Sequence record: PZ049713.1
DNA length: 59,621 nt
Direction: 5' to 3' (one strand)
DNA from: a phage
Shown here: one piece after another, positions 1 to 59,621 of the stretch
Layout of the letters: each line of letters starts with the position of its first letter
Numbering within the stretch: the first letter of the stretch is position 1
Notes under the pieces: model-generated
What the model was told of the DNA's origin: nothing
The model's input: only the letters and a program-made list of their open reading frames with translations
Database searches by the model: none
Translations under genes and position numbers: made by a program

Positions 1-100
1 ATTCCAATATAAGGCAACCATGCCCAAGCTATATGCGATGTGATAAAAGAAATATCCTGGGAACAGCACCGAATAGAAAGATGCCTGACGCGCTTCTCAT
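1..100 (-). pseudogene. Truncated 5' fragment of the Wzy-like gene (copy of 14986-15082) with 1-bp insertions
   Basis: Reverse complement of 14986-15082 with extra bases (aaggcaacc vs aaggaacc; cagcaccgaat vs cagcacgaat). Start codon cat at 98-100. Confidence 0.8.
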
Positions 101-242
101 ATACCCATCCTTGTAATAACAGCTAAAGAGTCGCTGCTCAGGAAGTCGTGGATTATGCCCGAATGGGGCGACTATCACCACCCGATTGAGACATTCGTTT
201 ACGTCCCGCCAGTCGGGTTTTTTTTCGTCTGAAGGATTACCC

Positions 243-720
243 ATGACCCTCTCTGAAATACGGAGCGCGCCATAGCGCCCGCTCTCGCGCTGCTGCCTGC
301 GCGAATGTCGAGCCGAGAGGCAGAGATCATGCTGCTTGCTATTACTCAGCAGGAAGATCCGGAACAGCGCGCCGCCAGTGGCCGACCGGGCCGGCCCGCG
401 GGCTGCTTCAGTTCGAGCAGGGCGGTGGTGTGCGTGGTGTGCTGAGCCACCCTTCGAGCCGCGACCACGCCCGTCGAGTGTGTGCTGCTCGAGGCGTTGC
501 GCCTGAGCCTGCCGCCGTGTGGGCTGCGCTCGAGCGTGACGACGTGCTGGCGTTCGCCTTCGGCCGGCTTTTGCTATGGACTGACCCGAAGCCTCTGCCA
601 GGCGAGCATGACGCTGCGGGCGGCTGGGATCTGTACCTGCGTACATGGCGCCCTGGAAAACCGCATCCGGATCGCTGGCCAGCCCGATTCGCCGCGGCCG
701 TGCGTGAGGTGATGCGATGA
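243..720 (+). pseudogene. Endolysin copy, frameshifted
   Basis: ATG at 243 gives MTLSEIR, then a G3->G2 deletion (acggagcgcg vs acgggagcgcg) causes an early stop. C-terminal 96 aa are preserved in ORF 430-720. Confidence 0.85.
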
Positions 721-1251
721 CCGCCTGGCTGAAGTTCGTGCCCAGCTGGGCCTGGTGGGTGCTGGCTCTGGCTGCCGTGGCCGGCGGGCAGCAGATCCGG
801 GGCGCTATCGGCGCAGTCTGACGCCGCGCAGGCGCAGGCCGATCTGGCCTCCTACCGCACCGAAGTCAGCGAGCGCGACCGCCGCGCTGCGCTGTTCGTC
901 ATTCAGGAAAACCAGCGGCGCCAGGCCGCGACGGAGAAAGCAGATGCAGAGGCACAGGAACAACTGGCTGCGGCGCGTAGCGATGCTGAGCGCGCTGGTA
1001 GTGCTCTTGAGCGGCTCAAGTTGCGCCTCGCAGCATCTGAGCAGCGCAGTCGTGACGCCGGCAATGCCATCACTGCCCAGCTCAGCCAGGCAGCCGAGGA
1101 CGCCGCCAGAGTGCGAGCCGACTTGTTCGGCCGGATTGGAACGGCTGCTCAACTCTATGCCGCTGTCGCCGATGACCGAGGAATAGCTGGGTCGGCGTGT
1201 GAGAAAGCTTATGACGCGGTGAGGGGAATCGAGATTGCCCGGACGGGCTGA
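717..1251 (+). pseudogene. Rz-like spanin copy, frameshifted
   Basis: Starts MTAWLKFVPSWAWW as in 13852-14367(-). An insertion near 800 breaks the frame. The C-terminal part reappears in ORF 1021-1251. Confidence 0.85.
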
Positions 1252-1412
1252 GATAGGGGGAACCTCGGGCAATTTTTGGGCAGGGTACGGTTTTTCGAGG
1301 GCCCGTGAGGGCATGCAGCCCAGTAAATACGGGAGCATACCCCGCCAAAACCCCCATTAGAACTGCATGGTGATGTTGGCGGTAGAAATCAAGAGGCTTT
1401 ATCTCGCGGGTT

Positions 1413-2602
1413 TCAGAGGCGTAGCGCTACGCTTGGGCACTTTCGGGCAAACTGCAATTTGCGCATCTCAGCCCAATCGCCTTCGCCGTCGATCCAGCGG
1501 GCATACCGAGACAGCAGAATCTGTATCGAATGGCCGAGCTGCTTGGCGATGAATGCCGGTGTCATTCCGGCCATCAGGCACATGGTTGCGTAGGTGTGGC
1601 GCGCATTGTACGGGGGCCGGTAGCGAATACCCAGCGCCTTTAGCGTCGGTCGCCACTGGTGATGCAGGTCGCTTGTCTGCTGCACGAACTGAGAGTTTTT
1701 GCTTGGCGGGAAGCAGAACGGAAAATCTGTCAGCCGCCCGCTGCCGGCCGCGCGCCGCTCGGCGTACTGCTTGGCGAACAGAAGGGCATGCACTGCCCGA
1801 TCATTCAGCAGCACAAACCTTTCCTTCTTGGTCTTCGTCCGCTCGACGACCTTCTTCTTTGCTACGGACCTGCAGACGTGGACCGTACGCCTCTTCAAAT
1901 CGACCTCTTCCCAGCGAAGGGCAGCGATCTCTCCTAACCGCATGCCGGTATAGAAAGCGAACTCGAAGAACGCAGCGTATATCTGGCTGGGCCAGCGCTC
2001 CGTTTCGTAGAGCCTGGCAATGATCCTGTCCGCCTCATCCTGCGTGAACGGGTCGACCTTCGCTTCCGTCCGCGTCGGTATGTCCAGCGCCTGAATTGGG
2101 TTCTCCGTCAGGAGCCTGTCCGAAACCGCCGACTCGAGAACGGCGTCAGCTTGTTCATGGCGTTCGCCTTCACGCCGTCCGAGGTCCATGGGATTTGAAC
2201 GACTAGCTCGCGCATGAAGGCGGTCGTCAGGTTGGGAAGGAGAGTTGTGGCCAGGTACGGCATCCACCAGACATTGAGCACTGACTTGTAGTTGTCGCGC
2301 GTGCCTTCCGAGATCGATCGGCTGTCGAGCCAGACCTGGGCGTACTGGCCGAACCCGCGCGAAACGCTCGATATGGCGTTCGGCGAGCCCGGAAGAGCTC
2401 GGCATACTTACGCTCGTCGAAGATGCCGTGCTTGATCTGCTGGACTACTTGATCGCGTAGACGGGATGCAGCGGCAATGCCCGCTTGCGTCGGGGAGGGC
2501 GAGGGTTTCTGAGCATCGCTTTCCGTTCCAGCTAAATCGGATGCGGATCGTATCGTTGCGTAGCTCAACTCCGGTGGGCAGTGCCATAGGCTTTCTTGCC
2601 AT
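1413..2602 (-). pseudogene. Tyrosine integrase copy, frameshifted
   Basis: ORF 2408-2602 carries the first 37 aa of the integrase and ORF 1413-2405 carries the catalytic C-terminal part. The intact gene is 12471-13652(+). Confidence 0.9.
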
Positions 2603-2790
2603 TCTTCGTACCTTGATCGGCTGTAGTAGATTCGTCCATTGATGCGATTCCAGACGCCCTCGGGAATCTGGTTCCGGCTTCGCCTGCCTTCTAGGGCTCG
2701 ATCGGTTGTGCCAAGTATCATGGCCATCTGCTGCTCAGTCACCTTGTCGGGGAACCACTCCGGCAGATTCTCTAGTTTCTCTGCGCCCAT
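2227..2790 (-). pseudogene. Excisionase-like copy whose 3' end is fused out of frame into the integrase frame
   Basis: First ~100 aa are identical to 12283-12630. The ORF then continues as integrase sequence (TQAGIAAASRLRDQVV), showing an indel. Confidence 0.7.
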
Positions 2791-2793
2791 CCC

Positions 2794-3510
2794 TCACCCC
2801 CTCACCGTTACGCTGGCTGCTTCGATAACTTCAGGCAGCGTGTTCAAGTCCGTCAGCGTGAAATAGCCTTCATCCCGCCAGCCGACAGTGTCGATGTGAA
2901 CGACGTTGCCGAGGATTGCTGGCGTGCGCAGCGGGGTATGGCCGACCACAAGCGCGAGCAGGTCCGGTATCCCGCTTGTGTCGACCATCTCGATTCGAGT
3001 GCGCGACCACATACAGCTGTTCTTGACCAGTTTCAGGCGCTTCGGTGATTCCGGCGCGGTCAGCTCGGCGACCGTCTGAGCCCATGTCGGAAATGGGCAG
3101 TCGGCGTGCACGATGCCAACTAGCCCTGCGTCCGTCTCCAGTTCAATGGCGATCGGCAGCTCACGGAACTGGACGGCGTACTCTGCCTGCTCGTCGCTGT
3201 TGAGCGACAGGAACCAGCCGCCGCCGTTGATGAGCCAGTTGCCCAGCTCGCAGCTGTCGTACCGGCACACGTAGTCGTCGTGGTTGCCGCGCACCGGGTG
3301 GAACCAGGGCTTTGCCAGCCACTCCAGCGCCATGTCACATTCAGGGCCGCGATCAACCAGATCGCCAACCGAGAACAGACGATCGACTGCCGGGTCAAAG
3401 CCGATCCCGTCGAGCGCCTGCTGCAGCTTCGTAAAGCATCCGTGAATGTCGCCCACGGCAAAGTCACGGCCCGCCGTGTTCTTGGCGAACCGCTTGATGA
3501 GTTCGGGCAT
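2794..3510 (-). CDS. Ser/Thr protein phosphatase (lambda PPase-like metallophosphoesterase), duplicate copy
   Basis: 238-aa translation identical to 11563-12279. Motifs GDIHG, GDLVDRG, GNHD. Confidence 0.85.
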   Translation of the reverse strand: MPELIKRFAKNTAGRDFAVGDIHGCFTKLQQALDGIGFDPAVDRLFSVGDLVDRGPECDMALEWLAKPWFHPVRGNHDDYVCRYDSCELGNWLINGGGWFLSLNSDEQAEYAVQFRELPIAIELETDAGLVGIVHADCPFPTWAQTVAELTAPESPKRLKLVKNSCMWSRTRIEMVDTSGIPDLLALVVGHTPLRTPAILGNVVHIDTVGWRDEGYFTLTDLNTLPEVIEAASVTVRG

Positions 3511-3535
3511 GCTCTATCTCCTGCTGCGTGTGGGG

Positions 3536-3748
3536 TTAGGCGAGCTGAGCCGGCGCCCATCCTTTGATCTTGTCGACGGCTATCGACTTGCGTGTTTGGG
3601 CGTCGTACCACATGAAGAAGCACTCATTTCCCATGAAGACTAATGAGGTTGTGGCTGCGCGCGTCCTGCCGTCTTTAAGGAAAAGCTGAATCGGCTTACC
3701 GGCAGGCGGCGGCTCGGTAACGGGTCGCATGAATGGAATTACAGGCAC
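3536..3748 (-). CDS. Hypothetical early protein, duplicate of 11326-11538
   Basis: Same translation as the right-arm copy from VPVIPFMRPV onward. Confidence 0.5.
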   Translation of the reverse strand: MPVIPFMRPVTEPPPAGKPIQLFLKDGRTRAATTSLVFMGNECFFMWYDAQTRKSIAVDKIKGWAPAQLA

Positions 3749-3807
3749 GAGCAAATCCTCCCCGCCGACTCTCGCCGGCAGACTGTGGGTTTGGGTGGGG
3801 TTAGGGG

Positions 3808-4476
3808 TCAGTACGGAATGCACTCTAAGCAGTTGCCGGTCCAGCCTTTCGCTCCACAGCCCGAGCAGACGTGTTCAGGCTCGGCCTCCTTCGCAGCCAT
3901 GGCGGCGCCATTCAGCTCCCCGACAACCTCGCACGCAATTGCGAATGCGTCATCGCCAAGCCGTGTTGCCCGCATGATTCTGTTCATGCCATCGATCAGT
4001 TGTTCGCGCTCGTCAATGACCGTCTTTACACGTAGCGGTATGTCGGCATATCCGTACCGAGTAAGCTCCGGCTCAGGCCCTCGGAGTGCCACTGCTGTCT
4101 TGCTCAGTAGGCCCGACAGCTTATCGCGCAGAGCGTCCAGCTCTGTCACTTCCTCCAGCAGCCTATCCCGCTCGGCGGTCACGGCTGATAGGGCGGTTAG
4201 CGGGACCAGCTGGCGAAGCTCATAGTCATCGCGACGCCGAAGTATTTCCAAGGTCCGCTCATCAGCGGATTGCCAACAGCTCGGGCCTTCGTCTGGGCAA
4301 ACGTATCGTTGCTGCCAAGCCACCACCTCGACCCCTTCCGCCTCTGCGGGCTGTTCAAGAATGGCGCGCAAATCTTCCGCCACCGAACCTTCAACGCAGC
4401 CACCACCTGGCGCGTGCACCTCAAGCCATGTCGCCGCGCTGTCCAACAGCTCCCGATCAACCAATACCTTGCTCAT
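3808..4476 (-). CDS. Hypothetical 222-aa early protein, duplicate of 10595-11263 (one V/I difference)
   Basis: The translation differs only at QQRYVCPDEG vs QQRYICPDEG. Confidence 0.75.
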   Translation of the reverse strand: MSKVLVDRELLDSAATWLEVHAPGGGCVEGSVAEDLRAILEQPAEAEGVEVVAWQQRYVCPDEGPSCWQSADERTLEILRRRDDYELRQLVPLTALSAVTAERDRLLEEVTELDALRDKLSGLLSKTAVALRGPEPELTRYGYADIPLRVKTVIDEREQLIDGMNRIMRATRLGDDAFAIACEVVGELNGAAMAAKEAEPEHVCSGCGAKGWTGNCLECIPY

Positions 4477-5124
4477 TCCACTGCCTCCAATGCCTTAGCC
4501 GGGTAAATCTGCACGCTGTTGCGATGGGCGCTGCTCTCGACTGCGTAGCCCTCTGGTGTCAGTTCCGTGGAGTAGGTGCCGCAGATATGGCCTTCCCACT
4601 CGCTGCCGGTGGACTTCTTCACGAGGTCGCCCATGCGGAACTTGCCTTGCGGGGCGGTCTGCGCGGAGCGGGTGAGTGACGCCGCGATGCGTTCGTGCTG
4701 GGCGACGGTCATATACTCCCCGTCGTCATCATCGGTCATATACGCCTCAACCTCAGAGGCGCGCCCGCAATGCGGCACGCTGGTCATCGGGCTGAACCGC
4801 TCCACCGCCTCCCGCTCATCCTGCGCCGGGCTGGCTCGTCGCCCTCCAGCTCTGCCGCTAGCTCGGGATTGCACACTGAGCAACCATCGCCAACCGTGCG
4901 CTCTCGCATCGTGCAGCGGCATTCCGACTCGGCCTGCTGGGATAGGGCGTCCTGATCCGTCCAGCCAGCGTGATCATGGAAAGGTGCAGGCCGCAGCCAT
5001 CGCCGTAGTGTTCGGCTTGGCAATCGACCACCTGCTGCGACGACCCGCGCATCGCTTCGTTCTCCGCCTTCGCAGCCCCCAGCTCAGCGCCGATTCGCCC
5101 GGCTACCTTCAGTGTGTCGTTCAT
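4473..5124 (-). pseudogene. Frameshifted copy of the DfrB-like fusion gene (9945-10598)
   Basis: The N-terminal part is in ORF 4858-5124 and the C-terminal DfrB-like part in ORF 4473-4922. C4->C3 change at gacgagccagccc(c)ggcgcagg. Confidence 0.85.
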
Positions 5125-5526
5125 TGCTCAATCTCCTTGATTGTGGCCAGCGGCAGCCCGCTCATTGCCAGCGGCTCGTCGTAGCAGACGCCCATCATCT
5201 CGGGCCATTTACGCGGCTCGCCCGGGTTTGATGGCGCCCTGGTATATGCCGGTCCCATGCCAGCCGATGCCGGATGACCTCGATACAAGTCCCACGCAAT
5301 GCCATCCTCGCGGCGCTTCGTGGCCTCCGGCATCAGTGTGCAGCCAGGCGCTGGATCTCGTGCCGCGTGGCGTGGACCTGCTCCCAGTCGCGCCGGTCGT
5401 AGAACCCGGCAGCCGCTCAATGGCGTGATCTGATCTGGCCGATCTTGATGCGTGCCAGTAGCTCACAGGCCTCTTGCAGCTCGGCGGCCTGGCGCTCGAG
5501 TTACGTGTGATGGTGTAGGTGCGCAT
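5121..5526 (-). pseudogene. Frameshifted copy of 9544-9948
   Basis: MRTYTIT start in ORF 5209-5526. The C-terminal ...PLATIKEIEQ sits in ORF 5121-5420 in another frame. Confidence 0.8.
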
Positions 5527-5834
5527 TGGCGCCTCCTCGGCGGCTCCGGTGGGCGGCAGCGGAAACAGGGCGCATGGCCGATCCGCTTCCGTCTGTGCGG
5601 CAGAAGATTGGTGCGTTCACAGCGGCAGCGACCTGCACCGCAAGGCATTCGGCCTCGCCGTGGGGTGATGCAAGCCGATTCACTCGATCGCGCCACTCGT
5701 CCATCGACTCCCTGTGTCAGGGTGGCGGCCCGGCTTGTGGCATTCGGGCTGGAGAGGGCAGGCGCTGCAGCTGCTGCGGGACTTGAAGTTGTAGTGCTGG
5801 CGGCAGAGGGCCTTGGCGGTGTCGGATAGCTGGG

Positions 5835-6077
5835 TCACGGAGCAGATCCTTCGTAGCGGCTCACGCGGCGCAATGCGCGGCTCGACGTCGATGAACCGGA
5901 GCCTCGGAAGTCGCCATCGGTAGCGCGGCGACTGTCCACCTCAAGGCGCGCCGTGGCGTTAACCTCGGCCGCGACCTCGGCTACAGCCTTCGCTTGTCTC
6001 AATCGAGTAGGCTGCCGGCCAGCACGCCCTCCATCGTCTTGCCGAGGCATGGCGCGCAGATCACTGAGGTTGTTCAT
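5835..6077 (-). pseudogene. Frameshifted copy of 8995-9234
   Basis: MNNLSDLRA start and the AKAVA.VAAEVNATARLEVD core are kept. The flanks are out of frame. Confidence 0.7.
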
Positions 6078-6709
6078 GGTGCTCTCCAGTTTGTCGAGCT
6101 TCCGCTCGAACCAGCCGAGCGTTATGGCTGCCTGGCGACCCTCGGGCGGATAGCGTTCGATTGAGTTGCGGCGCATGTCTTGTGCGGGTGACTAGCTCGA
6201 GGTTGTCGATTCCAGATGTTGGCGGGGTTGCGATCCTTGAAGACGAGGAAGTGCCCAGCCGGCACTGGGCCGCTGTGCCTTCCCACAACATCACGTGGAC
6301 CGGGCGCCAGTCAGTGCGCTTGTTGCCGGTGTCCGCCACCTTGCGGTAGAGGATGCCGCCCTTGTCGGTGCGCTCCGCTCCGATGGGGCGCCAGGTGTTC
6401 GATGGTCGGTGACCCAGCTTGAACTGCGTGTCCTTGGCCCGGCCTCCTGCCTGCCATCCTTTGCGGCCAGAGTTCCATGTCTGGTGGCCAGGCTTGAACC
6501 TGCCGCAGCCTGTGATTTCCTTGAACTCATCCGGTCGCGTTAGCTCCGAGTTTCGACACGCGATCGTGAATCGAGCCAGTGCCGCGCCCCATCAAGGCTG
6601 CTATCTCGGTGATGGGGCTTGGTGGCATAACAGTTCTGCCAGTGTTGCTGTCCTCTGCCGGCGTCCAGTGCCGGTATTCCGTGCGCCTCCTGCCGGCCAG
6701 TGGGCTCAT
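6061..6709 (-). pseudogene. Frameshifted copy of the HNH_3 endonuclease gene (8364-9011)
   Basis: The MSPLAGRRRTEYRHWTPAED start is embedded in ORF 6527-6877. The C-terminal ...HHEQPQ is in ORF 6061-6339. Confidence 0.8.
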
Positions 6710-6986
6710 TTCTTCCGTCTCCCGTGCGTTGTGGCTGTCCAGCCCGGCGCTGGCTACTTGGTTGCCGTGGTCAGCTATCAGGCTGTCGATCAGGGCGCCC
6801 ATGTAGGCGACTAGGCCAGTGACTGTTTCACCACGGGCCATCGCGCTGTGGGTGTGCTTCTCGCCGTTGGGCAGCACGAACCACGCGCTGGCGTTCCAGC
6901 TCGGAAGGGCGCCGAGGCTCAGTGCCGCGAACTACTGGCCGCGACACTCGGTTGTCGATTGAATAGAGCGTCACGATGCAGCTCAT
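6706..6986 (-). pseudogene. Disrupted copy of 8089-8367
   Basis: Start codon cat at 6984-6986. Only the C-terminal part (LPNGEKHTHSAMARGETV...) stays in frame, and it is fused to the HNH copy. Confidence 0.7.
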
Positions 6987-7138
6987 GGCTGGCACACCTC
7001 CAGCAGTGCCGCGTCGCTCAGATCACCAAGCGGCGCAGCGATGTATTGAGCAAGCGCGTAGACGCCCCACGGCTTGCCAGCGATTTCCGCCCGGTACGCC
7101 GCGTGACGGATGGCGTCGAGCACGTCGGGGAATCTCAT
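6983..7138 (-). CDS. Hypothetical 51-aa protein, duplicate of 7937-8092 (one T/A difference)
   Basis: MRFPDVLDAIRHAAYRAEIAGKPWGVYALAQYIAAPLGDLSDAALLEVCQP forms the tail of ORF 6983-8116. Confidence 0.6.
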   Translation of the reverse strand: MRFPDVLDAIRHAAYRAEIAGKPWGVYALAQYIAAPLGDLSDAALLEVCQP

Positions 7139-7426
7139 GGCCACTCCTGCCGCAGCACGTCGTTCTGCTTGGCCTGCGGAGTGCCGCGCTTGCGCAGAGG
7201 GAGGCTGTTCGATACGGCAGAGTTGCGGGCGCCACGCTTGCGGCTGCGCTGGTCCGCCTCCGCGTTTCCGGCGTTGTTGAAGACGGCAGGCTTGATCTCT
7301 ATCGGCTTGCCGATGCTGTCGGGCAGCAGCTGGATCTTTCCGCCAGCGCTCAGGAATGCAGCCGGGCCGCGTCATCTGCGCGCGCGGAGCCTCGCCCTGC
7401 GCGACGGCATGGTTGTCGATGAGCGT
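7135..7426 (-). pseudogene. Copy of 7647-7940 with lost start codon and a frameshift
   Basis: The ATG equivalent reads cgt (7424-7426). The translation TLIDNHAVAQGEAPRAQ then shifts frame. Confidence 0.75.
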
Positions 7427-7477
7427 GGGTGCGTACCGGGGAGGGGGCGGTGGCGCCGGGTGGATCAGATCAGCAGC

Positions 7478-7589
7478 AAGGGCAGCCGCAGCAACAGCGT
7501 CAAGGCCAGCCACAACGCAGCCAGCAGGCGGCGCCTCCAGCCTATGATGACGATGTGCCATTCGCCAACCCCTACTGCGGCGCCCGCTC
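7478..7589. other. Unique 112-bp loop (hinge) between the two palindrome arms; native 3' end of the SSB-like gene
   Basis: gatcagcagc (7468-7477) pairs with gctgctgatc (7590-7599). The sequence between them matches 58694-58805 in direct orientation. Confidence 0.9.
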
Positions 7590-7646
7590 GCTGCTGATCT
7601 GATCCACCCCGGGCGCCCAGCGCGCCCTCCTCCCCGGTACACACCC

Positions 7647-7940
7647 ATGCTCATAGACAACCATGCCATAGCGCAGGGCGAGGCTCTGCGCGCGCAAATT
7701 GACGCGGCCACGGCTGCATTCCTGAACGCTGGCGGAAAGATCCAGCTGCTGCCCGACAGCATCGGCAAGCCGATAGAGATCAAGCCTGCCGTCTTCAACA
7801 ACGCCGGAAACGCGGAGGCGGACCAGCGCAGCCGCAAGCGTGGCGCCCGCAACTCTGCCGTATCGAACAGCCTCCCTCTGCGCAAGCGCGGCACTCCGCA
7901 GGCCAAGCAGAACGACGTGCTGCGGCAGGAGTGGCCATGA
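7647..7940 (+). CDS. Hypothetical early protein (97 aa)
   Basis: ORF with an ATGA stop/start overlap to the next gene. Identical second copy at 58863-59156. Confidence 0.7.
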   Translation: MLIDNHAIAQGEALRAQIDAATAAFLNAGGKIQLLPDSIGKPIEIKPAVFNNAGNAEADQRSRKRGARNSAVSNSLPLRKRGTPQAKQNDVLRQEWP

Positions 7941-8092
7941 GATTCCCCGACGTGCTCGACGCCATCCGTCACGCGGCGTACCGGGCGGAAATCACTGGCA
8001 AGCCGTGGGGCGTCTACGCGCTTGCTCAATACATCGCTGCGCCGCTTGGTGATCTGAGCGACGCGGCACTGCTGGAGGTGTGCCAGCCATGA
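7937..8092 (+). CDS. Hypothetical small protein (51 aa)
   Basis: ATGA-type coupling overlaps at both ends (7937-7940 and 8089-8092). Confidence 0.6.
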   Translation: MRFPDVLDAIRHAAYRAEITGKPWGVYALAQYIAAPLGDLSDAALLEVCQP

Positions 8093-8367
8093 GCTGCATC
8101 GTGACGCTCTATTCAATCGACAACCGAGTGTCGCGGCCAGTAGTTCGCGGCACTGAGCCTCGGCGCCCTTCCGACTGGAACGCCAGCGCGTGGTTCGTGC
8201 TGCCCAACGGCGAGAAGCACACCCACAGCGCGATGGCCCGTGGTGAAACAGTCACTGGCCTAGTCGCCTACATGGGCGCCCTGATCGACAGCCTGATAGC
8301 TGACCACGGCAACCAAGTAGCCAGCGCCGGCTGGACGGCCACAACGCACGGGAGACGGAAGAAATGA
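8089..8367 (+). CDS. Hypothetical early protein (92 aa)
   Basis: The ATG at 8089 overlaps the upstream stop, and the stop overlaps the next start at 8364. Confidence 0.7.
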   Translation: MSCIVTLYSIDNRVSRPVVRGTEPRRPSDWNASAWFVLPNGEKHTHSAMARGETVTGLVAYMGALIDSLIADHGNQVASAGWTATTHGRRKK

Positions 8368-9011
8368 GCCCACTGGCCGGCAGGAGGCGCACGGAATACC
8401 GGCACTGGACGCCGGCAGAGGACGCAACACTGGCAGAACTGTATGCCACCAAGCCCATCACCGAGATAGCAGCCTTGATGGGGCGCGGCACTGGCTCGAT
8501 TCACAATCGCGTGTCGAAACTCGGACTGACGCGACCGGATGAGTTCAAGGAAATCACAGGCTGCGGCAGGTTCAAGCCTGGCCACCAGACATGGAACTCT
8601 GGCCGCAAAGGATGGCAGGCAGGAGGCCGGGCCAAGGACACGCAGTTCAAGCTGGGTCACCGACCATCGAACACCTGGCGCCCCATCGGAGCGGAGCGCA
8701 CCGACAAGGGCGGCATCCTCTACCGCAAGGTGGCGGACACCGGCAACAAGCGCACTGACTGGCGCCCGGTCCACGTGATGTTGTGGGAAGAGCACAGCGG
8801 CCCAGTGCCGGCTGGGCACTTCCTCGTCTTCAAGGATCGCAACCCCGCCAACATCTCAATCGACAACCTCGAGCTAGTCACCCGCGCAGAGAACATGCGC
8901 CGCAACTCAATCGAACGCTATCCGCCCGAGTATCGCCAGGCAGCCATAACGCTCGGCTGGTTCAAGCGGAAGCTCAACAAACTGGAGCAGCACCATGAAC
9001 AACCTCAGTGA
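8364..9011 (+). CDS. HNH_3-type homing endonuclease-like protein
   Basis: 215 aa. C-terminal ...NPANISIDNLELVTRAENMRRN is typical of HNH_3 phage endonucleases. N-terminal HTH-like ITEIAALMGRGTGSIHNRVSKLG. Confidence 0.75.
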   Translation: MSPLAGRRRTEYRHWTPAEDATLAELYATKPITEIAALMGRGTGSIHNRVSKLGLTRPDEFKEITGCGRFKPGHQTWNSGRKGWQAGGRAKDTQFKLGHRPSNTWRPIGAERTDKGGILYRKVADTGNKRTDWRPVHVMLWEEHSGPVPAGHFLVFKDRNPANISIDNLELVTRAENMRRNSIERYPPEYRQAAITLGWFKRKLNKLEQHHEQPQ

Positions 9012-9234
9012 TCTGCGCGCCATCCTCGGCAAGACGATGGAGGGCGTGCTGGCCGGCACCTACTCGATTGAACAAGCGAAGGCTGTAGCCCAGGTCGCGG
9101 CCGAAGTTAACGCCACGGCGCGCCTTGAGGTGGACATGGCCCGCGCTACCGATGGCGACTTCCGAGGCTCCGGTTTCATCGACGTCGAGCCGCGCATTGC
9201 GCCGCGTGAGCCGCTACGGAGGATTGCTCCGTGA
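8995..9234 (+). CDS. Hypothetical protein (79 aa)
   Basis: ORF within the co-oriented, tightly packed early operon. Confidence 0.6.
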   Translation: MNNLSDLRAILGKTMEGVLAGTYSIEQAKAVAQVAAEVNATARLEVDMARATDGDFRGSGFIDVEPRIAPREPLRRIAP

Positions 9235-9452
9235 CCGAGCTATCCGACACCGCCAAGGCCATCTGCGCCCAGCACTACAACTTCAAGTCCCGCAGCAGCT
9301 GCAACGCCTGCCCTCTCCAGCCCGAATGCCACAAGCCGGCCGCCACCCTGACACAGGAGTCGATGGACGAGTGGCGCGATCGAGTGAATCGGCTTGCATT
9401 ACCCCACGGCGAGGCCGAATGCCTTGCGGTGCAGGAGTCGCTGCCGCTGTGA
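9231..9452 (+). CDS. Hypothetical Cys-rich protein (73 aa, GTG start)
   Basis: The GTG overlaps the upstream stop. Contains CAQHYNFKSRSSCNACPLQPEC. Confidence 0.55.
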   Translation: MTELSDTAKAICAQHYNFKSRSSCNACPLQPECHKPAATLTQESMDEWRDRVNRLALPHGEAECLAVQESLPL

Positions 9453-9543
9453 ACGCACCAATCTTCTGCCGCACAGACGGAAAGCGGATCGGCCAATGCG
9501 CCTGTTTCCGCTGCCGCCCACCGGAGCCGCCCAAGGAGGCGCC

Positions 9544-9948
9544 ATGCGCACCTACACCATCACCGTAACCGAGCGCCAGGCCGCCGAGCTGCAAGAGGCC
9601 TGTGAGCTACTGGCACGCATCAAGATCGGCCAGATCGATCACGCCATTGAGCGGCTGCCGGGCTTCTACGACCGGCGCGACTGGGAGCAGGTCCACGCCA
9701 CGCGGCACGAGATCCAGCGCCTGGCTAACACACTGATGCCGGAGGCCACGAAGCGCCGCGAGGATGGCATTGCGTGGGACTTGTATCAGGTCATCCGGCA
9801 TCGGCTGGCATGGGACCGGGCATATGACCAGGGCGCCATCAAACCCGGCGAGCCGCGTAAATGGCCCGAGATGATGGGCGTCTGCTACGACGAGCCGCTG
9901 GCAATGAGCGGGCTGCCGCTGGCCACAATCAAGGAGATTGAGCAATGA
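9544..9948 (+). CDS. Hypothetical early protein (134 aa)
   Basis: ATG at 9544 is preceded by an aaggagg RBS. The stop overlaps the next start at 9945. Confidence 0.75.
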   Translation: MRTYTITVTERQAAELQEACELLARIKIGQIDHAIERLPGFYDRRDWEQVHATRHEIQRLANTLMPEATKRREDGIAWDLYQVIRHRLAWDRAYDQGAIKPGEPRKWPEMMGVCYDEPLAMSGLPLATIKEIEQ

Positions 9949-16146: not shown

Positions 16147-18182
16147 CCCTTCCATGATCCAGGCGAGCCCGCTACCACGCAAACCCAGCCGCTGTACTGG
16201 CCTGCGGACGGATATCTATTAACTACTCTGTCGCCGGAGTTCCATGTGCCGGTTGTAGGTATGGCTGTGCCGAACCATTCCTTACCGAAGTTGCCCGCTT
16301 GGAGGGTTTCGTAAAGGTACAGGACACCCCCTACAAATTGATTGTCAGCATAATATCGAAGCGGCTCGGCAGGGTTCTTAAAGCGCATTGCAGTTACACG
16401 GAAGCCACTCACAGTATTGCGCGCCACTGACATTGTTGACTGAGTGCCCGATTCGATGAATATGCCGTGCTCCATGAGCGTGGCGTTACCGCGAATGGTA
16501 TTCCCAGTGATTTCTTTCTCTGACCCTGCGGTGATATGAATACCCAAGCCAGCACCGATGCCGCCTGCACGCCCAACATCCTCCAGCTTGTTATTGCTTA
16601 TCTTTGCACCTACACCGTTTGCGTCGAAAATGCCTTGATACTGGGTTTGGCGAATACTGTTCCCGGTCGCAACTAGGTTCGAATACTGATCAAAATAAAG
16701 GCCGGAACGACCCACTACGGCGACAGAGTTGCCTGTAACGTTGGCGTCGGCCGCATACCGAACCGCAATACCATCTTGACCAACGTTAGCAATCGTATTG
16801 CCCGTAATGGACAAGACCTTGCAGCGCATAGGAGTAGCCGTTGGCCCGGTGTTGATAACCTGAATACCGTCACCACCAGACACACCGCTGATCGTGTTAC
16901 CCGTGATTGAAACCGAACCGCTGTTGCCGCCGCCAGCGTCATAATTTTGAACTTTCAGACCTGACGCAACGGTGTTGCGGATAGTGTTACCAGTAATCGA
17001 AAGCCCAAAAATGCCCGTGTCGCAGTACAAGCCATGCTCGGTAACGATGTCGTGTATCACGTTGCCAGTGACGGTCACATTCTCTGAAAGCTGCCCGATG
17101 ATTCCGCCAGACGCTGTTCCCGATATTCTATTACCAAACACATTTATGTTTTTGCCAACCAGGGTGAAGCCTGTTGTGTTTCTGTAGTTGGGGTCGTTCA
17201 GTACCGCGGCACCCGGACCATGAACAACGTTGTACGCGAAGGTCGCACCGTCGACAGGGAGGTTTGTCATCACCGGCGAATATCGGAAATCACGGAAGAC
17301 GTTACCGATAATTTGCAGATTGATCGCTTCGGAGCCGCTGACCCCGATAGCTTGCGATGCTGGGCTATTTACATAGGTCGCCTCGTCGGCACCAATCAAC
17401 TCCAAACCGGTCACGGTTACATCAGACAGGCCATCAGCATCGAACAGTACCGTTTGCACCGCCGTTTGCCGGATCACTGCATGCCGCCCTGACAGATAAT
17501 GGCCAGACCTTAGCTGGAGCTTCCCATTGACCAGGTAATGATCACTCGCGTCACCGAAATCGACGTATAAGCCTGCATTCAGCGCAGCTTGGATTGCCAC
17601 CGTATCATCAGTAACCCCGTCCGCTACCGCGCCGTAAGAACGAGGGCGCACCGTCTTGTCGCTTTCTAGTATTTCAGCGACGGTCCGCGTACCCAGTCGT
17701 ACAAGACTAGCGCCTTCCGCTGCCGCCAACTCCTGCCGCAGCACGTCATCCCCAAGCAGCACGAGGCTGGCAGAGTCAGTCGCCCAAGTGCCAGTGAGCT
17801 CCAGAGGAAGCGTAGCGTCAGGGCCGGGCCGGTAGAGGCCTGCGGTCGTACCGGTAGTGGCCGCATTGACTGCAACGTACTCGTTCCGCTCCTCCAGTAC
17901 GACATTGGCCGCATAGTCGCCCTTGCTCACATAGCCGGAAGACACGAGAAACGCCTGGAACCGGCTCTCCTTATCGGCCTGACTCAGTGTGAACGCGGTT
18001 TCGCGGCCTTCCTGCGCATTGTTGAAGCTGTTTTCCATGCCGGACCACGACTCGCGCAGCTTGCCCAGTCGGTCGGCATAGAACGGATCTGCGCCGTTGA
18101 CCAGCTTGTCGAGGTTCTCGGCGTTGTCGTACAGGTCGCGCGGATCGGTGGACGGGACGTTGTTGCCGGTATTGAATGTCAT
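16125..18182 (-). CDS. Tailspike / tail fibre with pectate-lyase-like right-handed beta-helix (polysaccharide depolymerase)
   Basis: N-terminal MTFNTGNNVPSTDPRDLYDNAENLDKLVNG. YGAVADGVTDDTVAIQAALNAG. Repeated ITGNTI/VTGNxI beta-helix coils. Confidence 0.85.
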   Translation of the reverse strand: MTFNTGNNVPSTDPRDLYDNAENLDKLVNGADPFYADRLGKLRESWSGMENSFNNAQEGRETAFTLSQADKESRFQAFLVSSGYVSKGDYAANVVLEERNEYVAVNAATTGTTAGLYRPGPDATLPLELTGTWATDSASLVLLGDDVLRQELAAAEGASLVRLGTRTVAEILESDKTVRPRSYGAVADGVTDDTVAIQAALNAGLYVDFGDASDHYLVNGKLQLRSGHYLSGRHAVIRQTAVQTVLFDADGLSDVTVTGLELIGADEATYVNSPASQAIGVSGSEAINLQIIGNVFRDFRYSPVMTNLPVDGATFAYNVVHGPGAAVLNDPNYRNTTGFTLVGKNINVFGNRISGTASGGIIGQLSENVTVTGNVIHDIVTEHGLYCDTGIFGLSITGNTIRNTVASGLKVQNYDAGGGNSGSVSITGNTISGVSGGDGIQVINTGPTATPMRCKVLSITGNTIANVGQDGIAVRYAADANVTGNSVAVVGRSGLYFDQYSNLVATGNSIRQTQYQGIFDANGVGAKISNNKLEDVGRAGGIGAGLGIHITAGSEKEITGNTIRGNATLMEHGIFIESGTQSTMSVARNTVSGFRVTAMRFKNPAEPLRYYADNQFVGGVLYLYETLQAGNFGKEWFGTAIPTTGTWNSGDRVVNRYPSAGQYSGWVCVVAGSPGSWKGYGLIQA

Positions 18183-18255
18183 GCGTTTACTCCAGGCGTG
18201 AAAATCCGCACGGCGTCCTTGCGGGCCGTGTCCGGTATGTGGTGTTGGCTAGTGG

Positions 18256-20958
18256 TTAGGCGGGTGGCGTTGCGTCGTCGTAGGCGTAGACTTCTGGCGC
18301 GTAGTTGACTGCCTCTACTGACGCCCCATCTGTGCCGTTCGGGCTGATTGACGTGATCAGTGCCGGATAGCTCCAGCGGTTGACCGGCCCGAACAAGAGG
18401 TGCGGCGGTTCGATGCTCCACGAGGTGTCGGGCTCAAAGTCCAAGCCGGTGATCGACAGCCGATACTCATCGATGCGCGTCGCGGCGTATGGCCCAGAGA
18501 GCGTGCCATCAGGACGGCGAATACCGACCACATGCGCGCCACCGGCTGACCAGTCGAACGGCTCGGATGACTCGATGATGCCGCTGTCGTAGCTCAGCAT
18601 CAGCGCGCTCTGGCCGTAGCCCGGCACGTCGTCGGCCACATGGCAGAACGACATAAACCCCGAATTCAGCGCATCCAGCTCGGTCGCCCAGCGATACGCC
18701 CAGCGCCTATGTTTGTGCGCCATCCGCTGCCGCATCCCGAGGCGCCAAGCGCGCGTCCTGCTAGTGATGCCCTCTGCCGTAAGCTTCTCGACCTTGCGCC
18801 CGATATCGCCCGGCAGGCGGCACTCAACGGTCTCCACCGCCCAGGTGTTTTCGTCGACGTATTCCACATCCACGCCGTCGAAGTCGTCCGGGCCTACGGC
18901 GGAGAAGTCGCGCTCCAGCTCTTCTGTCATGTTCTGCGGCGTGTACAAGTCGGTTTTCGGCGCGAAGGTCTGCTGTGGCGTGTCGCGCGGCTCATCACGA
19001 GCAGCAGACAAGCGCCCGCGCTCGATAGTCAGGTCGGCAAAGCCGGCTTTTAGCGCATGGCCGATGATCTGCTTGACCGTGGACGCGGACTCGTAGGCCA
19101 TGTCAAAGCGGTCGCCGCGCTGCGCCCATAGGGCTCCGAGGCGATCCAGTTCGGCGAAATCCAGGTCGTCATCGGTATAGCCGATGGATCGTGCAACGTA
19201 GGCCACGAACGGCACGATATCGCGCGTCGGCGTCTCGACATCCCATGCGCCGTCACCTGTTCGAACAGGCAGCACGCGCGTGACCTCAGCGGAAATCAGC
19301 TGCTCTGACTGTGCGGCCAAGCGGTTGCCGCCCTTGACGCGCACGGCCATCACCGTGACGCCCTCGTATGCGGTCGGCGCCTGCAACTTGGCGCGCAGCC
19401 CGTACCACTCCACGCCATCAATGATCTGCGTGCTGTCGGATTTCGCGCCGATGCGCCTCAGCCGCACTTCGGGCCGCATCATGCTCGGCAGCGTCAGCGA
19501 TTCGGTGTAGCCGAGCTGGTCGACCTGCGCGCCGCTGTAGCTCTTGGTGATCGACGTCCAGGCGCCCGCCAGCGCGGCGTCGCGATACTGCATCTCCACG
19601 GTCACGGTAATCGAGAATTTGCGGCCCTTCTTATCGACGCCGCACAGGCCGCCGGGGAACATCACGTCCCACTCGATATGGCTGGCCACCTCGTTCGGCG
19701 GGCAGGCCATGAACGGCCCGGTCCAGTCGCCCTCCTGCGTGGATGCGTCGAGGCTGATCGAGGCGTCGGCACTGTTGAAGTCATCGAATCCCGGCCATGC
19801 GACCGGATCAGGCGCGCCGGTATCGGTCAGGCGCTCAACCGATATGGCCGATATGCCGGCCGCAACGATGCGATAGCGTAGGCCCGCATAGCCCACGCTC
19901 AGGCTCGCAGGGCCAGCCGGCAGCGCCGTAACGGGCGAGCCATTTAGGTAGTTCAGTGTGAGCTGGTCAGGCGCGCCTGGCGTGTAGCTGTGCACGACGA
20001 ACGAGCCGGCATAGTCGCCAGCCACCTCAATGACCATGCCCGCAAACGGCGCCATCCAAGCGAAGCTTCCTTCGATGATGTCTCGATCCGCCCCGCCGTC
20101 GATGACGGTAAAAGGTCGCGGAGCCTCGATGCGGACGATCATGCCCGGCGCCCATCCGGCTGGGAACGAGCCGGCACCGGACGGGATAGTGATGGTGTCG
20201 CCGCTGAAGATGTAGCTGGTTGCCGTAGGTTCTGGGTCGACGGCGTAGGTTGCCGTCAACTCCAGGCCTGCGGAGCCGGTCGAGGTAGCGCCCACTTCGT
20301 CAGCCGAGTGCCACCACTCTGCCGCAGCCTCGCCGGCCAGCGATTGGCCGGGCTGGTAGATCGAATATTCCGCATCGCTGCCGAGGGAAATCAGCGGAGT
20401 ATCGCCGACCAGGATGCGGCTGGCCGGGATTTCGAATTTGCCCTTGCCGATGCACAGCAACATTTCCACCCACTGATCGCGCGGGGCCGAGAAGAAGCGA
20501 TGCGGCGGCAACAGGTAATCGGGGTACACACGCCGCTTGCCTGCAACCTCTCGAATTGGGTCGTTGATTCGGACCTTGTTGCCCTTGGCCGAGGCCTCGT
20601 TGAGCGCATCGCCACGCCCCACTCCGCCGCCGCCTTTCGTCTGCGGCTTGGGCATCATCGAGACGACGAGCACCGCGGCCGCCACTGCGACGGCCGCATA
20701 GACGAGCATCGCGGTCGCGCTGATCGGCTCTTTCGGCTCAGGCGTGATATCCACCACATCGTCCGGCGCGATGACGAAGCTATCCCACTCCCCGGACGGC
20801 ACCAGGGCGCCATTCACCTCGAAGCTGATCGGGTGAACGTCGCGCTCGCTGTATGACGGGACGTTCGCGCGCAGCCAGGCGCCGATGGTCATCGCCGAGC
20901 CGATGTGATGCGTCTCCAGCGGCTCACCTTGGAGCTTGGACGGATAAATCCGAATCAT
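18256..20958 (-). CDS. Host-specificity / central tail tip protein (lambda J-like, with gpI-like N-terminal domain)
   Basis: 900 aa, immediately after the K- and L-like genes. The N-terminal ~100 aa plus a TM segment resemble a tail assembly protein I fusion. Confidence 0.8.
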   Translation of the reverse strand: MIRIYPSKLQGEPLETHHIGSAMTIGAWLRANVPSYSERDVHPISFEVNGALVPSGEWDSFVIAPDDVVDITPEPKEPISATAMLVYAAVAVAAAVLVVSMMPKPQTKGGGGVGRGDALNEASAKGNKVRINDPIREVAGKRRVYPDYLLPPHRFFSAPRDQWVEMLLCIGKGKFEIPASRILVGDTPLISLGSDAEYSIYQPGQSLAGEAAAEWWHSADEVGATSTGSAGLELTATYAVDPEPTATSYIFSGDTITIPSGAGSFPAGWAPGMIVRIEAPRPFTVIDGGADRDIIEGSFAWMAPFAGMVIEVAGDYAGSFVVHSYTPGAPDQLTLNYLNGSPVTALPAGPASLSVGYAGLRYRIVAAGISAISVERLTDTGAPDPVAWPGFDDFNSADASISLDASTQEGDWTGPFMACPPNEVASHIEWDVMFPGGLCGVDKKGRKFSITVTVEMQYRDAALAGAWTSITKSYSGAQVDQLGYTESLTLPSMMRPEVRLRRIGAKSDSTQIIDGVEWYGLRAKLQAPTAYEGVTVMAVRVKGGNRLAAQSEQLISAEVTRVLPVRTGDGAWDVETPTRDIVPFVAYVARSIGYTDDDLDFAELDRLGALWAQRGDRFDMAYESASTVKQIIGHALKAGFADLTIERGRLSAARDEPRDTPQQTFAPKTDLYTPQNMTEELERDFSAVGPDDFDGVDVEYVDENTWAVETVECRLPGDIGRKVEKLTAEGITSRTRAWRLGMRQRMAHKHRRWAYRWATELDALNSGFMSFCHVADDVPGYGQSALMLSYDSGIIESSEPFDWSAGGAHVVGIRRPDGTLSGPYAATRIDEYRLSITGLDFEPDTSWSIEPPHLLFGPVNRWSYPALITSISPNGTDGASVEAVNYAPEVYAYDDATPPA

Positions 20959-21350
20959 GGTTTTTCCCTGTAGTAGACGACCCGTGCGAAGCGGGATTCG
21001 AACCTGGCCACGGTCGACCAGCTCGGGCCTGTCTTGCTGCCGGTGTCGAGCACGGCCAGGCGCCCGTCAATCTCGACAACGATGGCGATATGCACGCAGA
21101 TGCGCCCGCGCCAGACTGTGGCGATAGCACCAGGCCCAGGCCGGCACTCTTCGAACTCTGTCGCCGCCTGCTTGACGCAGCGCGTGAACTCGGCGGGCAT
21201 GGTGTTGCGGACATGGCCGAACGCAGGCAGATCGGCCTTACCGAACACCTCCTGTCGAACCAGCCGCACCAGGCCGTAACAATCCACGAACGGCAGTTCG
21301 CGCCCGCCGTCCCGATATGAGGAGGCGAGGTATTTGGTGAGCCAGGTCAT
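20955..21350 (-). CDS. Tail assembly protein K-like NlpC/P60 (C40) peptidase
   Basis: 131 aa with DCYGLVRLV (Cys) and a later His. Position between the L- and J-like genes. Confidence 0.75.
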   Translation of the reverse strand: MTWLTKYLASSYRDGGRELPFVDCYGLVRLVRQEVFGKADLPAFGHVRNTMPAEFTRCVKQAATEFEECRPGPGAIATVWRGRICVHIAIVVEIDGRLAVLDTGSKTGPSWSTVARFESRFARVVYYREKP

Positions 21351-21838
21351 AGGTAGCGGATGCCGGGAGCGAATGTGGCGGTGTACAGATCGCGCGGGAA
21401 TGCGGTATTGATCAGGTCGAAGAAGCCGGCCGTAACCTGCACCGTAGAGCCCTTGATCTTTCCGTTCAGCACCGTGGCGCGGTATACCTGATCGCTCGGT
21501 GCGGTCAAGTCGCTGGCCAGGTACACGCGGAAAATCAGGCTCACCTTCGCCTCCGCCTCCAGTGCCGCGTCAATTTTCCGCTGCGCCTCGCCGGTCACGT
21601 TGTCGATGGCGAAGGTCAGGTTCTGCGCGCCGGAGTTGGTCTTCTTCGGCAGCGCGACGGCAATGCCTGACGCCAGGAACGTCAGCTGCCGGCCGTCCTC
21701 GGTGATGCAGTGCTGATCATCGAACCCTTCGGCCAGCAGGATCGGCTCTGCCCATGCCTCGCATGTCAGCTCAAGCGTATAGAGGATGGTGTCGCCGCCC
21801 GAGGCATAGACTTTTTCAAGGACTGTCATTCGGGCCAC
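21347..21838 (-). CDS. Minor tail protein (DUF1833, gpL analogue)
   Basis: 163 aa. Synteny between the M-like and K-like genes. Typical C-terminal ...FPRDLYTATFAPGIRYL. Confidence 0.7.
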   Translation of the reverse strand: MARMTVLEKVYASGGDTILYTLELTCEAWAEPILLAEGFDDQHCITEDGRQLTFLASGIAVALPKKTNSGAQNLTFAIDNVTGEAQRKIDAALEAEAKVSLIFRVYLASDLTAPSDQVYRATVLNGKIKGSTVQVTAGFFDLINTAFPRDLYTATFAPGIRYL

Positions 21839-22332
21839 TCCTCGTTAATCCCCTCGTCAAACGCACCCATGAAAGTCTGGTATTTCGATTCGGGCCATTC
21901 GCGGTTCATGGACTTGTCAAATAGGCTCGATAGCAGAATGTACTGCGGCGCATAAACCGCCCAACCAGGCGCAACCTTCGGTTTATCGCGCAGCTCAACC
22001 CTCGCCGTGTAGGCCCATCGATCGATCCCGAACAGAGCCGGCCCTTGCGGGCTTTCGAGGAATCTCGCCTGGTGCTCGGTTAGGCCGATCGGTGTCCTGA
22101 GCGTGAGCGCGAACCAGCCGGCGCCAACCACGTCGTCTGCCCAGCCTTCGAACAGCTGGGCCTGAGGCGTCGTGAATATCCAGCGCAACGACACGAATGA
22201 CGGGACGCTGGTGAACCTTATCCGCTGCCTAGCGCGACCGCTCTGCATCTCGGTGCGAAGGATTTTGTTTGCCGCCTCAAGCGCAAAGCCATCCCTGGTC
22301 GGAAACGGAAGCTCTACTGGATACTCAATCAT
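21826..22332 (-). CDS. Minor/distal tail protein (gpM position)
   Basis: 168 aa, directly downstream of the tape measure gene with overlapping stop/start. Confidence 0.65.
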   Translation of the reverse strand: MIEYPVELPFPTRDGFALEAANKILRTEMQSGRARQRIRFTSVPSFVSLRWIFTTPQAQLFEGWADDVVGAGWFALTLRTPIGLTEHQARFLESPQGPALFGIDRWAYTARVELRDKPKVAPGWAVYAPQYILLSSLFDKSMNREWPESKYQTFMGAFDEGINEEWPE

Positions 22333-25300
22333 CGACCCACTCCAGATATGCCGAACTTCCGTCCGATTGCTTGCGATGCAGGTCCGTCGCTATAGATGTC
22401 AGCGACGAATGCGTTCACGTTCCACGAGCCATCGCTGTTTTTAGTCTTCTCGACCTTGCCAGCCTTGCTTGAGTCCTCGATCAGGTTGACGTTGACAGTC
22501 ATGTCGCCGCCACCCTCACCGCCGCTTGAAAGGAAATCCTTCAGGTCGGCGTTCGTGCGCTGGTCAACGACTCGCTCTCCCTTGTCGAGTAGCCATGTGC
22601 CTTCCCGAGGCACGCTGTCGATACCGTCGTGCGCCATGCCGGCAAGCGCCAAGCCAGAAACCGCGGCAGCCATTGGCTCAGTTACAGCGAGCGCCGATGC
22701 CATTGCGGCAGGGGCCATCGCCCACCCAGTGATTGGTATCGCCGCGGCGCTCGCATAGGCGTTAATCCCAGCTTGCAGCGCGGAGGCTTGCGCATTTGTT
22801 GCCATAGCCGAGGCGGCGCTAGATTGCGTAGTCTTTCCGACTAGCAGCTGTACAGCCTGATAGGCAAGCCATTGCGCAGCCATCTGCCCAAGAGCGTTGA
22901 CTACAGAGCGCGCCATCCCTTCAGCCATGCCAGAAACTGCATCGCTCAACGATTCGGCGTCGAATACCATTGATTCGAAGGCATCGCCGAAGCGGCTGCT
23001 GAATCCTTCCACGACATTGCCGGCCAGCTCGTCGAAATTGCCAAGGCTTTCCTCGGCCGCGGCAAGGTATCGCTCCCAGTAGCTGCCATTGACCTCAAGC
23101 AGCTTCTCGTCGCGCTCCTGCTCCAGCCTGATCATGGCCTCGTTGCGCTCTTCTGCAGTGAGCAGCGTTGCGTCCATGATGATCTGGCGGCGGCGCTCGT
23201 AAGACGCTAGGATGGCCTCCTCTTCGGTCATTAGGGCATCGATGATCGATACCGCTTCCCGATTGGTATTTTCCTCAGCCTCGTTGACCTGACGGAGCGC
23301 CTCCGCTTGCTTCTCGTAAGCCTCAACCGCCTGCAAGGCATTGCGAGCACTAGCCAACTGAGACTCTGATGCGCCGTCCATTGACAGCTTGTACAGCGTC
23401 GCCTCGGTCGCGCTCATGCCAAGCATCTGCGCCTGCAGCTCAAGAGCCGATATCTGCTGCTTGAGGTTCTTCTCGGATGTCTTGCCGCGGGCGCGCTCGG
23501 CTTCTTCTAGTCGATAGAGCTGCGTAGCGAGCTGTTCGGCCTCTTCGCGTTCCTCCTTGGTGGCATCAGCGCCAAGCGACTGGATAGCTGCCAGGCGAGC
23601 CCTGGCTTCACCTTGCAGTTTCGCCAGGTCAAGCTGCTCACGCATCCGGGCAATTGCTTTCTGCCCCTCAGTGCTGGTCGTTGGCTCTTCCTGGTCGCTC
23701 AGTTCAGGTGCCTTGCTGCGCTTCGCTATCTCGTCATCGACGGCGCGCAGGCGCTTGCGGTACTTCTCCAGCGCCTCATCAGCGATCAGTGCCTTCTCTG
23801 CCGTGCGCTCCAGTTCTTCACGCCACTCTTGCGCCTTCGCGCTGTTCGGGTAGCGCTGCAGATTGTTGCGCAGCGTTTCGACGCGGGCGTTTAGTGCGGT
23901 GAGTTCGCCGGCCGCGCCGCTGGATTCGGTTTCAATCTTGGTCAGCAGATCCGCGCGCAGAGCGCGCAGCGTTGCATCGCCGAGGTCATTGACCGACTCG
24001 GTAAGCAGGTCGACCGGCTGCTTGGCGTCACGGGCGTTGCTAGCGAAGGTGTAGAGCGCCCCGGCGGCGAGCAAAACCACGCCGGCCGGGCCGCCGAGCA
24101 ACGCCATGGCACTGCGCAGCCCGCCGGCAACGATGGTTCCGACACGCATTGCGCTGTTGAGTGCGTTCTGTGCTGCGGCCTGGTTGGCTGCAGCCTGAAG
24201 CGCCACGGCTTGCGCGGCCGACAGGTTGCGGGCTGCGATCGCGTGGGCGTTGGTGCCCTTGGCGGCCTCGAACTCTGCCCTGGCGACAGCAAGGGCTGCC
24301 ATGGCCGACTGACGCTCAGCGGTAGCACTGGCAGCCGAAACAGCCAGCACCTCGCGCTCTTTTATGAGGCGCGCCCGCAAGGCAAGAAGAGCCTGCCCAT
24401 TCGCTGCGGTCCACGCCAGCATAGCGCTAGTCAGGCGCGCACCGTACGCAATGGCGACGAGTTCAGCAGCGGTACTGATGCCGTCGAGCGCACCCTTCAT
24501 CGCCTCAGTGTCTTCGCTGAACGCGAGTACTGAGTCAGCGGCTGCGATGATGCTATCGGTGACGCTCTGGATCGCCCCGCTCTGGTTCTCGAATGCGACG
24601 AGAATCGCGGTTGTCGCTGTCTTGGCGCGAACACCTGCATCGGTCAGGTTGCTCGCCATATTGGCGGCGGCCTTGGCGTTCTCGTCCAGCGACTTGCGCA
24701 GGCCTTCGGACAGATCACGCGCAGAGAGCTTTCCGGCGGCGCCCATTGCGCGGATCTCTGCCGAGGAACGACCTGTTGCCGCAGCGATGTCATTGATCAC
24801 CGATGGCAGGGCATTGGTGATTGTTTCCCACTGATCGGCGGCCACCTTGCCGGTGTTCATCGACTTGGAGAATGCGCTGATTGCCGTCTCGGCACGCTCG
24901 GCACTGGTGGCGTTCTTCACGAACGCATAGGACATAGAGTCCGTCACGTCCAGCGCCTGCTGAGTCGAGTAACCCATGCTCCGAAGGCTGTCGGCGGTGC
25001 GGATGTACAGCTCCTGGGCTTCCGACAGCGAACGGTAAGTGCCGTTAGCGGTGGCCAGCAGGCGGCGCTGCACAAGCTCGAACTCGGCTTGGCTGCTTGT
25101 GGCCATCTGCACGCGCTCGGCCATCTCCTGGTACGTCTGCACCAGGCCGGCAGCAGAGCGCAGCGCAGATACCGAAACAGCGGCGGCAAGGGTTGTGCCA
25201 AGCGCAGCCACGGCGGTCTTCAGTTGCCCGGTAGCAATGGCATTGCGGCGCGTCTGGCGCTCCAGCTGATCGAACCCACCTTCAGCCTTGCGGGATGCAG

Positions 25301-25382
25301 CTTCCAGGCGATCCAGATCGCTTGCAGCCTTCAGGCCGCTTGTGCTGTCCACGCTCAGGACAAGGCGGGCGTATTCGGTCAT
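22329..25382 (-). CDS. Tail tape measure protein
   Basis: About 1017 aa, Ala-rich helical/coiled coil with a hydrophobic Gly/Ala segment. ATG at 25382 has a ggaga RBS. Follows the chaperone genes. Confidence 0.9.
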   Translation of the reverse strand: MTEYARLVLSVDSTSGLKAASDLDRLEAASRKAEGGFDQLERQTRRNAIATGQLKTAVAALGTTLAAAVSVSALRSAAGLVQTYQEMAERVQMATSSQAEFELVQRRLLATANGTYRSLSEAQELYIRTADSLRSMGYSTQQALDVTDSMSYAFVKNATSAERAETAISAFSKSMNTGKVAADQWETITNALPSVINDIAAATGRSSAEIRAMGAAGKLSARDLSEGLRKSLDENAKAAANMASNLTDAGVRAKTATTAILVAFENQSGAIQSVTDSIIAAADSVLAFSEDTEAMKGALDGISTAAELVAIAYGARLTSAMLAWTAANGQALLALRARLIKEREVLAVSAASATAERQSAMAALAVARAEFEAAKGTNAHAIAARNLSAAQAVALQAAANQAAAQNALNSAMRVGTIVAGGLRSAMALLGGPAGVVLLAAGALYTFASNARDAKQPVDLLTESVNDLGDATLRALRADLLTKIETESSGAAGELTALNARVETLRNNLQRYPNSAKAQEWREELERTAEKALIADEALEKYRKRLRAVDDEIAKRSKAPELSDQEEPTTSTEGQKAIARMREQLDLAKLQGEARARLAAIQSLGADATKEEREEAEQLATQLYRLEEAERARGKTSEKNLKQQISALELQAQMLGMSATEATLYKLSMDGASESQLASARNALQAVEAYEKQAEALRQVNEAEENTNREAVSIIDALMTEEEAILASYERRRQIIMDATLLTAEERNEAMIRLEQERDEKLLEVNGSYWERYLAAAEESLGNFDELAGNVVEGFSSRFGDAFESMVFDAESLSDAVSGMAEGMARSVVNALGQMAAQWLAYQAVQLLVGKTTQSSAASAMATNAQASALQAGINAYASAAAIPITGWAMAPAAMASALAVTEPMAAAVSGLALAGMAHDGIDSVPREGTWLLDKGERVVDQRTNADLKDFLSSGGEGGGDMTVNVNLIEDSSKAGKVEKTKNSDGSWNVNAFVADIYSDGPASQAIGRKFGISGVGR

Positions 25383-25399
25383 GCTTTTCTCCGGGCATG

Positions 25400-25422
25400 A
25401 AAAAGCCCGCACTAGGCGGGCT
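25400..25422 (-). terminator. Intrinsic terminator after the lipoprotein moron
   Basis: Minus strand: agcccgc-ctagt-gcgggct followed by ttttt. Lies between the lipoprotein stop (25435) and the TMP start (25382). Confidence 0.7.
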
Positions 25423-25434
25423 TCGTGAGGTCAT

Positions 25435-25815
25435 TTACTGCTGCTTTGGTGGCTGGGACTGCTGCATGACTTTGTAAGAGGCCTCAATTGTTTTCTGACT
25501 GGCCTCCATCATATCGGCTGTCAGCGTCTGGTTCCCCCATCGCGCAACCTTCCCGTTCTCAAAGGTCACGACCAATCGATCCTGGGCGAGCTGCTCGTTA
25601 TCTACCGGGGTGAAGCCAATCACGACCGGGTTCCAGTAGATCCAACGCTCGCGATCTTCGTTCACATCAGTTCTTCGGGGGAGGCCCATGGTCGCCTGTA
25701 CGTCAGCTTTTGACATTCCCAGCGACAAGTTCATGGACTGCCGGTTGTAGTCGATACGGTTGTTCGCGCAGCCTGCGATGATGAGCATCGCGGCAAAGAT
25801 GAGAATCTTGCGCAT
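25435..25815 (-). CDS. Lipoprotein, BamE/SmpA_OmlA-like (moron)
   Basis: Signal peptide plus lipobox MRKILIFAAMLIIAGC. SLGMSKADVQATMGLP is BamE-like. Lower GC than the flanks. Own terminator. Confidence 0.8.
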   Translation of the reverse strand: MRKILIFAAMLIIAGCANNRIDYNRQSMNLSLGMSKADVQATMGLPRRTDVNEDRERWIYWNPVVIGFTPVDNEQLAQDRLVVTFENGKVARWGNQTLTADMMEASQKTIEASYKVMQQSQPPKQQ

Positions 25816-25847
25816 GGTTCCTCTCCCTGTTTGAAAGGGTCAGATTA

Positions 25848-26470
25848 TCACCGATTCTCGGCCATCGCCTTCAGTGCAGCGCGCTCCATGATCTGGATCG
25901 CCTCCAGGTGGTCGCGTTGCTGCTTGCGCTTGACGCGGTTCATTCGAAACAGCGACTCAAGGGCCGAGTAGTCAAGCCCTGTCGGCCCATTCATACCCAT
26001 GCGCCACTGGGTCTGCATCGAAAGGAAGATGTCGAACACCTGCCAGTTCTCTGGCCAGATTCCGAACCGCTCTTCCGGGAAGTCTTCGGGGCGAAGGCCG
26101 AAGCGGGCCATCTCTTCGGGGTCGGCGTCCTTCCTGAAAAGCCGCTCGACCGCCCCCTCTAGTTTCCCCGGCGGCCGTCCACCAGGGCGGTGATGTACGC
26201 GGAGAAGATGGCTTTCGGGGCCATGACGTAGTTCTTGCACAGCAGCTCGATGCTGGCCGGGCTGAATTCTTCGTCGAGATCCCAGCCCGCCAGGATTTCT
26301 CCAAGCAATGCGGGGTCTTTGATGCTCTTGTTCTTGACCAGGGCGTCGAGGCTGTCCTTGTCGCGGTGCTTGAACTCCATCACCGGCTTGGCAACCTGGC
26401 CATCAGGCAGCGGGATTTCTACCGGCGCCTTGAAGGTAGGGTTCGGGGTCAGGGTGAATTTCACGCTCAT
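25848..26470 (-). CDS. Tail assembly chaperone G-T fusion made by -1 programmed frameshift
   Basis: A -1 shift at G GGA AAC joins the G frame to ...GKLEGAVERLFRKDADPEEMARFG... (ORF 25848-26240). Confidence 0.75.
26159..26470 (-). CDS. Tail assembly chaperone (gpG-like)
   Basis: 103 aa, between the major tail and tape measure genes. Ends one codon after the slippery site. Confidence 0.8.
   Translation of the reverse strand: MSVKFTLTPNPTFKAPVEIPLPDGQVAKPVMEFKHRDKDSLDALVKNKSIKDPALLGEILAGWDLDEEFSPASIELLCKNYVMAPKAIFSAYITALVDGRRGN
26162..26168 (-). promoter_or_regulatory. -1 frameshift slippery heptamer GGGAAAC
   Basis: Zero-frame CGG GGA AAC TAG. X XXY YYZ pattern, analogous to lambda G GGA AAG. 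Confidence 0.75.
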
Positions 26471-26524
26471 GGATAGTCCCTATCTGGAATTGGTAGGCCC
26501 GCCTAGTGACGGGCCTTAGCTGCC

Positions 26525-27172
26525 TTATGCGGCGTAACGCATCGGCTCCGAAGTCAGCGAAACGGTGCTCTGCAGGCCCATCAGCTCGTTCTTGGTGAGC
26601 GTCGGGGTCTTGTTCAGGGTCACATAGCCGTTGTAGTAGATCGCCGAGCCGGACGGCAGCACGACCGACACAGCACGCGGAATGCGGTCGTCGTTGGCGT
26701 CGGACAAGATGCTGTACCAGGGCAGCTCGGCGTCGTCGCCGATGGTCATGGCGAAGCTCGACGCGCTCTTGACGGTCGGGATCTGGTGCTCGACATCCTC
26801 CTCGAGGAACGAGTAGGTGACGAACTGCTGCTCGCCGCCCGAAGTGGTGAATTCCAGAACCTGGGTAATCTGCTGCCAGGTGCTGACCTTGCGCACGGAG
26901 CCGGCGCCACCGCCAGCCGGGTACAGGTTGGTCGAGGCGGTGTTGATGCCTTCCAGCTCGAAGGTGTCGGCGGTCACGTTGGCGACCCGAGCGACGCGGC
27001 TGTTCAGGCGCGACCAGCCGGAGGTGACTTCGACGATATCGCCATTGGCCAGGCCGTGGCCCACTGCAGAGGCGACCGCCGGATTGGCGTTGGATACAGC
27101 AGTAACTGTGATCGGCGCGGCATACGCGGAAGCGATGGATACTACGGCGCCGTTGGGTAGGCTCACACTCAT
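26525..27172 (-). CDS. Major tail (tube) protein
   Basis: 215 aa, upstream of the chaperone pair. Strong RBS context and a stem-loop after the stop. Confidence 0.8.
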   Translation of the reverse strand: MSVSLPNGAVVSIASAYAAPITVTAVSNANPAVASAVGHGLANGDIVEVTSGWSRLNSRVARVANVTADTFELEGINTASTNLYPAGGGAGSVRKVSTWQQITQVLEFTTSGGEQQFVTYSFLEEDVEHQIPTVKSASSFAMTIGDDAELPWYSILSDANDDRIPRAVSVVLPSGSAIYYNGYVTLNKTPTLTKNELMGLQSTVSLTSEPMRYAA

Positions 27173-27234
27173 GGGTTTTTCCTCTGGGTATAAAAAAACC
27201 GCCTTTCGGCGGCTCTGGATTGCCCAACGGGCGG

Positions 27235-27648
27235 TTAAATCGTGTCGGCTCGGTAGGTGAAGCTAACCGGGAGCATGAAATGGGTGTCTTCATTGATCGG
27301 CGGGCCTTCACTGCAGGGGCTCGTGATCTGCAGGGCGAAGCTGCCGGACGTGAGGCGATCGTTCAGCGGGAACAGCTCGGCGATGTCAGCGGCCAGCGTT
27401 TCCGCCTCTGTCGGCCCCTTGCCTTTCGGCACGAACACGCTGATCTGGCACACGCCGCTGTACTCGCGGTGCGCTCCGGCCAGGTCGGCGCTGTCGGTCG
27501 GCGCTTTGAGCAGGTTGAAGCGAAGGTATTGCCCTGCAGGAGGCACGAACTGAACGTTTTCCCAGGCAACCGGCAACGTGCGCGCCGTAGCAAAGGTGTT
27601 CAGCCTGCCTTGGAGCAGCGAGCGAATCAGCTTTTGAGACATGGTCAC
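27235..27648 (-). CDS. Tail terminator-like protein (DUF4128-like)
   Basis: 137 aa, positioned between the neck proteins and the major tail protein. Confidence 0.65.
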   Translation of the reverse strand: MTMSQKLIRSLLQGRLNTFATARTLPVAWENVQFVPPAGQYLRFNLLKAPTDSADLAGAHREYSGVCQISVFVPKGKGPTEAETLAADIAELFPLNDRLTSGSFALQITSPCSEGPPINEDTHFMLPVSFTYRADTI

Positions 27649-28040
27649 ACCTTGTTCTTGGCAACGGCCACGGCGACCATCTTCTGCACTCTGGCGAAGT
27701 TGATCCGGACCATCCCGGCGGGGGCTTGGGTGCTGCTGCCGTATTCAAGCGAGTAGATGTACGGCAGGTTGTTGGTCAGGAACACCTCCTGTCCCGCGCC
27801 CTCGGGCGTTTTAGCCTGCACCTCTGTCAGCGCCTGCGCGCCACTCTTGTCGTCTCGGTCGATCTCGTTTGGCGTTGGCTGGCCGACCGACGTCTGCCAG
27901 TTACCGCGGGCTCGGCCGGTATCGACAGGAGTCGAGCGGATCACGCTAGAGAACAACTCAAGGGCTGCAGTACGGGCGATTTTGTCGTGTGCCTCCGCAG
28001 CTTTAGCGGTAAACCTGCGGATGTCTTCGGAGAACGACAT
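27645..28040 (-). CDS. HK97 gp10-family tail completion/neck protein
   Basis: ...VIRSTPVDTGRARGNWQTSVG... is the characteristic HK97-gp10 motif. Confidence 0.75.
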   Translation of the reverse strand: MSFSEDIRRFTAKAAEAHDKIARTAALELFSSVIRSTPVDTGRARGNWQTSVGQPTPNEIDRDDKSGAQALTEVQAKTPEGAGQEVFLTNNLPYIYSLEYGSSTQAPAGMVRINFARVQKMVAVAVAKNKV

Positions 28041-28426
28041 CAGCGCCTCCCCTGGACCTCATAGGCCAGCACTTCACCGGTTGGATTGAGCGTGGAGACG
28101 GCAACGACTGTCCACACCTGGCCGGCTGCGGTGATCGTCGTCTCCAGCGTTGGCGGCCATTCAAGGCCAGCAGCGCCGAAGAAGATCTTCTTGTCGTCGC
28201 GCAGGATCATCGAGCCATCCGCGTACTGCGTGCCGGATGACTGCAGGGTGTAGTTGTCGAGGATTGCTTTCGCGGTCTGGGTTAGCGTCTGCCCCGGCGT
28301 GACGGAACCAGTCACAGGGTCGTAGCCACCAGCCTGCTCGAGCGTCAGCGTGATCGTTTCGCCGATCTCCTCGACGACAGCCAGCGCCTCGGCAGCACCT
28401 TCTAGAATCTCGTCGCGCAGCGCCAT
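28040..28426 (-). CDS. Head-tail adaptor / head closure protein
   Basis: 128 aa. Synteny between the connector and the gp10-like gene. Confidence 0.6.
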   Translation of the reverse strand: MALRDEILEGAAEALAVVEEIGETITLTLEQAGGYDPVTGSVTPGQTLTQTAKAILDNYTLQSSGTQYADGSMILRDDKKIFFGAAGLEWPPTLETTITAAGQVWTVVAVSTLNPTGEVLAYEVQGRR

Positions 28427-28427
28427 G

Positions 28428-28802
28428 TCAGACCCTCTTTAGGAGCGTGGTTGCCGACCGCCGCGTCCATGGCACCAGTAGCGCCAGGGCAAACGACTCG
28501 GCCGCGCTTACCGCCTTTGCACCCTTTGCATAGGTCTTCGAGCTGGTGACCGGCCCAGCGGTAACGCTCGTGCTGACAACCTCTCGATCTTCCGTGGCAA
28601 ACAGCCTTCCGGCTGCCGCCTCTTTTGCTACCTGCGCCCCTGCCAGCTTGATCTCGCCAGGTGCCGGGTCAGGCACAGGCCGCGTTATCTTGGCCGTCAA
28701 CCAGGCGTTGGCCATGGTCACGGCAAGGACCGCATCACCAGTGCCAGCCCAGTCAGGACCAAGCAGGGCATCCACATCGGCAGCGGTGATGAAGTCAGTC
28801 AT
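28428..28802 (-). CDS. Head-tail connector (gp6/DnaT-like) protein
   Basis: 124 aa. MTDFITAADVDALLG... N-terminus is typical of gp6-like connectors. Confidence 0.6.
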   Translation of the reverse strand: MTDFITAADVDALLGPDWAGTGDAVLAVTMANAWLTAKITRPVPDPAPGEIKLAGAQVAKEAAAGRLFATEDREVVSTSVTAGPVTSSKTYAKGAKAVSAAESFALALLVPWTRRSATTLLKRV

Positions 28803-28805
28803 GAA

Positions 28806-28937
28806 TCAGTCCTCGGCTTTTGCGGCTTTCGGCTTCGGAGCCGGCTTCTTCTGCTCGACCAGCTCAGGCTTTGCCTTCTCGGCTTTTGCGGCTTTCGCGT
28901 CTTTCCGTCGCCGCGCGTTGTGTGCTGCAAGTCCCAT
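28806..28937 (-). CDS. Small Lys/Ala-rich protein (43 aa)
   Basis: aggagg RBS upstream of the ATG at 28937. MGLAAHNARRRKDAKAAKAEKAKPELVEQKKPAPKPKAAKAED. Confidence 0.5.
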   Translation of the reverse strand: MGLAAHNARRRKDAKAAKAEKAKPELVEQKKPAPKPKAAKAED

Positions 28938-28979
28938 CACATCCTCCTAATGGGGCGACCCGAAGGCCGCCCCGTCCGG

Positions 28980-29954
28980 TTAGGCCTTGGAAACCAGGCT
29001 GGCGATGCGGATCTGCTTGCGGTCGTAGACGCGGTTCCAGTTCGCAGCGGCAGCCAGCTCGGTGTTGGACGGCGCAGCGCCTGCAACCGAAGCGCCCAGC
29101 CAGCGGATGCCGCGCGGATGCATCAGGAAGTGGCGGCGAGTGATCAGGTACTCGATACCAGCCAGCGAGTCGCGGTCGGTTTCGGTGGGGACCTTTGGAG
29201 CGCCCTCGCCGTAACCGATGGCGCCATCACCGAACAGGTAGCTGGTGAACACGCGATCAGCGCCGGAGCCGCTTACCGGCATACCGTCATCGACCAGCAC
29301 GCGCTTGCCCATGTAGACGGCAATGGTCGGCTTGCCTTCGGAGTCAGGCAGGAAGTCGATCAGGTTCTGTTTGCGCATGGCGTTGTAGATGACGCTGTGC
29401 ACAGCCACGCCAGCAACCTGGCCGATGGCATCGCCAAAGGTCGCCTCGGCATCCAGATAAGCCTCTGCGCTGAACTTGGCGCCGTCGCCGACGACTGCAG
29501 ACACGTCGTGCACCATGTCGCTTGCATCGTTGGCCACGTTGTCAGCGAACACGCCACGCAGCGAGGAGATCAGGGTCTTCTGCTGCTGGCGAGCCCAGTA
29601 GCCGGCGACCAGATCAGCTACGCCGCGCATCGGGTCGTCACCAGCCAGAGCAGCAGCCAGGTCGTTGACGGCCCATGCCTTACCACGCAGATGCAGGACA
29701 GCAACGTCCTGGCCGGCAGTGATAGCCTCAGGGGTAAGCGGCGCGGAATCGTCCAGCACCTCATCAGCGCCGGTCAGGTCGTTCCAGAACGGCATGTTGA
29801 GGGTGTTGCCGCCAGTCGATGCCAGGCGGTCAAGCTCCGCATCGTTGGACACGATGCCGCCCATGCGGAGCAGGGTCAGTTCTCGGGTCAGGTTCCAGAC
29901 ATAGGGGTTGAATACCTCGGGAACGATTACGTCCGAGATTTTGGTGTCAGCCAT
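28980..29954 (-). CDS. Major capsid protein
   Basis: 324 aa, directly downstream of the scaffold gene. A 9-bp stem with TTCG loop follows the stop. Confidence 0.85.
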   Translation of the reverse strand: MADTKISDVIVPEVFNPYVWNLTRELTLLRMGGIVSNDAELDRLASTGGNTLNMPFWNDLTGADEVLDDSAPLTPEAITAGQDVAVLHLRGKAWAVNDLAAALAGDDPMRGVADLVAGYWARQQQKTLISSLRGVFADNVANDASDMVHDVSAVVGDGAKFSAEAYLDAEATFGDAIGQVAGVAVHSVIYNAMRKQNLIDFLPDSEGKPTIAVYMGKRVLVDDGMPVSGSGADRVFTSYLFGDGAIGYGEGAPKVPTETDRDSLAGIEYLITRRHFLMHPRGIRWLGASVAGAAPSNTELAAAANWNRVYDRKQIRIASLVSKA

Positions 29955-30052
29955 GGGAAATTCTCCAGTATTGGCGGGGTTTGTTTGGTTTCAGGGTCGG
30001 CGCAGCCGATAGGGTTGCGGTCGGCAGCGCAGCCGCCAGCACCGGGGATTTA

Positions 30053-30826
30053 CTAGGCCGCTGCCTCGGACTTGAGGCGCGCGGCCAGTTGCGGGTTCTC
30101 ACGCTGAATGCGGGCCTGTTCGGTCAGATTCAGCGAGTCTTTCTTGAATGGGTTGCTTGCGATTTGGGCGCCTTGCTTGCCGCCCTGCGAGCCAACACCT
30201 TTGGCGGTAGGCAGGAGATAGCCGTGTTCTTGGCGAACGATGCGGTCGATCCACTCTTTTTGCGTGATCGGGCCTTTTTCGCCGGTCACGATTTGGCCGT
30301 CTGCGTCGCGCATGATCGGCTGCCCGTCTTCGACCTTGAACGCCTGGCGCGCGAGCATCGTGATGATCTTCAGTTTGCCTTCGCCCTCGATGCCGAACTC
30401 ACTGGCGGCTTGAATGGCGGCGTTGTCGATCATGATCTCGGCCAGCTTGGCGTCACGCTCAGACAGCGCTGCTTCCAGCTCAGCAACGCGCTTTGAGCTG
30501 CTTTCGAGAGCCGCTTTATGCTGCGCGCTCACCTTCTCAATCTTGCGGTCGATGACCTCTTGGGTTTTGCCCTCGGCGATCAGCTTGGCCTCCTCGTCAT
30601 TTTCGAAGCGGCTCATGATGGCCCGCACCTGGGCGGGGTCGATACCGTCGAACTCTTTGAGCTTGTCGGCCTGCTGCTGGCGAGCTTTGCGCTCTTCCTT
30701 CAGTTCGTCGAGGATCTGCTGCTTGTTGGTTTCAAGGCCGGCACGGTCTTGCTTGATCGCGTTGAGCAGCTGGCTGCGCTGGGCTTCATCGGTCACCGAT
30801 TGAGCCAACAGTTCTTCCAAGGTCAT
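30053..30826 (-). CDS. Scaffolding protein
   Basis: 257 aa, highly charged coiled coil, upstream of the capsid gene. Confidence 0.8.
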   Translation of the reverse strand: MTLEELLAQSVTDEAQRSQLLNAIKQDRAGLETNKQQILDELKEERKARQQQADKLKEFDGIDPAQVRAIMSRFENDEEAKLIAEGKTQEVIDRKIEKVSAQHKAALESSSKRVAELEAALSERDAKLAEIMIDNAAIQAASEFGIEGEGKLKIITMLARQAFKVEDGQPIMRDADGQIVTGEKGPITQKEWIDRIVRQEHGYLLPTAKGVGSQGGKQGAQIASNPFKKDSLNLTEQARIQRENPQLAARLKSEAAA

Positions 30827-30868
30827 GCGTGTCTCCTACCCCGCAGGGGATTGATGCGGCGCGGCCGC

Positions 30869-30898
30869 AAACGAAAAAGCCCCGCACGATGGCGAGGC
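30869..30898 (-). terminator. Intrinsic terminator (GCCTCGC..GCGGGGC family) inside the head operon
   Basis: Minus strand gcctcgc-catcgt-gcggggc followed by tttttcgttt. Same stem as the 38514-38543 element. Confidence 0.65.
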
Positions 30899-30951
30899 TC
30901 TAGAAATGGAAAACCCGGCGCGGGCCGGGTCTGGTGTCCTGTTCTGGCGGT

Positions 30952-31203
30952 TTAGGCCAAAACCACGTGCTGCCCCTTCATCAGGCAGAAGGCGCACAGA
31001 AGCTGCTTTGTGCCGCCCTGTGGCTTGCCATTCTTTACGATCATGCCGGTCTTTACCTCGACGACGCTCGAGCTGCCGCACCTATGGCAGTTGAGCAGGT
31101 ATGCAGTATCGGGCCTCGCCTTCTTTAGCTTTTCAGCCTTGATGCGCGGCGTTTCGTCTGTAGCGGTGCCGTCGATGACGGTGAGGCGTGGTTTGTTGGT
31201 CAT
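30952..31203 (-). CDS. Small Zn-ribbon protein (83 aa)
   Basis: CHRC...CAFC pairs. Its start abuts the GIY-YIG gene stop. Confidence 0.6.
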   Translation of the reverse strand: MTNKPRLTVIDGTATDETPRIKAEKLKKARPDTAYLLNCHRCGSSSVVEVKTGMIVKNGKPQGGTKQLLCAFCLMKGQHVVLA

Positions 31204-32184
31204 TCAGCCATCATAGGCCGGCATGGCTATCGGCGCCAAGATGGGCAGGTGCCTCCACGACTTCCCGATGACGATGCCGCGAATGACGGACCTATGCTTC
31301 CCGTAGTCGCGCGCAATCTGAACCAAGGGCTCACCCCTCTGCGCTCTCCGCCTGATGTCCATGATCTCAGCTTCTGTGAAGGCCGCGTTGTAGACCTTTT
31401 CGCCACGGTGGTTTATTGGCGGGGTATCGCCTAGCGGGAGGTGCCTCCATGTTTCGCCGCTAATAATCTTGCTTACAGCACTCCTGCTCACCCCGTACAT
31501 CTCGGCAATCTTTGCAGCGCTATTGCCGGCCGCCCGCAGACGCCTTATCTCCAGAACCTTTTGATCATTCAGCTTGGCCGATGAGATGTGCTCGCCCTGC
31601 GCGGTCCCCTCTGTCCGCCTTTGCTCCCAGTTGGCACGGCCAGCTATGGAGCTTATAGCTGACCTCTTGGCGTCGGATATCGCCATGCGCCCTCGGCGCG
31701 CCCTTTCGCTGCGCACCGCCGGGCCTACCATCATGCGGGCTTCGTGCTGCGCGTCAGTCCATGGAACATCTTTCTTCACAGCAGACATGCGAGCGCGGTA
31801 CTCATCGCAGCTCCACAGCCTCTGCACTGCCGACCTTATTCGGTCTCTGAGCTCTGGCGGAGCATCCAGCATCCCTTCGCCGCCCGCTGTGTGATTGACC
31901 AGATTGGCGCCGCCGGCCTTGAGCTTTGCTATCCAGTAGCGCTCAGATTCGTTCCATGTGGCGTCTCGCTGCAAGACTCTCACGCAGGCCTCATCGCCCC
32001 GCGCTATAACTGACCGGACCCAGTAGTCGCGGTGGGTTGGCCTGCTGGTTGACCCTGAGCGGGTTACGTGCTGGCGCAGCCGTCGCTCCACGGAGACCAC
32101 GGTCTGCCCGACATAGCGCATCAGTCCGTCAGATTTTGCATATAGCGCGTATACCGTGCACGTGCGAGAATTGGCGTCAGCCAT
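31204..32184 (-). CDS. GIY-YIG homing endonuclease-like protein with two HTH repeats
   Basis: N-terminal VYALYAKSDGLMRYVGQT..RRLRQH (GIY-YIG). Duplicated C-terminal modules end in ...SGETWRHLP and ...IGKSWRHLP. Confidence 0.75.
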   Translation of the reverse strand: MADANSRTCTVYALYAKSDGLMRYVGQTVVSVERRLRQHVTRSGSTSRPTHRDYWVRSVIARGDEACVRVLQRDATWNESERYWIAKLKAGGANLVNHTAGGEGMLDAPPELRDRIRSAVQRLWSCDEYRARMSAVKKDVPWTDAQHEARMMVGPAVRSERARRGRMAISDAKRSAISSIAGRANWEQRRTEGTAQGEHISSAKLNDQKVLEIRRLRAAGNSAAKIAEMYGVSRSAVSKIISGETWRHLPLGDTPPINHRGEKVYNAAFTEAEIMDIRRRAQRGEPLVQIARDYGKHRSVIRGIVIGKSWRHLPILAPIAMPAYDG

Positions 32185-32263
32185 GGCCGTGACTCCTTAA
32201 CAGTCAGGTTGTGGTTAGAGCCCGCACGGTGTTGGTAGCACCTGCGGGCTCGCTTATTCTAGC

Positions 32264-33349
32264 TTAAAGCCCAGCCTTCTTGAACGCTTCGGCGTCCTTC
32301 CTGCGCAATTCCTCAATCGTATATTCCCTACCCTTTGAGTCCACGAACCTGTCAAGGGTTAGGCCGCCATCACGGAACAGCTTTCCCTTAGTCGGGCCTA
32401 GGATGTCATCCTGAAACGCAGCCGGCTTCGACTTTAGCCAAGACTGGTAAGTCGTTGATCCAGCGACCTGGCCATCCATAGACGCCCTGTCAGCTTCGGC
32501 TATCTCGGTCTCGCTCAACCCGAGCGCCTCCCAGGCTGACTTCAAAACCGGCGCAGTCGACGAGCGGCAGCCCCAATGAGCAGGAGGTCGCGGACCCTTG
32601 TCTATCGGGAACACCTGACCGTCTCTGGCCTGACAGACGCTGGATGTCCTGCCGTCGAGTGTGCTGACCCATTGAACCTCTTTCACGATGTCGGCATTTG
32701 CCTCGAACACCGCCTGCCTGGCGTAGTTAGCCGTGTGGTTGACCGCGGTGCGCACCAATGCCTCGGCGCCTCGCCGGTCGATCTCCATCAGCCCATCGGC
32801 ATACCCTAGCGCGCGAGTGCCGCGCAGCCGGCGAACCATCTGGCTAATCGTCTCGCCTTCCACGAACCCCATGCGGATTGCATCGCGGATGCGTATCGCC
32901 TTCGCGGTCTCGATGTCCTTCAGCGCCTCCTTCAGCAGCTTGCCCTGGAATGGCCTAGCCATCGCCGCGGCATAGACCTGATTGGCCGAAACCGTGTTCA
33001 GGACCAGGGCGTCAGCCACTTGTGCAGGCAGAACGCTCTGTAGGACTCGATGCTGATAGCTCGCCTCATATCCAGCAAGCTCCAGCAGCGCCCCATCCAG
33101 CTCCTCTCCAGCGGCGCGGTAAGCCTCAGCGTTAAGGCCCCGCACCTGCACTAGCATCTGATCGAGACGCTGAACCGTGAACGACTCTGGTGGCAGACGC
33201 TCAAGCGCTTCGGTCAGCCTGGCGAACAGATCATCATCCACCCGGTTGAGCAGCTGCATGAAGCGCCGCACGACGCCGCCGCCGTAACGCTGCAGGTAAA
33301 TCTGATGAGAGATGGCAAGGTCAGCCAGCTTTTCGTTGGCAGTGGGCAT
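32264..33349 (-). CDS. Head morphogenesis protein (SPP1 gp7 / Mu F family)
   Basis: ...TSSVCQARDGQVFPIDKGPRPPAHWGCRS... is the Mu F signature. Downstream of the portal gene. Confidence 0.85.
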   Translation of the reverse strand: MPTANEKLADLAISHQIYLQRYGGGVVRRFMQLLNRVDDDLFARLTEALERLPPESFTVQRLDQMLVQVRGLNAEAYRAAGEELDGALLELAGYEASYQHRVLQSVLPAQVADALVLNTVSANQVYAAAMARPFQGKLLKEALKDIETAKAIRIRDAIRMGFVEGETISQMVRRLRGTRALGYADGLMEIDRRGAEALVRTAVNHTANYARQAVFEANADIVKEVQWVSTLDGRTSSVCQARDGQVFPIDKGPRPPAHWGCRSSTAPVLKSAWEALGLSETEIAEADRASMDGQVAGSTTYQSWLKSKPAAFQDDILGPTKGKLFRDGGLTLDRFVDSKGREYTIEELRRKDAEAFKKAGL

Positions 33350-34692
33350 TACATACCTCCAAGGCCCGGCCCCTGCTCCTGAATCAGCTCAAGCTCAGCC
33401 AGCCAGTCGCGCTCAGGCAGCTTCCCGGTCGAGATGTAGCGCCAGAACGAGTCATGGCTAACGATGCCGGCCTGCGCCGCGGTGAGCAGCTGAGCCGCAA
33501 TCTGAGGATCAACGCCGGCGGAGGAAAAGTCAGGCTTAACAGCGAATCGCAGGTCACCGCTGGTAGCGACGATCTCAGCCGCATAGCGCAGGCACTGCTC
33601 GATAGCCTCTGCAACGGTGATAACAATCGTGTAGAGCGTGCTGTGCTGATCGCTTTGACGCGCCAGTCGCGCCTCGCCGGACTCGGTGCCACCGAGATCC
33701 ACGACGCGCGCCCCAGCCTCAAGCGCTGCATTGCGCTGCTGCTCCATCAGGCGCTCATTGATCGCGCTGCCAGCCCCGCTCGGCTCCAGATAGAACGCAT
33801 TTCCGCCAGTAGGCAGGCACCACGCAGCGGACGGCCCAGTGACGCGCAGGTCTTGATCATCATCCAGTCCAACCACAACAGGCTGCGCATGACAGGTAGC
33901 GTGCGCATTGCTGAACAGGTCGGCGCTGAGCTGGTAGCTCTTGAGCGCGGCCTTGGCCATGGTCAGCAGCGGGATCTCGTCAACGTCAGCGGCATTGTCG
34001 GTCGAACCGGCAATCACCATCGGGATGTAGCGGATAGCGCCGGCTACGCCACGAGCTGACTGCGGCTCCTCAATGGCAGCCCCCTTGTCGTCGAAAAGCT
34101 GCGAGGCATACGCCCCATCTTCCAGGCTCAGCACGCGGTAAACCGTGTCGACTTCATGGGCGAACCGATCATCACCCTTGCGGCGATCTTCCTGCAGGAC
34201 GACCAATGCCAAGTCCTGCCGGCCGCGCTGGTCGCTGAGCCCCCAATTGATGAGACTGAGCGCTGGATATAGCGTGATGTACGGGGCGCCGTCTGAGTCG
34301 ACGTCCACGAGCAGGCCAGCCCGTCCGAACAGAATCACATCGCGACAGGCGCGCATGAAGAGCTGACGCAGGCCGAAACCATCAGCGGTCGCGTCATCTT
34401 CCATCCGAGCGATACCAGCCGGCAGCGTGATCTCAGGCTGCAGGCGGGACACCATGCCGATCATGCTACGCAGCGCGTCCTTTACCCAATGCGGGTATTG
34501 GGCACGGAGCGTGTAGGCTTCGTACAGGTATGAGTTGGTCGGGTCGTCCTTCTCAGCTTCGACCATGCCGGCCGGCTTCGGCAGATTCGCCGGGTTCGCC
34601 TTTACGGCAGACTCGCCTTTTACCGCTTCGGCCATTATCAGCCAGTCGGCCAGGTGTGCCGTGTAGTCTGGATGACGGCTTGATACGGGCAT
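33349..34692 (-). CDS. Portal protein
   Basis: 447 aa from the ATG at 34692 (TAATG overlap with the terminase stop). Synteny TerL-portal-MuF. Confidence 0.85.
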   Translation of the reverse strand: MPVSSRHPDYTAHLADWLIMAEAVKGESAVKANPANLPKPAGMVEAEKDDPTNSYLYEAYTLRAQYPHWVKDALRSMIGMVSRLQPEITLPAGIARMEDDATADGFGLRQLFMRACRDVILFGRAGLLVDVDSDGAPYITLYPALSLINWGLSDQRGRQDLALVVLQEDRRKGDDRFAHEVDTVYRVLSLEDGAYASQLFDDKGAAIEEPQSARGVAGAIRYIPMVIAGSTDNAADVDEIPLLTMAKAALKSYQLSADLFSNAHATCHAQPVVVGLDDDQDLRVTGPSAAWCLPTGGNAFYLEPSGAGSAINERLMEQQRNAALEAGARVVDLGGTESGEARLARQSDQHSTLYTIVITVAEAIEQCLRYAAEIVATSGDLRFAVKPDFSSAGVDPQIAAQLLTAAQAGIVSHDSFWRYISTGKLPERDWLAELELIQEQGPGLGGM

Positions 34693-35978
34693 TATGTGAG
34701 TCCTCGGATGCGGCGGGTGCCCGCTGCGCGCTTGATGATCGGGAAGCGGTGAACGACGAAGTAGCCGAAGGCATCGGCCGGGTCTTCCGTGCCGTCCTTG
34801 TTGGGCTCTCCGTGTTCGTTGTATGCCTGCTGCTCGAGCACCTGGGTGGTGACCGGGCATTTGTCGGTATTGACCTTCAGCCGGCGCACGCCCTCGCCAT
34901 TGAGGAACATGGCGTTAACGGCCAGAACGCGGTCACGAACCATTGGGTTAGCCGGGTTGACGCGAACCGTGAAGCCGGCCTGCTTGAGCAGGCTGTGATC
35001 CGACTCGCTGCCGTTGACGCTCTTGCGGTTCTTGCCGCTGGCGTCGGGGTAGACGGTGATCTTGTGGCCGGGGAATCGCTCCAGTAGCGCAGCGATCATT
35101 GCAGGCGTGTCGAACAGGCTGGTCAACTCATCCAGTTGCCGCGGCTCACCATCACGAATGACGAACACGCAGGCCGCCATCCGATTGATGTTGAAGTCCA
35201 TACCTACATGCAGCTCTTCACCCGGGCGAATCGTCTCGTCGGTGTGATTCAGGCGCCGGCAGAAGTTCGGATAGACCGATCCGCTCACTAGGTTGACGAA
35301 CTGGCCGTCAATGTAGGCGTCGACCAGGTTGGCCGGGTACGACTCGCGCAGCGAAGGGATGTAGTCCTTCGGCAGGTTCTTGGCGTTCTGCCGCGTGCTG
35401 GCATGGACGATGCCATACAGCGGGCGCTGGCTCGGATTGGCGGCCAGCTCCTTGACGAACTTGCGATATACCCAGTTGAACCCCTCCGGCGTGGTCGTCA
35501 CGTCGATGGTGTTCTCTCCGCGCGTCGGCCAGACAGTCGACATACGGGCGATGATCTTTTTCCAGGCGCTGTCAGCCTTCTTGATCGGCATGCAGTCGAT
35601 CTCGTCGACCAAGGCGTGCGCAATGTTGAAGCCGACGATGCGGCCAGGGTGCTCCATGCTCTTGCAGACGATCGTCGACAGGCAGCGGCCTTTCGAGTCG
35701 CGCAGATGCACCCGCTTGTTGCTCGGCACGATGTCAGCGAACAGCCCGAAGGCCTCGGCAACGCCCGGTATCGTGTCGTAGAAGATGTCCGCGATCTGCG
35801 GATAGGTAGGCGCGAAGTAGCCCTGCGGAATGCCGGGGTGCTCCAGCGCGTTGATACACAGCCGCACGCAGCCTACGAACGTCTTGCCGCTTCGATACCC
35901 GCCGACGAACGCTGAGAACTTCTTCGGGTGGCTGATAAACTCGAACTGCGGCTTATTCAGCTTCAGGGTCGCTTGCAT
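34692..35978 (-). CDS. terL: Terminase large subunit
   Basis: Walker A GGYRSGKT. 428 aa. Nuclease-domain acidic residues near the C-terminus. Confidence 0.9.
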   Translation of the reverse strand: MQATLKLNKPQFEFISHPKKFSAFVGGYRSGKTFVGCVRLCINALEHPGIPQGYFAPTYPQIADIFYDTIPGVAEAFGLFADIVPSNKRVHLRDSKGRCLSTIVCKSMEHPGRIVGFNIAHALVDEIDCMPIKKADSAWKKIIARMSTVWPTRGENTIDVTTTPEGFNWVYRKFVKELAANPSQRPLYGIVHASTRQNAKNLPKDYIPSLRESYPANLVDAYIDGQFVNLVSGSVYPNFCRRLNHTDETIRPGEELHVGMDFNINRMAACVFVIRDGEPRQLDELTSLFDTPAMIAALLERFPGHKITVYPDASGKNRKSVNGSESDHSLLKQAGFTVRVNPANPMVRDRVLAVNAMFLNGEGVRRLKVNTDKCPVTTQVLEQQAYNEHGEPNKDGTEDPADAFGYFVVHRFPIIKRAAGTRRIRGLT

Positions 35979-36426
35979 CTTCCACCCCGATGATGACTTG
36001 CTTCGGCTCAGGCAAGCCCTGATTCGGGTCTTCCAGTTCGCGGCGCAGCTTCTCGTTGGTCAGACGCTTGGTGTCGAGCTCTTCGCGCGTCTTGGTCAGC
36101 GACTCGATGCGCGCCAAGTAGCGGTCAGCCAGCAGGTCGTAGCCGTCCGCCTTCGCCATCAGCACGCGATTCAGCAGAACCTTCGTCAGCCGAAGCTCTT
36201 GGTCGATCTGGTCAATCTCGGCAGCATGGAAGTCGGCCTGCTCTTCATCCGTCAGGTACTTGCTATAAATCGATCCAGGCTTGGCGGCATGCCTGTTGCC
36301 GTACTGCCTTGCAGGCTCTTTCGGCCCCGTGCTTTTACCGCCATGAAGGGAGCAGCGGCTTTTCCCCGCAACAGCATCTCTTTGGCATTCCCCGCCCGCA
36401 CGGGTACGAGCCCAGCACTTAGGCAT
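35953..36426 (-). CDS. Terminase small subunit-like protein
   Basis: 157 aa. N-terminal Cys knuckle CWARTRAGGECQRDAVAGKSRCSLHGG plus a coiled coil. Overlaps the TerL start. Confidence 0.6.
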   Translation of the reverse strand: MPKCWARTRAGGECQRDAVAGKSRCSLHGGKSTGPKEPARQYGNRHAAKPGSIYSKYLTDEEQADFHAAEIDQIDQELRLTKVLLNRVLMAKADGYDLLADRYLARIESLTKTREELDTKRLTNEKLRRELEDPNQGLPEPKQVIIGVEDASDPEAE

Positions 36427-36470
36427 GGTTCAACCTCGCTCATGGGGTTTCGTTTTCTCAGATCAGCGAA

Positions 36471-37205
36471 TCACATTAGAAGCGTGAACTGCCCATCCCA
36501 CGAATCGGACTTCTTTAGGTTCAGCTTGGCCCACATGGGGCGCAGGTTGTTTAGGCTGTTTGCAGCTTTTAGCTGCACGGGGTCAGTCAGATCAAAGGAT
36601 GACAGCGGTCTAATGTGGTCGATATGCCACTTATCCCTGTTGTGCCAGCCCATTCCACTATGGAATAGCGCTTCAAGGTGCTGGGCAAGGTCAGAGGCTG
36701 AATAGCCTAGGCATTCGGCAGTAACGTCTTCTTTCGCCTTCCCAACAAGCTCCAAGCAGCGCCTTATCATGCATCTTGATGCCTCTGCCGCCATCCCTTG
36801 CGGCGTCGATCTTCGACGCTTGCCTCTAATTGAGATTGACACTCTGCCCTTTTCAGACTTGGCATACTCAGCCTTGCGCTGGCGATACTCTTTAGTTTTG
36901 CGTTTGGCGCGAATCTTCTCTTGGAATTCAGGAGAGTAGTATTTCCTCCTAAGGCGCTCTTTTGCTTGTGGCGTAGCGTTTCTGGACTTCGCCCTTGCGC
37001 TACGCTTCGCCCGGTACTCCTCAGACTCTTCGCGTCTTGCTGCTCGCTCTCTCTCGCACTCTAGACAGTGCCCGGTTGCAGAAGACCTTTCCGAGTAATG
37101 CTCTCTGCGGCACGGGATGCCCGTAAAGTATTTGCTGAGCCCGACCTCTTTCGCTACTGAGCGCGAGACAATATGAATGCACGCGGATAGACTTGCGTCA
37201 GTCAT
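36471..37205 (-). CDS. HNH endonuclease with one N-terminal Zn-ribbon repeat (terminase-associated position)
   Basis: YFTGIPCRREHYSERSSATGHCLEC repeat. C-terminal WHIDHIRPLSSF...NNLRPMWAKLNLKK HNH motif. Confidence 0.8.
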   Translation of the reverse strand: MTDASLSACIHIVSRSVAKEVGLSKYFTGIPCRREHYSERSSATGHCLECERERAARREESEEYRAKRSARAKSRNATPQAKERLRRKYYSPEFQEKIRAKRKTKEYRQRKAEYAKSEKGRVSISIRGKRRRSTPQGMAAEASRCMIRRCLELVGKAKEDVTAECLGYSASDLAQHLEALFHSGMGWHNRDKWHIDHIRPLSSFDLTDPVQLKAANSLNNLRPMWAKLNLKKSDSWDGQFTLLM

Positions 37206-37294
37206 TGCCGTGATCCTCGACCGATCAGGTGGTGGCTAGAAGCCCGGAAGTGTTAGCGCACTCCGGGCTTCGTCATTATAGCGCTTCGCTTAAT

Positions 37295-37480
37295 CTATTT
37301 CCCCACCATTTCCATCCACTCCTCCACGATCCGCTGCAACACGGGCTCGGTCAGGATGCTGGATGGCTGCCTTCCGGCTATTACGTCGCGAAGGAGGCTG
37401 TGCGGTATCTGGTGCACTGCGTCAGACGCATCGATGATGACGTGCGGCTGCCTGTCGGCTAGATCGACGACGTTTTGCAT
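37295..37480 (-). CDS. Hypothetical protein (61 aa)
   Basis: ORF co-oriented with the late genes. No recognisable motif. Confidence 0.4.
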   Translation of the reverse strand: MQNVVDLADRQPHVIIDASDAVHQIPHSLLRDVIAGRQPSSILTEPVLQRIVEEWMEMVGK

Positions 37481-37579
37481 GGGCGCGCTCTCGGTTTACT
37501 GCCAACCACACCTCTTTCCCGATCATCACAGCGACACAGGCTGCGATGTATAGGAACAGGATGGTGGCGTGCAGGCGTT

Positions 37580-37795
37580 TCACTTCGGCTCACCAGTCAC
37601 CTTCGGCTGCGACACCACCCGGGCGACAGCCATAGCCACGCCGAGAACCATGTTCACGCTGGCCCATGCGACGGGGCTGATGTGGCCCTCGAACGCTACC
37701 CATGCACCGGCTGCGGCGTTGAGCACTGCGGTCAGGATGGCGAGCTGCACACTGGTCAGACGCCAGCACTTGCGCCATTCAGGAATCAGGTTCAT
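37580..37795 (-). CDS. Holin-like two-TM protein (71 aa)
   Basis: Two hydrophobic helices (LAILTAVLNAAAGAWVAF; VNMVLGVAMAVARVV) and a charged C-terminus. Start overlaps the upstream stop. Confidence 0.55.
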   Translation of the reverse strand: MNLIPEWRKCWRLTSVQLAILTAVLNAAAGAWVAFEGHISPVAWASVNMVLGVAMAVARVVSQPKVTGEPK

Positions 37796-38106
37796 GAGCC
37801 GAACCCCTTAGCCACGAACGGCCATAGCTTGTCGAAAACTGCCACCATCACCACGCCGGCGCCAATCCCATAGGTGAGCTTGTTGCTCAGTGTGTCCACC
37901 TTCCCGGCTACCTCGTCCTGGCTCTCTCCGATTGCGGTGAGCTGGCGGGTCATGTGCTCGAACTGCTGCTCGAGCTTGGTGAGGCGGTTGGGTGACTGGG
38001 CGTGGTCGCGGTCGAATCTGTCTAGGCGGTGCCGGGTTACGGCTGCCTCTTGCTCCAGGGCGCCGACTCGCTCATGCACTGTCCTGCCCTCATGGCTGTC
38101 GGTCAT
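37792..38106 (-). CDS. Membrane-anchored coiled-coil protein (holin/antiholin candidate)
   Basis: 104 aa. Coiled-coil N-terminal part and C-terminal TM YGIGAGVVMVAVFDKLWPFV. Confidence 0.5.
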   Translation of the reverse strand: MTDSHEGRTVHERVGALEQEAAVTRHRLDRFDRDHAQSPNRLTKLEQQFEHMTRQLTAIGESQDEVAGKVDTLSNKLTYGIGAGVVMVAVFDKLWPFVAKGFGS

Positions 38107-38213
38107 AGTGGAGTCTCGTTGGTGTTTGGTCCGGCCTCACATGCGCGTGCGATCCGCTCGGGGCAAGGAGGCAGGCATGGGGCCGGAATAGGGTTTAGGC
38201 GCGTGCGCCTGAA

Positions 38214-38462
38214 TCAGTCAGCTGGGGAAATGTCCACGTAGTAGGCTTTCCCCAGCTCAAGCTTGTTAGCCACCTCAGTGACCATGCCTGCCCGGAACTC
38301 ACCGTAAGGGGTCAGCCTGCCGAACACAGCGTTTTCATCTTCTTCCGTCCCGGTTACGCCGCTCGCATATACCGCGCCGAACCGAACGAGCGACATGCCT
38401 TCGGTGTGCTGGTTAAGCGAGATTTCGTGACAGATCATCTTGCAGCGAATGCGATGGGTCAT
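38214..38462 (-). CDS. Hypothetical protein (82 aa), first gene of the late region
   Basis: First ORF after the terminator-rich leader. No recognisable motif. Confidence 0.55.
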   Translation of the reverse strand: MTHRIRCKMICHEISLNQHTEGMSLVRFGAVYASGVTGTEEDENAVFGRLTPYGEFRAGMVTEVANKLELGKAYYVDISPAD

Positions 38463-38513
38463 CTTGTGGTCCTTTGGTTGGTGCAGGATGGCCTATCAGT
38501 CTTTCGCCTGCTG

Positions 38514-38543
38514 AAACGAAGAAAGCCCCGCACTTGGCGAGGC
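38514..38543 (-). terminator. Intrinsic terminator (GCCTCGC..GCGGGGC family), late leader, distal
   Basis: Minus strand gcctcgc-caagt-gcggggc followed by tttcttcgttt. Confidence 0.65.
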
Positions 38544-38759
38544 CGAAAGATGTAGATCCCGATTCCCCGCACGTCTACGGGGCGATACCTGTTATCAGGT
38601 CGCGCAGTGTGCTGCGTGTGGCGCGTAGCCGATCGCAAGCAGGCCGGGGATTTGATGCGCTGTATTGGATGACGCGAGTATTAGCAGCGCTTGCCGTCGC
38701 ACGGCGTGGTGTTTGATGGGCGCAGGATGGCGAGGCCTTCGTCAGCCAGGTTCCGCCCG

Positions 38760-38790
38760 AAACGAAAAAGCCCCGACCGAAGTCAGGGCT
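38760..38790 (-). terminator. Strong intrinsic terminator in the late leader, proximal
   Basis: Minus strand agccctgac-ttcg-gtcggggct (9-bp stem, TTCG loop) followed by ttttcgttt. Confidence 0.75.
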
Positions 38791-39035
38791 CTTGAAGTTG
38801 TCCAAGGGGACTCTCCCCCTTGAGGCCACACCACTTTCTACTTGCGCTGATCAGACGCTTTCGCAGCAGGTGTCGCTGTATGCCGCGCCCGTAACGACAT
38901 TGGACCGGGACGATTCGCGACTCTCGGCCATCTCAACGCGAGAAATGACCAAGATAGGCATAGGATGGCTCATTGGCTCACAGGATGCAATAGCTGATTT
39001 GCACAAATCTGCGCTTTTTTGAGCAAATCTGCTGT

Positions 39036-39581
39036 TTATGCCGCTTGCTCAGCAATCAACCCCTCATTACCGAGGATCTCCTGCGCCTCAACCAGCGCTT
39101 GATCCACTTGGCGCTCCAGGTCACGGCGAATGTCCCGGCGCCACCGCTCCAGTGTCTTTTGCGGGCGGCCGTCTTCGTCCCAGCGGTCAAGCTCATACCA
39201 TGCGGCCGGCAATACGCTCGTGCTTCGCTTCCCTTCCGCGCCGGGCAGCTTCGGGAATGCCCAGGTGGCTACGGCGCACTGGATGAACCGGCCAGGTGCT
39301 GGCGACTTCACCGATCCGGCCAGCGCCATCATCGCATCGTGCTTGCGCTCCAGATGGGTGCTGTACTTGGCGACGAGCGCCAGCCACAGACCAACCGGCA
39401 GCGCCTTGTGCAGGCGACCATGGACCCAGCAGTCGGTTAAGAATGCCTCTTCCTTGCCGCAGATCGCCCCAGGCACTCGCTGGTCTTGCACCTTGGGGTC
39501 AAAGTCCACGCCGCCAGCGCTATTGATCGTCTCCGCAGCCAGAGCCCGGACTACTGCTGATACAACTGATGGGTAGGTCAT
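39036..39581 (-). CDS. Hypothetical 181-aa protein in the position of a late-gene antiterminator (Q-like by synteny only)
   Basis: Last gene of the Nin-like block, immediately upstream of a 570-bp leader with tandem terminators. No motif recognised. Confidence 0.6.
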   Translation of the reverse strand: MTYPSVVSAVVRALAAETINSAGGVDFDPKVQDQRVPGAICGKEEAFLTDCWVHGRLHKALPVGLWLALVAKYSTHLERKHDAMMALAGSVKSPAPGRFIQCAVATWAFPKLPGAEGKRSTSVLPAAWYELDRWDEDGRPQKTLERWRRDIRRDLERQVDQALVEAQEILGNEGLIAEQAA

Positions 39582-40723
39582 CAGAACAATCTCCCAAGGG
39601 ATGCTGCGAATTCGTAAGGGTCTTTAGCGCTCTTGCGCAGGTTGCAAGGCGGGCACGCGATAACCAGATTGTCGACCACGTGCATTCCACCCTTCGATAG
39701 CGGCTGATAGTGGTCAACGTGATAGTTGTTTTCACACTTTGATTTGCACCAGTGGCAAAACTTTGGAACTGATCGCTCCCAGGCCATAATCACGGACGTA
39801 CTATCGCCACCAGCCTCTAGCTGTCTGCGCCTAGCCTTGTACGCTTTAGATATCGCCTTCCTGATCTCTGGATTCTTCTTTGCCCACTCTTTGGCTTTCT
39901 GCGCCCTTACTTCCCTGTTTTGTTCGTTGCGAATTCTCGCAAGTTGAATGATCCGATCCCTGTTTTCAGCAAGGTATTTCCGGTCGTACTCTTTTTTAAG
40001 TTCAGACCGTGAGAAAATTGCCAAGCACTCGACACATGATCCGGAGGCTGTATATTTCATGCCGCTGTGGCCCTTCGAGCACGGCCGTCCGACATACATT
40101 AAGGCGCCGCTTTCGAGCGCTATCTTTCGTGCGCTCTTGGCTATCCTGCGCTCCTTGCGACGAGCAGCTACCTCCGCCAGCCGAGACGATCGCTCTTCTG
40201 AGATTCGCTTGCGCTCTGCCTTCCCCTTCTCGTACTCCTCCAGCGTCATTCCGAACTTGGCGGCTGCCGATATAGCCTCGCATGTCCGGCAGCGATCAGT
40301 TGATACGTAGCGCTCTGCTGAATGTCCGTTAACGCACGGCAATCCGATGCTGTAGAACATCAGCCCGGCATCCATAGCAGCTTGCCGGAGAGAAGCGCGC
40401 CGTTCCCTCTCAGCTTTCCGCACGGCCAGCCCTGGATCTCGCTTCAGCCGTCGCGACATTTTCTTCTCTGCGCACAAAGGGTCAGAGTCACGCCGCAGCT
40501 TTTGCTCAGCGCGCTCGGCCTCTATGTTCGCGTGATACTTAGCTTTCCTCTTCAGCCTGGCGCACTCACAGCACGCGCCATTGATCGTGGCCCTGCTGGC
40601 GACGTGACCGGCAGGGCAAGGCTTGCCAGTGAAATAGGATTTGCTGCCGGCCTCCTTCGCCTCTTTTCGGCTGCAAGGAAGGTTCAAGTCATCTTGATCT
40701 TTGTTAGAATTCAAATCAGCCAT
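39581..40723 (-). CDS. HNH endonuclease with three Zn-ribbon repeats
   Basis: ATG at 40723 has a gggag RBS (longest ORF runs to 40816). Repeats YFTGKPCPAGH..GACCEC, FYSIGLPCVNGH..DRCRTC, MYVGRPCSKGH..GSCVEC. C-terminal CHWC..HVDHYQPLSKGG..NLVIACPPCN. Confidence 0.8.
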   Translation of the reverse strand: MADLNSNKDQDDLNLPCSRKEAKEAGSKSYFTGKPCPAGHVASRATINGACCECARLKRKAKYHANIEAERAEQKLRRDSDPLCAEKKMSRRLKRDPGLAVRKAERERRASLRQAAMDAGLMFYSIGLPCVNGHSAERYVSTDRCRTCEAISAAAKFGMTLEEYEKGKAERKRISEERSSRLAEVAARRKERRIAKSARKIALESGALMYVGRPCSKGHSGMKYTASGSCVECLAIFSRSELKKEYDRKYLAENRDRIIQLARIRNEQNREVRAQKAKEWAKKNPEIRKAISKAYKARRRQLEAGGDSTSVIMAWERSVPKFCHWCKSKCENNYHVDHYQPLSKGGMHVVDNLVIACPPCNLRKSAKDPYEFAASLGRLF

Positions 40724-40806
40724 TTGTCGCTCCCATATAGCGCTAATGGTTAGGGCCGGCAGTGTGTTCCCGCACTCTGCTGGCCCGTTCAATTCTACCA
40801 AATTAA

Positions 40807-41934
40807 TCAAGCACATAACATTTCCGGCACAACTTCGTTAACTGCTACTCGCCCATATTCCTTGTGGTAGGTAATACCTATTGCGCGGCGGTTAGAGGCA
40901 TAGCCGAGTCTGGCTGCATATGATCCGGTCGCAGTCAGCGTCGGATGCCTGCGAACTATCATTCCGTTATGCGTAGCGACCTCTTCCTTGTGGTAGTGGC
41001 CGGTGTGCGCCTCTCTGTGCTTTGTGCAGCCCCAAATCTCGGGGAAGTTCGCCGCGAAGATGCCCGGCAGGTCCGAATTGCGCGCCTTGTGGCCGTGATG
41101 AAAGCCGAGCATCGTCTTGCCGTGCTGGTAGACGTAATACGGCGTCTCGCTCATGTTCACTTTCAATCTCGGCTCGTTTTCATATAGAGCCTCGAACATA
41201 TGGCGCAACCACAGCGATCCGGCCAAGTCATGGTTGCCCTCTGCAATTACCAGATGGACTTCCTCGTGCTTTGCCAGCGCCATATCAATAATGCTGCGTA
41301 GAACTTTGATACTAACCCGCACCAACTCTGCATATATGCCAGAGACGTTGAGCGGGTGCCGATTGGTTGGCGTTACTGGCTCCAGTCCGTCAAACGTCAG
41401 GAAGTCGCCTAGCTGGTTGATGACGCAATATCTCGCCTTGGCCGATGCGTTGATCATTGCGGCAAAGCAGCCGACAAGCACGCGCTCGGCTTCTTCGAGG
41501 TTCCAGTCGGCGCCACCCTGGATGGCAGTCGCGTATTCCCCGATGTGACAGTCCGTCAGGGTGTACAGGTTGCACAGCGCGTCGTCGGTTTGGGCAGGCC
41601 CGCCCATTGGCGCCAAGCGGTCTATCTGTTCGCCCATTGCTGCGGCTGCGGCGTGCATTAGCTCTAGCTGCCGTTCGTGGTCGATGCTGGACTTGACCCA
41701 CTGCAGCTTCTGCTCGCCGTCCTTGCCGTACAGTGTCGACGTGCCTTTCAGGTGGAAGCCGTCCGGCACGCTCTTGGTCATGTCGTGCTCCGGGCTCCAC
41801 CCCTGACGAGCCAAGCGCGCCTTATGGGTGTAGACGTTGCGCTCGTGCAGCCCAAGGATCTGCGCAGCCTCTGCCACAGTGCGGCCAGTCAGCGCGGCCT
41901 TGATTTCGTCGTCTGTCGCTTTGCGTGCGGCCAT
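40807..41934 (-). CDS. HTH-containing calcineurin-like metallophosphoesterase
   Basis: N-terminal TVAEAAQILGLHERNVYTHKARLARQG. Phosphoesterase motifs LVIAEGNHD, GFHHGH, HTGHYH. Confidence 0.7.
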   Translation of the reverse strand: MAARKATDDEIKAALTGRTVAEAAQILGLHERNVYTHKARLARQGWSPEHDMTKSVPDGFHLKGTSTLYGKDGEQKLQWVKSSIDHERQLELMHAAAAAMGEQIDRLAPMGGPAQTDDALCNLYTLTDCHIGEYATAIQGGADWNLEEAERVLVGCFAAMINASAKARYCVINQLGDFLTFDGLEPVTPTNRHPLNVSGIYAELVRVSIKVLRSIIDMALAKHEEVHLVIAEGNHDLAGSLWLRHMFEALYENEPRLKVNMSETPYYVYQHGKTMLGFHHGHKARNSDLPGIFAANFPEIWGCTKHREAHTGHYHKEEVATHNGMIVRRHPTLTATGSYAARLGYASNRRAIGITYHKEYGRVAVNEVVPEMLCA

Positions 41935-42299
41935 TAGGCTGCCTCCCCCGAGGTGTACTGCATGATGCGAACGCGTACCGCGCCGCCCTTCACGGTTTCG
42001 TCGCTCACGCTGAGCTGAGTCACGAACCGGTTGTCATCGATGCCCAGCGCGTCTGCCAGGCCGTCTCTGCCCGCCTTGAACGCGGCGAGCATGTTGTCGT
42101 CGTCCCGCTTGCGCCGATCGGGCGGCAGGAACTCGATTGCGAGCAGTGCGCGGCCTTCCGGCATTACCAGCCCGGCCGCCTTGCAGAGCAGGTGGCAGTC
42201 GGCTCGGTACTTCTTGGCGATCGGCGCCTTTGCTCGCCAGTGCTTGCGCGAGTTCGGGCTGAGTTCCTTCGGCGGCCAGGGCAGCAGGACTTCGGTCAT
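41934..42299 (-). CDS. rusA: RusA Holliday junction resolvase
   Basis: ...PPKELSPNSRKHWRAKA...DDDNMLAAFKAGRDGLADALGIDD... matches RusA family motifs. Confidence 0.85.
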   Translation of the reverse strand: MTEVLLPWPPKELSPNSRKHWRAKAPIAKKYRADCHLLCKAAGLVMPEGRALLAIEFLPPDRRKRDDDNMLAAFKAGRDGLADALGIDDNRFVTQLSVSDETVKGGAVRVRIMQYTSGEAA

Positions 42300-42523
42300 C
42301 TACTCCCCCTCGCCTTCGCTTCCAGCGCAGCGCGCACCATCTTGCGCAGCAGCGGGCTCATCCTCGACAGTTCGGCCGATACCCACTGGCGCCACTTCGG
42401 CAGACCCATTGGCTTGCAGCGCTCCCGCATCTTGTCCGCGATTGCGAGAGCAAGTGCTTCCGCATTGGCCTTTGCAGTCAGGCCTTCCGCTGTTAATCCA
42501 CGCCTCGCCGCAGAGCACTTCAT
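42296..42523 (-). CDS. Hypothetical protein (75 aa)
   Basis: ORF with a stop/start overlap to rusA. Confidence 0.55.
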   Translation of the reverse strand: MKCSAARRGLTAEGLTAKANAEALALAIADKMRERCKPMGLPKWRQWVSAELSRMSPLLRKMVRAALEAKARGSR

Positions 42524-42559
42524 CGCCTAGCCTCGCCTGTACGTCGATTCGAGAGAGCT

Positions 42560-42889
42560 TCATACGATGTACGCCTTCTCTTCTGGAGTGCGGCAGTCGA
42601 TGGTGTTCTGCTGGCCGAACTCTGGCGGCAGGCGGTCCTCGGCCAACTTCGCGTAGCCTTGGATGTCGTGCCAGTTGTCGGCGTAGTTCGGGTCGCCTGA
42701 GAGGATGCGCCCCACCTTGTCTGCGATTACCTCGAGCGATTGCTTCTGCACGTCAGTCAGGCGATCCCAGCCGGCTTCGGCGCACATGGTGCGTTTCAGG
42801 TTCTGGCAGATCCGGGCGTGGTCGGTGAAGTCGCCGTAACGGCTGCCGCGCTCTGCCAGGGTTTGTGCGAGTTTGTTTGCGTCAGTCAT
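42560..42889 (-). CDS. Conserved Nin-region phage protein (109 aa; DUF6378-like)
   Basis: ATG at 42889 has an aggaag RBS. ...ERGSRYGDFTDHARICQNLKRTM... motif. The longer ORF to 43054 is Pro/Arg-rich and looks like a non-coding extension. Confidence 0.6.
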   Translation of the reverse strand: MTDANKLAQTLAERGSRYGDFTDHARICQNLKRTMCAEAGWDRLTDVQKQSLEVIADKVGRILSGDPNYADNWHDIQGYAKLAEDRLPPEFGQQNTIDCRTPEEKAYIV

Positions 42890-43047
42890 TGCGGCTTCCT
42901 GTCTTGTCTGTTGTTTGCGATCAGGGGGAGCTGGCCGGGCTTTAGCGGCCATGGGTGTTCCTTGCGGCAGTCGTGGCACCAGACGATCTGGCGGCTGCTG
43001 AATGCCGTGGTGTCGTGGTTGGCGTTGGTGGGGCATGGGACTTTCAA
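42886..43047 (-). CDS. Possible small Zn-ribbon protein (53 aa, TTG start)
   Basis: Coupling overlaps at both ends (TTGA with the upstream stop, ATGA with the downstream start). CPTNANH...CHDC. Confidence 0.4.
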   Translation of the reverse strand: MKVPCPTNANHDTTAFSSRQIVWCHDCRKEHPWPLKPGQLPLIANNRQDRKPQ

Positions 43048-43349
43048 GCTGCACCCCGCACAGTCAGCACGCCGGCCTGAATCAGCGCGATATGCGTTTC
43101 GGCGATTGCGCGCGGCATGTCCTGCCAGTCCACCTCGCCCCGGCCACGGCCATCGATTGCGTCGTGGCACGAGCTGCAGGCGAACACAGCAACGGTGTCC
43201 AGCCCTTTCATACCGACCCCGCGCTGGCCACATGGCAGGTGTGCCAGAACGGTGGTCTCGGGGTTGAAGTTGCAGACGCCCGGAATGCGGACGGTACAGT
43301 CCTGGCCGCGGGCGCTGTCGCGGAGCTTCTTGGAGACGATGCGGGTCAT
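43044..43349 (-). CDS. DUF1364 (YbcO-like) putative nuclease
   Basis: KKLRDSARGQDCTVRIPGVCNFNPETTVLAHL is typical of DUF1364 lambdoid Nin-region proteins. Confidence 0.75.
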   Translation of the reverse strand: MTRIVSKKLRDSARGQDCTVRIPGVCNFNPETTVLAHLPCGQRGVGMKGLDTVAVFACSSCHDAIDGRGRGEVDWQDMPRAIAETHIALIQAGVLTVRGAA

Positions 43350-43786
43350 GCTGCCCTCCGCTCGCCATAGATGGCGTACATCAGGTCTTCCGGGTGCGGC
43401 AGCAGCAGGCCCAGCTGCTCGGCGCAGTAGGCGTCAAGCAGCTCCAGGTAAGTGGTCATCTGCTGGATCGTGAAGGCTCGAGTCTTGGCTCGGCCTACCC
43501 GGTACCGGGCGCCGTCCGGCAGCTCTACCGGGTGCACCTCGGACGGCCATAGCTTGCTGACCAGGATCTCGTGCCATTCCTCAGCGCTGGCGATCTGCCC
43601 GAACGACTCGCGAAGGTGCTGCTGGATCAGGCCGTTCCACTGCCAGAGCAGACGGTTTTGGGCGTCGGAGCGCTTGCTGCGAATCTCGGTGATTGCGACC
43701 TTGCGAGGCTTGGAGAGGTCCAAGCCCTGCAGGAAGCTGATCAGGCGCTGGCGGTCCATGTCGGAGCGGAGCATGAGGTCAGCCAT
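43346..43786 (-). CDS. ninB: NinB/Orf-family recombination mediator
   Basis: RSKRSDAQNRLLWQWNGLI aligns with lambda NinB RNRSLDQNRKLWACLGDV. Confidence 0.75.
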   Translation of the reverse strand: MADLMLRSDMDRQRLISFLQGLDLSKPRKVAITEIRSKRSDAQNRLLWQWNGLIQQHLRESFGQIASAEEWHEILVSKLWPSEVHPVELPDGARYRVGRAKTRAFTIQQMTTYLELLDAYCAEQLGLLLPHPEDLMYAIYGERRAA

Positions 43787-44480
43787 TTACGCGGCCTCCT
43801 TCAAAGCTGGCAGCGAGCTCAACGAATGCTGCGTAAGCCACTGCTGCCACTTGCCCGTTTCCAGAGGAGCGGTATCGGTCCACCCTTCCGGCCATCCCAT
43901 CAGCCACTCGTGGATTTCCGGGCTCGGACGCCCAAACACTCGCCGGAACTCGCGCGCGGCCGGCCACTTCTGCATTGAATCGGCGCAGTAGTTCGCCTTG
44001 GTCGTCGGCGTGTGCAAGTAGCCAGTAGCGCTGCCGAACGTGGTCAGCACCCAGGTCTGCCGCGGAGAGGGGAAGCATTCGGACTTGGTAACCCATGCGA
44101 ACGAGGTCGCGTCCGGCTTCTTCAATTGCTCGCTCGGCGACGTTCTCGGCGAAGACAAGCCTGGGAGCGACATCTGCCACGATCCGGCGCATCTCCGGCC
44201 AAAGGTTTTCAGCGTTGTTGCGTCCAGCAGCGGCAGTGCTGAAGGCCTGGCAGGGAAAGCCTCCAGATACGACGTCAACAATTCCGCGCCACGGTAGGCC
44301 GTCAAACGTTCGAACGTCATCCCAGATGGGGAACGGCGGGAGGACTCCATCGTTTTGTCGCTGGACCAGTACCCGCTGACAGTGCTCGTCGTGCTCGACG
44401 GCGCAGACAGGAGTGATGCCGAGCAGGTGGCTTGCGAGCAGGCCGCCACCAACGCCCGCGAATAGAGAAAGCTCATACAC
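43779..44480 (-). CDS. Short C5 DNA cytosine methyltransferase-like protein (233 aa)
   Basis: Motif I LFAGVGG, motif IV GGFPCQAFS, motif VI ENV, QRYW region. No recognisable TRD or motifs IX-X. Confidence 0.75.
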   Translation of the reverse strand: MYELSLFAGVGGGLLASHLLGITPVCAVEHDEHCQRVLVQRQNDGVLPPFPIWDDVRTFDGLPWRGIVDVVSGGFPCQAFSTAAAGRNNAENLWPEMRRIVADVAPRLVFAENVAERAIEEAGRDLVRMGYQVRMLPLSAADLGADHVRQRYWLLAHADDQGELLRRFNAEVAGRARVPASVWASEPGNPRVADGMAGRVDRYRSSGNGQVAAVAYAAFVELAASFEGGRVNG

Positions 44481-44736
44481 GGCGCGCCTCCCGCTTGTCG
44501 TGGTCGTCCTGGCATTCCTTGCAGCGCACGGCGTTCTTGACTGCGTGTAGCCGGCGCGGGTCGATGTCCTCGCCGCAATCCAGGCAGTCCGGCCGGCTTT
44601 CGCCAGTCATGCGCGACAGCACCATCGCCACGCCACCGATACGATCCGCTTCCTCTAGGCCAGAGGCGCGGTCTGTTACGTCGGGAGCCGTGCGGGCCTG
44701 CTCGAAGGCTTCGGCCATTTCCATGTAGTCGGTCAT
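44473..44736 (-). CDS. TraR/DksA-family zinc finger protein
   Basis: CLDCGEDIDPRRLHAVKNAVRCKEC four-Cys finger. Confidence 0.8.
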   Translation of the reverse strand: MTDYMEMAEAFEQARTAPDVTDRASGLEEADRIGGVAMVLSRMTGESRPDCLDCGEDIDPRRLHAVKNAVRCKECQDDHDKREARRV

Positions 44737-44891
44737 TTCCGTGCTCCTACGCCGCGCTGGGTGCTTCCGTCAGCACAGACGACGCGATGGTCATTGCCGC
44801 GTGATAGGCCTATGCCGGTCGCGGTGGTTTTTCGTATCTGGTAGCCCTGGCGCTGCAGGAGCTGGATGGCGTGCTGCTGGATAGGGGTCAT
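44733..44891 (-). CDS. Hypothetical small protein (52 aa)
   Basis: ATGA overlaps at both ends (with the dnaB stop and the traR-like start). Confidence 0.5.
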   Translation of the reverse strand: MTPIQQHAIQLLQRQGYQIRKTTATGIGLSRGNDHRVVCADGSTQRGVGARK

Positions 44892-46258
44892 GCGAAATCC
44901 CCCGATGCACTGCGACTGCGGAACCGGCCCATCTCAACTTCTTCCTGGCTGATCTCGCGCGCACCCGCGAAGCTCACGAACCGCGCGAACTGGCCTTGCT
45001 GCTGAAGGAGGCACGAGCCAACTTGCGCATGACGGCACTTTGTCATCAGGATTTCGGTGACGCCGTTCTGGCCTTCCTCGGTGTCCATGTCCCGGTGAAC
45101 CATGAGGATGCAGTGGGCGTCTGCCTCGATTTCGCCAGAGTCGCGCAGGTCAGCCGAGACGGGCTTTTTGCCTACGCGTTTGGTCGAATCACGGTTGAGC
45201 TGGGAAAGCAGGATTACGGGAATCCCAAGCTCTTTGGAGAGGTTCAACATCGCTTTGCTGATCTTGCCGACCTCTTCCGAGCGACTGCGCCCCTTCGCGT
45301 CAGCCGGGATCAGGCCGAGGTAATCGACCATCACGATGTCAAGGCCATGGTTGCGCTGAACCTGACGGGCTATCGACCGAATGCGCGCCGGGGTCATTCC
45401 AGGGCGGTCGCAGACGTAAAGTGGCTTGTCGACACACTTGGCTACTGCGGCGGTCATGCCCTGCCAATCGCCGTCCTGCATGTCTACGCCAGAGTCGAGC
45501 CGGCCGATATCAACCGACCCGAGAGATGCAATGACGCGCTGGCCAAGCTCTTCCTCTGGCATTTCCAGACTGAAGACCAGGCCAACACCCGCGCCGATCA
45601 TTGCGATGTTCTGAACGATCTGCAGGCCAAGCGTCGTCTTGCCGCTGCCAGGCAGGCCGGCAATCACGGTGACAGTACGGGGACGTAGGTGTCGGGTCAG
45701 CTTGTCGAGGTCAGGCAAGCCGGTGGAAAGCCCCACGACGCGCTTACCGTTGTGCTTCTCGTCGATCGTGTCGACGTTCTTGCGCACGATTTCGTCGATT
45801 CGCTTGTAGCCTGGCTCTCCGTCTTCCAAGTCGCGCAGGTCGGCCATCGCCTGCTGTGCGCTCGCGATAATGTCTGCAAGCGGCTTTTCCTCGGTCGCCA
45901 TCTCTGTCACGGCATTGGCGGCGTCCACCAGTCGGCGCAGAACGGCACGCTCGCGCACGGCTTTGGCATACGCTTCCCAGTTCGCCGTGCTGTAGGTGGC
46001 CTTTGCGATCTCTCCGGCATAGGCGATAGTCGAGTCGCCAGAAGGCAGCTCAGGGCGGAAGATCCCGACCGTCACAGGGTCGATAGGCTCGCCAGCGGCG
46101 TGGCAGTCGAGAATGGCCTGATACAGCGCGGCGTTTTCGATGTCGTAGAAGTCAGCCGCCACGACCTTGCCGCTGATCGCGTCAAACAGGCTCGGGTCGA
46201 GCATCATCGCGCCAAGCACGCCCCATTCGGCTTCGACGCTGTACAGTTCGCGGCTCAT
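44888..46258 (-). CDS. dnaB: Replicative DNA helicase DnaB
   Basis: 456 aa. Walker A GLPGSGKTT and typical DnaB N- and C-terminal domains. Confidence 0.95.
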   Translation of the reverse strand: MSRELYSVEAEWGVLGAMMLDPSLFDAISGKVVAADFYDIENAALYQAILDCHAAGEPIDPVTVGIFRPELPSGDSTIAYAGEIAKATYSTANWEAYAKAVRERAVLRRLVDAANAVTEMATEEKPLADIIASAQQAMADLRDLEDGEPGYKRIDEIVRKNVDTIDEKHNGKRVVGLSTGLPDLDKLTRHLRPRTVTVIAGLPGSGKTTLGLQIVQNIAMIGAGVGLVFSLEMPEEELGQRVIASLGSVDIGRLDSGVDMQDGDWQGMTAAVAKCVDKPLYVCDRPGMTPARIRSIARQVQRNHGLDIVMVDYLGLIPADAKGRSRSEEVGKISKAMLNLSKELGIPVILLSQLNRDSTKRVGKKPVSADLRDSGEIEADAHCILMVHRDMDTEEGQNGVTEILMTKCRHAQVGSCLLQQQGQFARFVSFAGAREISQEEVEMGRFRSRSASGDFA

Positions 46259-47046
46259 ACCTCACCCCCGCGCGCCGAGTCCCAATCAAAGATCACTGCT
46301 AGGCCTCCGTTTTCGCGCAGCCGGTCAAGCGCGCGATCGCCGATGTATGCAGCCAGCTCAGCGCTTGGCAGGTTCGAAGTCACGATGGTGGGAAACATGT
46401 TCCGGTAGCGGGCGTCGATGATCGTGTGCAGCGCCTGGCGCTCGAACTCGGTTCCGCCCTGGGCGCCGATCTCGTCGATCAGCAGCAGATCAACACTTGC
46501 CAGCTCTTCGAAAATCGCCTGCTCAGTCACCGCAGAGTCGCGCCCAAAACTGGACTTGATTGCGGCGATGATGTCGGCGGCCGGCACATAGAGCGCCGTC
46601 GCGCCGTACTGGCGAACCACGGCCTTGAGCACGGCGCAGCCAAGATGGGTCTTGCCGTTGCCGAAGTTCCCCAGCAGCAGCAAGCAGCGGCCTGCGTCGT
46701 AGTTCTCTTGGAACTGATCGACATAGGCTCGGCACTCATCGAGAGCGGCCTTCTGTCCAGCCAGCGGCGTGCGGTAGTTATCCAGCGAGCACTGACGGAA
46801 ACGTGCGGCGATGCCAGTTGCAAACAGAGCAGCGTTGACCGCCTCCCACTGCTTCGACTCGACGGCAGCGGCACGTGCAGCTTCGTCCGTCCCGTGGATG
46901 GCATCGAACCGGCAGCGCGGGCATCCGGTGACGCGGTGCTTGTCGTCAAATGATTCGATCAAGGTACGCTGGTACTCGCCGTGCAGTTCGCACTGCTCCG
47001 GGCGAGATTTGATCCGCGGCGAGGCGCCGAAGTTAGAAGTTCGCAC
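46255..47046 (-). CDS. DnaC/IstB-like helicase loader ATPase
   Basis: Walker A GNFGNGKTH and Walker B LLLIDEIG. Between the initiator and dnaB. Confidence 0.85.
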   Translation of the reverse strand: MRTSNFGASPRIKSRPEQCELHGEYQRTLIESFDDKHRVTGCPRCRFDAIHGTDEAARAAAVESKQWEAVNAALFATGIAARFRQCSLDNYRTPLAGQKAALDECRAYVDQFQENYDAGRCLLLLGNFGNGKTHLGCAVLKAVVRQYGATALYVPAADIIAAIKSSFGRDSAVTEQAIFEELASVDLLLIDEIGAQGGTEFERQALHTIIDARYRNMFPTIVTSNLPSAELAAYIGDRALDRLRENGGLAVIFDWDSARGGEV

Positions 47047-47842
47047 GACGAACCCCCAGGCGCTTGTTCTCTTCGGTCTTGGCGCGGATCTCTGCGGCGT
47101 TCACGGGCGGCAGGTTGGTGAATCGCGACATCTGGATCGGGCGGACATTGGCGGTCACCTTCTCAGGGAACAATCCGGTCCAGCCATTGGTGATCGAGAG
47201 CAGGATCACGGCGTCAGGGCTCGCGTGACCTTCCAGTTCCTTCGCCTGACGCTTGCAGCTCGTTTCGGTCAGCGGCTTGCGGATTTCCTTGCGGTGAGCA
47301 ACCCAGTCTGCCCAAACCTCAGCGGACACGTTGGCAGGCTTTGCAGCCAGAGCATCAAACTTCTTTCCCTTCGCCGGCGCGTCAGCGCCGTGCTCTTTCG
47401 GATCATTGATGGTTAAAGGATGGTTAAAGGACGGATTGGGTGCAGGAGCTGCACCCCGTTCTGTCGTGAGCTGCACCCCGTTCGTGCATGAGCTGCACCC
47501 CGTTGTGTCGTCAGATTCACCCCGTTCAGAACCGGGTGCATCTGCTGCACCCCGATCCATGCACAGGTCATATACCACTGGACGGCGGTCGTGGCGGTCA
47601 ATGTAGGCCGCAGCGATCGCCTGATTGCCCAGGGTGATTACCTCAGCCTCACGCAGAGACTCCAGCGCCGTGCGGATCGTGCGAACGGACAGGCCGGTGT
47701 CTTCGCTCAGGCTGCTTGCGGAAGGGAATGCGGCCTTACCATTCTTATCGGCGTAGTTCGCCAGGCACAGAAGAACATGGCGCGCCGTTGGCGAGGTAAC
47801 GATGCGCTGCTCAAGCGCCCAGGTCATGGCTTGAACACTCAT
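47033..47842 (-). CDS. Replication initiator (lambda O-like role) with N-terminal winged-HTH
   Basis: ATG at 47842 has a ggag RBS. ...LLCLANYADKNGKAFPSASSLSEDTGLSVRTIRTALESL... Iterons lie inside the gene. Confidence 0.75.
   Translation of the reverse strand: MSVQAMTWALEQRIVTSPTARHVLLCLANYADKNGKAAFPSASSLSEDTGLSVRTIRTALESLREAEVITLGNQAIAAAYIDRHDRRPVVYDLCMDRGAADAPGSERGESDDTTGCSSCTNGVQLTTERGAAPAPNPSFNHPLTINDPKEHGADAPAKGKKFDALAAKPANVSAEVWADWVAHRKEIRKPLTETSCKRQAKELEGHASPDAVILLSITNGWTGLFPEKVTANVRPIQMSRFTNLPPVNAAEIRAKTEENKRLGVRRANF
47446..47556. repeat. Origin iterons: 5 copies of (g)agctGCACCCCGtt
   Basis: gagctgcaccccgtt at 47446, 47468 and 47490 (22-bp spacing). Variants at 47512 and 47542. Adjacent tandem ggttaaagga at 47411 and 47422. 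Confidence 0.85.
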
Positions 47843-47843
47843 C

Positions 47844-48074
47844 TCAAATCTCCAGCTCGTCAGTGACGCGCTTGATGAACTCGTCGTAGCTCTCGGCCAT
47901 CTGAATACCCAGCTCTTCCAGGGCGCCGCGATAAGCCTTGGCCGATCCGTAGAGAGCCCAGCGATCACGCTCATGCAGATGCTTGAATGCCGAGTAGGAA
48001 GGCCACGGCCCTGCGATAACGGCGCTTGCGCGCTGCTGGTCGATGGTGTTGCGGTGGAAGTCGTGTTGGCGCAT
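47844..48074 (-). CDS. Hypothetical protein (76 aa)
   Basis: ORF between the CII-like and initiator genes. Its stop abuts the initiator start. Confidence 0.6.
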   Translation of the reverse strand: MRQHDFHRNTIDQQRASAVIAGPWPSYSAFKHLHERDRWALYGSAKAYRGALEELGIQMAESYDEFIKRVTDELEI

Positions 48075-48106
48075 AATTCACTCCAGTTCAGTTGTACCGC
48101 TGTTGA

Positions 48107-48132
48107 GAGCCCACCCTGTCCGGTGGGCTTTT
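48107..48132 (+). terminator. Hairpin plus T-run (plus-strand polarity) between minus-strand early genes
   Basis: agcccacc-ctgtcc-ggtgggct followed by ttttt. Paralogous to the 52032-52055 terminator module. Confidence 0.55.
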
Positions 48133-48145
48133 TATTGCCTGCGAT

Positions 48146-48568
48146 TCAGGCGACCTTTACCGACTCGATCAGCACGTCGAGGCTCTTTTGCGCCTCTCCG
48201 ATCTCGCGCTTGATCAAGGCTTTCTCGGTTTGGGATACATGGCCGTCTTCCAGCGCTGCGGTGACGGCGCGGGTCACGTCGGCGACCTCTGCGTGCATGT
48301 GCAGGACGGCTGTGGAAAGCTGTTCCGACTTGGGGCGCTCCTTGGCTACCAGCTCGAAGCCGAACGAATCAGCCAGCGCTTCCAAGGGGCGCATATCGCC
48401 TGTGTGCAGCAGGATTCCGAACAGGTGCTCGATGGTCAGGTGATGGGCATCGTTGTCCGGGTTTGCGCGCTGAAGCAGGCTCACATGCGGAACGCCCATC
48501 TTTGCTGCCAGGGCCTTGGCTTCGTGGTCCAGCACTGCGGACTGGGTGGCTCTGAGGAAATCTTCCAT
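48146..48568 (-). CDS. CII-type regulatory protein (CP76 family-like)
   Basis: 140 aa, second gene of the rightward-equivalent operon after cro. HTH-like AAKMGVPHVSLLQRANP. Confidence 0.55.
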   Translation of the reverse strand: MEDFLRATQSAVLDHEAKALAAKMGVPHVSLLQRANPDNDAHHLTIEHLFGILLHTGDMRPLEALADSFGFELVAKERPKSEQLSTAVLHMHAEVADVTRAVTAALEDGHVSQTEKALIKREIGEAQKSLDVLIESVKVA

Positions 48569-48655
48569 CGCGTAAAACCTCTTTTCTCTTTCCGTGGAGC
48601 CCTACCGTTCGTCGGGCAATACTGGATTCATGGAAACCACTGACAGGGATGTCGC

Positions 48656-48838
48656 TTATGCAGCTACTGGAGCCTTGCGAACCGCCTTGAACTTGCCGCG
48701 GGACAGGACCTGAATTTGGTACTGGCGAGACTCGGGAACCGTCTCCCCCCACATGGTTACTGCGCTGGGGCGGATACCGAGGGCGTCCGCTAGCTTCTTC
48801 TTGCTGCCGAAGAAATCGGCCACGTCTTGAGTCTTCAT
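48656..48838 (-). CDS. cro: Cro-like repressor
   Basis: 60 aa HTH (KKKLADALGIRPSAVTMW), divergent from the cI-like gene across the operator region. Confidence 0.8.
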   Translation of the reverse strand: MKTQDVADFFGSKKKLADALGIRPSAVTMWGETVPESRQYQIQVLSRGKFKAVRKAPVAA

Positions 48839-48864
48839 TGCTCGACCTCGGGTTAGCTTGCCGC

Positions 48865-48941
48865 AATTTCAGCATGCTTAAATTACTAGGTCAAGCAATT
48901 ACTTAAGCGCAGTGCATGCTTAAATTCAGGATGCTTAACAT
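48865..48941. promoter_or_regulatory. OR: three operator sites with divergent PR/PRM
   Basis: aatttcagcatgcttaaatt (48865-48884), gcgcagtgcatgcttaaatt (48907-48926), aaattcaggatgcttaacat (48922-48941). Minus-strand PR is TTGACC(48894-48889)-17 nt-TGAAAT(48871-48866). Confidence 0.7.
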
Positions 48942-48948
48942 GTGTGTT

Positions 48949-49590
48949 ATGGAAAGACACGAACGCATCGCCCGCGCCATCCAGCTCAGCGGGCTAAAGA
49001 AGGGCGACATAGCCGCGAAGTGCAACGTGGCGAACTCGGCCGTCACTCAATGGCTTTCAGGCGAGAGCAAAAGCCTCAAGCCTGAAAACCTGTTTGCCTT
49101 AGCCAAGGCGACAGGCTTCAGCGCTATGTGGCTTGCTATCGAGGAAGGCCCAGAGCGCATCGAGAGCAACGTCGAGCTTGGGCCAGACATCACCAGCCCA
49201 TACCGCGAGATTCAGATCGTGGGCACTGCGCAGATGGGCACAGAGGGTTACTGGTACGCGCTGGATGAGGCGGACGGCATTGTTGAAGTGCCATCCCGCG
49301 ATCCTGGCGCCTACGCCCTGCGCCTTAAGGGGGACTCAATGGCCCCTGCGATCCGCTCTGGCTGGATTGCAGTCGTTGAGCCGAACCACCGTCTCGTTCC
49401 GCTCGAATACGTGATGATCCGACTGCATGACGGCGAGTGCATGCTCAAGGAGCTGCTTCAAGCCACCGATGAGGAAGTGGTTGTGCAGTCAGTCAACGAG
49501 CAGTTCGGGCGCCGAACCATTCCGACAGACCAGATTGAAACGATCCACTATGTCGGCCACATCGTGGCGCCTAGCAAGGTTAGGGTTTAA
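48949..49590 (+). CDS. cI: CI-like repressor (XRE HTH plus S24 LexA-like peptidase)
   Basis: HTH KKGDIAAKCNVANSAVTQWLSG. S24 motifs LKGDSMAP and MLKEL. The ATG at 48949 leaves almost no leader (longest ORF from 48916 starts inside the operators). Confidence 0.85.
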   Translation: MERHERIARAIQLSGLKKGDIAAKCNVANSAVTQWLSGESKSLKPENLFALAKATGFSAMWLAIEEGPERIESNVELGPDITSPYREIQIVGTAQMGTEGYWYALDEADGIVEVPSRDPGAYALRLKGDSMAPAIRSGWIAVVEPNHRLVPLEYVMIRLHDGECMLKELLQATDEEVVVQSVNEQFGRRTIPTDQIETIHYVGHIVAPSKVRV

Positions 49591-49619
49591 GGGTGCGTTG
49601 AGTTGAGCGAGCAGGGATA

Positions 49620-50330
49620 GTGCGGCACAGCGATTGGATTGTCTTCGTAGATGAAAGCGGAGATCACAGCCTAGAATCGATTGACGATGCGTACCCAGTG
49701 TTCGTGCTGACTTTCTGCGTGATCAGCAAAGACGAATACCTGCAGAAGCTAGTGCCCCGAGTGAAGCGCCTAAAGTTCGACCTGTTTGGGCACGATAAGG
49801 TCATCCTTCACGAATCTGAGATAAACCGGAAGAAGGGCGCATTCTCTCGCATGCCGAAAGAGGATCGGGATTCGCTGATGGTCACGCTTGGAGCAATCGT
49901 TGCCGAGACACACTTTCAAATCTTCGCGATCATCATCGACAAGATTCAACACAAGCGGCGCTATTCAAAGCCTGCCCACCCATACCATCTAGCCATGCAG
50001 CTCGGGCTTGAACGCATATATGGCTTCTTGCGTAGCAAAGGACAATGCGAGCGGGACACGCACTTCATCTTTGAGGCGCGAGGAAACAAGGAGGACCTTG
50101 ACCTTGAGCTGGCCTTTAGGCGAGTTTGCGACGGAGATAATTTCGCTGGAGCTACCTACCCGTTTCAAATCGTAATTGCGGACAAAAAGACTAACTGCGA
50201 AGGCTTGCAGGTCGCCGACCTTACAGCTCGTCCAATCGGACTATCTGTGCTGAGGCCGGAACAAGAAAATCGAGCGTATGAGATTCTGCGGAAGAAGATG
50301 AATCGGTACGGAAGAAAGATCTTCCCGTAG
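49620..50330 (+). CDS. DUF3800-family protein
   Basis: N-terminal WIVFVDESGDHS is typical of DUF3800. 30 nt downstream of cI on the same strand. Confidence 0.65.
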   Translation: MRHSDWIVFVDESGDHSLESIDDAYPVFVLTFCVISKDEYLQKLVPRVKRLKFDLFGHDKVILHESEINRKKGAFSRMPKEDRDSLMVTLGAIVAETHFQIFAIIIDKIQHKRRYSKPAHPYHLAMQLGLERIYGFLRSKGQCERDTHFIFEARGNKEDLDLELAFRRVCDGDNFAGATYPFQIVIADKKTNCEGLQVADLTARPIGLSVLRPEQENRAYEILRKKMNRYGRKIFP

Positions 50331-50497
50331 CCCAGAAAGCGAAAAGCCCCTGAGACAAGTCCCAAGGGCTTAGCGCCGGCCGCGTAGTCGCAACCCATTT
50401 ATCGAAATTCTATTGCGAAACCTACCCCGGCCTTCACCGGATCAATCTCGCAATCCAACTATAGGACAACCTTTATCCGAATGCAATCGGACACCAA

Positions 50498-50521
50498 GCC
50501 CCGCACCACGCGGGGCTTTTT
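50498..50521 (+). terminator. Strong intrinsic terminator
   Basis: gccccgc-accac-gcggggc followed by ttttt. Confidence 0.8.
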
Positions 50522-50653
50522 GTGTCTGCACCACCCTCCCCTACTTAGGTCTGAGCAACTTCTTTACATGTGGCAACCGGCCACCATGTTTCCTCTTGCC
50601 CGGTGAAACCCTCACAATTACTGTGTGGATATCCAGCATTAAGGAGGGCCACA

Positions 50654-50911
50654 ATGAATCGGATGCAACCTCACGCCATCACCCACCACTGCCAAGCATC
50701 GACCTATAGCCGCTTGGTGCGCCGGGTAAATCTAGCGCTGACGGCGCCAACAGCGCAGCGCGAACGCCAAGCCAATCTCAGGCCAGGCCCGGATGATCGC
50801 CCCGAAGACTGGGAGCGCCTTCTTGAGGAAATCGAACAGGCCGACAACGTGACCATGCGACGACGACCAGACGGAAGCGTCCATGTGATCTGGCGGTGCG
50901 CAAGCTGCTAG
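50654..50911 (+). CDS. Hypothetical protein (85 aa)
   Basis: ATG at 50654 is preceded by an aaggagg RBS. The upstream part of ORF 50570-50911 lacks an RBS. Confidence 0.6.
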   Translation: MNRMQPHAITHHCQASTYSRLVRRVNLALTAPTAQRERQANLRPGPDDRPEDWERLLEEIEQADNVTMRRRPDGSVHVIWRCASC

Positions 50912-50996
50912 CTGCATGCTTGCATTTCATGTTTGACATGCTTGCTTAGCGGTGGCCAAATGCAAGCACATAAAACTGTGCGAGGATTTTGCAAGC

Positions 50997-52010
50997 ATGA
51001 GCGAGCCAACCGGAAAGGCCAAAGGAGGAGTCGCGCGCGCCCATGCGCTAACGGCTGACGAGAGGAAGGATATCGCCAAGAAGGCTGCGGAGGCCCGTTG
51101 GGCTGCGCCAAAGGCGTTATACGTCGGAGAGCTGTCTATCGGGGAGCTAACCATCGATTGCGCAGTGCTGCCAGACGGCACGCGAGTGCTCTCGCAACGC
51201 GGAGTCGGTCGGGCGCTTGGCCGCAGCTATGGTGGCAAAGACTTCCGCGTCTCCGGCGACGAAGATGCCGGTGGGAAACTACCCTTTTTCATGAATGCAA
51301 ACACCCTAAAACCCTTTATTTCCAGTGAGTTAGCGGCGCTGGTCTCAAAGCCAATTCCGTATCGACACGAGCAAGGCGGCGGCGTGGCGCACGGTATAAG
51401 TGCAAGCGCCCTTCCCCAGATATGCGAAGTTTGGCTCAAGGCAAGGGAGGCTGGCGGGCTTACCAAGGTTCAGCTACCAATGGCGGCAAAGGCCGAAATA
51501 ATCATGCGCGGCCTGGCGCACATTGGCATCACCGCGCTTGTCGATGAAGCGACCGGTTACCAAGAGGTCCGCGACAAGCAGGCGCTCCAGGCGATCCTTG
51601 ACCAGTACCTGCGCAAGGAGCTGGCTGCATGGGCTAAGCGGTTTCCAGACGAATTCTATGCTCAGATGTTCAGGCTGAAAGGTTGGCAGCGAAAAGACCT
51701 AAGCTCGCCTTCACGGCGCCCAGGTGCTGCTGGGATGTACACCAATGATCTGGTCTACGAGCGGCTGGCTCCGAACATCCTTGCAGAGCTGGAGGCTCGC
51801 AACCCAAAGGACGCTAAAGGCAATAGGAGAGGCAAGCACCACCAGCTTCTAACCGATGACGTAGGGCACCCGGCGCTAGCGCAGCACTTGCACGCACTGA
51901 TCGCTCTAATGCGCGCCTCGCCTTCCTGGGACCAGTTCATGCTTATGGTCAACACAGCCTTCCCAAAAAAGAACGACACCCTGCTGCTGGACTTGCAGCC
52001 CTGCGACTAG
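50997..52010 (+). CDS. P63C-domain protein
   Basis: ...GELTIDCAVLPDGTRVLSQRGVGRALG... resembles the P63C domain N-terminus. Alternative GTG start at 50952. Confidence 0.55.
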   Translation: MSEPTGKAKGGVARAHALTADERKDIAKKAAEARWAAPKALYVGELSIGELTIDCAVLPDGTRVLSQRGVGRALGRSYGGKDFRVSGDEDAGGKLPFFMNANTLKPFISSELAALVSKPIPYRHEQGGGVAHGISASALPQICEVWLKAREAGGLTKVQLPMAAKAEIIMRGLAHIGITALVDEATGYQEVRDKQALQAILDQYLRKELAAWAKRFPDEFYAQMFRLKGWQRKDLSSPSRRPGAAGMYTNDLVYERLAPNILAELEARNPKDAKGNRRGKHHQLLTDDVGHPALAQHLHALIALMRASPSWDQFMLMVNTAFPKKNDTLLLDLQPCD

Positions 52011-52031
52011 TTGCGGGAACACTGAAACTAT

Positions 52032-52055
52032 AGCCCGCCACTGAGCGGGCTTTTT
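52032..52055 (+). terminator. Intrinsic terminator after the P63C gene
   Basis: agcccgc-cactga-gcgggct followed by tttt. Confidence 0.8.
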
Positions 52056-52065
52056 CTTGCCTGCG

Positions 52066-52119
52066 AATTTCAGCAAGCTTAAAAAAAGACTTGACCGATA
52101 AATTCAGCATGCTTAAATT
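52066..52119 (+). promoter_or_regulatory. OL/PL: early-left promoter with two operator sites
   Basis: aatttcagcaagcttaaaaa (52066-52085). TTGACC (52091-52096)-17 nt-TAAATT (52114-52119), with operator aaattcagcatgcttaaatt (52100-52119) across the spacer and -10. Confidence 0.7.
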
Positions 52120-52380
52120 ACACCCATCGACGCAGCACACCGCGCCGACAGGCCGAGAGGCCTCGGGTGATCCCGAAATGCTCTTTATACAACTCGACGT
52201 GACCCAACGACGTACCGGCCAACCCGGTGGTGAGAAAGCTAAACCGTCGTCCATGCCAGCTCTGGAACTGGCCGTGGCTCCACATGCAGCCACGCGAAGT
52301 TGCGAAATGTCACCCGGTGCGACGCCAGTTGCGGCAGCGGGAAAGAGACGACTCAGACAAGGAATCGCAGCGGAGACAGG

Positions 52381-52401
52381 TAATTCGGAATTTCCGAATT
52401 A
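52381..52401. promoter_or_regulatory. Perfect 21-bp palindrome TAATTCGGAA-T-TTCCGAATTA in the early-left leader
   Basis: 10-bp arms with a 1-nt centre, AT-rich, about 105 bp upstream of the first early-left gene. Confidence 0.6.
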
Positions 52402-52507
52402 TCAGCCAAGCCCACCGTGGCAAGTAACGGAGGCTAGCAAGACAGAAGATTCCTCGGTGCGCCTCAAGTTGGGCGCATCAGGGGGAATCCACTGGAAGGA
52501 GTGAGTA

Positions 52508-52720
52508 ATGAACATCAGCGTTTTGAATTTCGAAGCCTACAAGATCGACGTAAACCCAGCCAGCCGCACGCTAATGGGCGTCTCGGCATACGACGCGGAC
52601 GGCGCCACGGTGCTGGACAACTTCGACATCGAGCAGATCGTGAACCACTTCGGGGCCGGCGAATTGCTGGATGAGATCGGCGAGCAGGTCGCCCGCCGCC
52701 ACTTTGAGATTGAGGGATAG
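52508..52720 (+). CDS. Hypothetical early protein (70 aa)
   Basis: Strong RBS ggaaggag upstream of the ATG. Confidence 0.7.
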   Translation: MNISVLNFEAYKIDVNPASRTLMGVSAYDADGATVLDNFDIEQIVNHFGAGELLDEIGEQVARRHFEIEG

Positions 52721-52723
52721 CAC

Positions 52724-52930
52724 ATGGCCCAGTTCAACATCGACGCCAGCTTGAGCGACGGAAAGAAGCTCAAATGGCTGGCCATTGCAGATGAAGGCGA
52801 AAGCCTGCAGTCGGTAGCCGATCAGGTGAAGCGTGCGGCGGGCAAGAAGTTCGGGCCTGCCGTGATGCTGAACCGCTGGAGTGTGATGCGAGCCAGCAAC
52901 GGCTGCATCACGGTGACGATGAACGCCTAA
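52724..52930 (+). CDS. Hypothetical early protein (68 aa)
   Basis: ORF 3 nt after the upstream stop. Confidence 0.65.
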   Translation: MAQFNIDASLSDGKKLKWLAIADEGESLQSVADQVKRAAGKKFGPAVMLNRWSVMRASNGCITVTMNA

Positions 52931-53089
52931 CCCCACCCCCGCAGCTTGGCGACAGGCTGCATTGGGAAACACACACGCAGCCCGCCCTATCCGCCGCCCA
53001 GAAGCCACACGCTCTCAGACGGTGGAGCGCATACAGCGGATGGATGAGGCGCAGATGGCGGCTTGATGAATCACTCAGGGGGAAAGGAC

Positions 53090-53368
53090 ATGACTCAGAT
53101 AGCAATTGTTGGTTACGAGAGCGACTGCAACTGCGATCACTGCGGGCGCGCCTTGCGCCACGGAGTTCGCCTGAATGACGGGCGCGTGGTTGGCGCCACT
53201 TGCCTGGATAAGAAGCTGACGAAGCCCCGCCAGTACCAGGGTAATTCGTTCCGATTCGGGGCTGAGCACATCGTCAGGATCGCAAAAACCGTTCAGTTCT
53301 ATTCACCATCCAACTGGTCGCGCTTTGGTGTTTCGGCATCTAGCACAATCTTCGAGGCAGTCACATGA
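53090..53368 (+). CDS. Hypothetical Cys-containing protein (92 aa)
   Basis: ATG at 53090 has a gggggaaagga RBS. CNCDHC motif. Confidence 0.65.
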   Translation: MTQIAIVGYESDCNCDHCGRALRHGVRLNDGRVVGATCLDKKLTKPRQYQGNSFRFGAEHIVRIAKTVQFYSPSNWSRFGVSASSTIFEAVT

Positions 53369-53538
53369 AATTGAAGCCGAAGCGTGGGCAAGCAGACCTA
53401 AGGGGCGATGGGCGCGACTACTCGCGATTGGTGCTCGCAGCATTTGATTCGATTGAGGATGACGCGGAAACAGAGCGACTGATTGAGCTGAATCGGCGCA
53501 GCCGTGAGGTCAATGAGAATGCCAAGAAGCGTTTCTAA
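53365..53538 (+). CDS. Hypothetical small protein (57 aa)
   Basis: ATGA overlap with the upstream stop. Confidence 0.5.
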   Translation: MKLKPKRGQADLRGDGRDYSRLVLAAFDSIEDDAETERLIELNRRSREVNENAKKRF

Positions 53539-53631
53539 CCCGCCGGCCCTGCCGGTACTGAATTAAGCCGCCGACCGAAGGACGGTCGGCTTGGATGAAC
53601 TGTTATGCGACAGCGAACTACGGAGAATAAA

Positions 53632-53952
53632 ATGCAAACACAACACACGCCGGGGCCGTGGGCGTACAAAGGAAAAGAAACCGCAGGCGCGGGAGGATTG
53701 CTACTCGGGCGAGATGGTGAGCCGATTGCGGTGGTATATGGTGAGAAAACCAACCCGCGAGCAGAGCATGACGGGAACATAATGGAGGCCGCGCCTGACC
53801 TGCTGGAAGCGCTGGAGGCTGCCAACGCACAGATGCGCATCGCCTATGAGTGCGTAGAAGCGGGACGCTACGACGAGGCACTACTGCACCTCGGGAGCAT
53901 GCCTAGACAACGCACTGAAGCCATCGCCAAGGCCCGCGGCGCCCCATGCTAA
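53632..53952 (+). CDS. Ead/Ea22-like early protein (106 aa)
   Basis: HTPGPW...EAAPDLLEALEAA motif, common in lambdoid early-left proteins. ggaga RBS. Confidence 0.6.
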   Translation: MQTQHTPGPWAYKGKETAGAGGLLLGRDGEPIAVVYGEKTNPRAEHDGNIMEAAPDLLEALEAANAQMRIAYECVEAGRYDEALLHLGSMPRQRTEAIAKARGAPC

Positions 53953-54039
53953 CCGGCCCCGAAGCCCTGATCCTATGCGCCATCCTCGCAGCGCTGTACA
54001 TGTGGGATTGGTGGAGAAGGAATTGGAAAGGAGATTGAC

Positions 54040-54306
54040 ATGACCATTGAAACAGGCGGCCCGGCGTTTCCGGTTCAAGGGTTTGAGTATCTGAACGACG
54101 CCAACACAGCAGACCCGGAGCGGGTAGTGCACACCCCGTACCCGGGCATGACCCTTCGCGACTACCTGGCAGCCAAGGCGATGCAGTCACTTATGCGTGC
54201 AAACGGACTTTCTATCTGCCACCCATCGACCGATGGTGACAACCAGGCCGTAGCGAAAGTGGCATACGCGATGGCTGACGCAATGCTCGCAGCCCGCACC
54301 AAATAA
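54040..54306 (+). CDS. Hypothetical early protein (88 aa)
   Basis: ggaaaggag RBS upstream of the ATG at 54040. Confidence 0.7.
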   Translation: MTIETGGPAFPVQGFEYLNDANTADPERVVHTPYPGMTLRDYLAAKAMQSLMRANGLSICHPSTDGDNQAVAKVAYAMADAMLAARTK

Positions 54307-54769
54307 CCCCCGCCTGAACCAGCCAGGCCAGACCCCCAGGTCTGCGATAACCGTACGGCGCGCGGTGCTGGTAGCGCCATGAACAAACCGCCGAGCGCAG
54401 CGGCCCTTCGGGATACCTGCGACGAGGATCAGCCGGACAGTGCCTCGATTGCAGAAAACCCCGGCAGCCATCCATGGGATTTTCCACAGCTTTGCCCGAG
54501 GGGATGGCCGAGTGACTGGCGTTACCAGTCGGCATCGGAGAGTGATCTGAATGCGCAGGCTGATGCGACGCCCATAGCGAGGCGACACGGCGGTAAAGCC
54601 ATTACGTTGTGCCGGGATCAGCTCCGGCCAGATCACTCCCCGATGCCACTGCATCACCCCTTCCCACGCCCATCCGGGCAACCGAGGTATCGACCATGAA
54701 GCACTACGGACCCATAGGGCGCCGCGAACAGCCGTGCCCGGATGACAGCGTTTCCGCGAGGATTCAACG

Positions 54770-55045
54770 ATGAAATTCGAGATCGACCTAGATGAATACC
54801 TCCTCTCCGTTGAGGTAACCCATTGCGCAGTCGTTGAACCTGACTGTCGGTGCCGGGACAGCGCGGACGATTACTACGGCTACAGCGAGCTTGAATTCAC
54901 CATCACCAGCGGCTCTGTCTTTGACGAAGACGGAAACGAAACGGAGATGGATCTGAATGGTTGCGCAGCGGTTGCCGATGAGCACGCGGAGCGGATCAAA
55001 GATCGGCTGTGGAACATGATCGACGCCAAGCGGGAGGCAGCATGA
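54770..55045 (+). CDS. Hypothetical acidic protein (91 aa)
   Basis: First ORF of a chain of translationally coupled genes. Confidence 0.65.
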   Translation: MKFEIDLDEYLLSVEVTHCAVVEPDCRCRDSADDYYGYSELEFTITSGSVFDEDGNETEMDLNGCAAVADEHAERIKDRLWNMIDAKREAA

Positions 55046-55257
55046 AGACCGAAGACACCATTCGCGAGCACTTCAAGCACCTGCGCGGCGCTCGGTACGC
55101 AGCGACCGCCGACTACCACTGCAACGTGCTGTACGGCTACCTGAAAGCCCTGCGCGACACCGGACAGATCGAGACGAGCCTTTACCTGCGGATGAATCAC
55201 GCAGTCACGAAGGCATGGACGCTCAAGACGAAATTCACCGTGAGGACTGCGGCATGA
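55042..55257 (+). CDS. Hypothetical protein (71 aa)
   Basis: ATGA overlaps at both ends. Confidence 0.65.
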   Translation: MKTEDTIREHFKHLRGARYAATADYHCNVLYGYLKALRDTGQIETSLYLRMNHAVTKAWTLKTKFTVRTAA

Positions 55258-55517
55258 AAGCCACCGTATACATCGCGCCGCACGGTCGCGCCGAGGTCAT
55301 TGAAGTGACCAAGGTGCGCCCAGAGGACGAGGCCTACTTCGTCCAGAACAACATCCAGATCAGCATGGAACAGCTTGCTGGCGAAACCATCGTTTACGCA
55401 GACATTGGCCAGACTGACGACGAGGGTGAGCCAGTCGAACTGACCGAGTTCGCCGGCACCCGATCTTGTGAAGAAACCCTGGCTGCGCTGCGCAAGGCAT
55501 GCGAGGAGGCGGCATGA
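55254..55517 (+). CDS. Hypothetical protein (87 aa)
   Basis: ATGA overlaps at both ends. Confidence 0.65.
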   Translation: MKATVYIAPHGRAEVIEVTKVRPEDEAYFVQNNIQISMEQLAGETIVYADIGQTDDEGEPVELTEFAGTRSCEETLAALRKACEEAA

Positions 55518-55795
55518 GCAAGGAAGTGAAACGGTACGACCCTCTGTTAGGGCTGGCGCGCAACGCGAAGCTACGGCGAATGGACATGCAGTGCGACCCG
55601 CAGTGGGTGCTGGACCTCGCAGCTGAACGCGACGCCCTTCTCGCTGAGCGGGATCGGCTGAAGGAGGCGCTGGCAGCAATGCTTGAAATTCACGGCGTAA
55701 CCCAGCGCTTCGCAGACACCCATATCGAAATACCTCAGTCGTGGGTAGATGTTTCTGACTTTGCCCGCGCCGCCCTGCAAGGAGAGCAGCCATGA
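55514..55795 (+). CDS. Hypothetical protein (93 aa)
   Basis: ATGA overlaps at both ends. Confidence 0.65.
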   Translation: MSKEVKRYDPLLGLARNAKLRRMDMQCDPQWVLDLAAERDALLAERDRLKEALAAMLEIHGVTQRFADTHIEIPQSWVDVSDFARAALQGEQP

Positions 55796-55893
55796 CCATC
55801 CAACTCAAGGAGCTGGCCGGCGCTGTCGGCATCCTCATCGTAGCCCTGTTCATCGGGGCGCTGTGCCACGTTGCGCTGATAGGGGGTGTGTGA
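55792..55893 (+). CDS. Small single-TM peptide (33 aa)
   Basis: ATGA overlap upstream and TGATG overlap downstream. MTIQLKELAGAVGILIVALFIGALCHVALIGGV. Confidence 0.45.
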   Translation: MTIQLKELAGAVGILIVALFIGALCHVALIGGV

Positions 55894-56462
55894 TGGATGA
55901 CCGCGAACTGTTGGAGATGGCGGCTAAGGCCAAGCACGCCAAAGAGCGCCACGGGATGAACAAGAGCCCAGAACACCGGGCCTGGGTGAGCATGCGACAG
56001 CGCTGCAGTAATCCTAATAAGAAGGAGTTTAAGCACTACGGAGGGCGAGGTATCAAGGTCTGTCAGCGCTGGTCCTACTTCGCAAACTTCATAGCGGACA
56101 TGGGGCGCCGCCCTAGCTCGGCTCACTCCCTTGACCGAATTGATGTGAACGGAGACTACGAGCCGGGCAACGTTCGCTGGGCCACAAAACAGACACAAGC
56201 AGAGAACACGACGGTTGCACGGATACTTTCCCATGATGGCGAAGCGCTGACAGTAAGTGAGTGGGAGCGTCGGAAGTGTCTCGCTCGAGGCACGATTTGT
56301 CGGCGCCTAGCAAGTGGATGGTCAATCGCTGAAGCAATCGATACGAGGCCTGTCATTGGGCAAAAGGTTCACCCCGAACCACCAAGGGACGTTTCTCGCC
56401 AAGCTCGAGGTAGCCATGGTGAGTTCGTCCGCGCTGCAGCCGAGATCGGGAGGGCCATGTGA
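55893..56462 (+). CDS. Phage DNA-binding / homing-endonuclease-like protein (189 aa)
   Basis: SPEHRAWVSMRQRCSNPNKKEFKHYGGRGIKVCQRW...LDRIDVNGDYEPGNVRWAT is a motif shared by phage proteins usually annotated HNH/AP2-like endonuclease. Confidence 0.6.
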   Translation: MDDRELLEMAAKAKHAKERHGMNKSPEHRAWVSMRQRCSNPNKKEFKHYGGRGIKVCQRWSYFANFIADMGRRPSSAHSLDRIDVNGDYEPGNVRWATKQTQAENTTVARILSHDGEALTVSEWERRKCLARGTICRRLASGWSIAEAIDTRPVIGQKVHPEPPRDVSRQARGSHGEFVRAAAEIGRAM

Positions 56463-56581
56463 TGGCATCAGCCTACCAACGCGCCAAGCGCATCTGGTTC
56501 TGGAAATTCTACGGCTACGGCCTGGCAGTGTTCTCGCTGCTGGCTGTGATTAGCGGACTGGCAGGGGAGGTGACGGGATGA
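56462..56581 (+). CDS. Small TM peptide (39 aa)
   Basis: Coupling overlaps at both ends. Hydrophobic core YGLAVFSLLAVISGLAG. Confidence 0.4.
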   Translation: MASAYQRAKRIWFWKFYGYGLAVFSLLAVISGLAGEVTG

Positions 56582-57084
56582 ACGCTCAAGAACGCAAAGC
56601 CTTCGCCGAGACCATACGCCCCGCAGTGAATGGCCAGTCTGACAAGTTCTCCTGGCGGCTATATCAGCGGGCTCTGAAGAAGGGGCGTGAGCAGGTCTAT
56701 CTGATGGCGTGGAACGTCATCGATGGATACCGCGCTCCGAGCCTCGGCGACCTAGAAGCAGGGAATACGCCAGCCTACCAAATTGCAATCGGCGTGAAGG
56801 CAGATGGCTGGTTCCACGGAAACAATCTTCGCAACATTTGCACCCCAGGCTCGGCCAGGCACGACTGGGCGTATAGCCCAGCCCACCACGTGGACGAGTG
56901 GATCGAGATTACCGACTGGTTCTGGGAGAACTACCTACGCGTCGGCCGCTGCCTGTTCTGGAAGTACGAACACAACTGGATTGCCATCAATCGCAACGCA
57001 CGCAAGTGCGCACATTGCGGGGAGCATCAGCGCCGCAGCATTAGGACAAAGCGCGTTATCGAGCGAAAGGAGATTTGGGCATGA
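56578..57084 (+). CDS. Hypothetical protein (168 aa)
   Basis: ORF in the coupled chain. C-terminal CAHCGEH. Confidence 0.7.
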   Translation: MNAQERKAFAETIRPAVNGQSDKFSWRLYQRALKKGREQVYLMAWNVIDGYRAPSLGDLEAGNTPAYQIAIGVKADGWFHGNNLRNICTPGSARHDWAYSPAHHVDEWIEITDWFWENYLRVGRCLFWKYEHNWIAINRNARKCAHCGEHQRRSIRTKRVIERKEIWA

Positions 57085-57251
57085 ACCGCACCCTCCCCAT
57101 CCCCTACGACACCGGCCCGCACGACGACACCCCATCAGGCCACAGCTTCGCCGCTGCTTGGTGGACCCTTACCGGGTTCGGCGTCCTTTCCGCAACGCTC
57201 GCTTTCGGCCTCATTGGTGAGGCGGCGATCTTTCACTTCTTCGGAGGTTGA
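57081..57251 (+). CDS. Small TM protein (56 aa)
   Basis: ATGA overlap upstream. Hydrophobic WWTLTGFGVLSATLAFGLIGEAAIF. Confidence 0.45.
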   Translation: MNRTLPIPYDTGPHDDTPSGHSFAAAWWTLTGFGVLSATLAFGLIGEAAIFHFFGG

Positions 57252-57253
57252 GC

Positions 57254-57976
57254 ATGAACAACCAGAACATGAGCATCTGGAGCCAGGTTGAGAAGACCGC
57301 CCCAGAGGCCACCAAGTCCGCGAAGGTCAACGGCCAGCAGATCACCTCGATCAGCGGCCAGCACATGATCAAGCGCGCAACGGAGGTGTTCGGCCCGGTC
57401 GGTATCGGCTGGGGCTGGACGGTCGCCGAGGAGCGCTTCGACCAGGGCGGCGAGATCCGCAACGACAAGGGCGACCTGATCGGCCACGAGATCGGCCACA
57501 CGATCCGCGTGAAGCTCTGGTTCATGCAGGGCGACAAGCGCGGCGAGGTTGAGCAGTACGGGTGCACGCCGTTCACCTACAAGAGCAAGTGGGGCGTAAC
57601 CACGGACACCGAGGCGCCGAAGAAGTCGCTGACCGACGCCGTGAAGAAGGCGCTGGCGATGCTTGGCTTCAGCGCTGACATCTTCCTTGGTCTGTACGAC
57701 GACCGCGATTACGTGGCCGAGCGCGAGGCCGAGGCCCAGCTTGAGCAGGCCGAGAACAAGGAAGCCGAGGCAGCTCGTCAAGCCCAAGAGCGCCTCGATT
57801 GGCTCAAGGCTGCTCTCGACACTATGGCCGGCGCGCAGACCATGCACGAGCTTTCCAAGCTCCACGCCTCTTACGTCCGCAGCGCCACGCGCCGCAATGA
57901 GGATAAGTTCGTCAAGCGCCTTGCCCTGTCATTCGATGAGCGCAAAGCCCAGCTTGAGCAAAAGGAGGCAGCATGA
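57254..57976 (+). CDS. Rad52/Sak-like single-strand annealing protein
   Basis: ggagg RBS. ...KKSLTDAVKKALAMLGFSADIFLG... is typical of Rad52/22-family phage recombinases. Followed by Gp157 and an SSB-like gene. Confidence 0.6.
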   Translation: MNNQNMSIWSQVEKTAPEATKSAKVNGQQITSISGQHMIKRATEVFGPVGIGWGWTVAEERFDQGGEIRNDKGDLIGHEIGHTIRVKLWFMQGDKRGEVEQYGCTPFTYKSKWGVTTDTEAPKKSLTDAVKKALAMLGFSADIFLGLYDDRDYVAEREAEAQLEQAENKEAEAARQAQERLDWLKAALDTMAGAQTMHELSKLHASYVRSATRRNEDKFVKRLALSFDERKAQLEQKEAA

Positions 57977-58470
57977 GCGCGCTCTACGAAATCACCGGCC
58001 AGTTCAAGGAGCTGGCCACGCTGCAGGAGACGGCCGACGAGGATCTGGCCGTCGCCATCCGCGACACGATGGCGGGCATAGAAGCCGAGTTCAACGACAA
58101 GGCGCTGGCCGTGTCGCACATCATCCTGAATTTCGACGCCGACGTTGCCGCACTCGACAAGGAGATCGAACGCCTGCAGGAGCGCAAGCGGCTGGTCACC
58201 AACCGCCAGCGCGAGATCAAGGAGTACCTGCGCGAAAACATGGAAGCGTGCGGCATGACGAAGATCAGCTGCCCGCTCTTCACCATCACCCTGGCCAAAG
58301 GCCGCGAGTCGGTCGTCGTGGATGACGAGAACAGCATCCCGGACGACCTGATGCGCGTGAAGACCGAGATCGCGCCAGACAAAACTGCCATCGCGGCCAA
58401 GCTTAAGGCCGGCGAGGAAGTACCCGGTGCGCGCTTGGAGCGCGGCCAATCATCCATCCGCATTAAGTAA
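57973..58470 (+). CDS. Siphovirus Gp157-family protein
   Basis: MSALYEITGQFKEL... coiled coil ...SCPLFTITLAKGRESVVVDDENSIP matches the Gp157 family pattern. Confidence 0.7.
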   Translation: MSALYEITGQFKELATLQETADEDLAVAIRDTMAGIEAEFNDKALAVSHIILNFDADVAALDKEIERLQERKRLVTNRQREIKEYLRENMEACGMTKISCPLFTITLAKGRESVVVDDENSIPDDLMRVKTEIAPDKTAIAAKLKAGEEVPGARLERGQSSIRIK

Positions 58471-58479
58471 GGAGCCAGA

Positions 58480-58818
58480 ATGGCCAAGCACAAATACGAC
58501 GTGGTAGCCACGGTCGGAAAGTACGAGAAGAACGGCGAAACCAAGTACATCAGCCGGAAGGTCGGCGCGGTCATCCAGACCGACAAGGGCTTCCGCATGA
58601 AGATGGACGCCTTCTTCAATCCGGCCGGCTGCAAGGTCGACGAAGACGGATCTATCTGGCTTGCCCTTTTTGAGCCGCGCGACGATCAGCAGCAAGGGCA
58701 GCCGCAGCAACAGCGTCAAGGCCAGCCACAACGCAGCCAGCAGGCGGCGCCTCCAGCCTATGATGACGATGTGCCATTCGCCAACCCCTACTGCGGCGCC
58801 CGCTCGCTGCTGATCTGA
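58480..58818 (+). CDS. ssDNA-binding-like protein with Q/P-rich linker and SSB-type acidic DDDVPF motif
   Basis: 112 aa. ...QQQGQPQQQRQGQPQRSQQAAPPAYDDDVPF followed by 12 more residues. Recombination-module position. Confidence 0.6.
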   Translation: MAKHKYDVVATVGKYEKNGETKYISRKVGAVIQTDKGFRMKMDAFFNPAGCKVDEDGSIWLALFEPRDDQQQGQPQQQRQGQPQRSQQAAPPAYDDDVPFANPYCGARSLLI

Positions 58819-58862
58819 TCCACCCCGGGCGCCCAGCGCGCCCTCCTCCCCGGTACACACCC

Positions 58863-59156
58863 ATGCTCATAGACAACCATGCCATAGCGCAGGGCGAGGC
58901 TCTGCGCGCGCAAATTGACGCGGCCACGGCTGCATTCCTGAACGCTGGCGGAAAGATCCAGCTGCTGCCCGACAGCATCGGCAAGCCGATAGAGATCAAG
59001 CCTGCCGTCTTCAACAACGCCGGAAACGCGGAGGCGGACCAGCGCAGCCGCAAGCGTGGCGCCCGCAACTCTGCCGTATCGAACAGCCTCCCTCTGCGCA
59101 AGCGCGGCACTCCGCAGGCCAAGCAGAACGACGTGCTGCGGCAGGAGTGGCCATGA
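58863..59156 (+). CDS. Hypothetical early protein (second copy of 7647-7940)
   Basis: Identical translation. Confidence 0.7.
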   Translation: MLIDNHAIAQGEALRAQIDAATAAFLNAGGKIQLLPDSIGKPIEIKPAVFNNAGNAEADQRSRKRGARNSAVSNSLPLRKRGTPQAKQNDVLRQEWP

Positions 59157-59308
59157 GATTCCCCGACGTGCTCGACGCCATCCGTCACGCGGCGTACCGG
59201 GCGGAAATCACTGGCAAGCCGTGGGGCGTCTACGCGCTTGCTCAATACATCGCTGCGCCGCTTGGTGATCTGAGCGACGCGGCACTGCTGGAGGTGTGCC
59301 AGCCATGA
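59153..59308 (+). CDS. Hypothetical small protein (second copy of 7937-8092)
   Basis: Same sequence at +51216. Confidence 0.55.
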   Translation: MRFPDVLDAIRHAAYRAEITGKPWGVYALAQYIAAPLGDLSDAALLEVCQP

Positions 59309-59583
59309 GCTGCATCGTGACGCTCTATTCAATCGACAACCGAGTGTCGCGGCCAGTAGTTCGCGGCACTGAGCCTCGGCGCCCTTCCGACTGGAACGCC
59401 AGCGCGTGGTTCGTGCTGCCCAACGGCGAGAAGCACACCCACAGCGCGATGGCCCGTGGTGAAACAGTCACTGGCCTAGTCGCCTACATGGGCGCCCTGA
59501 TCGACAGCCTGATAGCTGACCACGGCAACCAAGTAGCCAGCGCCGGCTGGACGGCCACAACGCACGGGAGACGGAAGAAATGA
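59305..59583 (+). CDS. Hypothetical early protein (second copy of 8089-8367)
   Basis: Identical translation. Confidence 0.7.
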   Translation: MSCIVTLYSIDNRVSRPVVRGTEPRRPSDWNASAWFVLPNGEKHTHSAMARGETVTGLVAYMGALIDSLIADHGNQVASAGWTATTHGRRKK

Positions 59584-59621
59584 GCCCACTGGCCGGCAGG
59601 AGGCTCAAGCGGCGCACGAAA
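59580..59621 (+). CDS. 5' end of second HNH_3 endonuclease copy (truncated by window end; last bases divergent)
   Basis: MSPLAGRR start as at 8364. The sequence diverges after 59604. Confidence 0.5.
   Translation, partial: MSPLAGRRLKRRTK

What the first reader, a model, noticed from the sequence alone, without database searches (positions are those of the whole stretch)
25400..25847. BamE-like lipoprotein moron with its own terminator between the tail chaperone and tape-measure genes
25435-25815 (-) encodes a 126-aa protein with a textbook lipoprotein signal (MRKILIFAAMLIIAGC) and a BamE/SmpA_OmlA-like core (SLGMSKADVQATMGLP...). It interrupts the normally invariant chaperone G/GT to tape-measure junction. 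It is lower in GC than its neighbours and is followed by an intrinsic terminator (25422-25400) only 18 nt before the TMP start. That is the classic moron layout. Phage outer-membrane lipoproteins in tail regions are known to mediate superinfection exclusion by blocking the receptor or DNA entry (for example T5 Llp and lambdoid Cor). A BamE-like fold at this locus would be an unusual variant. The terminator inside the tail operon also implies that late transcription must be terminator-resistant.
Basis: partly seen in the sequence, partly recalled or inferred. Interest (0 to 1): 0.55.

Follow-up and report, generated by a model that had tools for sequence, protein, structure and literature searches.

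The report
Prophage moron encoding BamE-fold lipoprotein
A small self-contained accessory gene cassette (promoter-like motif, outer-membrane lipoprotein gene, terminator) sits in a prophage tail operon at the same junction as the first moron ever described (HK97 gene 15); the cassette is real and conserved across many phages, but what the protein does is untested.

Summary

The moron reading is well supported.
- The closest phage, PS-1, carries a different 2.8-kb Ant/Rha cargo between the same breakpoints (25408-25847).
- Across 23 lineages (<90% identity), 19 keep a terminator after the gene (background 1.2%).
- 15 keep a TGnTAnnnT extended -10 motif about 35-40 nt before the start codon (background 2.4%); the window has TGATAATCT.
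- The cassette occurs upstream of the TMP gene (17 of 23 lineages), just downstream of it, or upstream of terminase.

Two reader claims are weak. This junction is not invariant: HK97 gene 15, the original moron, sits there. The GC dip is small and GC3 is not deviant.

The protein is not a BamE orthologue. It belongs to a small, tightly conserved, mostly phage-borne family (dN/dS 0.04-0.1) of unknown function. Superinfection exclusion is the most likely role but is inferred only. This is a solid moron of a known kind, with moderate interest.

The parts
25408..25847 (-). Variable cassette (440 bp): the whole moron, bounded by the breakpoints of homology to phage PS-1
   Evidence: blastn against PS-1: homology covers window 25000-25407 (96.6%) and 25848-26500 (91%). 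PS-1 has 2830 bp of unrelated cargo in between.
25842..25850 (-). Extended -10-like promoter motif TGATAATCT (TGn + TAATCT). It overlaps the TGA stop codon of the T chaperone frame. No -35 element is present.
   Evidence: The motif TGnTAnnnT occurs in the -70..-16 region of 15 of 23 lineages, mostly starting at -34 to -41, against 2.4% of background 55-nt windows. The same TGnTAATCT is seen in L024 and L060-type loci, which lie in a different genomic context. The built-in sigma-70 scan found nothing here. Activity is untested.
25820..25827 (-). Shine-Dalgarno GGGAGAGG, 4 nt before the ATG
   Evidence: Read directly from the sequence.
25435..25815 (-). CDS for a 126-aa prolipoprotein: signal peptide residues 1-15, lipobox IAGC with Cys16 (25770-25768), mature protein about 111 aa
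   Evidence: dN/dS is 0.04-0.10 against relatives. 127 clusters of homologues were found. PHROG 18614 (unknown function), E = 5.6e-40.
25531..25734 (-). BamE/BLIP-like alpha-alpha-beta domain (residues about 28-95), followed by a predicted C-terminal helix (residues 98-119)
25400..25423 (-). Intrinsic terminator: stem AAGCCCGC/GCGGGCTT, loop CTAGT, T5 run
   Evidence: dG -13.4 kcal/mol. A terminator-like site lies within 70 nt of the stop codon in 19 of 23 lineages, against 1.2% background, with differing stems: GCCCGC/GCGGGC, CCTCGC/GCGAGG or GCGGGG, CCCGC/GCGGG. It is present whatever the genomic position of the cassette.
25848..26470 (-). Upstream flank: tail assembly chaperone G (26159-26470) and its -1 frameshift product GT (T part ends 25848); slippery site GGGAAAC at 26168-26162
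   Evidence: Pfam Phage_TAC_4 E = 4.8e-27 and DUF1799 E = 5.7e-27. Sequence read.
22329..25382 (-). Downstream flank: tape measure protein, 1017 aa, with RBS GGAG at 25392-25389
   Evidence: Pfam TMP_3 E = 2.7e-43 and PHROG 339. Same length as PS-1 gp71.

Best explanation
The region is a moron: a 440-bp, horizontally mobile, self-contained transcription unit inserted between the GT chaperone and tape-measure genes of a Stutzerimonas/Pseudomonas PS-1-like temperate siphovirus prophage. It consists of an extended -10 promoter, a ribosome-binding site, a lipoprotein gene and an intrinsic terminator.

Shown here:
- The cassette anatomy.
- Its replacement by other cargo in the closest phage.
- Conservation of the promoter motif and terminator across 23 lineages and three genomic positions.
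- Strong purifying selection on the protein.
- A Sec/Lgt/LspA-type lipobox.
- A BamE/BLIP-like fold.

Inferred:
- The promoter needs no -35 element and no phage activator, so the gene would be transcribed in the lysogen.
- The product would be lipidated and sorted by Lol to the inner leaflet of the outer membrane, because +2 is Ala and there is no Lys3-Ser4.
- There its small protein-binding domain would bind a conserved envelope or incoming-phage component.
- The most likely pay-off is superinfection exclusion at the outer-membrane/periplasm step of genome entry, as with HK97 gp15, which sits at the same locus and acts on tail-dependent DNA entry.
- The terminator insulates the repressed TMP and tail-tip genes from this transcription. 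In lytic growth it must be read through or be leaky.
For: - Breakpoints against PS-1 are exact: the T stop codon on one side and the terminator's 3' arm on the other. PS-1 is an isolated, viable phage with Ant/Rha cargo there, so the gene is dispensable for virion assembly.
- Terminator present in 19 of 23 lineages against 1.2% background.
- Extended -10 motif present in 15 of 23 lineages against 2.4% background, at a conserved distance from the start codon.
- Cassette positions: directly upstream of TMP in 12 lineages and upstream with one small ORF between in about 5 more (17 in all); directly downstream of TMP in L002, L025 and L027; about 0.55 kb upstream of terS/terL in L024 and L060-type loci.
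- The upstream chaperone families differ between hosts: TAC_4/DUF1799, DUF6246, YdaY/TAC_18.
- The lipobox is universal.
- The fold is supported.
- dN/dS is 0.04-0.10.
- Mature proteins are 62-74% identical between lineages whose TMPs are only 26-39% identical.
- L004 has a 96%-identical lipoprotein and a similar TMP but a different tail-tip module (lambda M/L/K/I/J type, against DUF1833 type in the window). The gene therefore travels with the tube-chaperone-TMP block and not with the receptor-binding protein.
- HK97 gene 15 sits at the same junction and excludes phages in a tail-dependent way (PMC3594210).
- In some lineages a second lipoprotein gene is coupled downstream, ahead of the terminator.
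Against: - There is no expression or phenotype data.
- No sequence or profile similarity to any known exclusion protein; no PADLOC or NCBIfam hit; no paper on this family in the library.
- The window's -10 hexamer TAATCT matches the consensus at only 3 of 6 positions, has no -35, and was not found by the sigma-70 scan.
- The compositional signal of foreign origin is weak.
- High conservation across beta- and gamma-proteobacterial hosts points to a conserved host target, which fits a host-physiology role as well as exclusion.
- Two lineages (L017, L021) lie in apparently non-phage chromosomal surroundings.
- Linkage to the TMP gene may only reflect a permissive insertion site or co-transfer with the TMP 5' end.
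Confidence: 0.5

Rival explanations
1. Lysogenic-conversion envelope factor unrelated to phage exclusion. On this view it is a Bor- or OsmE-like outer-membrane lipoprotein that improves the lysogen's envelope robustness (osmotic, detergent, serum or antibiotic stress).
For: - In the Klebsiella-type lineage the cassette lies just upstream of the terminase genes, which is where lambda carries bor (own knowledge).
- Very high conservation across hosts fits a conserved host partner.
- Copies in non-phage chromosomal contexts, L017 and L021, suggest value to the cell without the phage.
Against: - 17 of 23 lineages sit beside the TMP gene. A pure host-fitness gene has no reason to prefer that site, although a permissive site would suffice.
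- OsmE itself has no known mechanism.
- No data are available.
Confidence: 0.22
2. BamE mimic. On this view the lipoprotein docks on BamA POTRA5/BamD in place of, or beside, host BamE. It would alter outer-membrane protein assembly or the state of BamA, for example by reducing receptor display or blocking phages and toxins that exploit BAM.
For: - Pfam BamE is above the gathering score.
- A profile of the family finds BamE and OmlA chains as the best meaningful PDB sequence matches.
- A universally conserved target would explain 62-74% identity across orders.
Against:
- No NCBIfam BamE model is hit.
- BLIP-like proteins score at least as well, so the fold is a generic binding module.
- The invariant motifs (PRRTDVN, RERWIYW, DNE, DRLVVTF) are family-specific.
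- The family is tiny: 217 representatives at E <= 1e-3 among 1.84 billion. It is separate from the very large BamE family.
Confidence: 0.1
3. Periplasmic inhibitor or immunity protein. On this view the BLIP-like domain neutralises a periplasm-acting enzyme, such as a T6SS or bacteriocin effector or a peptidoglycan hydrolase, possibly the cell-wall-degrading activity of an incoming tail.
Against: - Identities are 12-15%, so this is fold-level similarity only.
- No cognate effector gene lies in the cassette.
- The window phage's tip module shows no recognised hydrolase domain.
Confidence: 0.08
4. A late-function phage protein (tail assembly, virion component or lysis accessory such as an o-spanin) and not a moron.
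For: It has the same orientation as the late operon and lies inside it, so it is necessarily co-transcribed whenever the terminator is read through.
Against: - It is absent from the viable close relative PS-1.
- It carries a signal peptide and lipobox.
- Its position in the genome varies.
- It has its own terminator and promoter motif.
- The phage has its own Rz-like spanin (DUF2514, 13852-14367) elsewhere.
- The mature protein is about 111 aa and folded, unlike the short proline-rich Rz1 proteins (own knowledge).
Confidence: 0.03

Closest known systems
HK97 gene 15 moron (gp15 superinfection exclusion protein)
   Same: - Same locus, between the tail assembly chaperone and tape-measure genes.
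- Same compact layout with its own promoter and terminator.
- Sits in a temperate siphovirus.
- gp15's exclusion depends on the tail region of the incoming phage (PMC3594210), and here the gene is linked to the TMP block and not to the RBP.
   Different: gp15 is a small inner-membrane protein. This product is a lipobox lipoprotein with a folded BamE/BLIP-like domain and is predicted to be outer-membrane anchored. There is no sequence relationship, and no function has been shown here.
Cor (phi80/N15/HK022) and T5 Llp outer-membrane exclusion lipoproteins
   Same: Phage-encoded lipoproteins that act from the periplasmic side of the outer membrane and are expressed to block later infection (van den Berg et al., bioRxiv 10.1101/2022.06.28.497910, listed; the remainder is own knowledge).
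   Different: - Cor and Llp are encoded next to the receptor-binding protein gene and are specific for its receptor, FhuA. This gene sits next to the TMP gene and stays the same when the tip module changes.
- No Pfam or PHROG hit to those families.
- Different fold.
BamE / SmpA / OmlA (BAM complex lipoprotein) and OsmE, Pfam PF04355
   Different: - Not an orthologue. It is mostly phage-borne (88 loci, of which 2 of the 14 genome loci lie in non-phage surroundings).
- It has its own invariant motifs, an extra beta-hairpin and a C-terminal helix.
- Sequence similarity to BamE chains is only marginal.
- No NCBIfam hit.
Lambda Bor lipoprotein moron
   Same: Prophage-expressed outer-membrane lipoprotein moron. 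One lineage of this family (L024, L060 type) lies just upstream of the terminase genes, which is where bor lies in lambda (own knowledge).
   Different: No hit to Lambda_Bor in Pfam. Most lineages of this family are in the tail operon.

Membership tests
Phage moron (Juhala/Hendrix sense; definition in PMC3594210) | Extra DNA at a site where a closely related phage lacks it | tested here: met
   PS-1 (81-96% nt identity in the flanks) lacks the gene. The breakpoints are at 25407/25408 and 25847/25848. PS-1 carries other cargo at the site and does not have an empty site.
Phage moron (Juhala/Hendrix sense; definition in PMC3594210) | Own terminator | tested here: met
   Hairpin plus T5 at 25423-25400, -13.4 kcal/mol. 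19 of 23 lineages have one, against 1.2% background, in all three genomic contexts.
Phage moron (Juhala/Hendrix sense; definition in PMC3594210) | Own promoter | tested here: inconclusive
   The conserved extended -10 motif TGnTAnnnT occurs in 15 of 23 lineages, against 2.4% background. The window copy TGATAATCT is a weak hexamer with no -35 and was missed by the sigma-70 scan. No transcript data.
Phage moron (Juhala/Hendrix sense; definition in PMC3594210) | Base composition deviating from neighbours | tested here: inconclusive
   GC 54.9% against 59.9 +/- 4.1% (14th percentile). GC3 is 72%, close to the TMP gene's 70.5%.
Phage moron (Juhala/Hendrix sense; definition in PMC3594210) | Expressed from the repressed prophage | not testable with these tools
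   Needs RNA-seq or a reporter in a lysogen.
Bacterial outer-membrane lipoprotein | Signal peptide with lipobox [LVI][ASTVI][GAS]C | tested here: met
   MRKILIFAAMLIIAGC. The lipobox is conserved in every homologue with a sound start call.
Bacterial outer-membrane lipoprotein | No inner-membrane retention signal (Asp at +2 in enterics; Lys3-Ser4 in Pseudomonas) | tested here: met
   The mature N-terminus is C-A-N-N. Position +2 is Ala in nearly all homologues and never Asp. The sorting rules are from my own knowledge.
Bacterial outer-membrane lipoprotein | Actual lipidation and outer-membrane localisation | not testable with these tools
   Needs globomycin or palmitate labelling and membrane fractionation.
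Pfam BamE domain (PF04355) / BLIP-like fold | Profile score above the curated cut-off | tested here: met
   28.8 bits against 23.2, residues 30-93.
Pfam BamE domain (PF04355) / BLIP-like fold | Two helices packed on an antiparallel sheet | tested here: met
BamE orthologue (BAM complex subunit) | Groups with canonical BamE by sequence | tested here: not met
   No NCBIfam hit. The family profile scores against PDB BamE chains at E 0.3-0.6. Only 217 representatives reach E <= 1e-3 among 1.84 billion proteins.
BamE orthologue (BAM complex subunit) | Core chromosomal gene | tested here: not met
   All 74 IMG/VR loci, and 11 of the 14 genome loci, lie in phage tail or packaging contexts.
BamE orthologue (BAM complex subunit) | Binds BamA POTRA5 / BamD | not testable with these tools
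   Only single-chain structure prediction was available.
Cor/Llp-type receptor-blocking exclusion lipoproteins | Homology to Cor or Llp | tested here: not met
   Pfam and PHROG searches return only BamE, DUF3192, PHROG 18614 and PHROG 3135.
Cor/Llp-type receptor-blocking exclusion lipoproteins | Encoded next to, and co-varying with, the receptor-binding protein gene | tested here: not met
   The gene is adjacent to the TMP gene. L004 has a 96%-identical lipoprotein but a different tip/J module.
Cor/Llp-type receptor-blocking exclusion lipoproteins | Exclusion phenotype | not testable with these tools
   Needs EOP and adsorption assays.
HK97 gp15-type exclusion moron | Located between the tail chaperone and TMP genes | tested here: met
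   PMC3594210.
HK97 gp15-type exclusion moron | Small inner-membrane protein | tested here: not met
   It is a lipobox lipoprotein with a soluble folded domain.
o-spanin (Rz1) | Lies in the lysis cassette, embedded in or next to an i-spanin gene | tested here: not met
   It lies in the tail operon. The Rz-like DUF2514 gene is at 13852-14367.

The most novel reading that the evidence does not exclude
The lipoprotein could be a new type of superinfection-exclusion protein. On this reading a BamE-fold mimic, anchored in the inner leaflet of the outer membrane, engages a universally conserved envelope machine (BAM or similar) or the emerging tape-measure/tip channel. It would block tape-measure-dependent genome passage across the periplasm independently of the receptor. 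That would explain both its preferential linkage to TMP genes and its 62-74% conservation across beta- and gamma-proteobacterial phages.
Probability: 0.12. Interest if true: 0.7.

Novelty: new member of a known kind. Interest (0 to 1): 0.36.

Why it matters
Morons are the main route by which prophages change their hosts, and most moron proteins have no known role. This one belongs to a compact family with several features that make it a tractable candidate:
- It is unusually conserved (dN/dS below 0.1, and 62-74% identity across orders).
- It is found in prophages of Stutzerimonas, Alcaligenes, Halomonas and many Enterobacterales, including Salmonella, Klebsiella and E. coli.
- It has a clear promoter-gene-terminator design.
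- It prefers the HK97 gp15 site.

If it excludes phages or alters the outer membrane, that would matter for phage therapy host range and for envelope biology. If not, it remains a clean example of how the chaperone-TMP junction serves as a cargo slot.

Tried and rejected
- phmmer of the single protein against PDB sequences gave only chance hits to beta-glycosidases. The profile search gave marginal BamE/OmlA hits.
- NCBIfam and PADLOC gave no hits.
- Literature searches for BamE/SmpA/OmlA with prophage, moron, tape measure or exclusion found nothing relevant. Two apparent hits were the author name 'Bamert'. The original gp15 paper, PMC3430355, is not held.
- The built-in promoter/terminator scan found neither feature at this locus. 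I explained the terminator miss and replaced the scan with my own scanner plus background controls.
- The fold of the 61-nt region as a whole is not exceptional (z = -1.25). Only the local hairpin and its conservation carry weight.
- I looked for a Q-like antiterminator at the expected position (39036-39581). Pfam gave no hit. This was not an exhaustive search.
- The afdb50 fold library was unavailable.
- I considered and rejected an o-spanin, a virion component and a true BamE orthologue (see the membership tests).
- I tested whether the gene tracks the receptor-binding module. It does not.
- Rfam found no RNA family at the locus.

Full report
**1. What is in the sequence**

On the minus strand, 25815-25435 is an ATG-initiated ORF of 126 codons. 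It is preceded by GGGAGAGG (25827-25820).

The N-terminus is MRK-ILIFAAMLII-AGC, that is, a positive n-region, a 10-residue hydrophobic core and the lipobox I-A-G-C with Cys16.

Upstream lie two tail-chaperone frames:
- G, at 26159-26470 (Pfam Phage_TAC_4).
- The -1 frame T extension, which ends at 25848 (DUF1799).

The canonical slippery heptamer G GGA AAC sits at 26168-26162, just before the G stop codon. The shifted frame reads GKLEGAVERLF..., which is the T ORF.

Downstream is the tape measure gene (TMP_3, PHROG 339). Its real start is ATG 25382, behind GGAG at 25392-25389. That gives 1017 aa, the same length as in phage PS-1.

Between the lipoprotein stop codon and that RBS lies AAGCCCGC-CTAGT-GCGGGCTT followed by more T's (25423-25400), with dG -13.4 kcal/mol.

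The built-in scan missed the hairpin, because A-U extension of the stem uses up the T-run. With my own scanner it is one of only 10 such sites on this strand of the window.

**2. What the protein is**

Sequence evidence:
- Pfam BamE (PF04355) is hit above its gathering score, 28.8 against 23.2 bits.
- The best PHROG is 18614, 'unknown function', E = 5.6e-40.

Structural evidence:
- An AlphaFold2 model built on a 41-sequence alignment has core pLDDT 87-94.
- It shows two short helices, a sheet with an extra hairpin, and a long, less confident C-terminal helix.

The BamE/BLIP-like fold is therefore confirmed. It is a generic small protein-binding module.

The protein is not a BamE orthologue:
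- No NCBIfam model is hit.
- The family profile reaches PDB BamE and OmlA chains only at E 0.08-0.6.
- An exhaustive HMM search of 1.84 billion representatives finds just 217 proteins at E <= 1e-3 and 27 at E <= 1e-10. This is a small, separate family.

Its members share invariant motifs absent from BamE: PRRTDVN, RERWIYW, DNE, DRLVVTF and WG.QT.

**3. It is a real, selected gene**

Homologues at 55-99% identity occur in Stutzerimonas, Alcaligenes, Halomonas and many Enterobacterales.

Against relatives, dN/dS is 0.04-0.10.

Mature proteins from different lineages are 62-74% identical, while the adjacent tape measure proteins are only 26-39% identical.

The lipobox is universal. Position +2 is Ala (rarely Thr or Met) and never Asp. 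By the known Lol sorting rules (my own knowledge) this predicts an outer-membrane lipoprotein facing the periplasm.

**4. It is a moron**

*(a) Presence/absence.* The closest phage in GenBank is Pseudomonas phage PS-1, at 81-96% nucleotide identity in the flanks. Homology runs up to the T stop codon (25848) and resumes inside the 3' arm of the terminator (25407). Between these points PS-1 has 2830 bp of unrelated cargo (Ant- and Rha-type antirepressors and small ORFs) in place of the window's 440 bp. PS-1 is an isolated phage, so the lipoprotein is not needed to build virions.

*(b) Terminator.* I collected 88 related loci plus loci from exact-protein look-ups. I dereplicated them to 23 lineages at <90% protein identity.
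- 19 of 23 lineages have a GC-rich hairpin plus T-run within 70 nt of the stop codon. The background is 1.2% of 70-nt windows in the same loci.
- The stems differ (GCCCGC/GCGGGC, CCTCGC/GCGAGG or GCGGGG, CCCGC/GCGGG), so pairing is maintained through sequence change.
- In several of the lineages without one, a second gene follows, often a second lipoprotein translationally coupled to the first (L010: 206 aa, LLSGC; L054/L022: 107 aa, FISGC). In L010 the terminator comes after that gene.

*(c) Promoter.*
- 15 of 23 lineages carry TGnTAnnnT, an extended -10 element, in -70..-16 relative to the start codon. Twelve of them start at -34 to -41. The background is 2.4% of 55-nt windows.
- The window has TGATAATCT (25850-25842), overlapping the T stop codon.
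- Klebsiella-type loci have TGTTAATCT or TGCTAATCT at the same distance in a completely different genomic neighbourhood. The motif is therefore not a stop-codon artefact.
- Extended -10 promoters need no -35 (my own knowledge), which suits a cassette that must work wherever it lands.
- The window's hexamer is weak and activity is untested.

*(d) Mobility.* The cassette occurs in three contexts:
- Directly upstream of a TMP gene: 12 lineages, plus about 5 more with one small ORF between.
- Immediately downstream of the TMP gene: Flyfo siphovirus L002 (next to a YafO toxin), L025 and L027.
- About 0.55 kb upstream of terS/terL: L024 and L060 type.

The chaperone families upstream differ between hosts (TAC_4/DUF1799, DUF6246, YdaY/TAC_18). 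Two lineages sit in apparently non-phage chromosomal surroundings (L017 near uvrC/pgsA, L021 near phenol hydroxylase genes). One sits in a Mu-like prophage (L101).

*(e) Composition.* This is the weakest criterion. The gene is 54.9% GC against 59.9 +/- 4.1% (14th percentile), and its GC3 equals that of the TMP gene.

**5.

The chaperone-TMP junction is not 'normally invariant'. [quoted passage not shown] PS-1 and Salmonella prophages hold other cargo at the same junction.

A hairpin plus T-run directly upstream of the TMP RBS is present in the window, PS-1, Alcaligenes and Salmonella phages whatever the cargo.

For this protein family, the site upstream of the TMP gene is the usual home and not an oddity.

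**6. How it probably works**

Shown: the cassette anatomy, its mobility, selection on the protein, the lipobox and the fold.

Inferred:
- Constitutive transcription in the lysogen from the extended -10 promoter, ending at the terminator so that the TMP and tip genes stay silent.
- Export, lipidation and Lol sorting to the outer membrane.
- Binding of a partner through the BLIP/BamE-like domain.

Which partner is unknown. Two observations constrain it.
- The gene is not tied to the receptor-binding module. L004 has a 96%-identical lipoprotein and a closely similar TMP but a lambda-type M/L/K/I/J tip. The window has a DUF1833-type tip, a 900-aa J-like protein and a beta-helix spike. This argues against a Cor/Llp-style receptor-specific block.
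- The protein is far more conserved than any neighbouring phage protein. This argues for a conserved target, either a host envelope machine or a conserved step of entry.

The best analogy is HK97 gp15. It has the same locus and layout, and its exclusion depends on the incoming tail and not the receptor. It differs in being an inner-membrane protein, whereas this product is predicted to be an outer-membrane lipoprotein.

My confidence estimates:
- About 0.9 that this is a moron lipoprotein cassette.
- About 0.45 that its role is superinfection exclusion.
- Rivals: a Bor/OsmE-like envelope fitness factor (0.22), a BamE mimic acting on BAM (0.10), a periplasmic inhibitor or immunity protein (0.08), and a late or structural function (0.03, largely refuted).

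**7. The terminator and late transcription**

It does not require antitermination. A T5 tract followed by C-A-T may simply be leaky, which would also suit the low copy number of the TMP.

Other terminator-like hairpins lie on the late-gene strand: 27216-27195, just before the major tail gene, and 30932-30876.

Pfam recognised no Q-type antiterminator in the ORF at the expected position, 39036-39581. That test was not exhaustive, so the point stays open.

**8. Novelty and verdict**

The kind is well known: a prophage moron encoding an envelope lipoprotein.

The protein family is already catalogued (Pfam BamE domain, PHROG 18614, NCBI 'BamE domain-containing protein') but uncharacterised. I found no paper on it.

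New here are three observations:
- The conserved promoter-gene-terminator design.
- The preference for the gp15 site.
- The exceptional conservation of the protein.

Overall this is a solid, ordinary-in-kind finding with a testable functional question. I rate its interest as moderate.

Noticed in passing
window 369-7364 and 7711-14715: These two stretches form a near-perfect (99-100%) inverted repeat of about 7 kb centred near 7535, broken only by 1-3-nt indels. Each arm joins DNA like the PS-1 spanin end to DNA like the PS-1 integrase side. It is either inverted or tandem polylysogeny next to the prophage, or an assembly fold-back artefact.
   Followed up: partly
window 54390-54469 (+): Rfam Proteo-phage-1 sRNA (RF03044), 70.2 bits against a gathering score of 42, in the early region of the prophage.
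   Followed up: no
window 27216-27195 (-) and 30932-30876 (-): Further terminator-like hairpins with T-runs lie inside the late operon: one directly upstream of the major tail protein gene and a tandem pair near 30.9 kb. They bear on whether late transcription is antiterminated.
   Followed up: no
L001 4405-7234 (phage PS-1 gp66-gp70); L010 3177-5893: The same chaperone-TMP junction holds antirepressor-type modules in other phages: Ant/Rha in PS-1 and Arc + Bro-N + ORF6N in Salmonella prophages. The junction acts as a general cargo slot.
   Followed up: partly
L010 6384-7004; L054 6384-6707; L022 6360-6683: In Salmonella and Enterobacter-type prophages a second, unrelated lipoprotein gene (206 aa with LLSGC; 107 aa with FISGC, PHROG 19981) overlaps the stop codon of the BamE-like gene by 4 nt. 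In L010, where it was checked, this second gene lies ahead of the terminator, giving a two-lipoprotein moron.
   Followed up: no
L017 5407-5784; L021 5986-6345: Two family members lie in apparently non-phage chromosomal contexts: between uvrC/pgsA and a thioredoxin-reductase-like gene, and next to phenol hydroxylase genes. They may be prophage remnants or domesticated copies.
   Followed up: no
window 16125-18182 (-): A 685-aa beta-helix (pectate-lyase-like) tail spike has clearly lower GC than its neighbours (55.1%, GC3 60%, against about 64% and 80% for the J-like gene). PS-1 homology covers only its first ~460 nt (17725-18182). It looks like a recently exchanged host-range module.
   Followed up: no
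L003 4989-5363 (Escherichia phage mEp013 gene 85): A distant homologue (30% identity, E = 3e-6; window protein also matches PHROG 3135) in a lambdoid coliphage. It is annotated as hypothetical and is followed by an annotated rho-independent terminator.
   Followed up: no
window 39581-40816 (-): A 411-aa ORF with a C-terminal HNH nuclease domain lies in the early/late transition region. PS-1 has several HNH genes at other positions.
   Followed up: no

What the first reader, a model, noticed from the sequence alone, without database searches (positions are those of the whole stretch)
36471..40723. Heavy homing-endonuclease load, including two HNH paralogs built from a repeated Zn-ribbon module
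Five endonuclease-like genes sit in one 51-kb genome: HNH_3 (8364-9011), GIY-YIG with duplicated ...WRHLP HTH modules inserted between head morphogenesis and scaffold genes (31204-32184), HNH (36471-37205), HNH (39581-40723) and an HNH/AP2-like protein (55893-56462). The two HNH proteins at 36.5 and 39.6 kb share an unusual N-terminal module, Y-F/V-x-G-x-P-C-x(2)-G/E-H-x(7-9)-G/R-x-C-x(2)-C followed by a basic helix. It is present once in the 244-aa protein (YFTGIPCRREHYSERSSATGHCLEC) and three times in tandem in the 380-aa protein (YFTGKPCPAGH..GACCEC, FYSIGLPCVNGH..DRCRTC, MYVGRPCSKGH..GSCVEC). Repeat-number variation suggests a modular DNA-recognition array. The 36.5-kb copy sits directly upstream of the terminase genes, a position where HNH proteins are known to assist cos cleavage in HK97-like phages (established). 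That copy may therefore be a packaging factor rather than a selfish element.
Basis: partly seen in the sequence, partly recalled or inferred. Interest (0 to 1): 0.5.

Follow-up and report, generated by a model that had tools for sequence, protein, structure and literature searches.

The report
Mobile zinc-finger HNH nuclease cassettes
The two genes are insertable, probably selfish DNA-cutting enzymes built from a repeated zinc-binding module, not DNA-packaging helpers, and each one (plus a third nuclease gene nearby) carries a small antisense-RNA "brake" related to E. coli SymR.

Summary
The motif G-x-P-C-x3-H-x10-C-x2-C occurs four times in the window: once in the 244-aa protein P1 (36471-37205, minus strand) and three times in the 380-aa protein P2 (39581-40723, minus strand). 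The four copies align far above chance, and the four ligand positions are invariant in homologs.

The module has no Pfam, NCBIfam or PDB match. It is nevertheless widespread: 21,652 cluster representatives, in arrays of 1-7, fused to HNH or EndoVII-type nucleases.

The packaging reading is not supported. The terminase, portal and capsid are not HK97-type. Of 71 relatives with TerL 82-99.8% identical, 67 have no HNH-motif gene (HxDHxxP) upstream of TerL. P1 is a roughly 0.8-kb insertion between a small gene and terS. P2 is an insertion between a metallophosphoesterase gene and a late-regulator-like gene; 68 of 79 relatives have that site empty. Both genes are under purifying selection, and their synonymous divergence far exceeds that of the neighbouring genes named in the report. 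I read them as free-standing homing-endonuclease-type cassettes.

Unexpectedly, P1, P2 and the GIY-YIG gene share a 5' element homologous to the E. coli symE/SymR antisense locus. The same element precedes nucleases of at least five families in viral contigs.

The parts
36471..37205 (-). P1: 244-aa nuclease with one CHCC zinc module, a basic helical linker and a Cys-less HNH-like domain
   Evidence: ORF. PHROG 1035 E 2.6e-20, no Pfam hit. hhalign against the P2 family gives 99.2% probability, E 6e-20. dN/dS 0.07 against the L007 ortholog.
37002..37178 (-). P1 zinc module (residues 10-68; core motif at 37056-37121)
36474..36758 (-). P1 catalytic domain: GMxWxN..WHIDHIRPLSSFDL..NNLRPMWAKLNLKKSD
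   Evidence: D196, H197, N220, L221, P223 are invariant and H194, N229, K232 nearly invariant in 49 homologs. It aligns to YHVDHYQPLS of the HNH family.
37200..37274 (+). SymR-like cis-antisense RNA candidate covering the RBS and AUG of P1. Read on the sense strand it is the P1 leader: hairpin, CTAGCCA, SD hairpin, ATGACTGAC.
   Evidence: Rfam symR 37.2 bits, below the 61-bit gathering score. Conserved in PS-1, L007, L015 and L008. Aligns with the E. coli symE leader. Antisense -10 TAGACT lies 6 nt before AGTCAT.
39581..40723 (-). P2: 380-aa nuclease with three CHCC zinc modules separated by long helices, plus a canonical HNH domain
   Evidence: PF01844 E 2.3e-9. AF2 model pLDDT 91. Foldseek top hits are Gme HNH 4H9D and McrA. 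The start at 40723 rather than 40816 is supported by the conserved leader and by homolog N-termini MAD....
40508..40684 (-). P2 zinc module 1
40226..40402 (-). P2 zinc module 2
39971..40147 (-). P2 zinc module 3
   Evidence: Module-only AF2 model has pLDDT 93.8.
39599..39772 (-). P2 HNH catalytic domain (C323, C326, D337, H338, N352, C357, C360, N361 invariant)
40718..40789 (+). SymR-like cis-antisense RNA candidate covering the RBS and AUG of P2
   Evidence: Rfam symR 33.4 bits. Antisense extended -10 TGT-TAGAAT lies 7 nt before AGCCAT. Leader conserved in L015, L017, L022, L023, L035.
32177..32252 (-). The same leader / antisense-RNA locus in front of the GIY-YIG gene (31204-32184)
   Evidence: Rfam Plasmid_R1162 antisense-RNA-like hit, 35 bits. 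Aligns with the P1 and P2 leaders, with a different but complementary stem.
31204..32184 (-). GIY-YIG nuclease with HTH and two WRHLP motifs; a third cassette carrying the shared leader
   Evidence: It lies in roughly 1 kb of extra DNA relative to PS-1.
40807..41934 (-). Metallophosphoesterase with N-terminal HTH (PHROG 704); left flank and apparent 'home' of the P2 family
39036..39581 (-). 181-aa PHROG 3412 protein; right flank of the P2 insertion. Its ATG overlaps the P2 stop (TGATG).
35953..36426 (-). Small terminase (HGGxSTG domain); right flank of the P1 insertion. Its first 126 nt are diverged from P1-free relatives.
34692..35978 (-). Large terminase, Terminase_6N/6C type

Best explanation
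P1 and P2 are free-standing, homing-endonuclease-type mobile nuclease cassettes. Each cassette has three parts: a roughly 80-nt 5' control element; an N-terminal array of one (P1) or three (P2) small Cys-His-Cys-Cys zinc modules joined by basic helices; and a His-Me-finger (HNH) catalytic domain.

Inferred mechanism. The zinc modules act as beads-on-a-string DNA readers that place the HNH domain on a long target. That target probably lies in the endonuclease-free allele of the neighbouring gene: the 5' end of terS for P1 and the 3' half of the metallophosphoesterase gene for P2. Repair from the cassette-bearing genome during co-infection, or recombination with a prophage, would then copy the cassette and its adjacent flank into the cut genome.

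The 5' element is most likely a SymR-like cis-antisense RNA. It would be transcribed from a reverse promoter in codons 4-7 of the nuclease ORF and would cover the Shine-Dalgarno sequence and the AUG, keeping the nuclease silent, for example in the lysogen.

What is shown: the anatomy, the insertion sites, the presence/absence polymorphism, the discordant history relative to the flanks named below, purifying selection, and homology of the leader to symE/SymR. What is inferred: zinc binding, DNA binding by the modules, the location of the targets, actual homing, and expression of the antisense RNA.
For: Nuclease domains are intact.
- P2 matches PF01844, with all catalytic and zinc residues invariant. 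The nearest solved folds are Gme HNH and McrA.
- P1 aligns with the HNH family at 99.2% hhalign probability, with conserved D-H/N/N positions.

The architecture is modular.
- The same HNH domain occurs with 0, 1, 2 or 3 modules.
- The module HMM finds 21,652 representatives with up to 7 copies per protein.
- Among the top 142 of these, 36 carry HNH and 14 carry Endonuclease_7.
- L294 joins a P1-like N-terminus and module to a canonical HNH domain.
- Mosaic breakpoints fall inside module 1 of P2 and inside the N-terminus of P1.

The insertion sites are clean.
- 68 of 79 close MPE relatives have MPE followed directly by the late-regulator-like gene. Window homology to L201, L228, L236 and L249 resumes exactly at 39581.
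- 67 of 71 close TerL relatives have no HxDHxxP-motif ORF upstream. L263 has about 190 bp where the window has 1013 bp.
- The adjacent gene ends are locally diverged: the MPE 3' half is 65% identical against 89-91% for its 5' part, and the first 126 nt of terS do not align.

The history is discordant but selection is purifying.
- P1 against its L007 ortholog has dS 2.6, against 0.40-0.57 for the flanks, with dN/dS 0.07.
- P2 against L017 has dS 1.57, against 0.107 for MPE, with dN/dS 0.09-0.29.

Homologs sit at scattered sites next to essential genes. This matches published HEG behaviour, including a hot spot upstream of terminase (PMC10448857; PMC2988022).

The leader is specific and SymR-like.
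- In 2.43 Mb of loci there are 28 unique copies. The 21 unique copies first found, in 1.30 Mb, all lie directly upstream of nuclease ORFs. Reversed-sequence controls give none.
- CTAACCA pairs with ATGGCT in 15 of 15 cases and CTAATCA with ATGAC in 5 of 5.
- The hairpin is more stable on the antisense strand in 118 of 153 leaders (p 2e-13), with 255 G-U pairs on the antisense strand against 97 on the sense strand.
- An antisense -10 hexamer sits at a fixed position in 58% of leaders against 3.6% of control ATG sites.
- The Rfam symR model hits only the antisense strand, at 33-44 bits.
- The leader aligns directly with the E. coli symE leader.
Against: No cleavage site, target sequence or transfer event has been observed; homing is inferred from genomic pattern alone.

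About 60 of 80 P2-family genes in IMG/VR lie directly after an MPE gene whose identity falls to 25-30%. That is tighter and older linkage than expected for a purely selfish element and could mean a functional partnership.

P1-like genes lie directly upstream of terS in five lineages (window, PS-1, L007, L008-10, L015), and the three lineages whose TerL was compared are only 27-29% identical to the window's.

Both genes show strong purifying selection. This fits an active homing endonuclease but also a domesticated gene.

The symR matches are below Rfam's gathering score. A sense-strand leader with its own -10 element (TAnAAT 8-12 nt before the hairpin in 25 of 28 copies) would explain part of the conservation. 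Transcription was not measured.

The module-only model has no significant structural neighbour, so the claim that it binds DNA rests on context only.
Confidence: 0.72

Rival explanations
1. P1 is a packaging co-factor like HK97 gp74. It would be an HNH protein encoded next to the terminase that stimulates terminase cleavage of the packaging site.
For: P1 and its relatives at 36-73% identity lie directly upstream of terS in the window, PS-1, L007, L008-10 and L015. Where compared, TerL in these lineages is only 27-29% identical to the window's. HNH proteins are known packaging helpers (Kala et al. 2014, as cited in PMC12967558 and PMC9611059). Barth et al. note that the two readings need not exclude each other (PMC10448857).
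Against: TerL is Terminase_6N/6C, the portal is DUF4055, and there is a Mu-F protein and a gp13-like capsid; there is no HK97-type module. A canonical example (104-aa HNH + TerS + PF03354 TerL) is present in L018 for comparison.

67 of 71 phages with TerL 82-99.8% identical lack any HxDHxxP-motif ORF upstream, and several have no room for a gene there. L016/L017 carry PS-1's terminase at 97-99% identity but no P1-like gene. phiPSA1 (TerL 84% identical) has none.

P1 is 244 aa with a DNA-reading module, not a roughly 100-aa single domain. Its synonymous divergence is five times that of the terminase genes.
Confidence: 0.05
2. The cassettes are type I toxin-antitoxin-like or defence modules. The nuclease would be a toxin held in check by the SymR-like RNA, serving prophage maintenance, abortive infection or exclusion of competing phages rather than homing.
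For: The leader is homologous to the symE/SymR type I toxin-antitoxin locus. A DNase toxin under small-RNA control is known in a prophage (RalR/RalA, PMC4041452). The phage is temperate, with an integrase at 12471-13652. Both genes are under strong purifying selection.
Against: The ORFs that follow this leader are overwhelmingly classical homing-endonuclease families carrying homing-endonuclease DNA-binding modules: HNH_3 25, HNH 15, NUMOD3 9, GIY-YIG 6, AP2 4, NUMOD4 3 of 80. They sit between essential phage genes, as homing endonucleases do. PADLOC finds nothing for P1 and only weak generic PtuB HNH matches for P2. The two roles are not exclusive.
Confidence: 0.17
3. P2 is a functional partner of the neighbouring metallophosphoesterase, forming a two-nuclease DNA-processing unit, rather than an insertion.
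For: MPE lies immediately upstream of the HNH gene in about 60 of 80 P2-family loci, down to 25-30% MPE identity. This includes cyanophage Pam1.
Against: MPE occurs in 2,023 phage records against 243 with any P2-like match. 68 of 79 of the closest MPE relatives lack the HNH. The dependence therefore runs one way. P2 carries its own control element and has a history different from MPE: dS 1.57 against 0.107.
Confidence: 0.06

Closest known systems
Free-standing homing endonucleases with repeated zinc-finger DNA-binding domains (T5orf172 HEGs with CapR/DUF723/DUF4397 domains in ICP1 and other phages; Barth, Dunham & Seed 2023, PMC10448857)
   Same: Beads-on-a-string arrays of small zinc domains with variable copy number. 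Domain shuffling between endonucleases. Location beside essential genes. The region upstream of the terminase acts as a hot spot.
   Different: The zinc module is different: C-x3-H-x10-C-x2-C with a preceding helix, rather than CxxC...CxC. It gives no Pfam hit to DUF723 or DUF4397. The nuclease is HNH rather than T5orf172. A SymR-like element is attached.
T4-type free-standing endonucleases (Seg, Mob) and 'intronless homing' (Edgell, Gibb & Belfort 2010, PMC2988022)
   Same: Intergenic insertion between conserved genes. Presence/absence among relatives. Locally diverged flanks. Tight post-transcriptional control through RNA structure around the ribosome-binding site.
   Different: In T4, control is by a sense-strand hairpin bypassed by a late promoter. 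Here the evidence favours a cis-antisense RNA. The host is a temperate Pseudomonas-type phage. The DNA-binding modules are different.
HK97 gp74-type packaging HNH proteins (Kala et al. 2014; Moodley et al. 2012, cited in PMC12967558)
   Same: An HNH-fold protein encoded directly upstream of terS.
   Different: Different terminase, portal and capsid families. P1 is absent from 94% of phages that share this terminase. P1 is twice as large, has a DNA-reading module, and lacks the Cys4 zinc site.
E. coli symE-symR type I toxin-antitoxin locus (Rfam RF01809; Kawano et al. 2007, as reviewed in PMC3874152)
   Same: A 75-77-nt antisense RNA locus covering the SD and AUG. The loop TGCGC(C/T)AACAC is shared. 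TAATCAC pairs with the AUGAC region. A reverse -10 TAGAAT lies in codons 5-6. The ORF begins MTD or MAD.
   Different: CM scores are 33-44 bits against a gathering score of 61. The protein downstream is an HNH or GIY-YIG nuclease, not the AbrB-fold SymE. No LexA-box analysis was done.
Modular homing endonucleases such as I-TevI and I-HmuI with NUMOD repeats
   Same: A catalytic domain tethered by a linker to repeated small DNA-binding modules.
   Different: NUMOD1-4 modules are not zinc modules of this type. In P1 and P2 the order is DNA-binding array first and nuclease last.

Membership tests
HNH / His-Me finger nucleases (PF01844) | Profile match above the curated threshold | tested here: met
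   P2 scores 37.7 bits against a 21.4-bit cut-off. P1 does not: it has no Pfam hit at E<=0.1.
HNH / His-Me finger nucleases (PF01844) | Catalytic D-H, structural N and metal-binding N/H are conserved | tested here: met
   P2: D337, H338, N352, N361 invariant. P1: D196, H197, N220 invariant and N229 nearly invariant. hhalign aligns WHIDHIRPLS with YHVDHYQPLS at 99.2% probability.
HNH / His-Me finger nucleases (PF01844) | Two CxxC pairs holding a structural zinc around the beta-beta-alpha motif | tested here: met
   P2: C323, C326, C357, C360 invariant. Not met for P1, which has no cysteines in the domain.
HK97-type packaging HNH | Gene adjacent to terS/terL | tested here: met
   The P1 stop lies 44 nt before the terS start.
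HK97-type packaging HNH | Associated HK97-type terminase (PF03354), portal and protease-capsid module | tested here: not met
   Terminase_6N/6C, DUF4055 portal, Mu-F and Gp13-like capsid. The association requirement itself is recalled from Kala et al. 2014, which could not be read here.
HK97-type packaging HNH | Conserved presence in phages that share the packaging module | tested here: not met
   67 of 71 TerL relatives (82-99.8% identity) have no HxDHxxP-motif ORF upstream. L016/L017 compared with PS-1.
HK97-type packaging HNH | Stimulates terminase cleavage and packaging | not testable with these tools
   Needs biochemistry or genetics.
Free-standing homing endonuclease gene | Nuclease of a homing-endonuclease family plus a separate DNA-binding region | tested here: met
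Free-standing homing endonuclease gene | Intergenic insertion between conserved genes, with empty sites in close relatives | tested here: met
   P2. P1.
Free-standing homing endonuclease gene | Sporadic distribution at different sites near essential genes | tested here: met
Free-standing homing endonuclease gene | Site-specific cleavage of the endonuclease-free allele and super-Mendelian inheritance | not testable with these tools
   Only indirect evidence: local divergence of the adjacent gene ends and a history discordant with the flanks.
SymR antisense RNA (Rfam RF01809) | Covariance-model score at or above the 61-bit gathering score | tested here: not met
   33-44 bits for the phage elements against 93 bits for E. 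coli SymR.
SymR antisense RNA (Rfam RF01809) | Lies antisense to the SD and AUG of the downstream ORF, with a reverse promoter inside the ORF | tested here: met
   Every symR hit is on the strand opposite the gene and begins at the complement of AUGRCU. A -10 hexamer sits at a fixed position in 92 of 159 leaders, against 3.6% of control sites.
SymR antisense RNA (Rfam RF01809) | Structure is selected on the antisense strand | tested here: met
   The antisense fold is more stable in 118 of 153 leaders, Wilcoxon p 2e-13. G-U pairs number 255 on the antisense strand against 97 on the sense strand.
SymR antisense RNA (Rfam RF01809) | The RNA is expressed and represses the ORF | not testable with these tools
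   Needs RNA-seq, Northern blots or reporter assays.
CapR / DUF723 / DUF4397 zinc-finger DNA-binding domains of homing endonucleases | Profile match | tested here: not met
   P1 and P2 give no such Pfam hit, nor do 142 multi-module proteins. The ligand pattern is also different.

The most novel reading that the evidence does not exclude
The roughly 80-nt element in front of P1, P2 and the GIY-YIG gene is a portable SymR-type cis-antisense RNA gene. It acts as a common 'safety catch' for mobile nuclease cassettes of at least five catalytic families: HNH, HNH_3, GIY-YIG, EndoVII-like and Vsr/DUF559-like. These cassettes occur in phages of Pseudomonas-like hosts, cyanobacteria and many uncultured viruses.

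On this reading the E. coli symE-symR toxin-antitoxin locus is one chromosomal member of that family. The shared element, together with the first codons (MAD/MTD), would also serve as the recombination handle through which DNA-binding arrays and nuclease domains are swapped.
Probability: 0.5. Interest if true: 0.75.

Novelty: new variant of a known kind. Interest (0 to 1): 0.58.

Why it matters
The finding separates two roles that are easily confused in phage annotation: an HNH gene next to a terminase as a packaging factor, or as a selfish insertion. Here the question can be settled by comparing relatives, without an experiment.

It defines a very common zinc module that has no Pfam, NCBIfam or PDB match (about 21,600 cluster representatives, in arrays of 1-7). 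It is a candidate programmable DNA reader.

It also links homing-endonuclease control to a type I toxin-antitoxin RNA. If the SymR-like RNA is real, it would explain how temperate phages tolerate several nucleases in the lysogen. It would give a sequence tag for finding mobile nuclease cassettes, and it would suggest where symE-symR came from.

Tried and rejected
- **PDB sequence searches for P1.** Both the single sequence and the profile gave nothing significant.
- **PADLOC defence models.** No hit for P1, MPE or the 181-aa protein. P2 gave only weak PtuB HNH matches.
- **RNAalifold on the MAFFT leader alignment.** It missed the main hairpin because the stems were out of register. I replaced it with my own scans and folds. 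I did not build a covariance model.
- **Reading of the TAnAAT hexamer.** I first read the TAnAAT upstream of the hairpin as the cassette's own promoter, and the hairpin as a sense-strand leader. The G-U asymmetry, the symR alignment and the reverse -10 hexamer make the antisense reading more likely. The sense reading is not excluded.
- **Count of P1-like genes upstream of terS.** A first count missed unrelated HNH cassettes at the same site. I re-counted with a general HxDHxxP motif. That motif could still miss HNH_3-type genes. For five loci the gap is too short to hold any gene.
- **Papers.** Kala et al. 2014 could not be read, so its criteria are taken from citing papers and from memory. 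The paper that covers phiPSA1-like phages gives no packaging strategy for them.

Full report
**1. Checking the observation**

Both genes lie on the minus strand. P1 is 36471-37205 (244 aa). P2 is 39581-40723 (380 aa); an in-frame ATG at 40816 would give 411 aa.

A six-frame scan finds the motif G-x-P-C-x2-x-H-x(8-10)-C-x2-C exactly four times in the 59.6-kb window.

The four modules share an upstream helix (R-x2-A-x3-G), Y-x2-G-x-P-C-x3-H, and C-x2-C. Their pairwise scores lie 10.6-18 standard deviations above shuffles. PHROG 1081, a family of unknown function, matches once in P1 and three times in P2.

In 48 three-module homologs, all twelve putative ligands are invariant or nearly so. The His-to-CxxC spacing is 10 residues in 228 of 236 modules.

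The fifth, at 55893-56462, is HNH-like only by PHROG and shows no AP2 domain.

**2. What the proteins are**

P2 ends in a canonical HNH domain: PF01844 at E 2.3e-9, with the Cys4 zinc site and the D-H/N/N residues invariant. Its AlphaFold model (pLDDT 91, pTM 0.44) shows three copies of helix - strand - Cys/His loop - strand - CxxC at a helix N-terminus. Long helices separate them, and the HNH domain follows. The nearest solved structures are the Gme HNH nicking enzyme and McrA.

P1 has no Pfam hit and none of its homologs has a Pfam HNH domain. However, its family profile aligns with the P2 family over module, linker and catalytic core at 99.2% probability, pairing WHIDHIRPLS with YHVDHYQPLS. 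P1 is therefore a Cys-less HNH variant. The two proteins are paralogs in the module and linker, but not close paralogs in the nuclease.

The module itself has no Pfam or NCBIfam model and no significant structural neighbour. A profile of the module nevertheless finds 21,652 cluster representatives at E <= 1e-3, with 1-7 copies per protein. Among the top 142, 36 carry HNH and 14 carry Endonuclease_7. Homologs of P2 carry 0, 1, 2 or 3 modules on the same HNH domain. Some, such as cyanophage Pam1, carry a CxxC...CxxC domain instead.

**3. Is P1 a packaging factor?**

In favour: P1-like genes at 36-73% identity sit directly upstream of terS in the window, PS-1, L007, L008-10 and L015. TerL in L008-10 and L015 is only 27-29% identical to the window's.

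Against:
- The head module is not HK97-like: Terminase_6N/6C, DUF4055 portal, Mu-F and a gp13-like capsid.
- Among 71 IMG/VR relatives with TerL 82-99.8% identical and enough upstream sequence, 67 have no ORF with the HxDHxxP motif within 1.9 kb upstream of TerL.
- L263, L267, L271, L279 and L281 match the window up to 37313-37305, or to 37503 in L267. They match again from about 36300, with only about 190 bp in between where the window has 1013 bp.
- Four relatives carry a different, canonical-Cys HNH cassette. Two of them have it directly upstream of terS, behind the same leader.
- L016/L017 have PS-1's TerS and TerL at 98.8% and 97% identity but no P1-like gene.
- More distant P1 relatives lie between TerL and portal, between tail sheath and tube, beside the major head gene, after recT/yqaJ, or among replication genes.
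- P1 and its L007 ortholog have saturated synonymous divergence (dS 2.6), while the flanking genes have dS 0.40-0.57. dN/dS is nevertheless 0.07.

**4. P2**

P2 lies between a 375-aa metallophosphoesterase with an HTH (PHROG 704) and a 181-aa protein (PHROG 3412). That protein occupies the place of the late-gene regulator.

The trio recurs in L015, L016/17 and L018. In IMG/VR, about 60 of 80 P2-family genes follow an MPE gene.

The dependence runs one way only. MPE occurs in 2,023 phage records, against 243 with any P2-like match. Among the closest MPE relatives, 68 of 79 have MPE followed within about 15 nt by the regulator gene.

Homology between the window and four such relatives resumes exactly at 39581, the regulator's ATG. 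The MPE 5' part is 89-91% identical but its 3' half only 65%. Against L017, MPE has dS 0.107 and P2 has dS 1.57. The 95%-identical block ends inside module 1 of P2.

P2 is therefore also an inserted cassette. The MPE/regulator junction is its usual home, and the diverged MPE 3' half is the likely target region. That last point is inference.

**5. The shared 5' element**

P1, P2 and the GIY-YIG gene are each preceded by the same layout. In order: TAnAAT; a GC-rich hairpin with different but complementary stems and a loop GTGC..AACAC; CTAAYCA; a small hairpin carrying the SD; then ATG-RCT-GA.

*Specificity.* In 2.43 Mb of fetched loci the element occurs 28 times as unique sequences. The 21 unique copies first found, in 1.30 Mb, all lie directly before nuclease ORFs. 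It never occurs in reversed-sequence controls.

*Covariation.* CTAACCA goes with ATGGCT in 15 of 15 cases and CTAATCA with ATGAC in 5 of 5. This is a covarying pair that ties the motif to the start codon.

The ORFs behind the element are HNH_3 (25), HNH (15), NUMOD3 (9), GIY-YIG (6), AP2 (4), Endonuclease_7 (4), NUMOD4 (3) and others, out of 80 scanned.

*Match to SymR.* Rfam gives sub-threshold matches to SymR (33-44 bits against a gathering score of 61), always on the strand opposite the gene. It also gives matches to the R1162 antisense RNA.

*Orientation.* Three further results point to an antisense RNA:
- The hairpin is more stable on the antisense strand in 118 of 153 unique leaders (p 2e-13), with 255 G-U pairs against 97.
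- A -10 hexamer (TAGAAT, TAAAAT, TAGACT) lies on the antisense strand at a fixed place in codons 4-7 in 58% of leaders. The figure for control ATG sites is 3.6%.
- The E. coli symE leader aligns with the same loop (TGCGCCAACAC), TAATCACAA, an SD hairpin, ATGACTGAC and the reverse TAGAAT.

SymR is an established antisense repressor that covers the SD of symE (PMC3874152). I found no paper in the library linking SymR to homing endonucleases.

The element is best described as SymR-like, not as a member of RF01809. Its expression is untested.

**6. Comparison with what is known, and verdict**

The general picture is already described for other families. Free-standing endonucleases with beads-on-a-string zinc domains, domain shuffling, and location beside essential genes are all documented (PMC10448857, PMC2988022).

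What differs here is threefold: the particular CHCC module, which is unmodelled yet very common; the Cys-less HNH variant of P1; and the SymR-like control element shared across nuclease families.

The homing-endonuclease and modular-array reading is supported. The packaging-factor reading is not.

Noticed in passing
window 54390-54469 (+): Rfam Proteo-phage-1 RNA (RF03044) at 70.2 bits, above the 42-bit gathering score, E 1e-10. A known but uncharacterised phage small-RNA motif.
   Followed up: no
window 39036-39581 (-) and 38462-39036: The 181-aa PHROG 3412 protein sits where lambdoid phages keep the late-gene regulator. In relatives the slot after MPE holds this gene, a 117-aa gene (MKSAEELLTQWG...) or a 196-aa gene; in L007 the corresponding position holds a Q-antiterminator-like gene. 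It is followed by about 570 bp with no convincing minus-strand ORF, upstream of the lysis-type genes. It may be an uncharacterised late regulator with its target region.
   Followed up: partly
window 40807-41934 (-): This HTH-metallophosphoesterase (motifs DxH, GD, GNHD, GHxH) has homologs in 2,023 phage records across T7-like, T1-like, Vibrio, Rhodobacter and cyanophage genomes. It is annotated variously as exonuclease, oxidoreductase or DNA polymerase II, and its function appears unknown.
   Followed up: partly
loci L263-L342, compared with window 35953-36426: Among phages whose TerL is 82-99.8% identical, TerS keeps only its C-terminal roughly 40 residues (70-90% identical), while the N-terminal DNA-binding part is swapped among at least three types. 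This suggests modular exchange of packaging-site specificity.
   Followed up: no
L294 1183-1908: A chimeric ORF. It has a P1-like leader, N-terminus (MTDASLSAFLHI...) and zinc module, fused to a canonical Cys4 HNH domain instead of P1's Cys-less one. This is a direct example of domain shuffling.
   Followed up: partly
window 31204-32184 (-) compared with L001, L007, L008: The GIY-YIG gene lies between the Mu-F head-morphogenesis gene and the scaffold gene. No gene of that size lies at that position in PS-1, L007 or L008. PS-1 instead has HNH_3-like genes at two other places in the same module (gp42, gp52).
   Followed up: partly
L016 (ENA contig k141_221826) 1-7685: The MPE - three-module HNH - 181-aa trio appears twice in inverted orientation on one 88-kb contig. 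This is either an assembly artefact or a concatemer junction.
   Followed up: no
L017 2934-3269: A stand-alone 111-aa ORF carries a stretch 39% identical to the N-terminal module region of PS-1 gp48 and no detected nuclease domain. PHROG 1081 and 23777 appear to be families of such module-only proteins. They might act as repressors or as decoys for the nucleases.
   Followed up: no
window 37118-37582, 37594-38213, 39168-39566, 42541-42940: The window is mosaic relative to Pseudomonas phage PS-1: blocks of 83-94% nucleotide identity alternate with unrelated DNA. The head genes instead resemble phiPSA1-type phages (TerL 81% nucleotide identity).
   Followed up: partly

What the first reader, a model, noticed from the sequence alone, without database searches (positions are those of the whole stretch)
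38463..39581. Late-control region: 570-bp leader with tandem terminators from a recurring terminator family, downstream of a Q-position gene
Between the last Nin-block gene (39036-39581) and the first late ORF (38462) lies a 570-bp non-coding stretch. On the transcribed (minus) strand it contains a strong terminator (agccctgac-TTCG-gtcggggct plus T-run, 38790-38760) and a second one 215 nt further on (gcctcgc-caagt-gcggggc plus T-rich run, 38543-38514). The second has the same stem and trailing motif (GCGGGGCTTTyTyCGTTT) as a third element inside the head operon at 30898-30869, between the small Zn-ribbon gene and the scaffold gene. All three share AAACGAA(A/G)AAAGCCCCG on the plus strand. Together with the terminator at 25422-25400, the late operon holds at least four intrinsic terminators. 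This is the lambda Q / PR' / tR' logic (established): late genes are read only by an antiterminated polymerase. The 181-aa protein at 39036-39581 has no motif I recognise and would be a novel Q-like factor if so. The 215-nt inter-terminator segment (38544-38759), with hairpin ccccg-cacgtcta-cgggg at 38570-38587, could give a stable 6S-like short RNA. Two CAAATCTGC direct repeats 20 bp apart (39004-39012, 39024-39032) lie at the start of the leader.
Basis: partly seen in the sequence, partly recalled or inferred. Interest (0 to 1): 0.55.

Follow-up and report, generated by a model that had tools for sequence, protein, structure and literature searches.

The report
AlpA-like late-gene antiterminator and its target
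A Pseudomonas prophage gene of unknown function most likely encodes a Q/AlpA-type antiterminator, and next to it lies its predicted target: a promoter with a tandem-repeat binding site, a pause signal, an RNA hairpin and terminators that guard the late genes.

Summary
On the minus strand the 573-nt gap 38463-39035 has two strong intrinsic terminators: T1 at 38791-38760 and T2 at 38544-38514. Dinucleotide shuffles give 0.02. Four more terminators lie in the late operon.

The Q-like reading is supported computationally and made more precise.
- In 80 Pseudomonas-type loci the gene is followed by one conserved module: a -35-like hexamer, two 8-bp tandem repeats (window TGAGCCAATGAGCCA, 38980-38966), a -10, a nearly invariant -10-like hexamer (TATCTT, 38956-38951), a conserved RNA hairpin and a terminator.
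- The repeat sequence covaries with the residues that align to AlpA's DNA-reading helix. Repeats and helix are exchanged together between phages.

- The CAAATCTGC repeats are lineage-specific.
- The T1-T2 segment shows no special structure. The likelier 6S-like RNA runs from the predicted start to T1, about 195 nt.

Verdict: a new, unannotated member of the Q/AlpA kind. No step has been tested experimentally.

The parts
39036..39581 (-). Gene for the 181-aa AlpA-like (Q-type) antiterminator candidate. Residues 141-152 (QKTLERWRRDIR) are the predicted DNA-reading start of helix 8.
38989..39036 (.). It abuts the -35-like hexamer. Its role is unknown.
   Evidence: An analogous palindrome is seen only in L003.
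38985..38990 (-). -35-like hexamer TTGCAT (3 of 6 to consensus).
   Evidence: Read. TTGCAA, TTGCAT or cTGACg sits at the same place in related loci. It is not called by the consensus scan.
38965..38980 (-). Tandem 8-bp direct repeat TGAGCCAA TGAGCCAT. This is the predicted binding element for the 181-aa protein and lies in the promoter spacer.
   Evidence: It is unique in the window. It is class-specific and covaries with protein residues 141-149 across 80 loci.
38960..38967 (-). Candidate -10 hexamer: CATCCT at 38967-38962 (17-bp spacer) or TCCTAT at 38965-38960.
   Evidence: Inferred from spacing. An A/T-containing hexamer occupies this position in all classes.
38951..38956 (-). -10-like hexamer TATCTT, the predicted sigma-dependent pause element at about -1 to +5.
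   Evidence: (C/T)ATC(C/T)T is nearly invariant across loci, with A2 and T6 fixed. AlpA's CACGAT at -1 to +5 has the same placement (PMC9371919).
38922..38954 (-). Conserved 5' RNA hairpin that starts inside or next to the -10-like hexamer.
   Evidence: 92% of cells are paired, covariation is 0.339 against 0.259 in shuffles, and there are 152 G-U cells against 9 A-C cells.
38760..38791 (-). Terminator T1, with a UUCG loop and a 10-bp stem, about 190 nt from the predicted start.
   Evidence: Identical to T1 of L003. A 31-nt stretch is identical in Erwinia phage Era103.
38715..38737 (-). Decayed copy of a terminator of the GCCTCGCCA..GCGGGGC type. The 3' arm is lost.
   Evidence: Repeat D6. It aligns with the second terminator of L009.
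38514..38544 (-). Terminator T2. It corresponds to the single promoter-proximal terminator of relatives such as L017.
38214..38462 (-). First late ORF (82 aa). It is followed by a 104-aa coiled-coil protein and a holin at 37580-37795.
30869..30930 (-). Tandem pair of terminators inside the head operon. The second shares the T1 tail.
27198..27213 (-). Intrinsic terminator within the late operon.
25400..25421 (-). Intrinsic terminator upstream of the tape-measure ORF.

Best explanation
The 181-aa protein is a processive antiterminator of the Q/AlpA type. The 70 nt after its stop codon are its loading site. All functional steps below are inferred; none was tested.

Proposed sequence of events:
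1. Host sigma-70 RNA polymerase starts at a weak promoter, TTGCAT at 38990-38985 with a -10 around 38967-38960.
2. After a few nucleotides, sigma region 2 re-binds the -10-like hexamer TATCTT (38956-38951) and the polymerase pauses.
3. One or two copies of the protein sit on the two 8-bp repeats TGAGCCAA TGAGCCAT (38980-38965). The upstream repeat lies 17-18 bp from the -10-like hexamer, the same distance as AlpA's binding element in the alpB promoter.
4. The conserved N-terminal half of the protein enters the RNA exit channel. The modified polymerase then ignores T1, T2 and the four terminators further down the late operon.
5. Without the protein, transcripts stop at T1 and give a structured RNA of about 195 nt.

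The conserved hairpin at the 5' end of the transcript probably stabilises the RNA or contributes to loading.

For: Module. In 80 loci the gene is followed by the same ordered elements. A terminator ends within 80 nt of the -10-like hexamer in 56 of 78 loci and within 700 nt in 74 of 78.

Specificity. Each repeat type goes with one protein motif and there are no exceptions:
- TGAGCCA with KT[QL]ERWRR;
- GTGAGA with STRYRWRS;
- GTGGCAG with RTQ[HY]RWK;
- CATGTCGC with RTYQRW[NS]K;
- a GCCG-type repeat with RTRRDWRR.
The window's N-terminal 130 residues are 89-91% identical to L006 and PS-1, which have other repeat types. Its residues 136-160 are 100% identical to L004, which has the same repeat type.

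The repeat occurs only once in the window.

Position. The gene lies after the Nin-type genes and before the lysis and packaging genes.

Terminators. There are two in the leader against 0.02 expected and four more in the operon.
Against: - No start site, pause, protein-DNA contact or read-through has been measured.
- The promoter hexamers are weak and are not called by the consensus scan.
- Sequence similarity to AlpA is marginal: nothing with phmmer or the close-family profile, and E 0.016 over one helix only with the extended profile.
- Repeats and recognition helix lie within 150 bp of each other. Their association could partly reflect linkage rather than selection.
- The window's leader is atypically long, with T1 165 nt after the hexamer against about 45 nt in most loci.
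Confidence: 0.72

Rival explanations
1. The protein is an ordinary late-gene activator. It binds the tandem repeats in place of a -35 contact and recruits polymerase to a -10 formed by (C/T)ATC(C/T)T. The terminators only attenuate, or end early-operon transcripts.
For: The -35-like hexamers are poor and no sigma-70 promoter is called. The repeats lie where a class II activator would bind. The covariation shows DNA recognition, not antitermination.
Against: The best structural match is a solved antiterminator, with the N-terminal ring-forming part included. A strong terminator lies between the module and the first late gene in 74 of 78 loci, so it must be read through in any case. There are six terminators along the operon. 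A second A/T hexamer sits 5-6 nt upstream of the invariant one, as in Q and AlpA promoters (PMC9371919).
Confidence: 0.15
2. The protein acts through RNA, like lambda N at nut. It recognises the conserved 5' hairpin, or the repeats in an RNA started further upstream, and rides with the polymerase.
For: The hairpin is conserved, shows compensatory changes, and has G-U pairs only on the sense strand. It lies between the module and the terminator in almost every locus.
Against: The variable protein residues align with AlpA's DNA-reading helix. They track the repeat sequence and not the hairpin type. The window combines class A repeats with the hairpin type of L006, L023 and PS-1, which have other repeat types.
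Confidence: 0.06
3. The leader terminators merely end the early operon. The late genes have their own promoter downstream of T2, and the 181-aa protein has an unrelated function.
For: A copy of the GCCATCCTnnnCC motif lies after T2 at 38492-38476. The region between T1 and T2 is not conserved.
Against: That motif copy has no repeats, no -35 and no hairpin. The copy at 38731-38715 lies within a decayed terminator (38737-38715). In most loci only about 100 nt separate the gene from the first late genes, and the module fills that space. In PS-1 and L005 the module moved with the late genes when an HNH gene was inserted after the 181-aa gene.
Confidence: 0.05

Closest known systems
AlpA of Pseudomonas aeruginosa (PDB 7XYA/7XYB; PMC7969949, PMC9371919)
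   Different: - Only marginal sequence similarity.
- Two 8-bp tandem repeats instead of a single GGGACG element bound by one AlpA molecule.
- A conserved RNA hairpin directly after the pause element, which the AlpA papers read here do not mention.
- It controls a full phage late operon rather than a domesticated lysis cassette.
Q of phage 21 (PDB 6JNX)
   Different: The structural match is much weaker than to AlpA. AlpA and this protein have two extra helices. There is no sequence similarity.
Lambda Q with PR', the 6S RNA and tR' (own knowledge; PDB 7UBN)
   Same: Gene position after the Nin region. A binding element lies between -35 and -10, with a -10-like pause element and a terminator about 190 nt downstream that would give a short RNA. 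Foldseek top hit at probability 0.93 and TM 0.47.
   Different: No zinc finger and no Pfam Q-family hit. The promoter hexamers are weak, whereas lambda PR' is strong. In most relatives the terminator is only about 45 nt from the start.
Q of phage 82
   Same: Same regulatory logic, as summarised in PMC9371919.
   Different: No sequence or structural match was found here.

Membership tests
AlpA-type (21Q-fold) Q-like antiterminators | Fold: an N-terminal helices-and-loops part that forms a ring, plus a C-terminal helix-turn-helix | tested here: met
AlpA-type (21Q-fold) Q-like antiterminators | Detectable sequence homology to AlpA | tested here: inconclusive
   No hit with phmmer or the close-family profile. 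The extended profile gives E 0.016, limited to the recognition helix.
AlpA-type (21Q-fold) Q-like antiterminators | Specific DNA element in the promoter spacer, read by the C-terminal helix | tested here: met
   Class-specific tandem repeats 9-25 bp upstream of the invariant hexamer covary without exception with residues 141-149. Binding itself was not tested.
AlpA-type (21Q-fold) Q-like antiterminators | -10-like hexamer in the initially transcribed region that causes a sigma-dependent pause | tested here: inconclusive
   A nearly invariant (C/T)ATC(C/T)T lies 5-6 nt after a -10-like hexamer. The start site and the pause were not measured.
AlpA-type (21Q-fold) Q-like antiterminators | Intrinsic terminator between the loading site and the target genes | tested here: met
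   T1 and T2 in the window. A terminator lies within 700 nt in 74 of 78 loci.
AlpA-type (21Q-fold) Q-like antiterminators | Binds RNA polymerase and makes it terminator-resistant | not testable with these tools
   This needs in vitro transcription, reporter assays or Term-seq.
Lambda Q family (Pfam Q families) | Match to the family profile, and a zinc finger | tested here: not met
   No Pfam family at E up to 0.01 or up to 1 across 29 relatives. The Foldseek match to 7ubn_Q is only at fold level: E 0.21, TM 0.47.
Known RNA families (Rfam 15) | Leader or hairpin matches a curated covariance model | tested here: not met
   There is no match at gathering score in the leader. Only sub-threshold chance-level hits appear at E up to 5.
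Lambda 6S-type promoter-proximal terminated RNA | Short stable transcript running from the late promoter to the first terminator | not testable with these tools
The predicted RNA 38957-38758 of about 195 nt folds with z -3.99.

The most novel reading that the evidence does not exclude
This family loads differently from AlpA. Two protomers would bind the two 8-bp subsites, and the conserved 5' RNA hairpin next to the pause element would be a required third cis element, making loading depend on both DNA and RNA. The five or more natural helix/repeat classes would then form a set of mutually orthogonal antiterminator-promoter pairs.
Probability: 0.2. Interest if true: 0.7.

Novelty: new member of a known kind. 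Interest (0 to 1): 0.5.

Why it matters
- It assigns a function and a testable mechanism to a widespread family of unnamed prophage proteins. There are 556 clusters at 90% identity, mostly in Pseudomonas, in a PHROG of unknown function.
- It extends the Q/AlpA group to the late switch of lambdoid Pseudomonas phages. The authors of the AlpA structure paper expected more such proteins to be found by structure (PMC9371919).
- The natural swaps of recognition helix and repeat give a ready-made map of which residues read which bases. They also offer candidate orthogonal parts for synthetic control of transcription read-through.
- The conserved 5' hairpin is not mentioned in the two AlpA papers consulted here and deserves a test.

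Tried and rejected
- Rfam at gathering score and at E up to 5 over the leader gave nothing meaningful.
- ARAGORN on the window and on 27 loci found no tRNA in the long leaders, despite T-arm-like GGTTCGATTCC motifs.
- The five mechanical ORFs in the gap have no PHROG match.
- CCATCCTG clustering: four copies on the minus strand within 1.2 kb looked like extra pause sites. Two lie in coding sequence. One (38730-38723) lies within a decayed terminator and aligns with the second terminator of L009. In relatives the motif occurs once, at the module. I dropped it as a functional claim.
- RNAalifold on a MAFFT alignment of the hairpins predicted nothing, because loop-length differences were not gapped. 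I replaced it with a same-length subset and a partner-swap control.
- The top PDB sequence hit of the extended profile, YdaT 8bt1 at E 0.003, aligns partly to the His-tag and linker. I rejected it.
- Megablast and blastn against phages found only PS-1 and short terminator matches.
- The afdb50 fold library was not available. BFVD returned only uncharacterised phage proteins.
- The CAAATCTGC repeats are not enriched window-wide, and among relatives only L003 has an analogous palindrome.

Full report
**Setting.** The window carries a lambdoid Pseudomonas-type prophage whose replication, Nin-type, lysis and morphogenesis genes run on the minus strand from about 48.9 kb to 16 kb. The only close phage relative in GenBank is Pseudomonas phage PS-1, at 87% identity over part of the region. 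The finding lies at the early/late junction. Upstream are RusA (41934-42299), a phrog_704 nuclease (40807-41934), an HNH protein (39581-40816) and the 181-aa ORF (39036-39581). Downstream are a 573-nt gap, small ORFs, a holin (37580-37795), and ORFs at the positions of the terminase genes in PS-1. In a P. canadensis relative the order is cI, Cro, CII-like, several genes, NinG, the 181-aa gene, several genes, then a 496-aa ORF and a portal-family (DUF4055) gene at the terminase/portal position.

**Observation.** Both leader terminators are real and strong. T1 is at 38791-38768 (-16.4 kcal/mol) and T2 at 38544-38524 (-12.8), each followed by a T-run. Dinucleotide shuffles of the leader give 0.02 such sites on average and never two. 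Four more lie in the late operon, at 30930, 30900, 27213 and 25421. The shared tail is real: T1 and T3 share AAACGAAAAAGCCCCG exactly. The CAAATCTGC repeats exist and, with an inverted copy, form a palindrome with 19-nt arms directly after the stop codon. None of the mechanical ORFs in the gap matches a phage family.

**The protein.**
- It has no Pfam hit, belongs to PHROG 3412 (unknown function), and has 556 cluster-level relatives, nearly all named hypothetical.
- An AF2 model built on 36 relatives is confident (pLDDT 85, pTM 0.80). It shows eight helices and two low-confidence loops at residues 22-42 and 109-125.
- AlpA is described as eight helices and two loops. [quoted passage not shown]
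- Sequence searches with the protein or its close family find nothing in the PDB.
- A profile extended with distant relatives from the 1.8-billion-protein library reaches AlpA at E 0.016. It aligns QKTLERW (141-147) with AlpA SKSTLHRW, the stretch that carries AlpA's DNA-contacting K138, S139, T140 and H142 (PMC9371919).
- Within the family the N-terminal 130 residues and the loop motif GKRS (117-120) are nearly invariant, while residues 131-181 vary.

**The cis module.** I fetched 80 loci from one-per-species genomes and aligned the DNA after the stop codon. Almost all show the same order:
1. a -35-like hexamer, TTGCAA or TTGCAT, or cTGACg overlapping the stop codon;
2. two direct repeats with an 8-bp period;
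3. an A/T-containing hexamer such as CATTAT, TAGATT or GAGTAT;
4. 5-6 nt;
5. a nearly invariant (C/T)ATC(C/T)T;
6. a hairpin;
7. a strong terminator.

In the window these elements are TTGCAT (38990-38985), TGAGCCAATGAGCCAT (38980-38965), CATCCT or TCCTAT (38967-38960), TATCTT (38956-38951), the hairpin (38954-38922), and then T1. This is the layout shown experimentally for the alpB promoter: a binding element at -25 to -20, a -10-like CACGAT at -1 to +5 that is needed for a sigma-dependent pause, and a terminator downstream (PMC7969949, PMC9371919). The upstream repeat lies 17-18 bp from the invariant hexamer, and AlpA's element lies 18 bp from its -10-like hexamer. A terminator ends within 80 nt of the hexamer in 56 of 78 loci and within 700 nt in 74. 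Forty-seven loci have two or more.

**Specificity covariation.** The repeat sequence falls into classes, and each class goes with one motif at residues 141-149:

| Repeat | Protein motif | Loci |
|---|---|---|
| TGAGCCA | KT[QL]ERWRR | 28 |
| GTGAGA(A/G)A | STRYRWRS | 18 (2 more lack the module) |
| GTGGCAG | RTQ[HY]RWK[SA] | 11 |
| CATGTCGC | RTYQRW[NS]K | 10 |
| YGCCG-type | RTRRDWRR | 5 |

L009 and PS-1 are singletons, each with its own pair. The association does not simply follow overall relatedness. The window's first 130 residues are 89-91% identical to L006 and PS-1, which have other repeats. Its residues 136-160 are 100% identical to L004 and only 50-58% identical to L006 and PS-1. The recognition helix and the repeats are therefore exchanged as a unit on different backbones. 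Physical linkage contributes to this. Even so, the variable residues are the ones that align with AlpA's DNA-reading positions. The exact repeat occurs once in the window.

**The hairpin.** Directly after the invariant hexamer, nearly every locus can form a 9-13-bp hairpin; 69 of the 75 distinct sequences fold at -5 kcal/mol or better, with a mean z of -2.25 against shuffles. With true partners 8.72 of 10 positions pair, against 8.07 with partners swapped between loci. There are 152 G-U cells against 9 A-C cells, so the structure belongs to the sense-strand RNA and is not a DNA palindrome. On a same-length subset, 92% of cells pair against 40-55% when the partner is slid. Covariation is 0.339 against 0.259 in shuffles (0 of 500 reach it), and three pairs change on both sides. 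No Rfam family matches. The AlpA papers read here do not mention a counterpart. A 5'-terminal stabiliser is the simplest guess, and a role in loading cannot be excluded.

**What is special in the window.** T2 and the sequence after it align with the single promoter-proximal terminator region of L017 and L036. The window therefore looks like the standard module with about 370 nt inserted between hairpin and terminator. The insert carries T1, which is identical to T1 of L003, and a decayed terminator copy at 38737-38715 that aligns with the second terminator of L009. The predicted start-to-T1 RNA of about 195 nt is strongly structured (z -3.99). The T1-T2 segment is not (z -0.09). In PS-1 and L005 an HNH gene sits between the 181-aa gene and the module, and the module stayed with the late genes. 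This argues that the module is a promoter unit and not the gene's 3' end.

**Rivals.** A plain activator model fits the weak -35 and the lack of a consensus promoter call. It does not explain the antiterminator fold or the obligatory terminator. An RNA-binding model fits the hairpin, but the variable residues track the repeats and not the hairpin type. An independent late promoter after T2 has no support.

**Verdict.** The protein is best described as a new, unannotated member of the Q/AlpA kind of DNA-loaded processive antiterminators, together with its target site. Start site, pause, binding and read-through are all inferred.

Noticed in passing
window 1-15085: The first 15 kb is a near-perfect inverted duplication. 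Blocks of 430-1030 nt are 100% complementary, for example 3804-4830 with 10241-11267 and 6901-7364 with 7711-8174. The centre is near 7540. This is either a fold-back assembly artefact or a real palindromic duplication next to the prophage end.
   Followed up: partly
window 54390-54469 (+); L016 4953-5030, L027 4923-5001, L031 4974-5053, L069 5566-5644: The Rfam Proteo-phage-1 RNA (function unknown) is present in the window's early-left region at 70 bits. In four relatives it lies on the late strand 380-900 nt after the 181-aa gene, beyond the first terminator.
   Followed up: partly
window 38760-38790; Erwinia phages Era103, phiEa1H and phiEa100 near 7.0 kb: A 31-nt stretch covering most of terminator T1 is 100% identical to an unannotated site in unrelated Erwinia podoviruses. 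This suggests a shared or convergent terminator sequence.
   Followed up: no
L001 (PS-1) 7142-7666; L005: An HNH endonuclease gene is inserted between the antiterminator gene and its promoter module. In the window, related HNH/endonuclease VII-like genes flank the region at 39581-40816 and 36471-37205.
   Followed up: partly
L031 and L045, about 60-110 nt after the stop codon; also L027: Twelve loci have leaders of about 200-400 nt between hairpin and first terminator. Three of them (L031, L045, L027) contain tRNA T-arm-like sequences such as CTGGTTCGATTCCAG. ARAGORN calls no tRNA there.
   Followed up: partly
window 38969-38953, 38731-38715, 38492-38476 (minus strand): Three copies of GCCATCCTnnnCCnAnC are spaced 238-239 nt apart. 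The first overlaps the predicted -10. The second lies within a decayed terminator. The third lies just upstream of the first late gene's ribosome-binding site and is unexplained.
   Followed up: partly
window 14755-16146 (+): A 463-aa ORF lies in a stretch of 46% G+C, against about 60% elsewhere, next to the tail-fibre end of the prophage. It may be foreign cargo.
   Followed up: no
window 30877-30930 (minus strand): Two terminators lie in tandem 30 nt apart, between the small zinc-ribbon ORF and the next head gene. Tandem pairs 50-80 nt apart also recur after the module in many relatives, for example L003, L009, L018 and L031.
   Followed up: no

What the first reader, a model, noticed from the sequence alone, without database searches (positions are those of the whole stretch)
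43779..44480. Minimal C5 cytosine methyltransferase (233 aa) lacking a recognisable target-recognition domain
The ORF has clear motif I (LFAGVGGG), motif IV (GGFPCQAFS) and motif VI (ENV). It ends about 90 aa after the QRYW region, so there is no room for a normal TRD plus motifs IX-X; typical enzymes are 300-500 aa. Three readings are possible: a naturally compact orphan methyltransferase used for anti-restriction, an enzyme that borrows a specificity or C-terminal subunit in trans, or a decayed gene. The ORF has coupling overlaps with both neighbours (ninB-like and traR-like), which argues that it is expressed.
Basis: partly seen in the sequence, partly recalled or inferred. Interest (0 to 1): 0.45.

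Follow-up and report, generated by a model that had tools for sequence, protein, structure and literature searches.

The report
Two-frame phage cytosine methyltransferase gene
The "too short" phage DNA cytosine methyltransferase gene is full length, and the same DNA, read one base further along, carries a second conserved gene that most likely supplies the missing DNA-recognition part, an arrangement found in thousands of phages and prophages but missing from the domain libraries searched and from the papers I could search.

Summary
The ORF (43779-44480, minus strand, 233 aa) and its motifs I, IV, VI and VIII are real. It is not a truncation: more than 6700 homologues exist, and the listed ones are mostly 224-240 aa.

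A second ORF ("beta", 43787-44476, 229 aa) lies in the +1 frame of the same strand. Its ATG is 4 nt after the alpha start.

- Beta is intact in every complete homologous locus examined: about 75 viral contigs, a dozen named phages, and nearly all of about 70 analysable bacterial-genome loci from many phyla.
- The +1 frame has no stop codon in 62 of 62 distinct loci. Synonymous shuffles of alpha predict 1.5-7.5.
- The third-position variability switches from the alpha frame to the beta frame over beta 141-200, then back for motif X.
- Beta carries a motif IX-like EWLMGWPxGWT. Joined to alpha's motif X, it matches solved DRM C5-methyltransferases; a shuffled control does not.

Best reading: a two-subunit enzyme. 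Alpha is the catalytic domain and beta the recognition module plus motif IX, both made from one ribosome-binding site. The only known precedent is M.EcoHK31I. Beta has no Pfam, NCBIfam or PADLOC family.

Translation of beta, the heterodimer and its role in recognition are inferred, not shown.

The parts
43779..44480 (-). alpha CDS, 233 aa, GTG start: catalytic (large-domain) subunit of a C5 cytosine methyltransferase with motifs I-VIII and X
   Evidence: ORF list. PF00145 E 1.4e-20 over residues 4-162. phrog_363 E 2e-49 over residues 2-223. Full-length alignment with homologues. M.HhaI/M.HaeIII matches through motif VIII.
43787..44476 (-). beta CDS, 229 aa, ATG start, +1 frame relative to alpha, lying entirely inside the alpha CDS: proposed recognition-plus-motif-IX subunit
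   Evidence: Open and conserved in all complete homologous loci. 656 database proteins and 7056 representatives of 50% clusters. Stop-codon depletion and excess conservation against synonymous shuffles. Beta-frame third-position signature.
44487..44492 (-). GGGAGG Shine-Dalgarno-like element, the only one upstream of both start codons (6 nt before the alpha GTG, 10 nt before the beta ATG)
   Evidence: Sequence read directly. In 48 distinct homologous start contexts an SD-like tetramer ends mostly 3-5 nt before the alpha start.
44473..44480 (-). start-site cluster GTGTATGA: alpha GTG (44480-44478), beta ATG (44476-44474), and the TGA stop of the upstream traR/dksA-like ORF (44475-44473) overlapping the beta ATG as ATGA
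   Evidence: Sequence read directly. The family-wide context is NTGAATGA, with the beta start ATG in 48 of 48 contexts and the alpha start ATG 30, GTG 11, TTG 6, one unassigned.
44442..44465 (-). alpha motif I, LFAGVGGG (AdoMet binding)
   Evidence: Translation. Invariant F7 G9 G11 G12 G13.
44247..44264 (-). alpha motif IV, GGFPCQ (catalytic cysteine)
   Evidence: Translation. Invariant G73-Q78.
44139..44147 (-). alpha motif VI, ENV
   Evidence: Invariant E112 N113 V114.
44013..44036 (-). alpha motif VIII, RQRYWLLA. The same DNA encodes the conserved beta block GSATGYLH, so both frames are conserved here
   Evidence: Invariant alpha R149 R151 W153 L154 L155 A156. Invariant beta G148 G152. Low nucleotide variability at all three codon positions over alpha codons 151-160.
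43887..44012 (-). alpha spacer between motifs VIII and X (residues 157-198): poorly conserved linker with no amino-acid-level selection signature, kept free of stops
   Evidence: Mean pairwise identity 0.25-0.54 against 0.49-0.79 for beta over the same DNA. Alpha first codon position is the most variable. Stop-free against an expectation of 1.1 per locus.
43848..43862 (-). alpha motif X, GNGQV
   Evidence: Invariant G207 N208 Q210. Aligns with the GN motif of DRM methyltransferases in the chimeric profile.
43862..44062 (-). beta conserved core (residues 139-205): RQTWVLTTFG...GYLHTPTTKANY..SMQKWP...FGRPSPEIHEWLMGWPEGWT...PL
   Evidence: Most invariant beta columns lie here. Beta third position is the most variable over beta 141-200. 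AlphaFold2 pLDDT is 79-94 over about residues 150-200.
44000..44023 (-). beta block GYLHTPTT (the TPT motif, repeated as (W/L)PTPxxxD in longer family members)
   Evidence: Nearly invariant T156 P157 T158. Repeats in long versions.
43877..43909 (-). beta motif IX-like EWLMGWPEGWT. It overlaps the alpha codons for PRVADGMAGRVD, just before motif X
   Evidence: phrog_26627 E 2.6e-9, phrog_35493 E 2.3e-8, phrog_1008 ('DNA methyltransferase') E 4.1e-5. Aligns with motif IX of the DRM C5-methyltransferases in the chimeric profile.
43779..43789 (-). end cluster TAAATGGCTGA: beta stop TAA (43789-43787) abuts the ninB ATG (43786-43784); alpha stop TGA (43781-43779) lies 8 nt into ninB
   Evidence: Sequence read directly.

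Best explanation
The locus encodes a two-subunit DNA (cytosine-5) methyltransferase from one stretch of DNA read in two frames.

Alpha (233 aa) is the AdoMet-binding catalytic large domain. It has motifs I-VIII, then a roughly 40-aa unselected linker, then motif X.

Beta (229 aa) is translated in the +1 frame from an ATG 4 nt downstream of the alpha start, using the same Shine-Dalgarno element. Its N-terminal 90 or so residues are a weakly conserved leader. Its C-terminal 120 or so residues form a conserved module ending in a motif IX-like EWLMGWPxGWT.

Alpha and beta are proposed to assemble into the active enzyme. Beta would supply what a one-chain enzyme carries between motifs VIII and X: the target-recognition region and motif IX. 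The enzyme is an orphan (no restriction gene nearby) in the replication/nin module of a temperate Pseudomonas/Stutzerimonas-type phage. It would methylate phage DNA against host restriction.

Shown here: both ORFs, their conservation, selection on both frames, and the start-site architecture. Inferred: that beta is translated, that the two proteins form a heterodimer, that beta determines specificity, and the anti-restriction role.
For: 1. Alpha is complete but lacks only the recognition region and motif IX.
- Full-length family of more than 6700 homologues.
- Every canonical model matches only its first half.

2. The +1 ORF is intact wherever alpha is.
- All complete loci among the 80 viral contigs plus PS-1 and Marin, some at only 55-65% alpha identity.
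- Salmonella S9-5, Acinetobacter ABMM1 (alpha 304 / beta 298 aa), mycobacteriophage Che9d, Vibrio, Microcystis and Stenotrophomonas phages.
- In the roughly 70 bacterial-genome loci (many phyla) where the motif could be located, the IX-like motif is +1 relative to the frame holding motif X and, in nearly all, motifs I/IV. Three loci looked frameshifted, and two showed a single stray regex match in the beta frame.

3. Synonymous shuffles of alpha.
- 0 stops in the +1 frame in 62 of 62 distinct loci, against 1.5-7.5 expected.
- Each third of the overlap is depleted: summed log10 P of -19, -18 and -15 over 22 clusters under 70% identical, taking lineages as independent.
- Apart from the divergent L047 (0.34), beta identity to the window is 0.39-0.66 at 55-70% alpha identity. 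In every locus it exceeds all shuffles (maximum 0.44).

4. The third-position signature switches frame.
- Alpha position 3 is the most variable in alpha codons 2-150.
- Beta position 3 is the most variable in beta 141-200.
- It returns to alpha for motif X.
- Both frames are constrained at alpha 141-160, and at alpha R199-R202 / beta G198-T200.

5. Start codons: the beta start is ATG in 48 of 48 contexts. The alpha start varies (ATG/GTG/TTG). One SD element serves both.

6. A profile of beta's IX segment joined to alpha's X segment hits solved C5-methyltransferases.
- Tobacco DRM 4onj at E 0.053, and Arabidopsis DRM2.
- The alignment runs across both halves.
- The same profile with the beta part shuffled gives nothing at E<=10.
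- Beta alone also gives nothing.

7. Precedent: M.EcoHK31I needs two polypeptides. Its beta is encoded in another frame inside the alpha gene and carries motif IX. The first 42 residues of that beta are dispensable (PMC2836561; PMC3404938).
Against: - There is no direct evidence that beta is made or that it binds alpha.
- The motif IX assignment rests on a borderline E-value (0.053) and on visual similarity. Pfam chimeras were inconclusive: only Che9d gave PF00145 positions 286-323, at E 0.035. A profile comparison with E. coli Dcm found nothing.
- Beta alone is predicted with low confidence (mean pLDDT 62, N-terminal 150 residues below 60). It has no structural match.
- The N-terminal 90 or so residues of beta show no amino-acid-level selection, so the true start could be internal in some lineages. 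In Che9d the +1 ORF opens only 76 nt after the alpha start.
- The shuffle P-values treat lineages as independent, which they are not fully.
Confidence: 0.72

Rival explanations
1. Alpha is a self-sufficient minimal orphan methyltransferase, perhaps with relaxed specificity. Beta is a real but functionally unrelated overprinted protein, for example another anti-defence factor.
For: Beta has no Pfam, NCBIfam or PADLOC family and no structural match. The similarity to motif IX is short and only borderline significant. Overprinted accessory proteins are common in viruses (PMC8227390).
Against: Alpha's stretch between motifs VIII and X is an unselected linker, so alpha has no recognition element of its own. 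Beta's most conserved block sits in the DNA exactly where a one-chain enzyme has its recognition region and motif IX. Joined to alpha's motif X it matches real C5-methyltransferases colinearly, while a shuffled control does not. Beta accompanies alpha across phyla without exception in the loci examined. M.EcoHK31I shows that this solution works.
Confidence: 0.13
2. A single polypeptide is made by two programmed frameshifts (alpha frame, then +1 into the beta frame after motif VIII, then back to the alpha frame before motif X). This would recreate the canonical order I-VIII, recognition region, IX, X.
For: The third-position signature runs alpha, then beta, then alpha along the DNA, colinear with a canonical enzyme.
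Against: This does not explain the stop-free beta frame over its first two thirds (log10 P of -19 and -18). It does not explain the invariant beta ATG, or the stop-free alpha linker (log10 P of -13). Both frames are conserved at once on the same nucleotides: alpha DHVRQRYWLLA with beta LTTFGSATGYL, and alpha RVDR with beta GWT. A shift after GWTD would delete alpha's invariant R199 and R202. I saw no obvious slippery run by eye and did not test this systematically.
Confidence: 0.04
3. The +1 frame is not translated. Its openness and conservation are by-products of alpha's constraints, codon usage or an RNA-level constraint.
For: About 30% beta identity arises automatically from alpha conservation (shuffle means). 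The N-terminal part of beta carries only the alpha-type signature.
Against: The shuffles keep alpha's protein and codon content, yet give 1.5-7.5 stops where none is seen and lower beta identity in every locus. Over beta 141-200 the variable position is beta's third, and alpha is the less conserved protein. GC content ranges from 46 to 62% among the loci.
Confidence: 0.03
4. A decayed or 3'-truncated methyltransferase gene.
For: It is short compared with enzymes of 300-500 aa, and Pfam covers only half of the model.
Against: Thousands of homologues of the same length are aligned end to end, with motif X conserved.
Confidence: 0.01

Closest known systems
M.EcoHK31I (E. coli HK31, YGGCCR): C5-methyltransferase made of polypeptides alpha and beta
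   Same: The beta chain is encoded in a different reading frame inside the alpha gene. [quoted passage not shown] Both chains are needed for activity. The N-terminal part of beta is dispensable (PMC2836561; PMC3404938). This parallels the weakly conserved beta leader here.
   Different: In M.EcoHK31I the predicted recognition domain is assigned to alpha. Here alpha's stretch between VIII and X is an unselected 40-aa linker, and the conserved module upstream of motif IX lies in beta. Here the two ORFs are almost coextensive (starts 4 nt apart, 690 of 702 nt shared). The enzyme here is a phage orphan, not part of a restriction-modification pair. Sequence homology to M.EcoHK31I could not be tested, so it may be a member of the same superfamily or a convergent case.
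M.AquI (CYCGRG): the other natural two-subunit C5-methyltransferase
   Same: The enzyme is split within the variable region into two polypeptides that must associate (PMC3404938).
   Different: In M.AquI the small subunit carries motifs IX and X. Nothing I read places its genes in overlapping frames. Here motif X stays with alpha and the genes overlap completely.
One-chain bacterial C5-methyltransferases (M.HhaI, M.HaeIII; PF00145, TIGR00675)
   Same: Alpha aligns with their motifs I-VIII (E 5e-12 to 1e-11) and has motif X.
   Different: Those enzymes carry about 100-150 residues of recognition domain plus motif IX between VIII and X in the same chain. Alpha has 40 unselected residues there.
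Plant DRM/DRM2 C5-methyltransferases (PDB 4onj, 7l4h and others)
   Same: Their contiguous motif IX-X stretch (EPDEVEMLLGFPKNHTR...SRTDRYKSLGN) aligns with beta-IX followed by alpha-X. Their motifs I-IV also match alpha.
   Different: They are eukaryotic, one-chain and circularly permuted. The similarity is local and borderline.
Phage lambda Rz/Rz1 spanin genes (from my own knowledge, not tested here)
   Same: A gene embedded in the +1 frame of another on the same strand, whose product works in a complex with the product of the outer gene.
   Different: Rz1 is about 60 codons and covers only part of Rz, and the proteins are unrelated to methyltransferases. Here the overlap is about 229 codons and the starts are 4 nt apart.

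Membership tests
DNA (cytosine-5) methyltransferase, catalytic core (PF00145) | Motif I (FxGxG), motif IV (PCQ with the catalytic Cys), motif VI (ENV), motif VIII (RxR) | tested here: met
   Alpha: LFAGVGGG, GGFPCQ, ENV, RQRYW. PF00145 E 1.4e-20. M.HhaI/M.HaeIII E about 1e-11. These positions are invariant in homologues.
DNA (cytosine-5) methyltransferase, catalytic core (PF00145) | Motif X (GN..V) at the C-terminus of the same chain | tested here: met
   Alpha G207 N208 Q210 are invariant. They align with the GN of DRM.
DNA (cytosine-5) methyltransferase, one-chain architecture | Target-recognition domain and motif IX between motifs VIII and X in the same polypeptide | tested here: not met
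   Alpha has only 40 residues there, with no amino-acid-level selection. Canonical models stop matching at about position 170.
M.EcoHK31I-type two-polypeptide C5-methyltransferase | Second polypeptide encoded in an alternative frame within the alpha gene | tested here: met
   Beta 43787-44476 lies inside alpha 43779-44480 in the +1 frame. It is conserved and stop-free in all complete loci.
M.EcoHK31I-type two-polypeptide C5-methyltransferase | Alpha carries motifs I-VIII and X; beta carries motif IX | tested here: inconclusive
   The alpha part is met. For beta, EWLMGWPEGWT resembles motif IX. The chimeric IX+X profile hits DRM at E 0.053 against none for the shuffled control. The Pfam chimera test was weak.
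M.EcoHK31I-type two-polypeptide C5-methyltransferase | Recognition domain located in alpha | tested here: not met
   Alpha's variable region is an unselected linker. The conserved module lies in beta.
M.EcoHK31I-type two-polypeptide C5-methyltransferase | Both polypeptides required for methylation | not testable with these tools
   Needs expression with frame-specific knock-outs.
M.EcoHK31I-type two-polypeptide C5-methyltransferase | Sequence homology to M.EcoHK31I alpha and beta | not testable with these tools
   The original paper (PMC306636) is not held and no supplement text is held. There were no E. coli plasmid hits. Only 4 of 5426 E. coli genomes matched the Salmonella-phage version of the gene, all under features annotated 'DNA cytosine methyltransferase' (two also ead/Ea22-like).
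M.EcoHK31I-type two-polypeptide C5-methyltransferase | Partner restriction endonuclease next to the methyltransferase | tested here: not met
   The neighbours are TraR/DksA-like, NinB, DnaB, DnaC-like and RusA-like genes. The RusA and DnaC-like labels rest on reading the translations. This is an orphan enzyme in a phage replication/nin module.
M.AquI-type split C5-methyltransferase | Small subunit carries motifs IX and X; two separate genes | tested here: not met
   Motif X is in alpha, and the genes overlap fully.

The most novel reading that the evidence does not exclude
This locus is one member of a large, phylum-spanning and so far unannotated superfamily of two-frame C5 methyltransferases. 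The whole target-recognition subunit would be encoded in the +1 frame of the catalytic subunit's gene. Both would start from one ribosome-binding site at start codons 4 nt apart. Specificity could evolve by adding or removing (W/L)PTPxxxD repeats in beta, which in alpha's frame only lengthen a disordered linker. If so, this is among the longest and most widespread functional same-strand gene overlaps known in double-stranded DNA phages and bacteria, and M.EcoHK31I would be its single characterised relative or a convergent case.
Probability: 0.6. Interest if true: 0.85.

Novelty: new variant of a known kind. Interest (0 to 1): 0.8.

Why it matters
1. Annotation. Gene callers keep only one of two fully overlapping ORFs. 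Public records therefore list either alpha ('DNA cytosine methyltransferase') or beta ('hypothetical protein'), never both. Thousands of 'hypothetical proteins' would then be methyltransferase subunits.

2. Practice. Cloning the natural alpha CDS carries beta along unnoticed. A codon-optimised synthetic alpha gene would silently destroy beta and should be inactive. This matters for enzyme characterisation and for phage engineering.

3. Overlapping-gene biology. This is a 690-nt same-strand overlap conserved across many bacterial phyla. Selection is handed from one frame to the other along the gene. It offers a natural model for evolution under dual coding and for setting subunit ratios by start-codon choice at one ribosome-binding site.

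4. Methyltransferase evolution. It would turn M.EcoHK31I from a one-off curiosity into the tip of a large class. It would also give a testable case of a catalytic core with a detachable recognition subunit.

Tried and rejected
- AlphaFold2 of beta alone. With 30 sequences the mean pLDDT was 40.6. With 88 sequences it was 62, and only about residues 150-200 were confident.
- The beta profile against PDB sequences gave nothing at E<=10.
- Beta against Pfam, NCBIfam and PADLOC gave nothing.
- A profile comparison of beta with E. coli Dcm gave nothing.
- Pfam scans of full chimeras (alpha N-part + beta segment + alpha C-part) gained no score for the window or S9-5. Che9d gained slightly: 152.5 bits against 148.4 for the shuffled control and 146.5 for the native protein.
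- Pfam scans of 28 short IX+X chimeras gave nothing.
- Attempts to reach the M.EcoHK31I sequence failed.
- Five literature searches for an earlier description of this overlap in phage C5-methyltransferases found none. One search looked for TRD-lacking phage orphan C5-methyltransferases and led nowhere. The library is incomplete.
- I first considered two compensating frameshifts or sequencing errors in the window. I rejected this because both frames are intact in all relatives.
Full report
**Observation.** The minus-strand ORF at 43779..44480 (GTG start, 233 aa) exists as described. It contains LFAGVGGG (motif I), GGFPCQAFS (motif IV), ENV (motif VI) and RQRYWLLA (motif VIII). PF00145 matches at E 1.4e-20, but only residues 4-162 against profile positions 4-166 of 324. 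M.HhaI and M.HaeIII align through motif VIII only. TIGR00675 and the PADLOC methyltransferase models likewise match only their first halves. What this frame lacks is the target-recognition region and motif IX.

**Not a truncation.** A protein search returned 6707 homologues at E<=0.001. The 120 best are almost all 224-240 aa, and those aligned match end to end at 60-93% identity. phrog_363 ('DNA methyltransferase') covers residues 2-223 at E 2e-49. Named phages carry the gene: Pseudomonas PS-1, Marin and Shamal, Ralstonia Gerry and phiRSP, and Klebsiella BUCT711. The closest named proteins are from Stutzerimonas and Pseudomonas.

**The second frame.** The ORF list shows a long same-strand ORF in another frame ending at 43787. 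Its C-terminus...GYLHTPTTKANYCADSMQKWPAAREFRRVFGRPSPEIHEWLMGWPEGWTDTAPLETGKWQQWLTQH..., hits phrog_26627 and phrog_35493 (about 70 aa, unknown function; E about 3e-9 and 3e-8). It also hits phrog_1008 ('DNA methyltransferase', E about 5e-5). I call the two products alpha and beta.

- I fetched 80 viral contigs that encode alpha relatives. Every complete locus has the +1 frame open for about 220-230 codons, with a strongly conserved translation. The +2 frame is closed.
- In nearly all of these loci beta starts with an ATG exactly 4 nt after the alpha start. The family context is NTGAATGA, which reads alpha M-N-E-L-A-L-F-A-G and beta M-S-W-L-F-S-Q-A.
- In the window beta is 43787..44476, 229 aa.

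**Is beta more than a by-product of alpha?**
- I shuffled synonymous codons of alpha, which keeps its protein and codon content. The shuffles give on average 1.5-7.5 stops in the +1 frame per locus. None is observed in 62 of 62 distinct loci.
- Apart from the divergent L047 (0.34), beta identity to the window is 0.39-0.66 for relatives at 55-70% alpha identity. In every locus the observed value exceeds all shuffles (maximum 0.44).
- Each third of the overlap is depleted of stops. Over 22 alpha clusters less than 70% identical, the summed log10 P is -19, -18 and -15 if lineages are taken as independent.
- In the reverse test (shuffling beta), alpha's linker between motifs VIII and X is also kept open, with summed log10 P of -13.
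- Per-position conservation is complementary. Alpha dominates codons 1-150. Beta dominates codons about 160-200, where its mean pairwise identity is 0.49-0.79 against 0.25-0.54 for alpha. Both are high at 141-160.
- The most variable codon position is alpha's third in alpha codons 2-150. It becomes beta's third (which is alpha's first) in beta 141-200, and returns to alpha's third for motif X. Selection therefore acts on the beta reading exactly where alpha has its gap.

**Start and stop architecture in the window.**
- GGGAGG (44492-44487) lies 6 nt before the alpha GTG (44480) and 10 nt before the beta ATG (44476).
- The beta ATG overlaps the TGA stop of the upstream TraR/DksA-like ORF, forming ATGA.
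- The beta TAA stop (43789-43787) abuts the ninB ATG. The alpha TGA stop lies 8 nt into ninB.
- Across 48 distinct start contexts, beta always starts with ATG. Alpha starts with ATG (30), GTG (11) or TTG (6), with one context unassigned. An SD-like tetramer ends mostly 3-5 nt before the alpha start.

**What is beta?**
- It has no Pfam, NCBIfam or PADLOC family and no sequence match in the PDB.
- Database copies are named 'hypothetical protein'.
- A full scan of 1.84 billion cluster representatives found 7056 relatives at E<=0.001.
- AlphaFold2 of beta alone is confident only for about residues 150-200, which are helical. No fold match was found.
- The segment PSPEIHEWLMGWPEGWT resembles motif IX of C5-methyltransferases. 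To test this I joined beta's IX segment to alpha's pre-X/X segment for 28 family members and searched the profile against PDB sequences.
  - Six of the eight hits at E<=10 are C5-methyltransferases: tobacco DRM 4onj/4onq at E 0.053 and Arabidopsis DRM2 at E about 0.9.
  - They align across both halves: tPenqEwLMgwpigWtd...yrvdrlkatGNGQvPiVAa against EPDEVEMLLGFPKNHTRGGGISRTDRYKSLGNSFQVDTVAY.
  - The same profile with the beta part shuffled finds nothing.
  - This is supportive but borderline. Pfam-based chimera tests were inconclusive.

**Breadth.** The same arrangement holds far beyond close relatives.
- Salmonella phage S9-5 has alpha 244 aa and a +1 ORF of 247 codons. Acinetobacter phage ABMM1 has alpha 304 and beta 298, with several PTP repeats.
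- Mycobacteriophage Che9d gp80, Vibrio, Microcystis and Stenotrophomonas phages show it too.
- Eighty bacterial-genome loci were fetched from Pseudomonas, Acinetobacter, Ralstonia, Citrobacter, Planctomycetota, Verrucomicrobiota, Patescibacteria, Anaerolineales and others.
  - In the roughly 70 where the motif could be located, the beta ORF is 113-554 codons, mostly 213 or more.
  - It lies +1 relative to the frame holding motif X and, in nearly all, motifs I/IV.
  - Three loci looked frameshifted, and two showed a single stray regex match in the beta frame.
- In long versions alpha's spacer is long and low in complexity.

**Known precedent.** Only M.AquI and M.EcoHK31I are described as natural two-polypeptide C5-methyltransferases (PMC3404938). 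[quoted passage not shown] Alpha carries I-VIII, X and the predicted recognition domain. The first 42 residues of beta are dispensable (PMC2836561). Five searches for an earlier description of the overlap in this phage family found none. A sixth, on orphan enzymes lacking a recognition domain, led nowhere. A 2025 review of restriction-modification, searched for three relevant terms, did not mention it. I could not obtain the M.EcoHK31I sequence, so homology is open.

**Mechanism proposed.** One mRNA and one Shine-Dalgarno element serve two start codons 4 nt apart. These give alpha (catalytic large domain) and beta (leader plus recognition/motif IX module). The two assemble into the active enzyme, which methylates phage DNA as an orphan protective methyltransferase. 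The DNA order alpha(I-VIII), beta(recognition-like region, IX), alpha(X) is colinear with a one-chain enzyme.

- Shown: both ORFs, selection on both frames, and the start architecture.
- Inferred: translation of beta, the complex, the specificity role and the anti-restriction function.

**Rivals.**
- Alpha is self-sufficient and beta has an unrelated function: confidence 0.13.
- One chain made by two frameshifts: 0.04. This is contradicted by the stop-free beta N-part, the invariant ATG, the open alpha linker and the simultaneous conservation of both frames.
- Beta is not translated: 0.03.
- Decayed gene: 0.01, refuted.

**Verdict.** The finding is real but was read incompletely. The enzyme is compact because its missing part is, most likely, written in the other frame. 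I rate it a new variant of a known kind (M.EcoHK31I-type), with high interest because of the extent of the overlap, its wide distribution and its absence from annotation.

Noticed in passing
L001 (PS-1), L002 (Marin), H1/H22 (Gerry), H21 (Shamal), L085 (BUCT711), L087 (SOVA965), L089 (Vibrio phage 1.236.O): Public records annotate only one of the two overlapping ORFs. PS-1 and Marin annotate alpha. Gerry and Vibrio 1.236.O annotate beta as 'hypothetical protein', and Shamal also shows only a 'hypothetical protein' under the match (frame not checked). In SOVA965 a truncated beta is labelled 'DNA-cytosine methyltransferase'. In BUCT711 alpha is 5'-truncated. RefSeq holds beta as 'hypothetical protein' WP_ entries in P. 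aeruginosa.
   Followed up: partly
L086:1497-2411 (Acinetobacter phage ABMM1); P0331, P0341, P0384; L091-L170: Most beta ORFs in these loci are about 213 to 554 aa, the longer ones through extra (W/L)PTPxxxD-type repeats. Alpha then has a long low-complexity spacer between motifs VIII and X. This suggests a modular recognition region that evolves at no cost to the catalytic chain.
   Followed up: partly
P0146, P0154 (364-367 aa); P0268 (355 aa): Some beta relatives have an insertion of about 140 aa right after the N-terminus. One (P0268) continues in frame into a motif X-like C-terminus (VDRLRCIGNGQVPLVAATAW). This could be a natural beta-X fusion or a frameshifted assembly.
   Followed up: no
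L083:1323-2081 (mycobacteriophage Che9d gp80): In the actinophage version the +1 ORF opens only 76 nt after the alpha start and lacks the MSW start. Beta may therefore start internally in that lineage.
   Followed up: no
L143, L155, L157: In three bacterial-genome loci motif IV and motif X lie in different frames. These are probably frameshifted pseudogenes or assembly errors of the same gene pair.
   Followed up: no
window 41934-47046, minus strand: The gene pair sits in a lambdoid replication/nin-like module. The genes are DnaC-like (46255-47046), DnaB helicase (44888-46258), TraR/DksA zinc finger (44473-44736), alpha/beta, NinB (43346-43786) and RusA-like (41934-42299). Most are joined by 4- or 8-nt overlaps. 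The DnaC-like and RusA-like labels come from reading the translations, not from a tool. The DnaB part is about 77% identical to P. aeruginosa temperate phages.
   Followed up: partly
window 43044-43349, minus strand: A 101-aa Cys-rich ORF (…CTVRIPGVCNFNPETTVLAHLP…CSSCHDAID…) follows ninB directly, with a 4-nt overlap. It was not examined.
   Followed up: no
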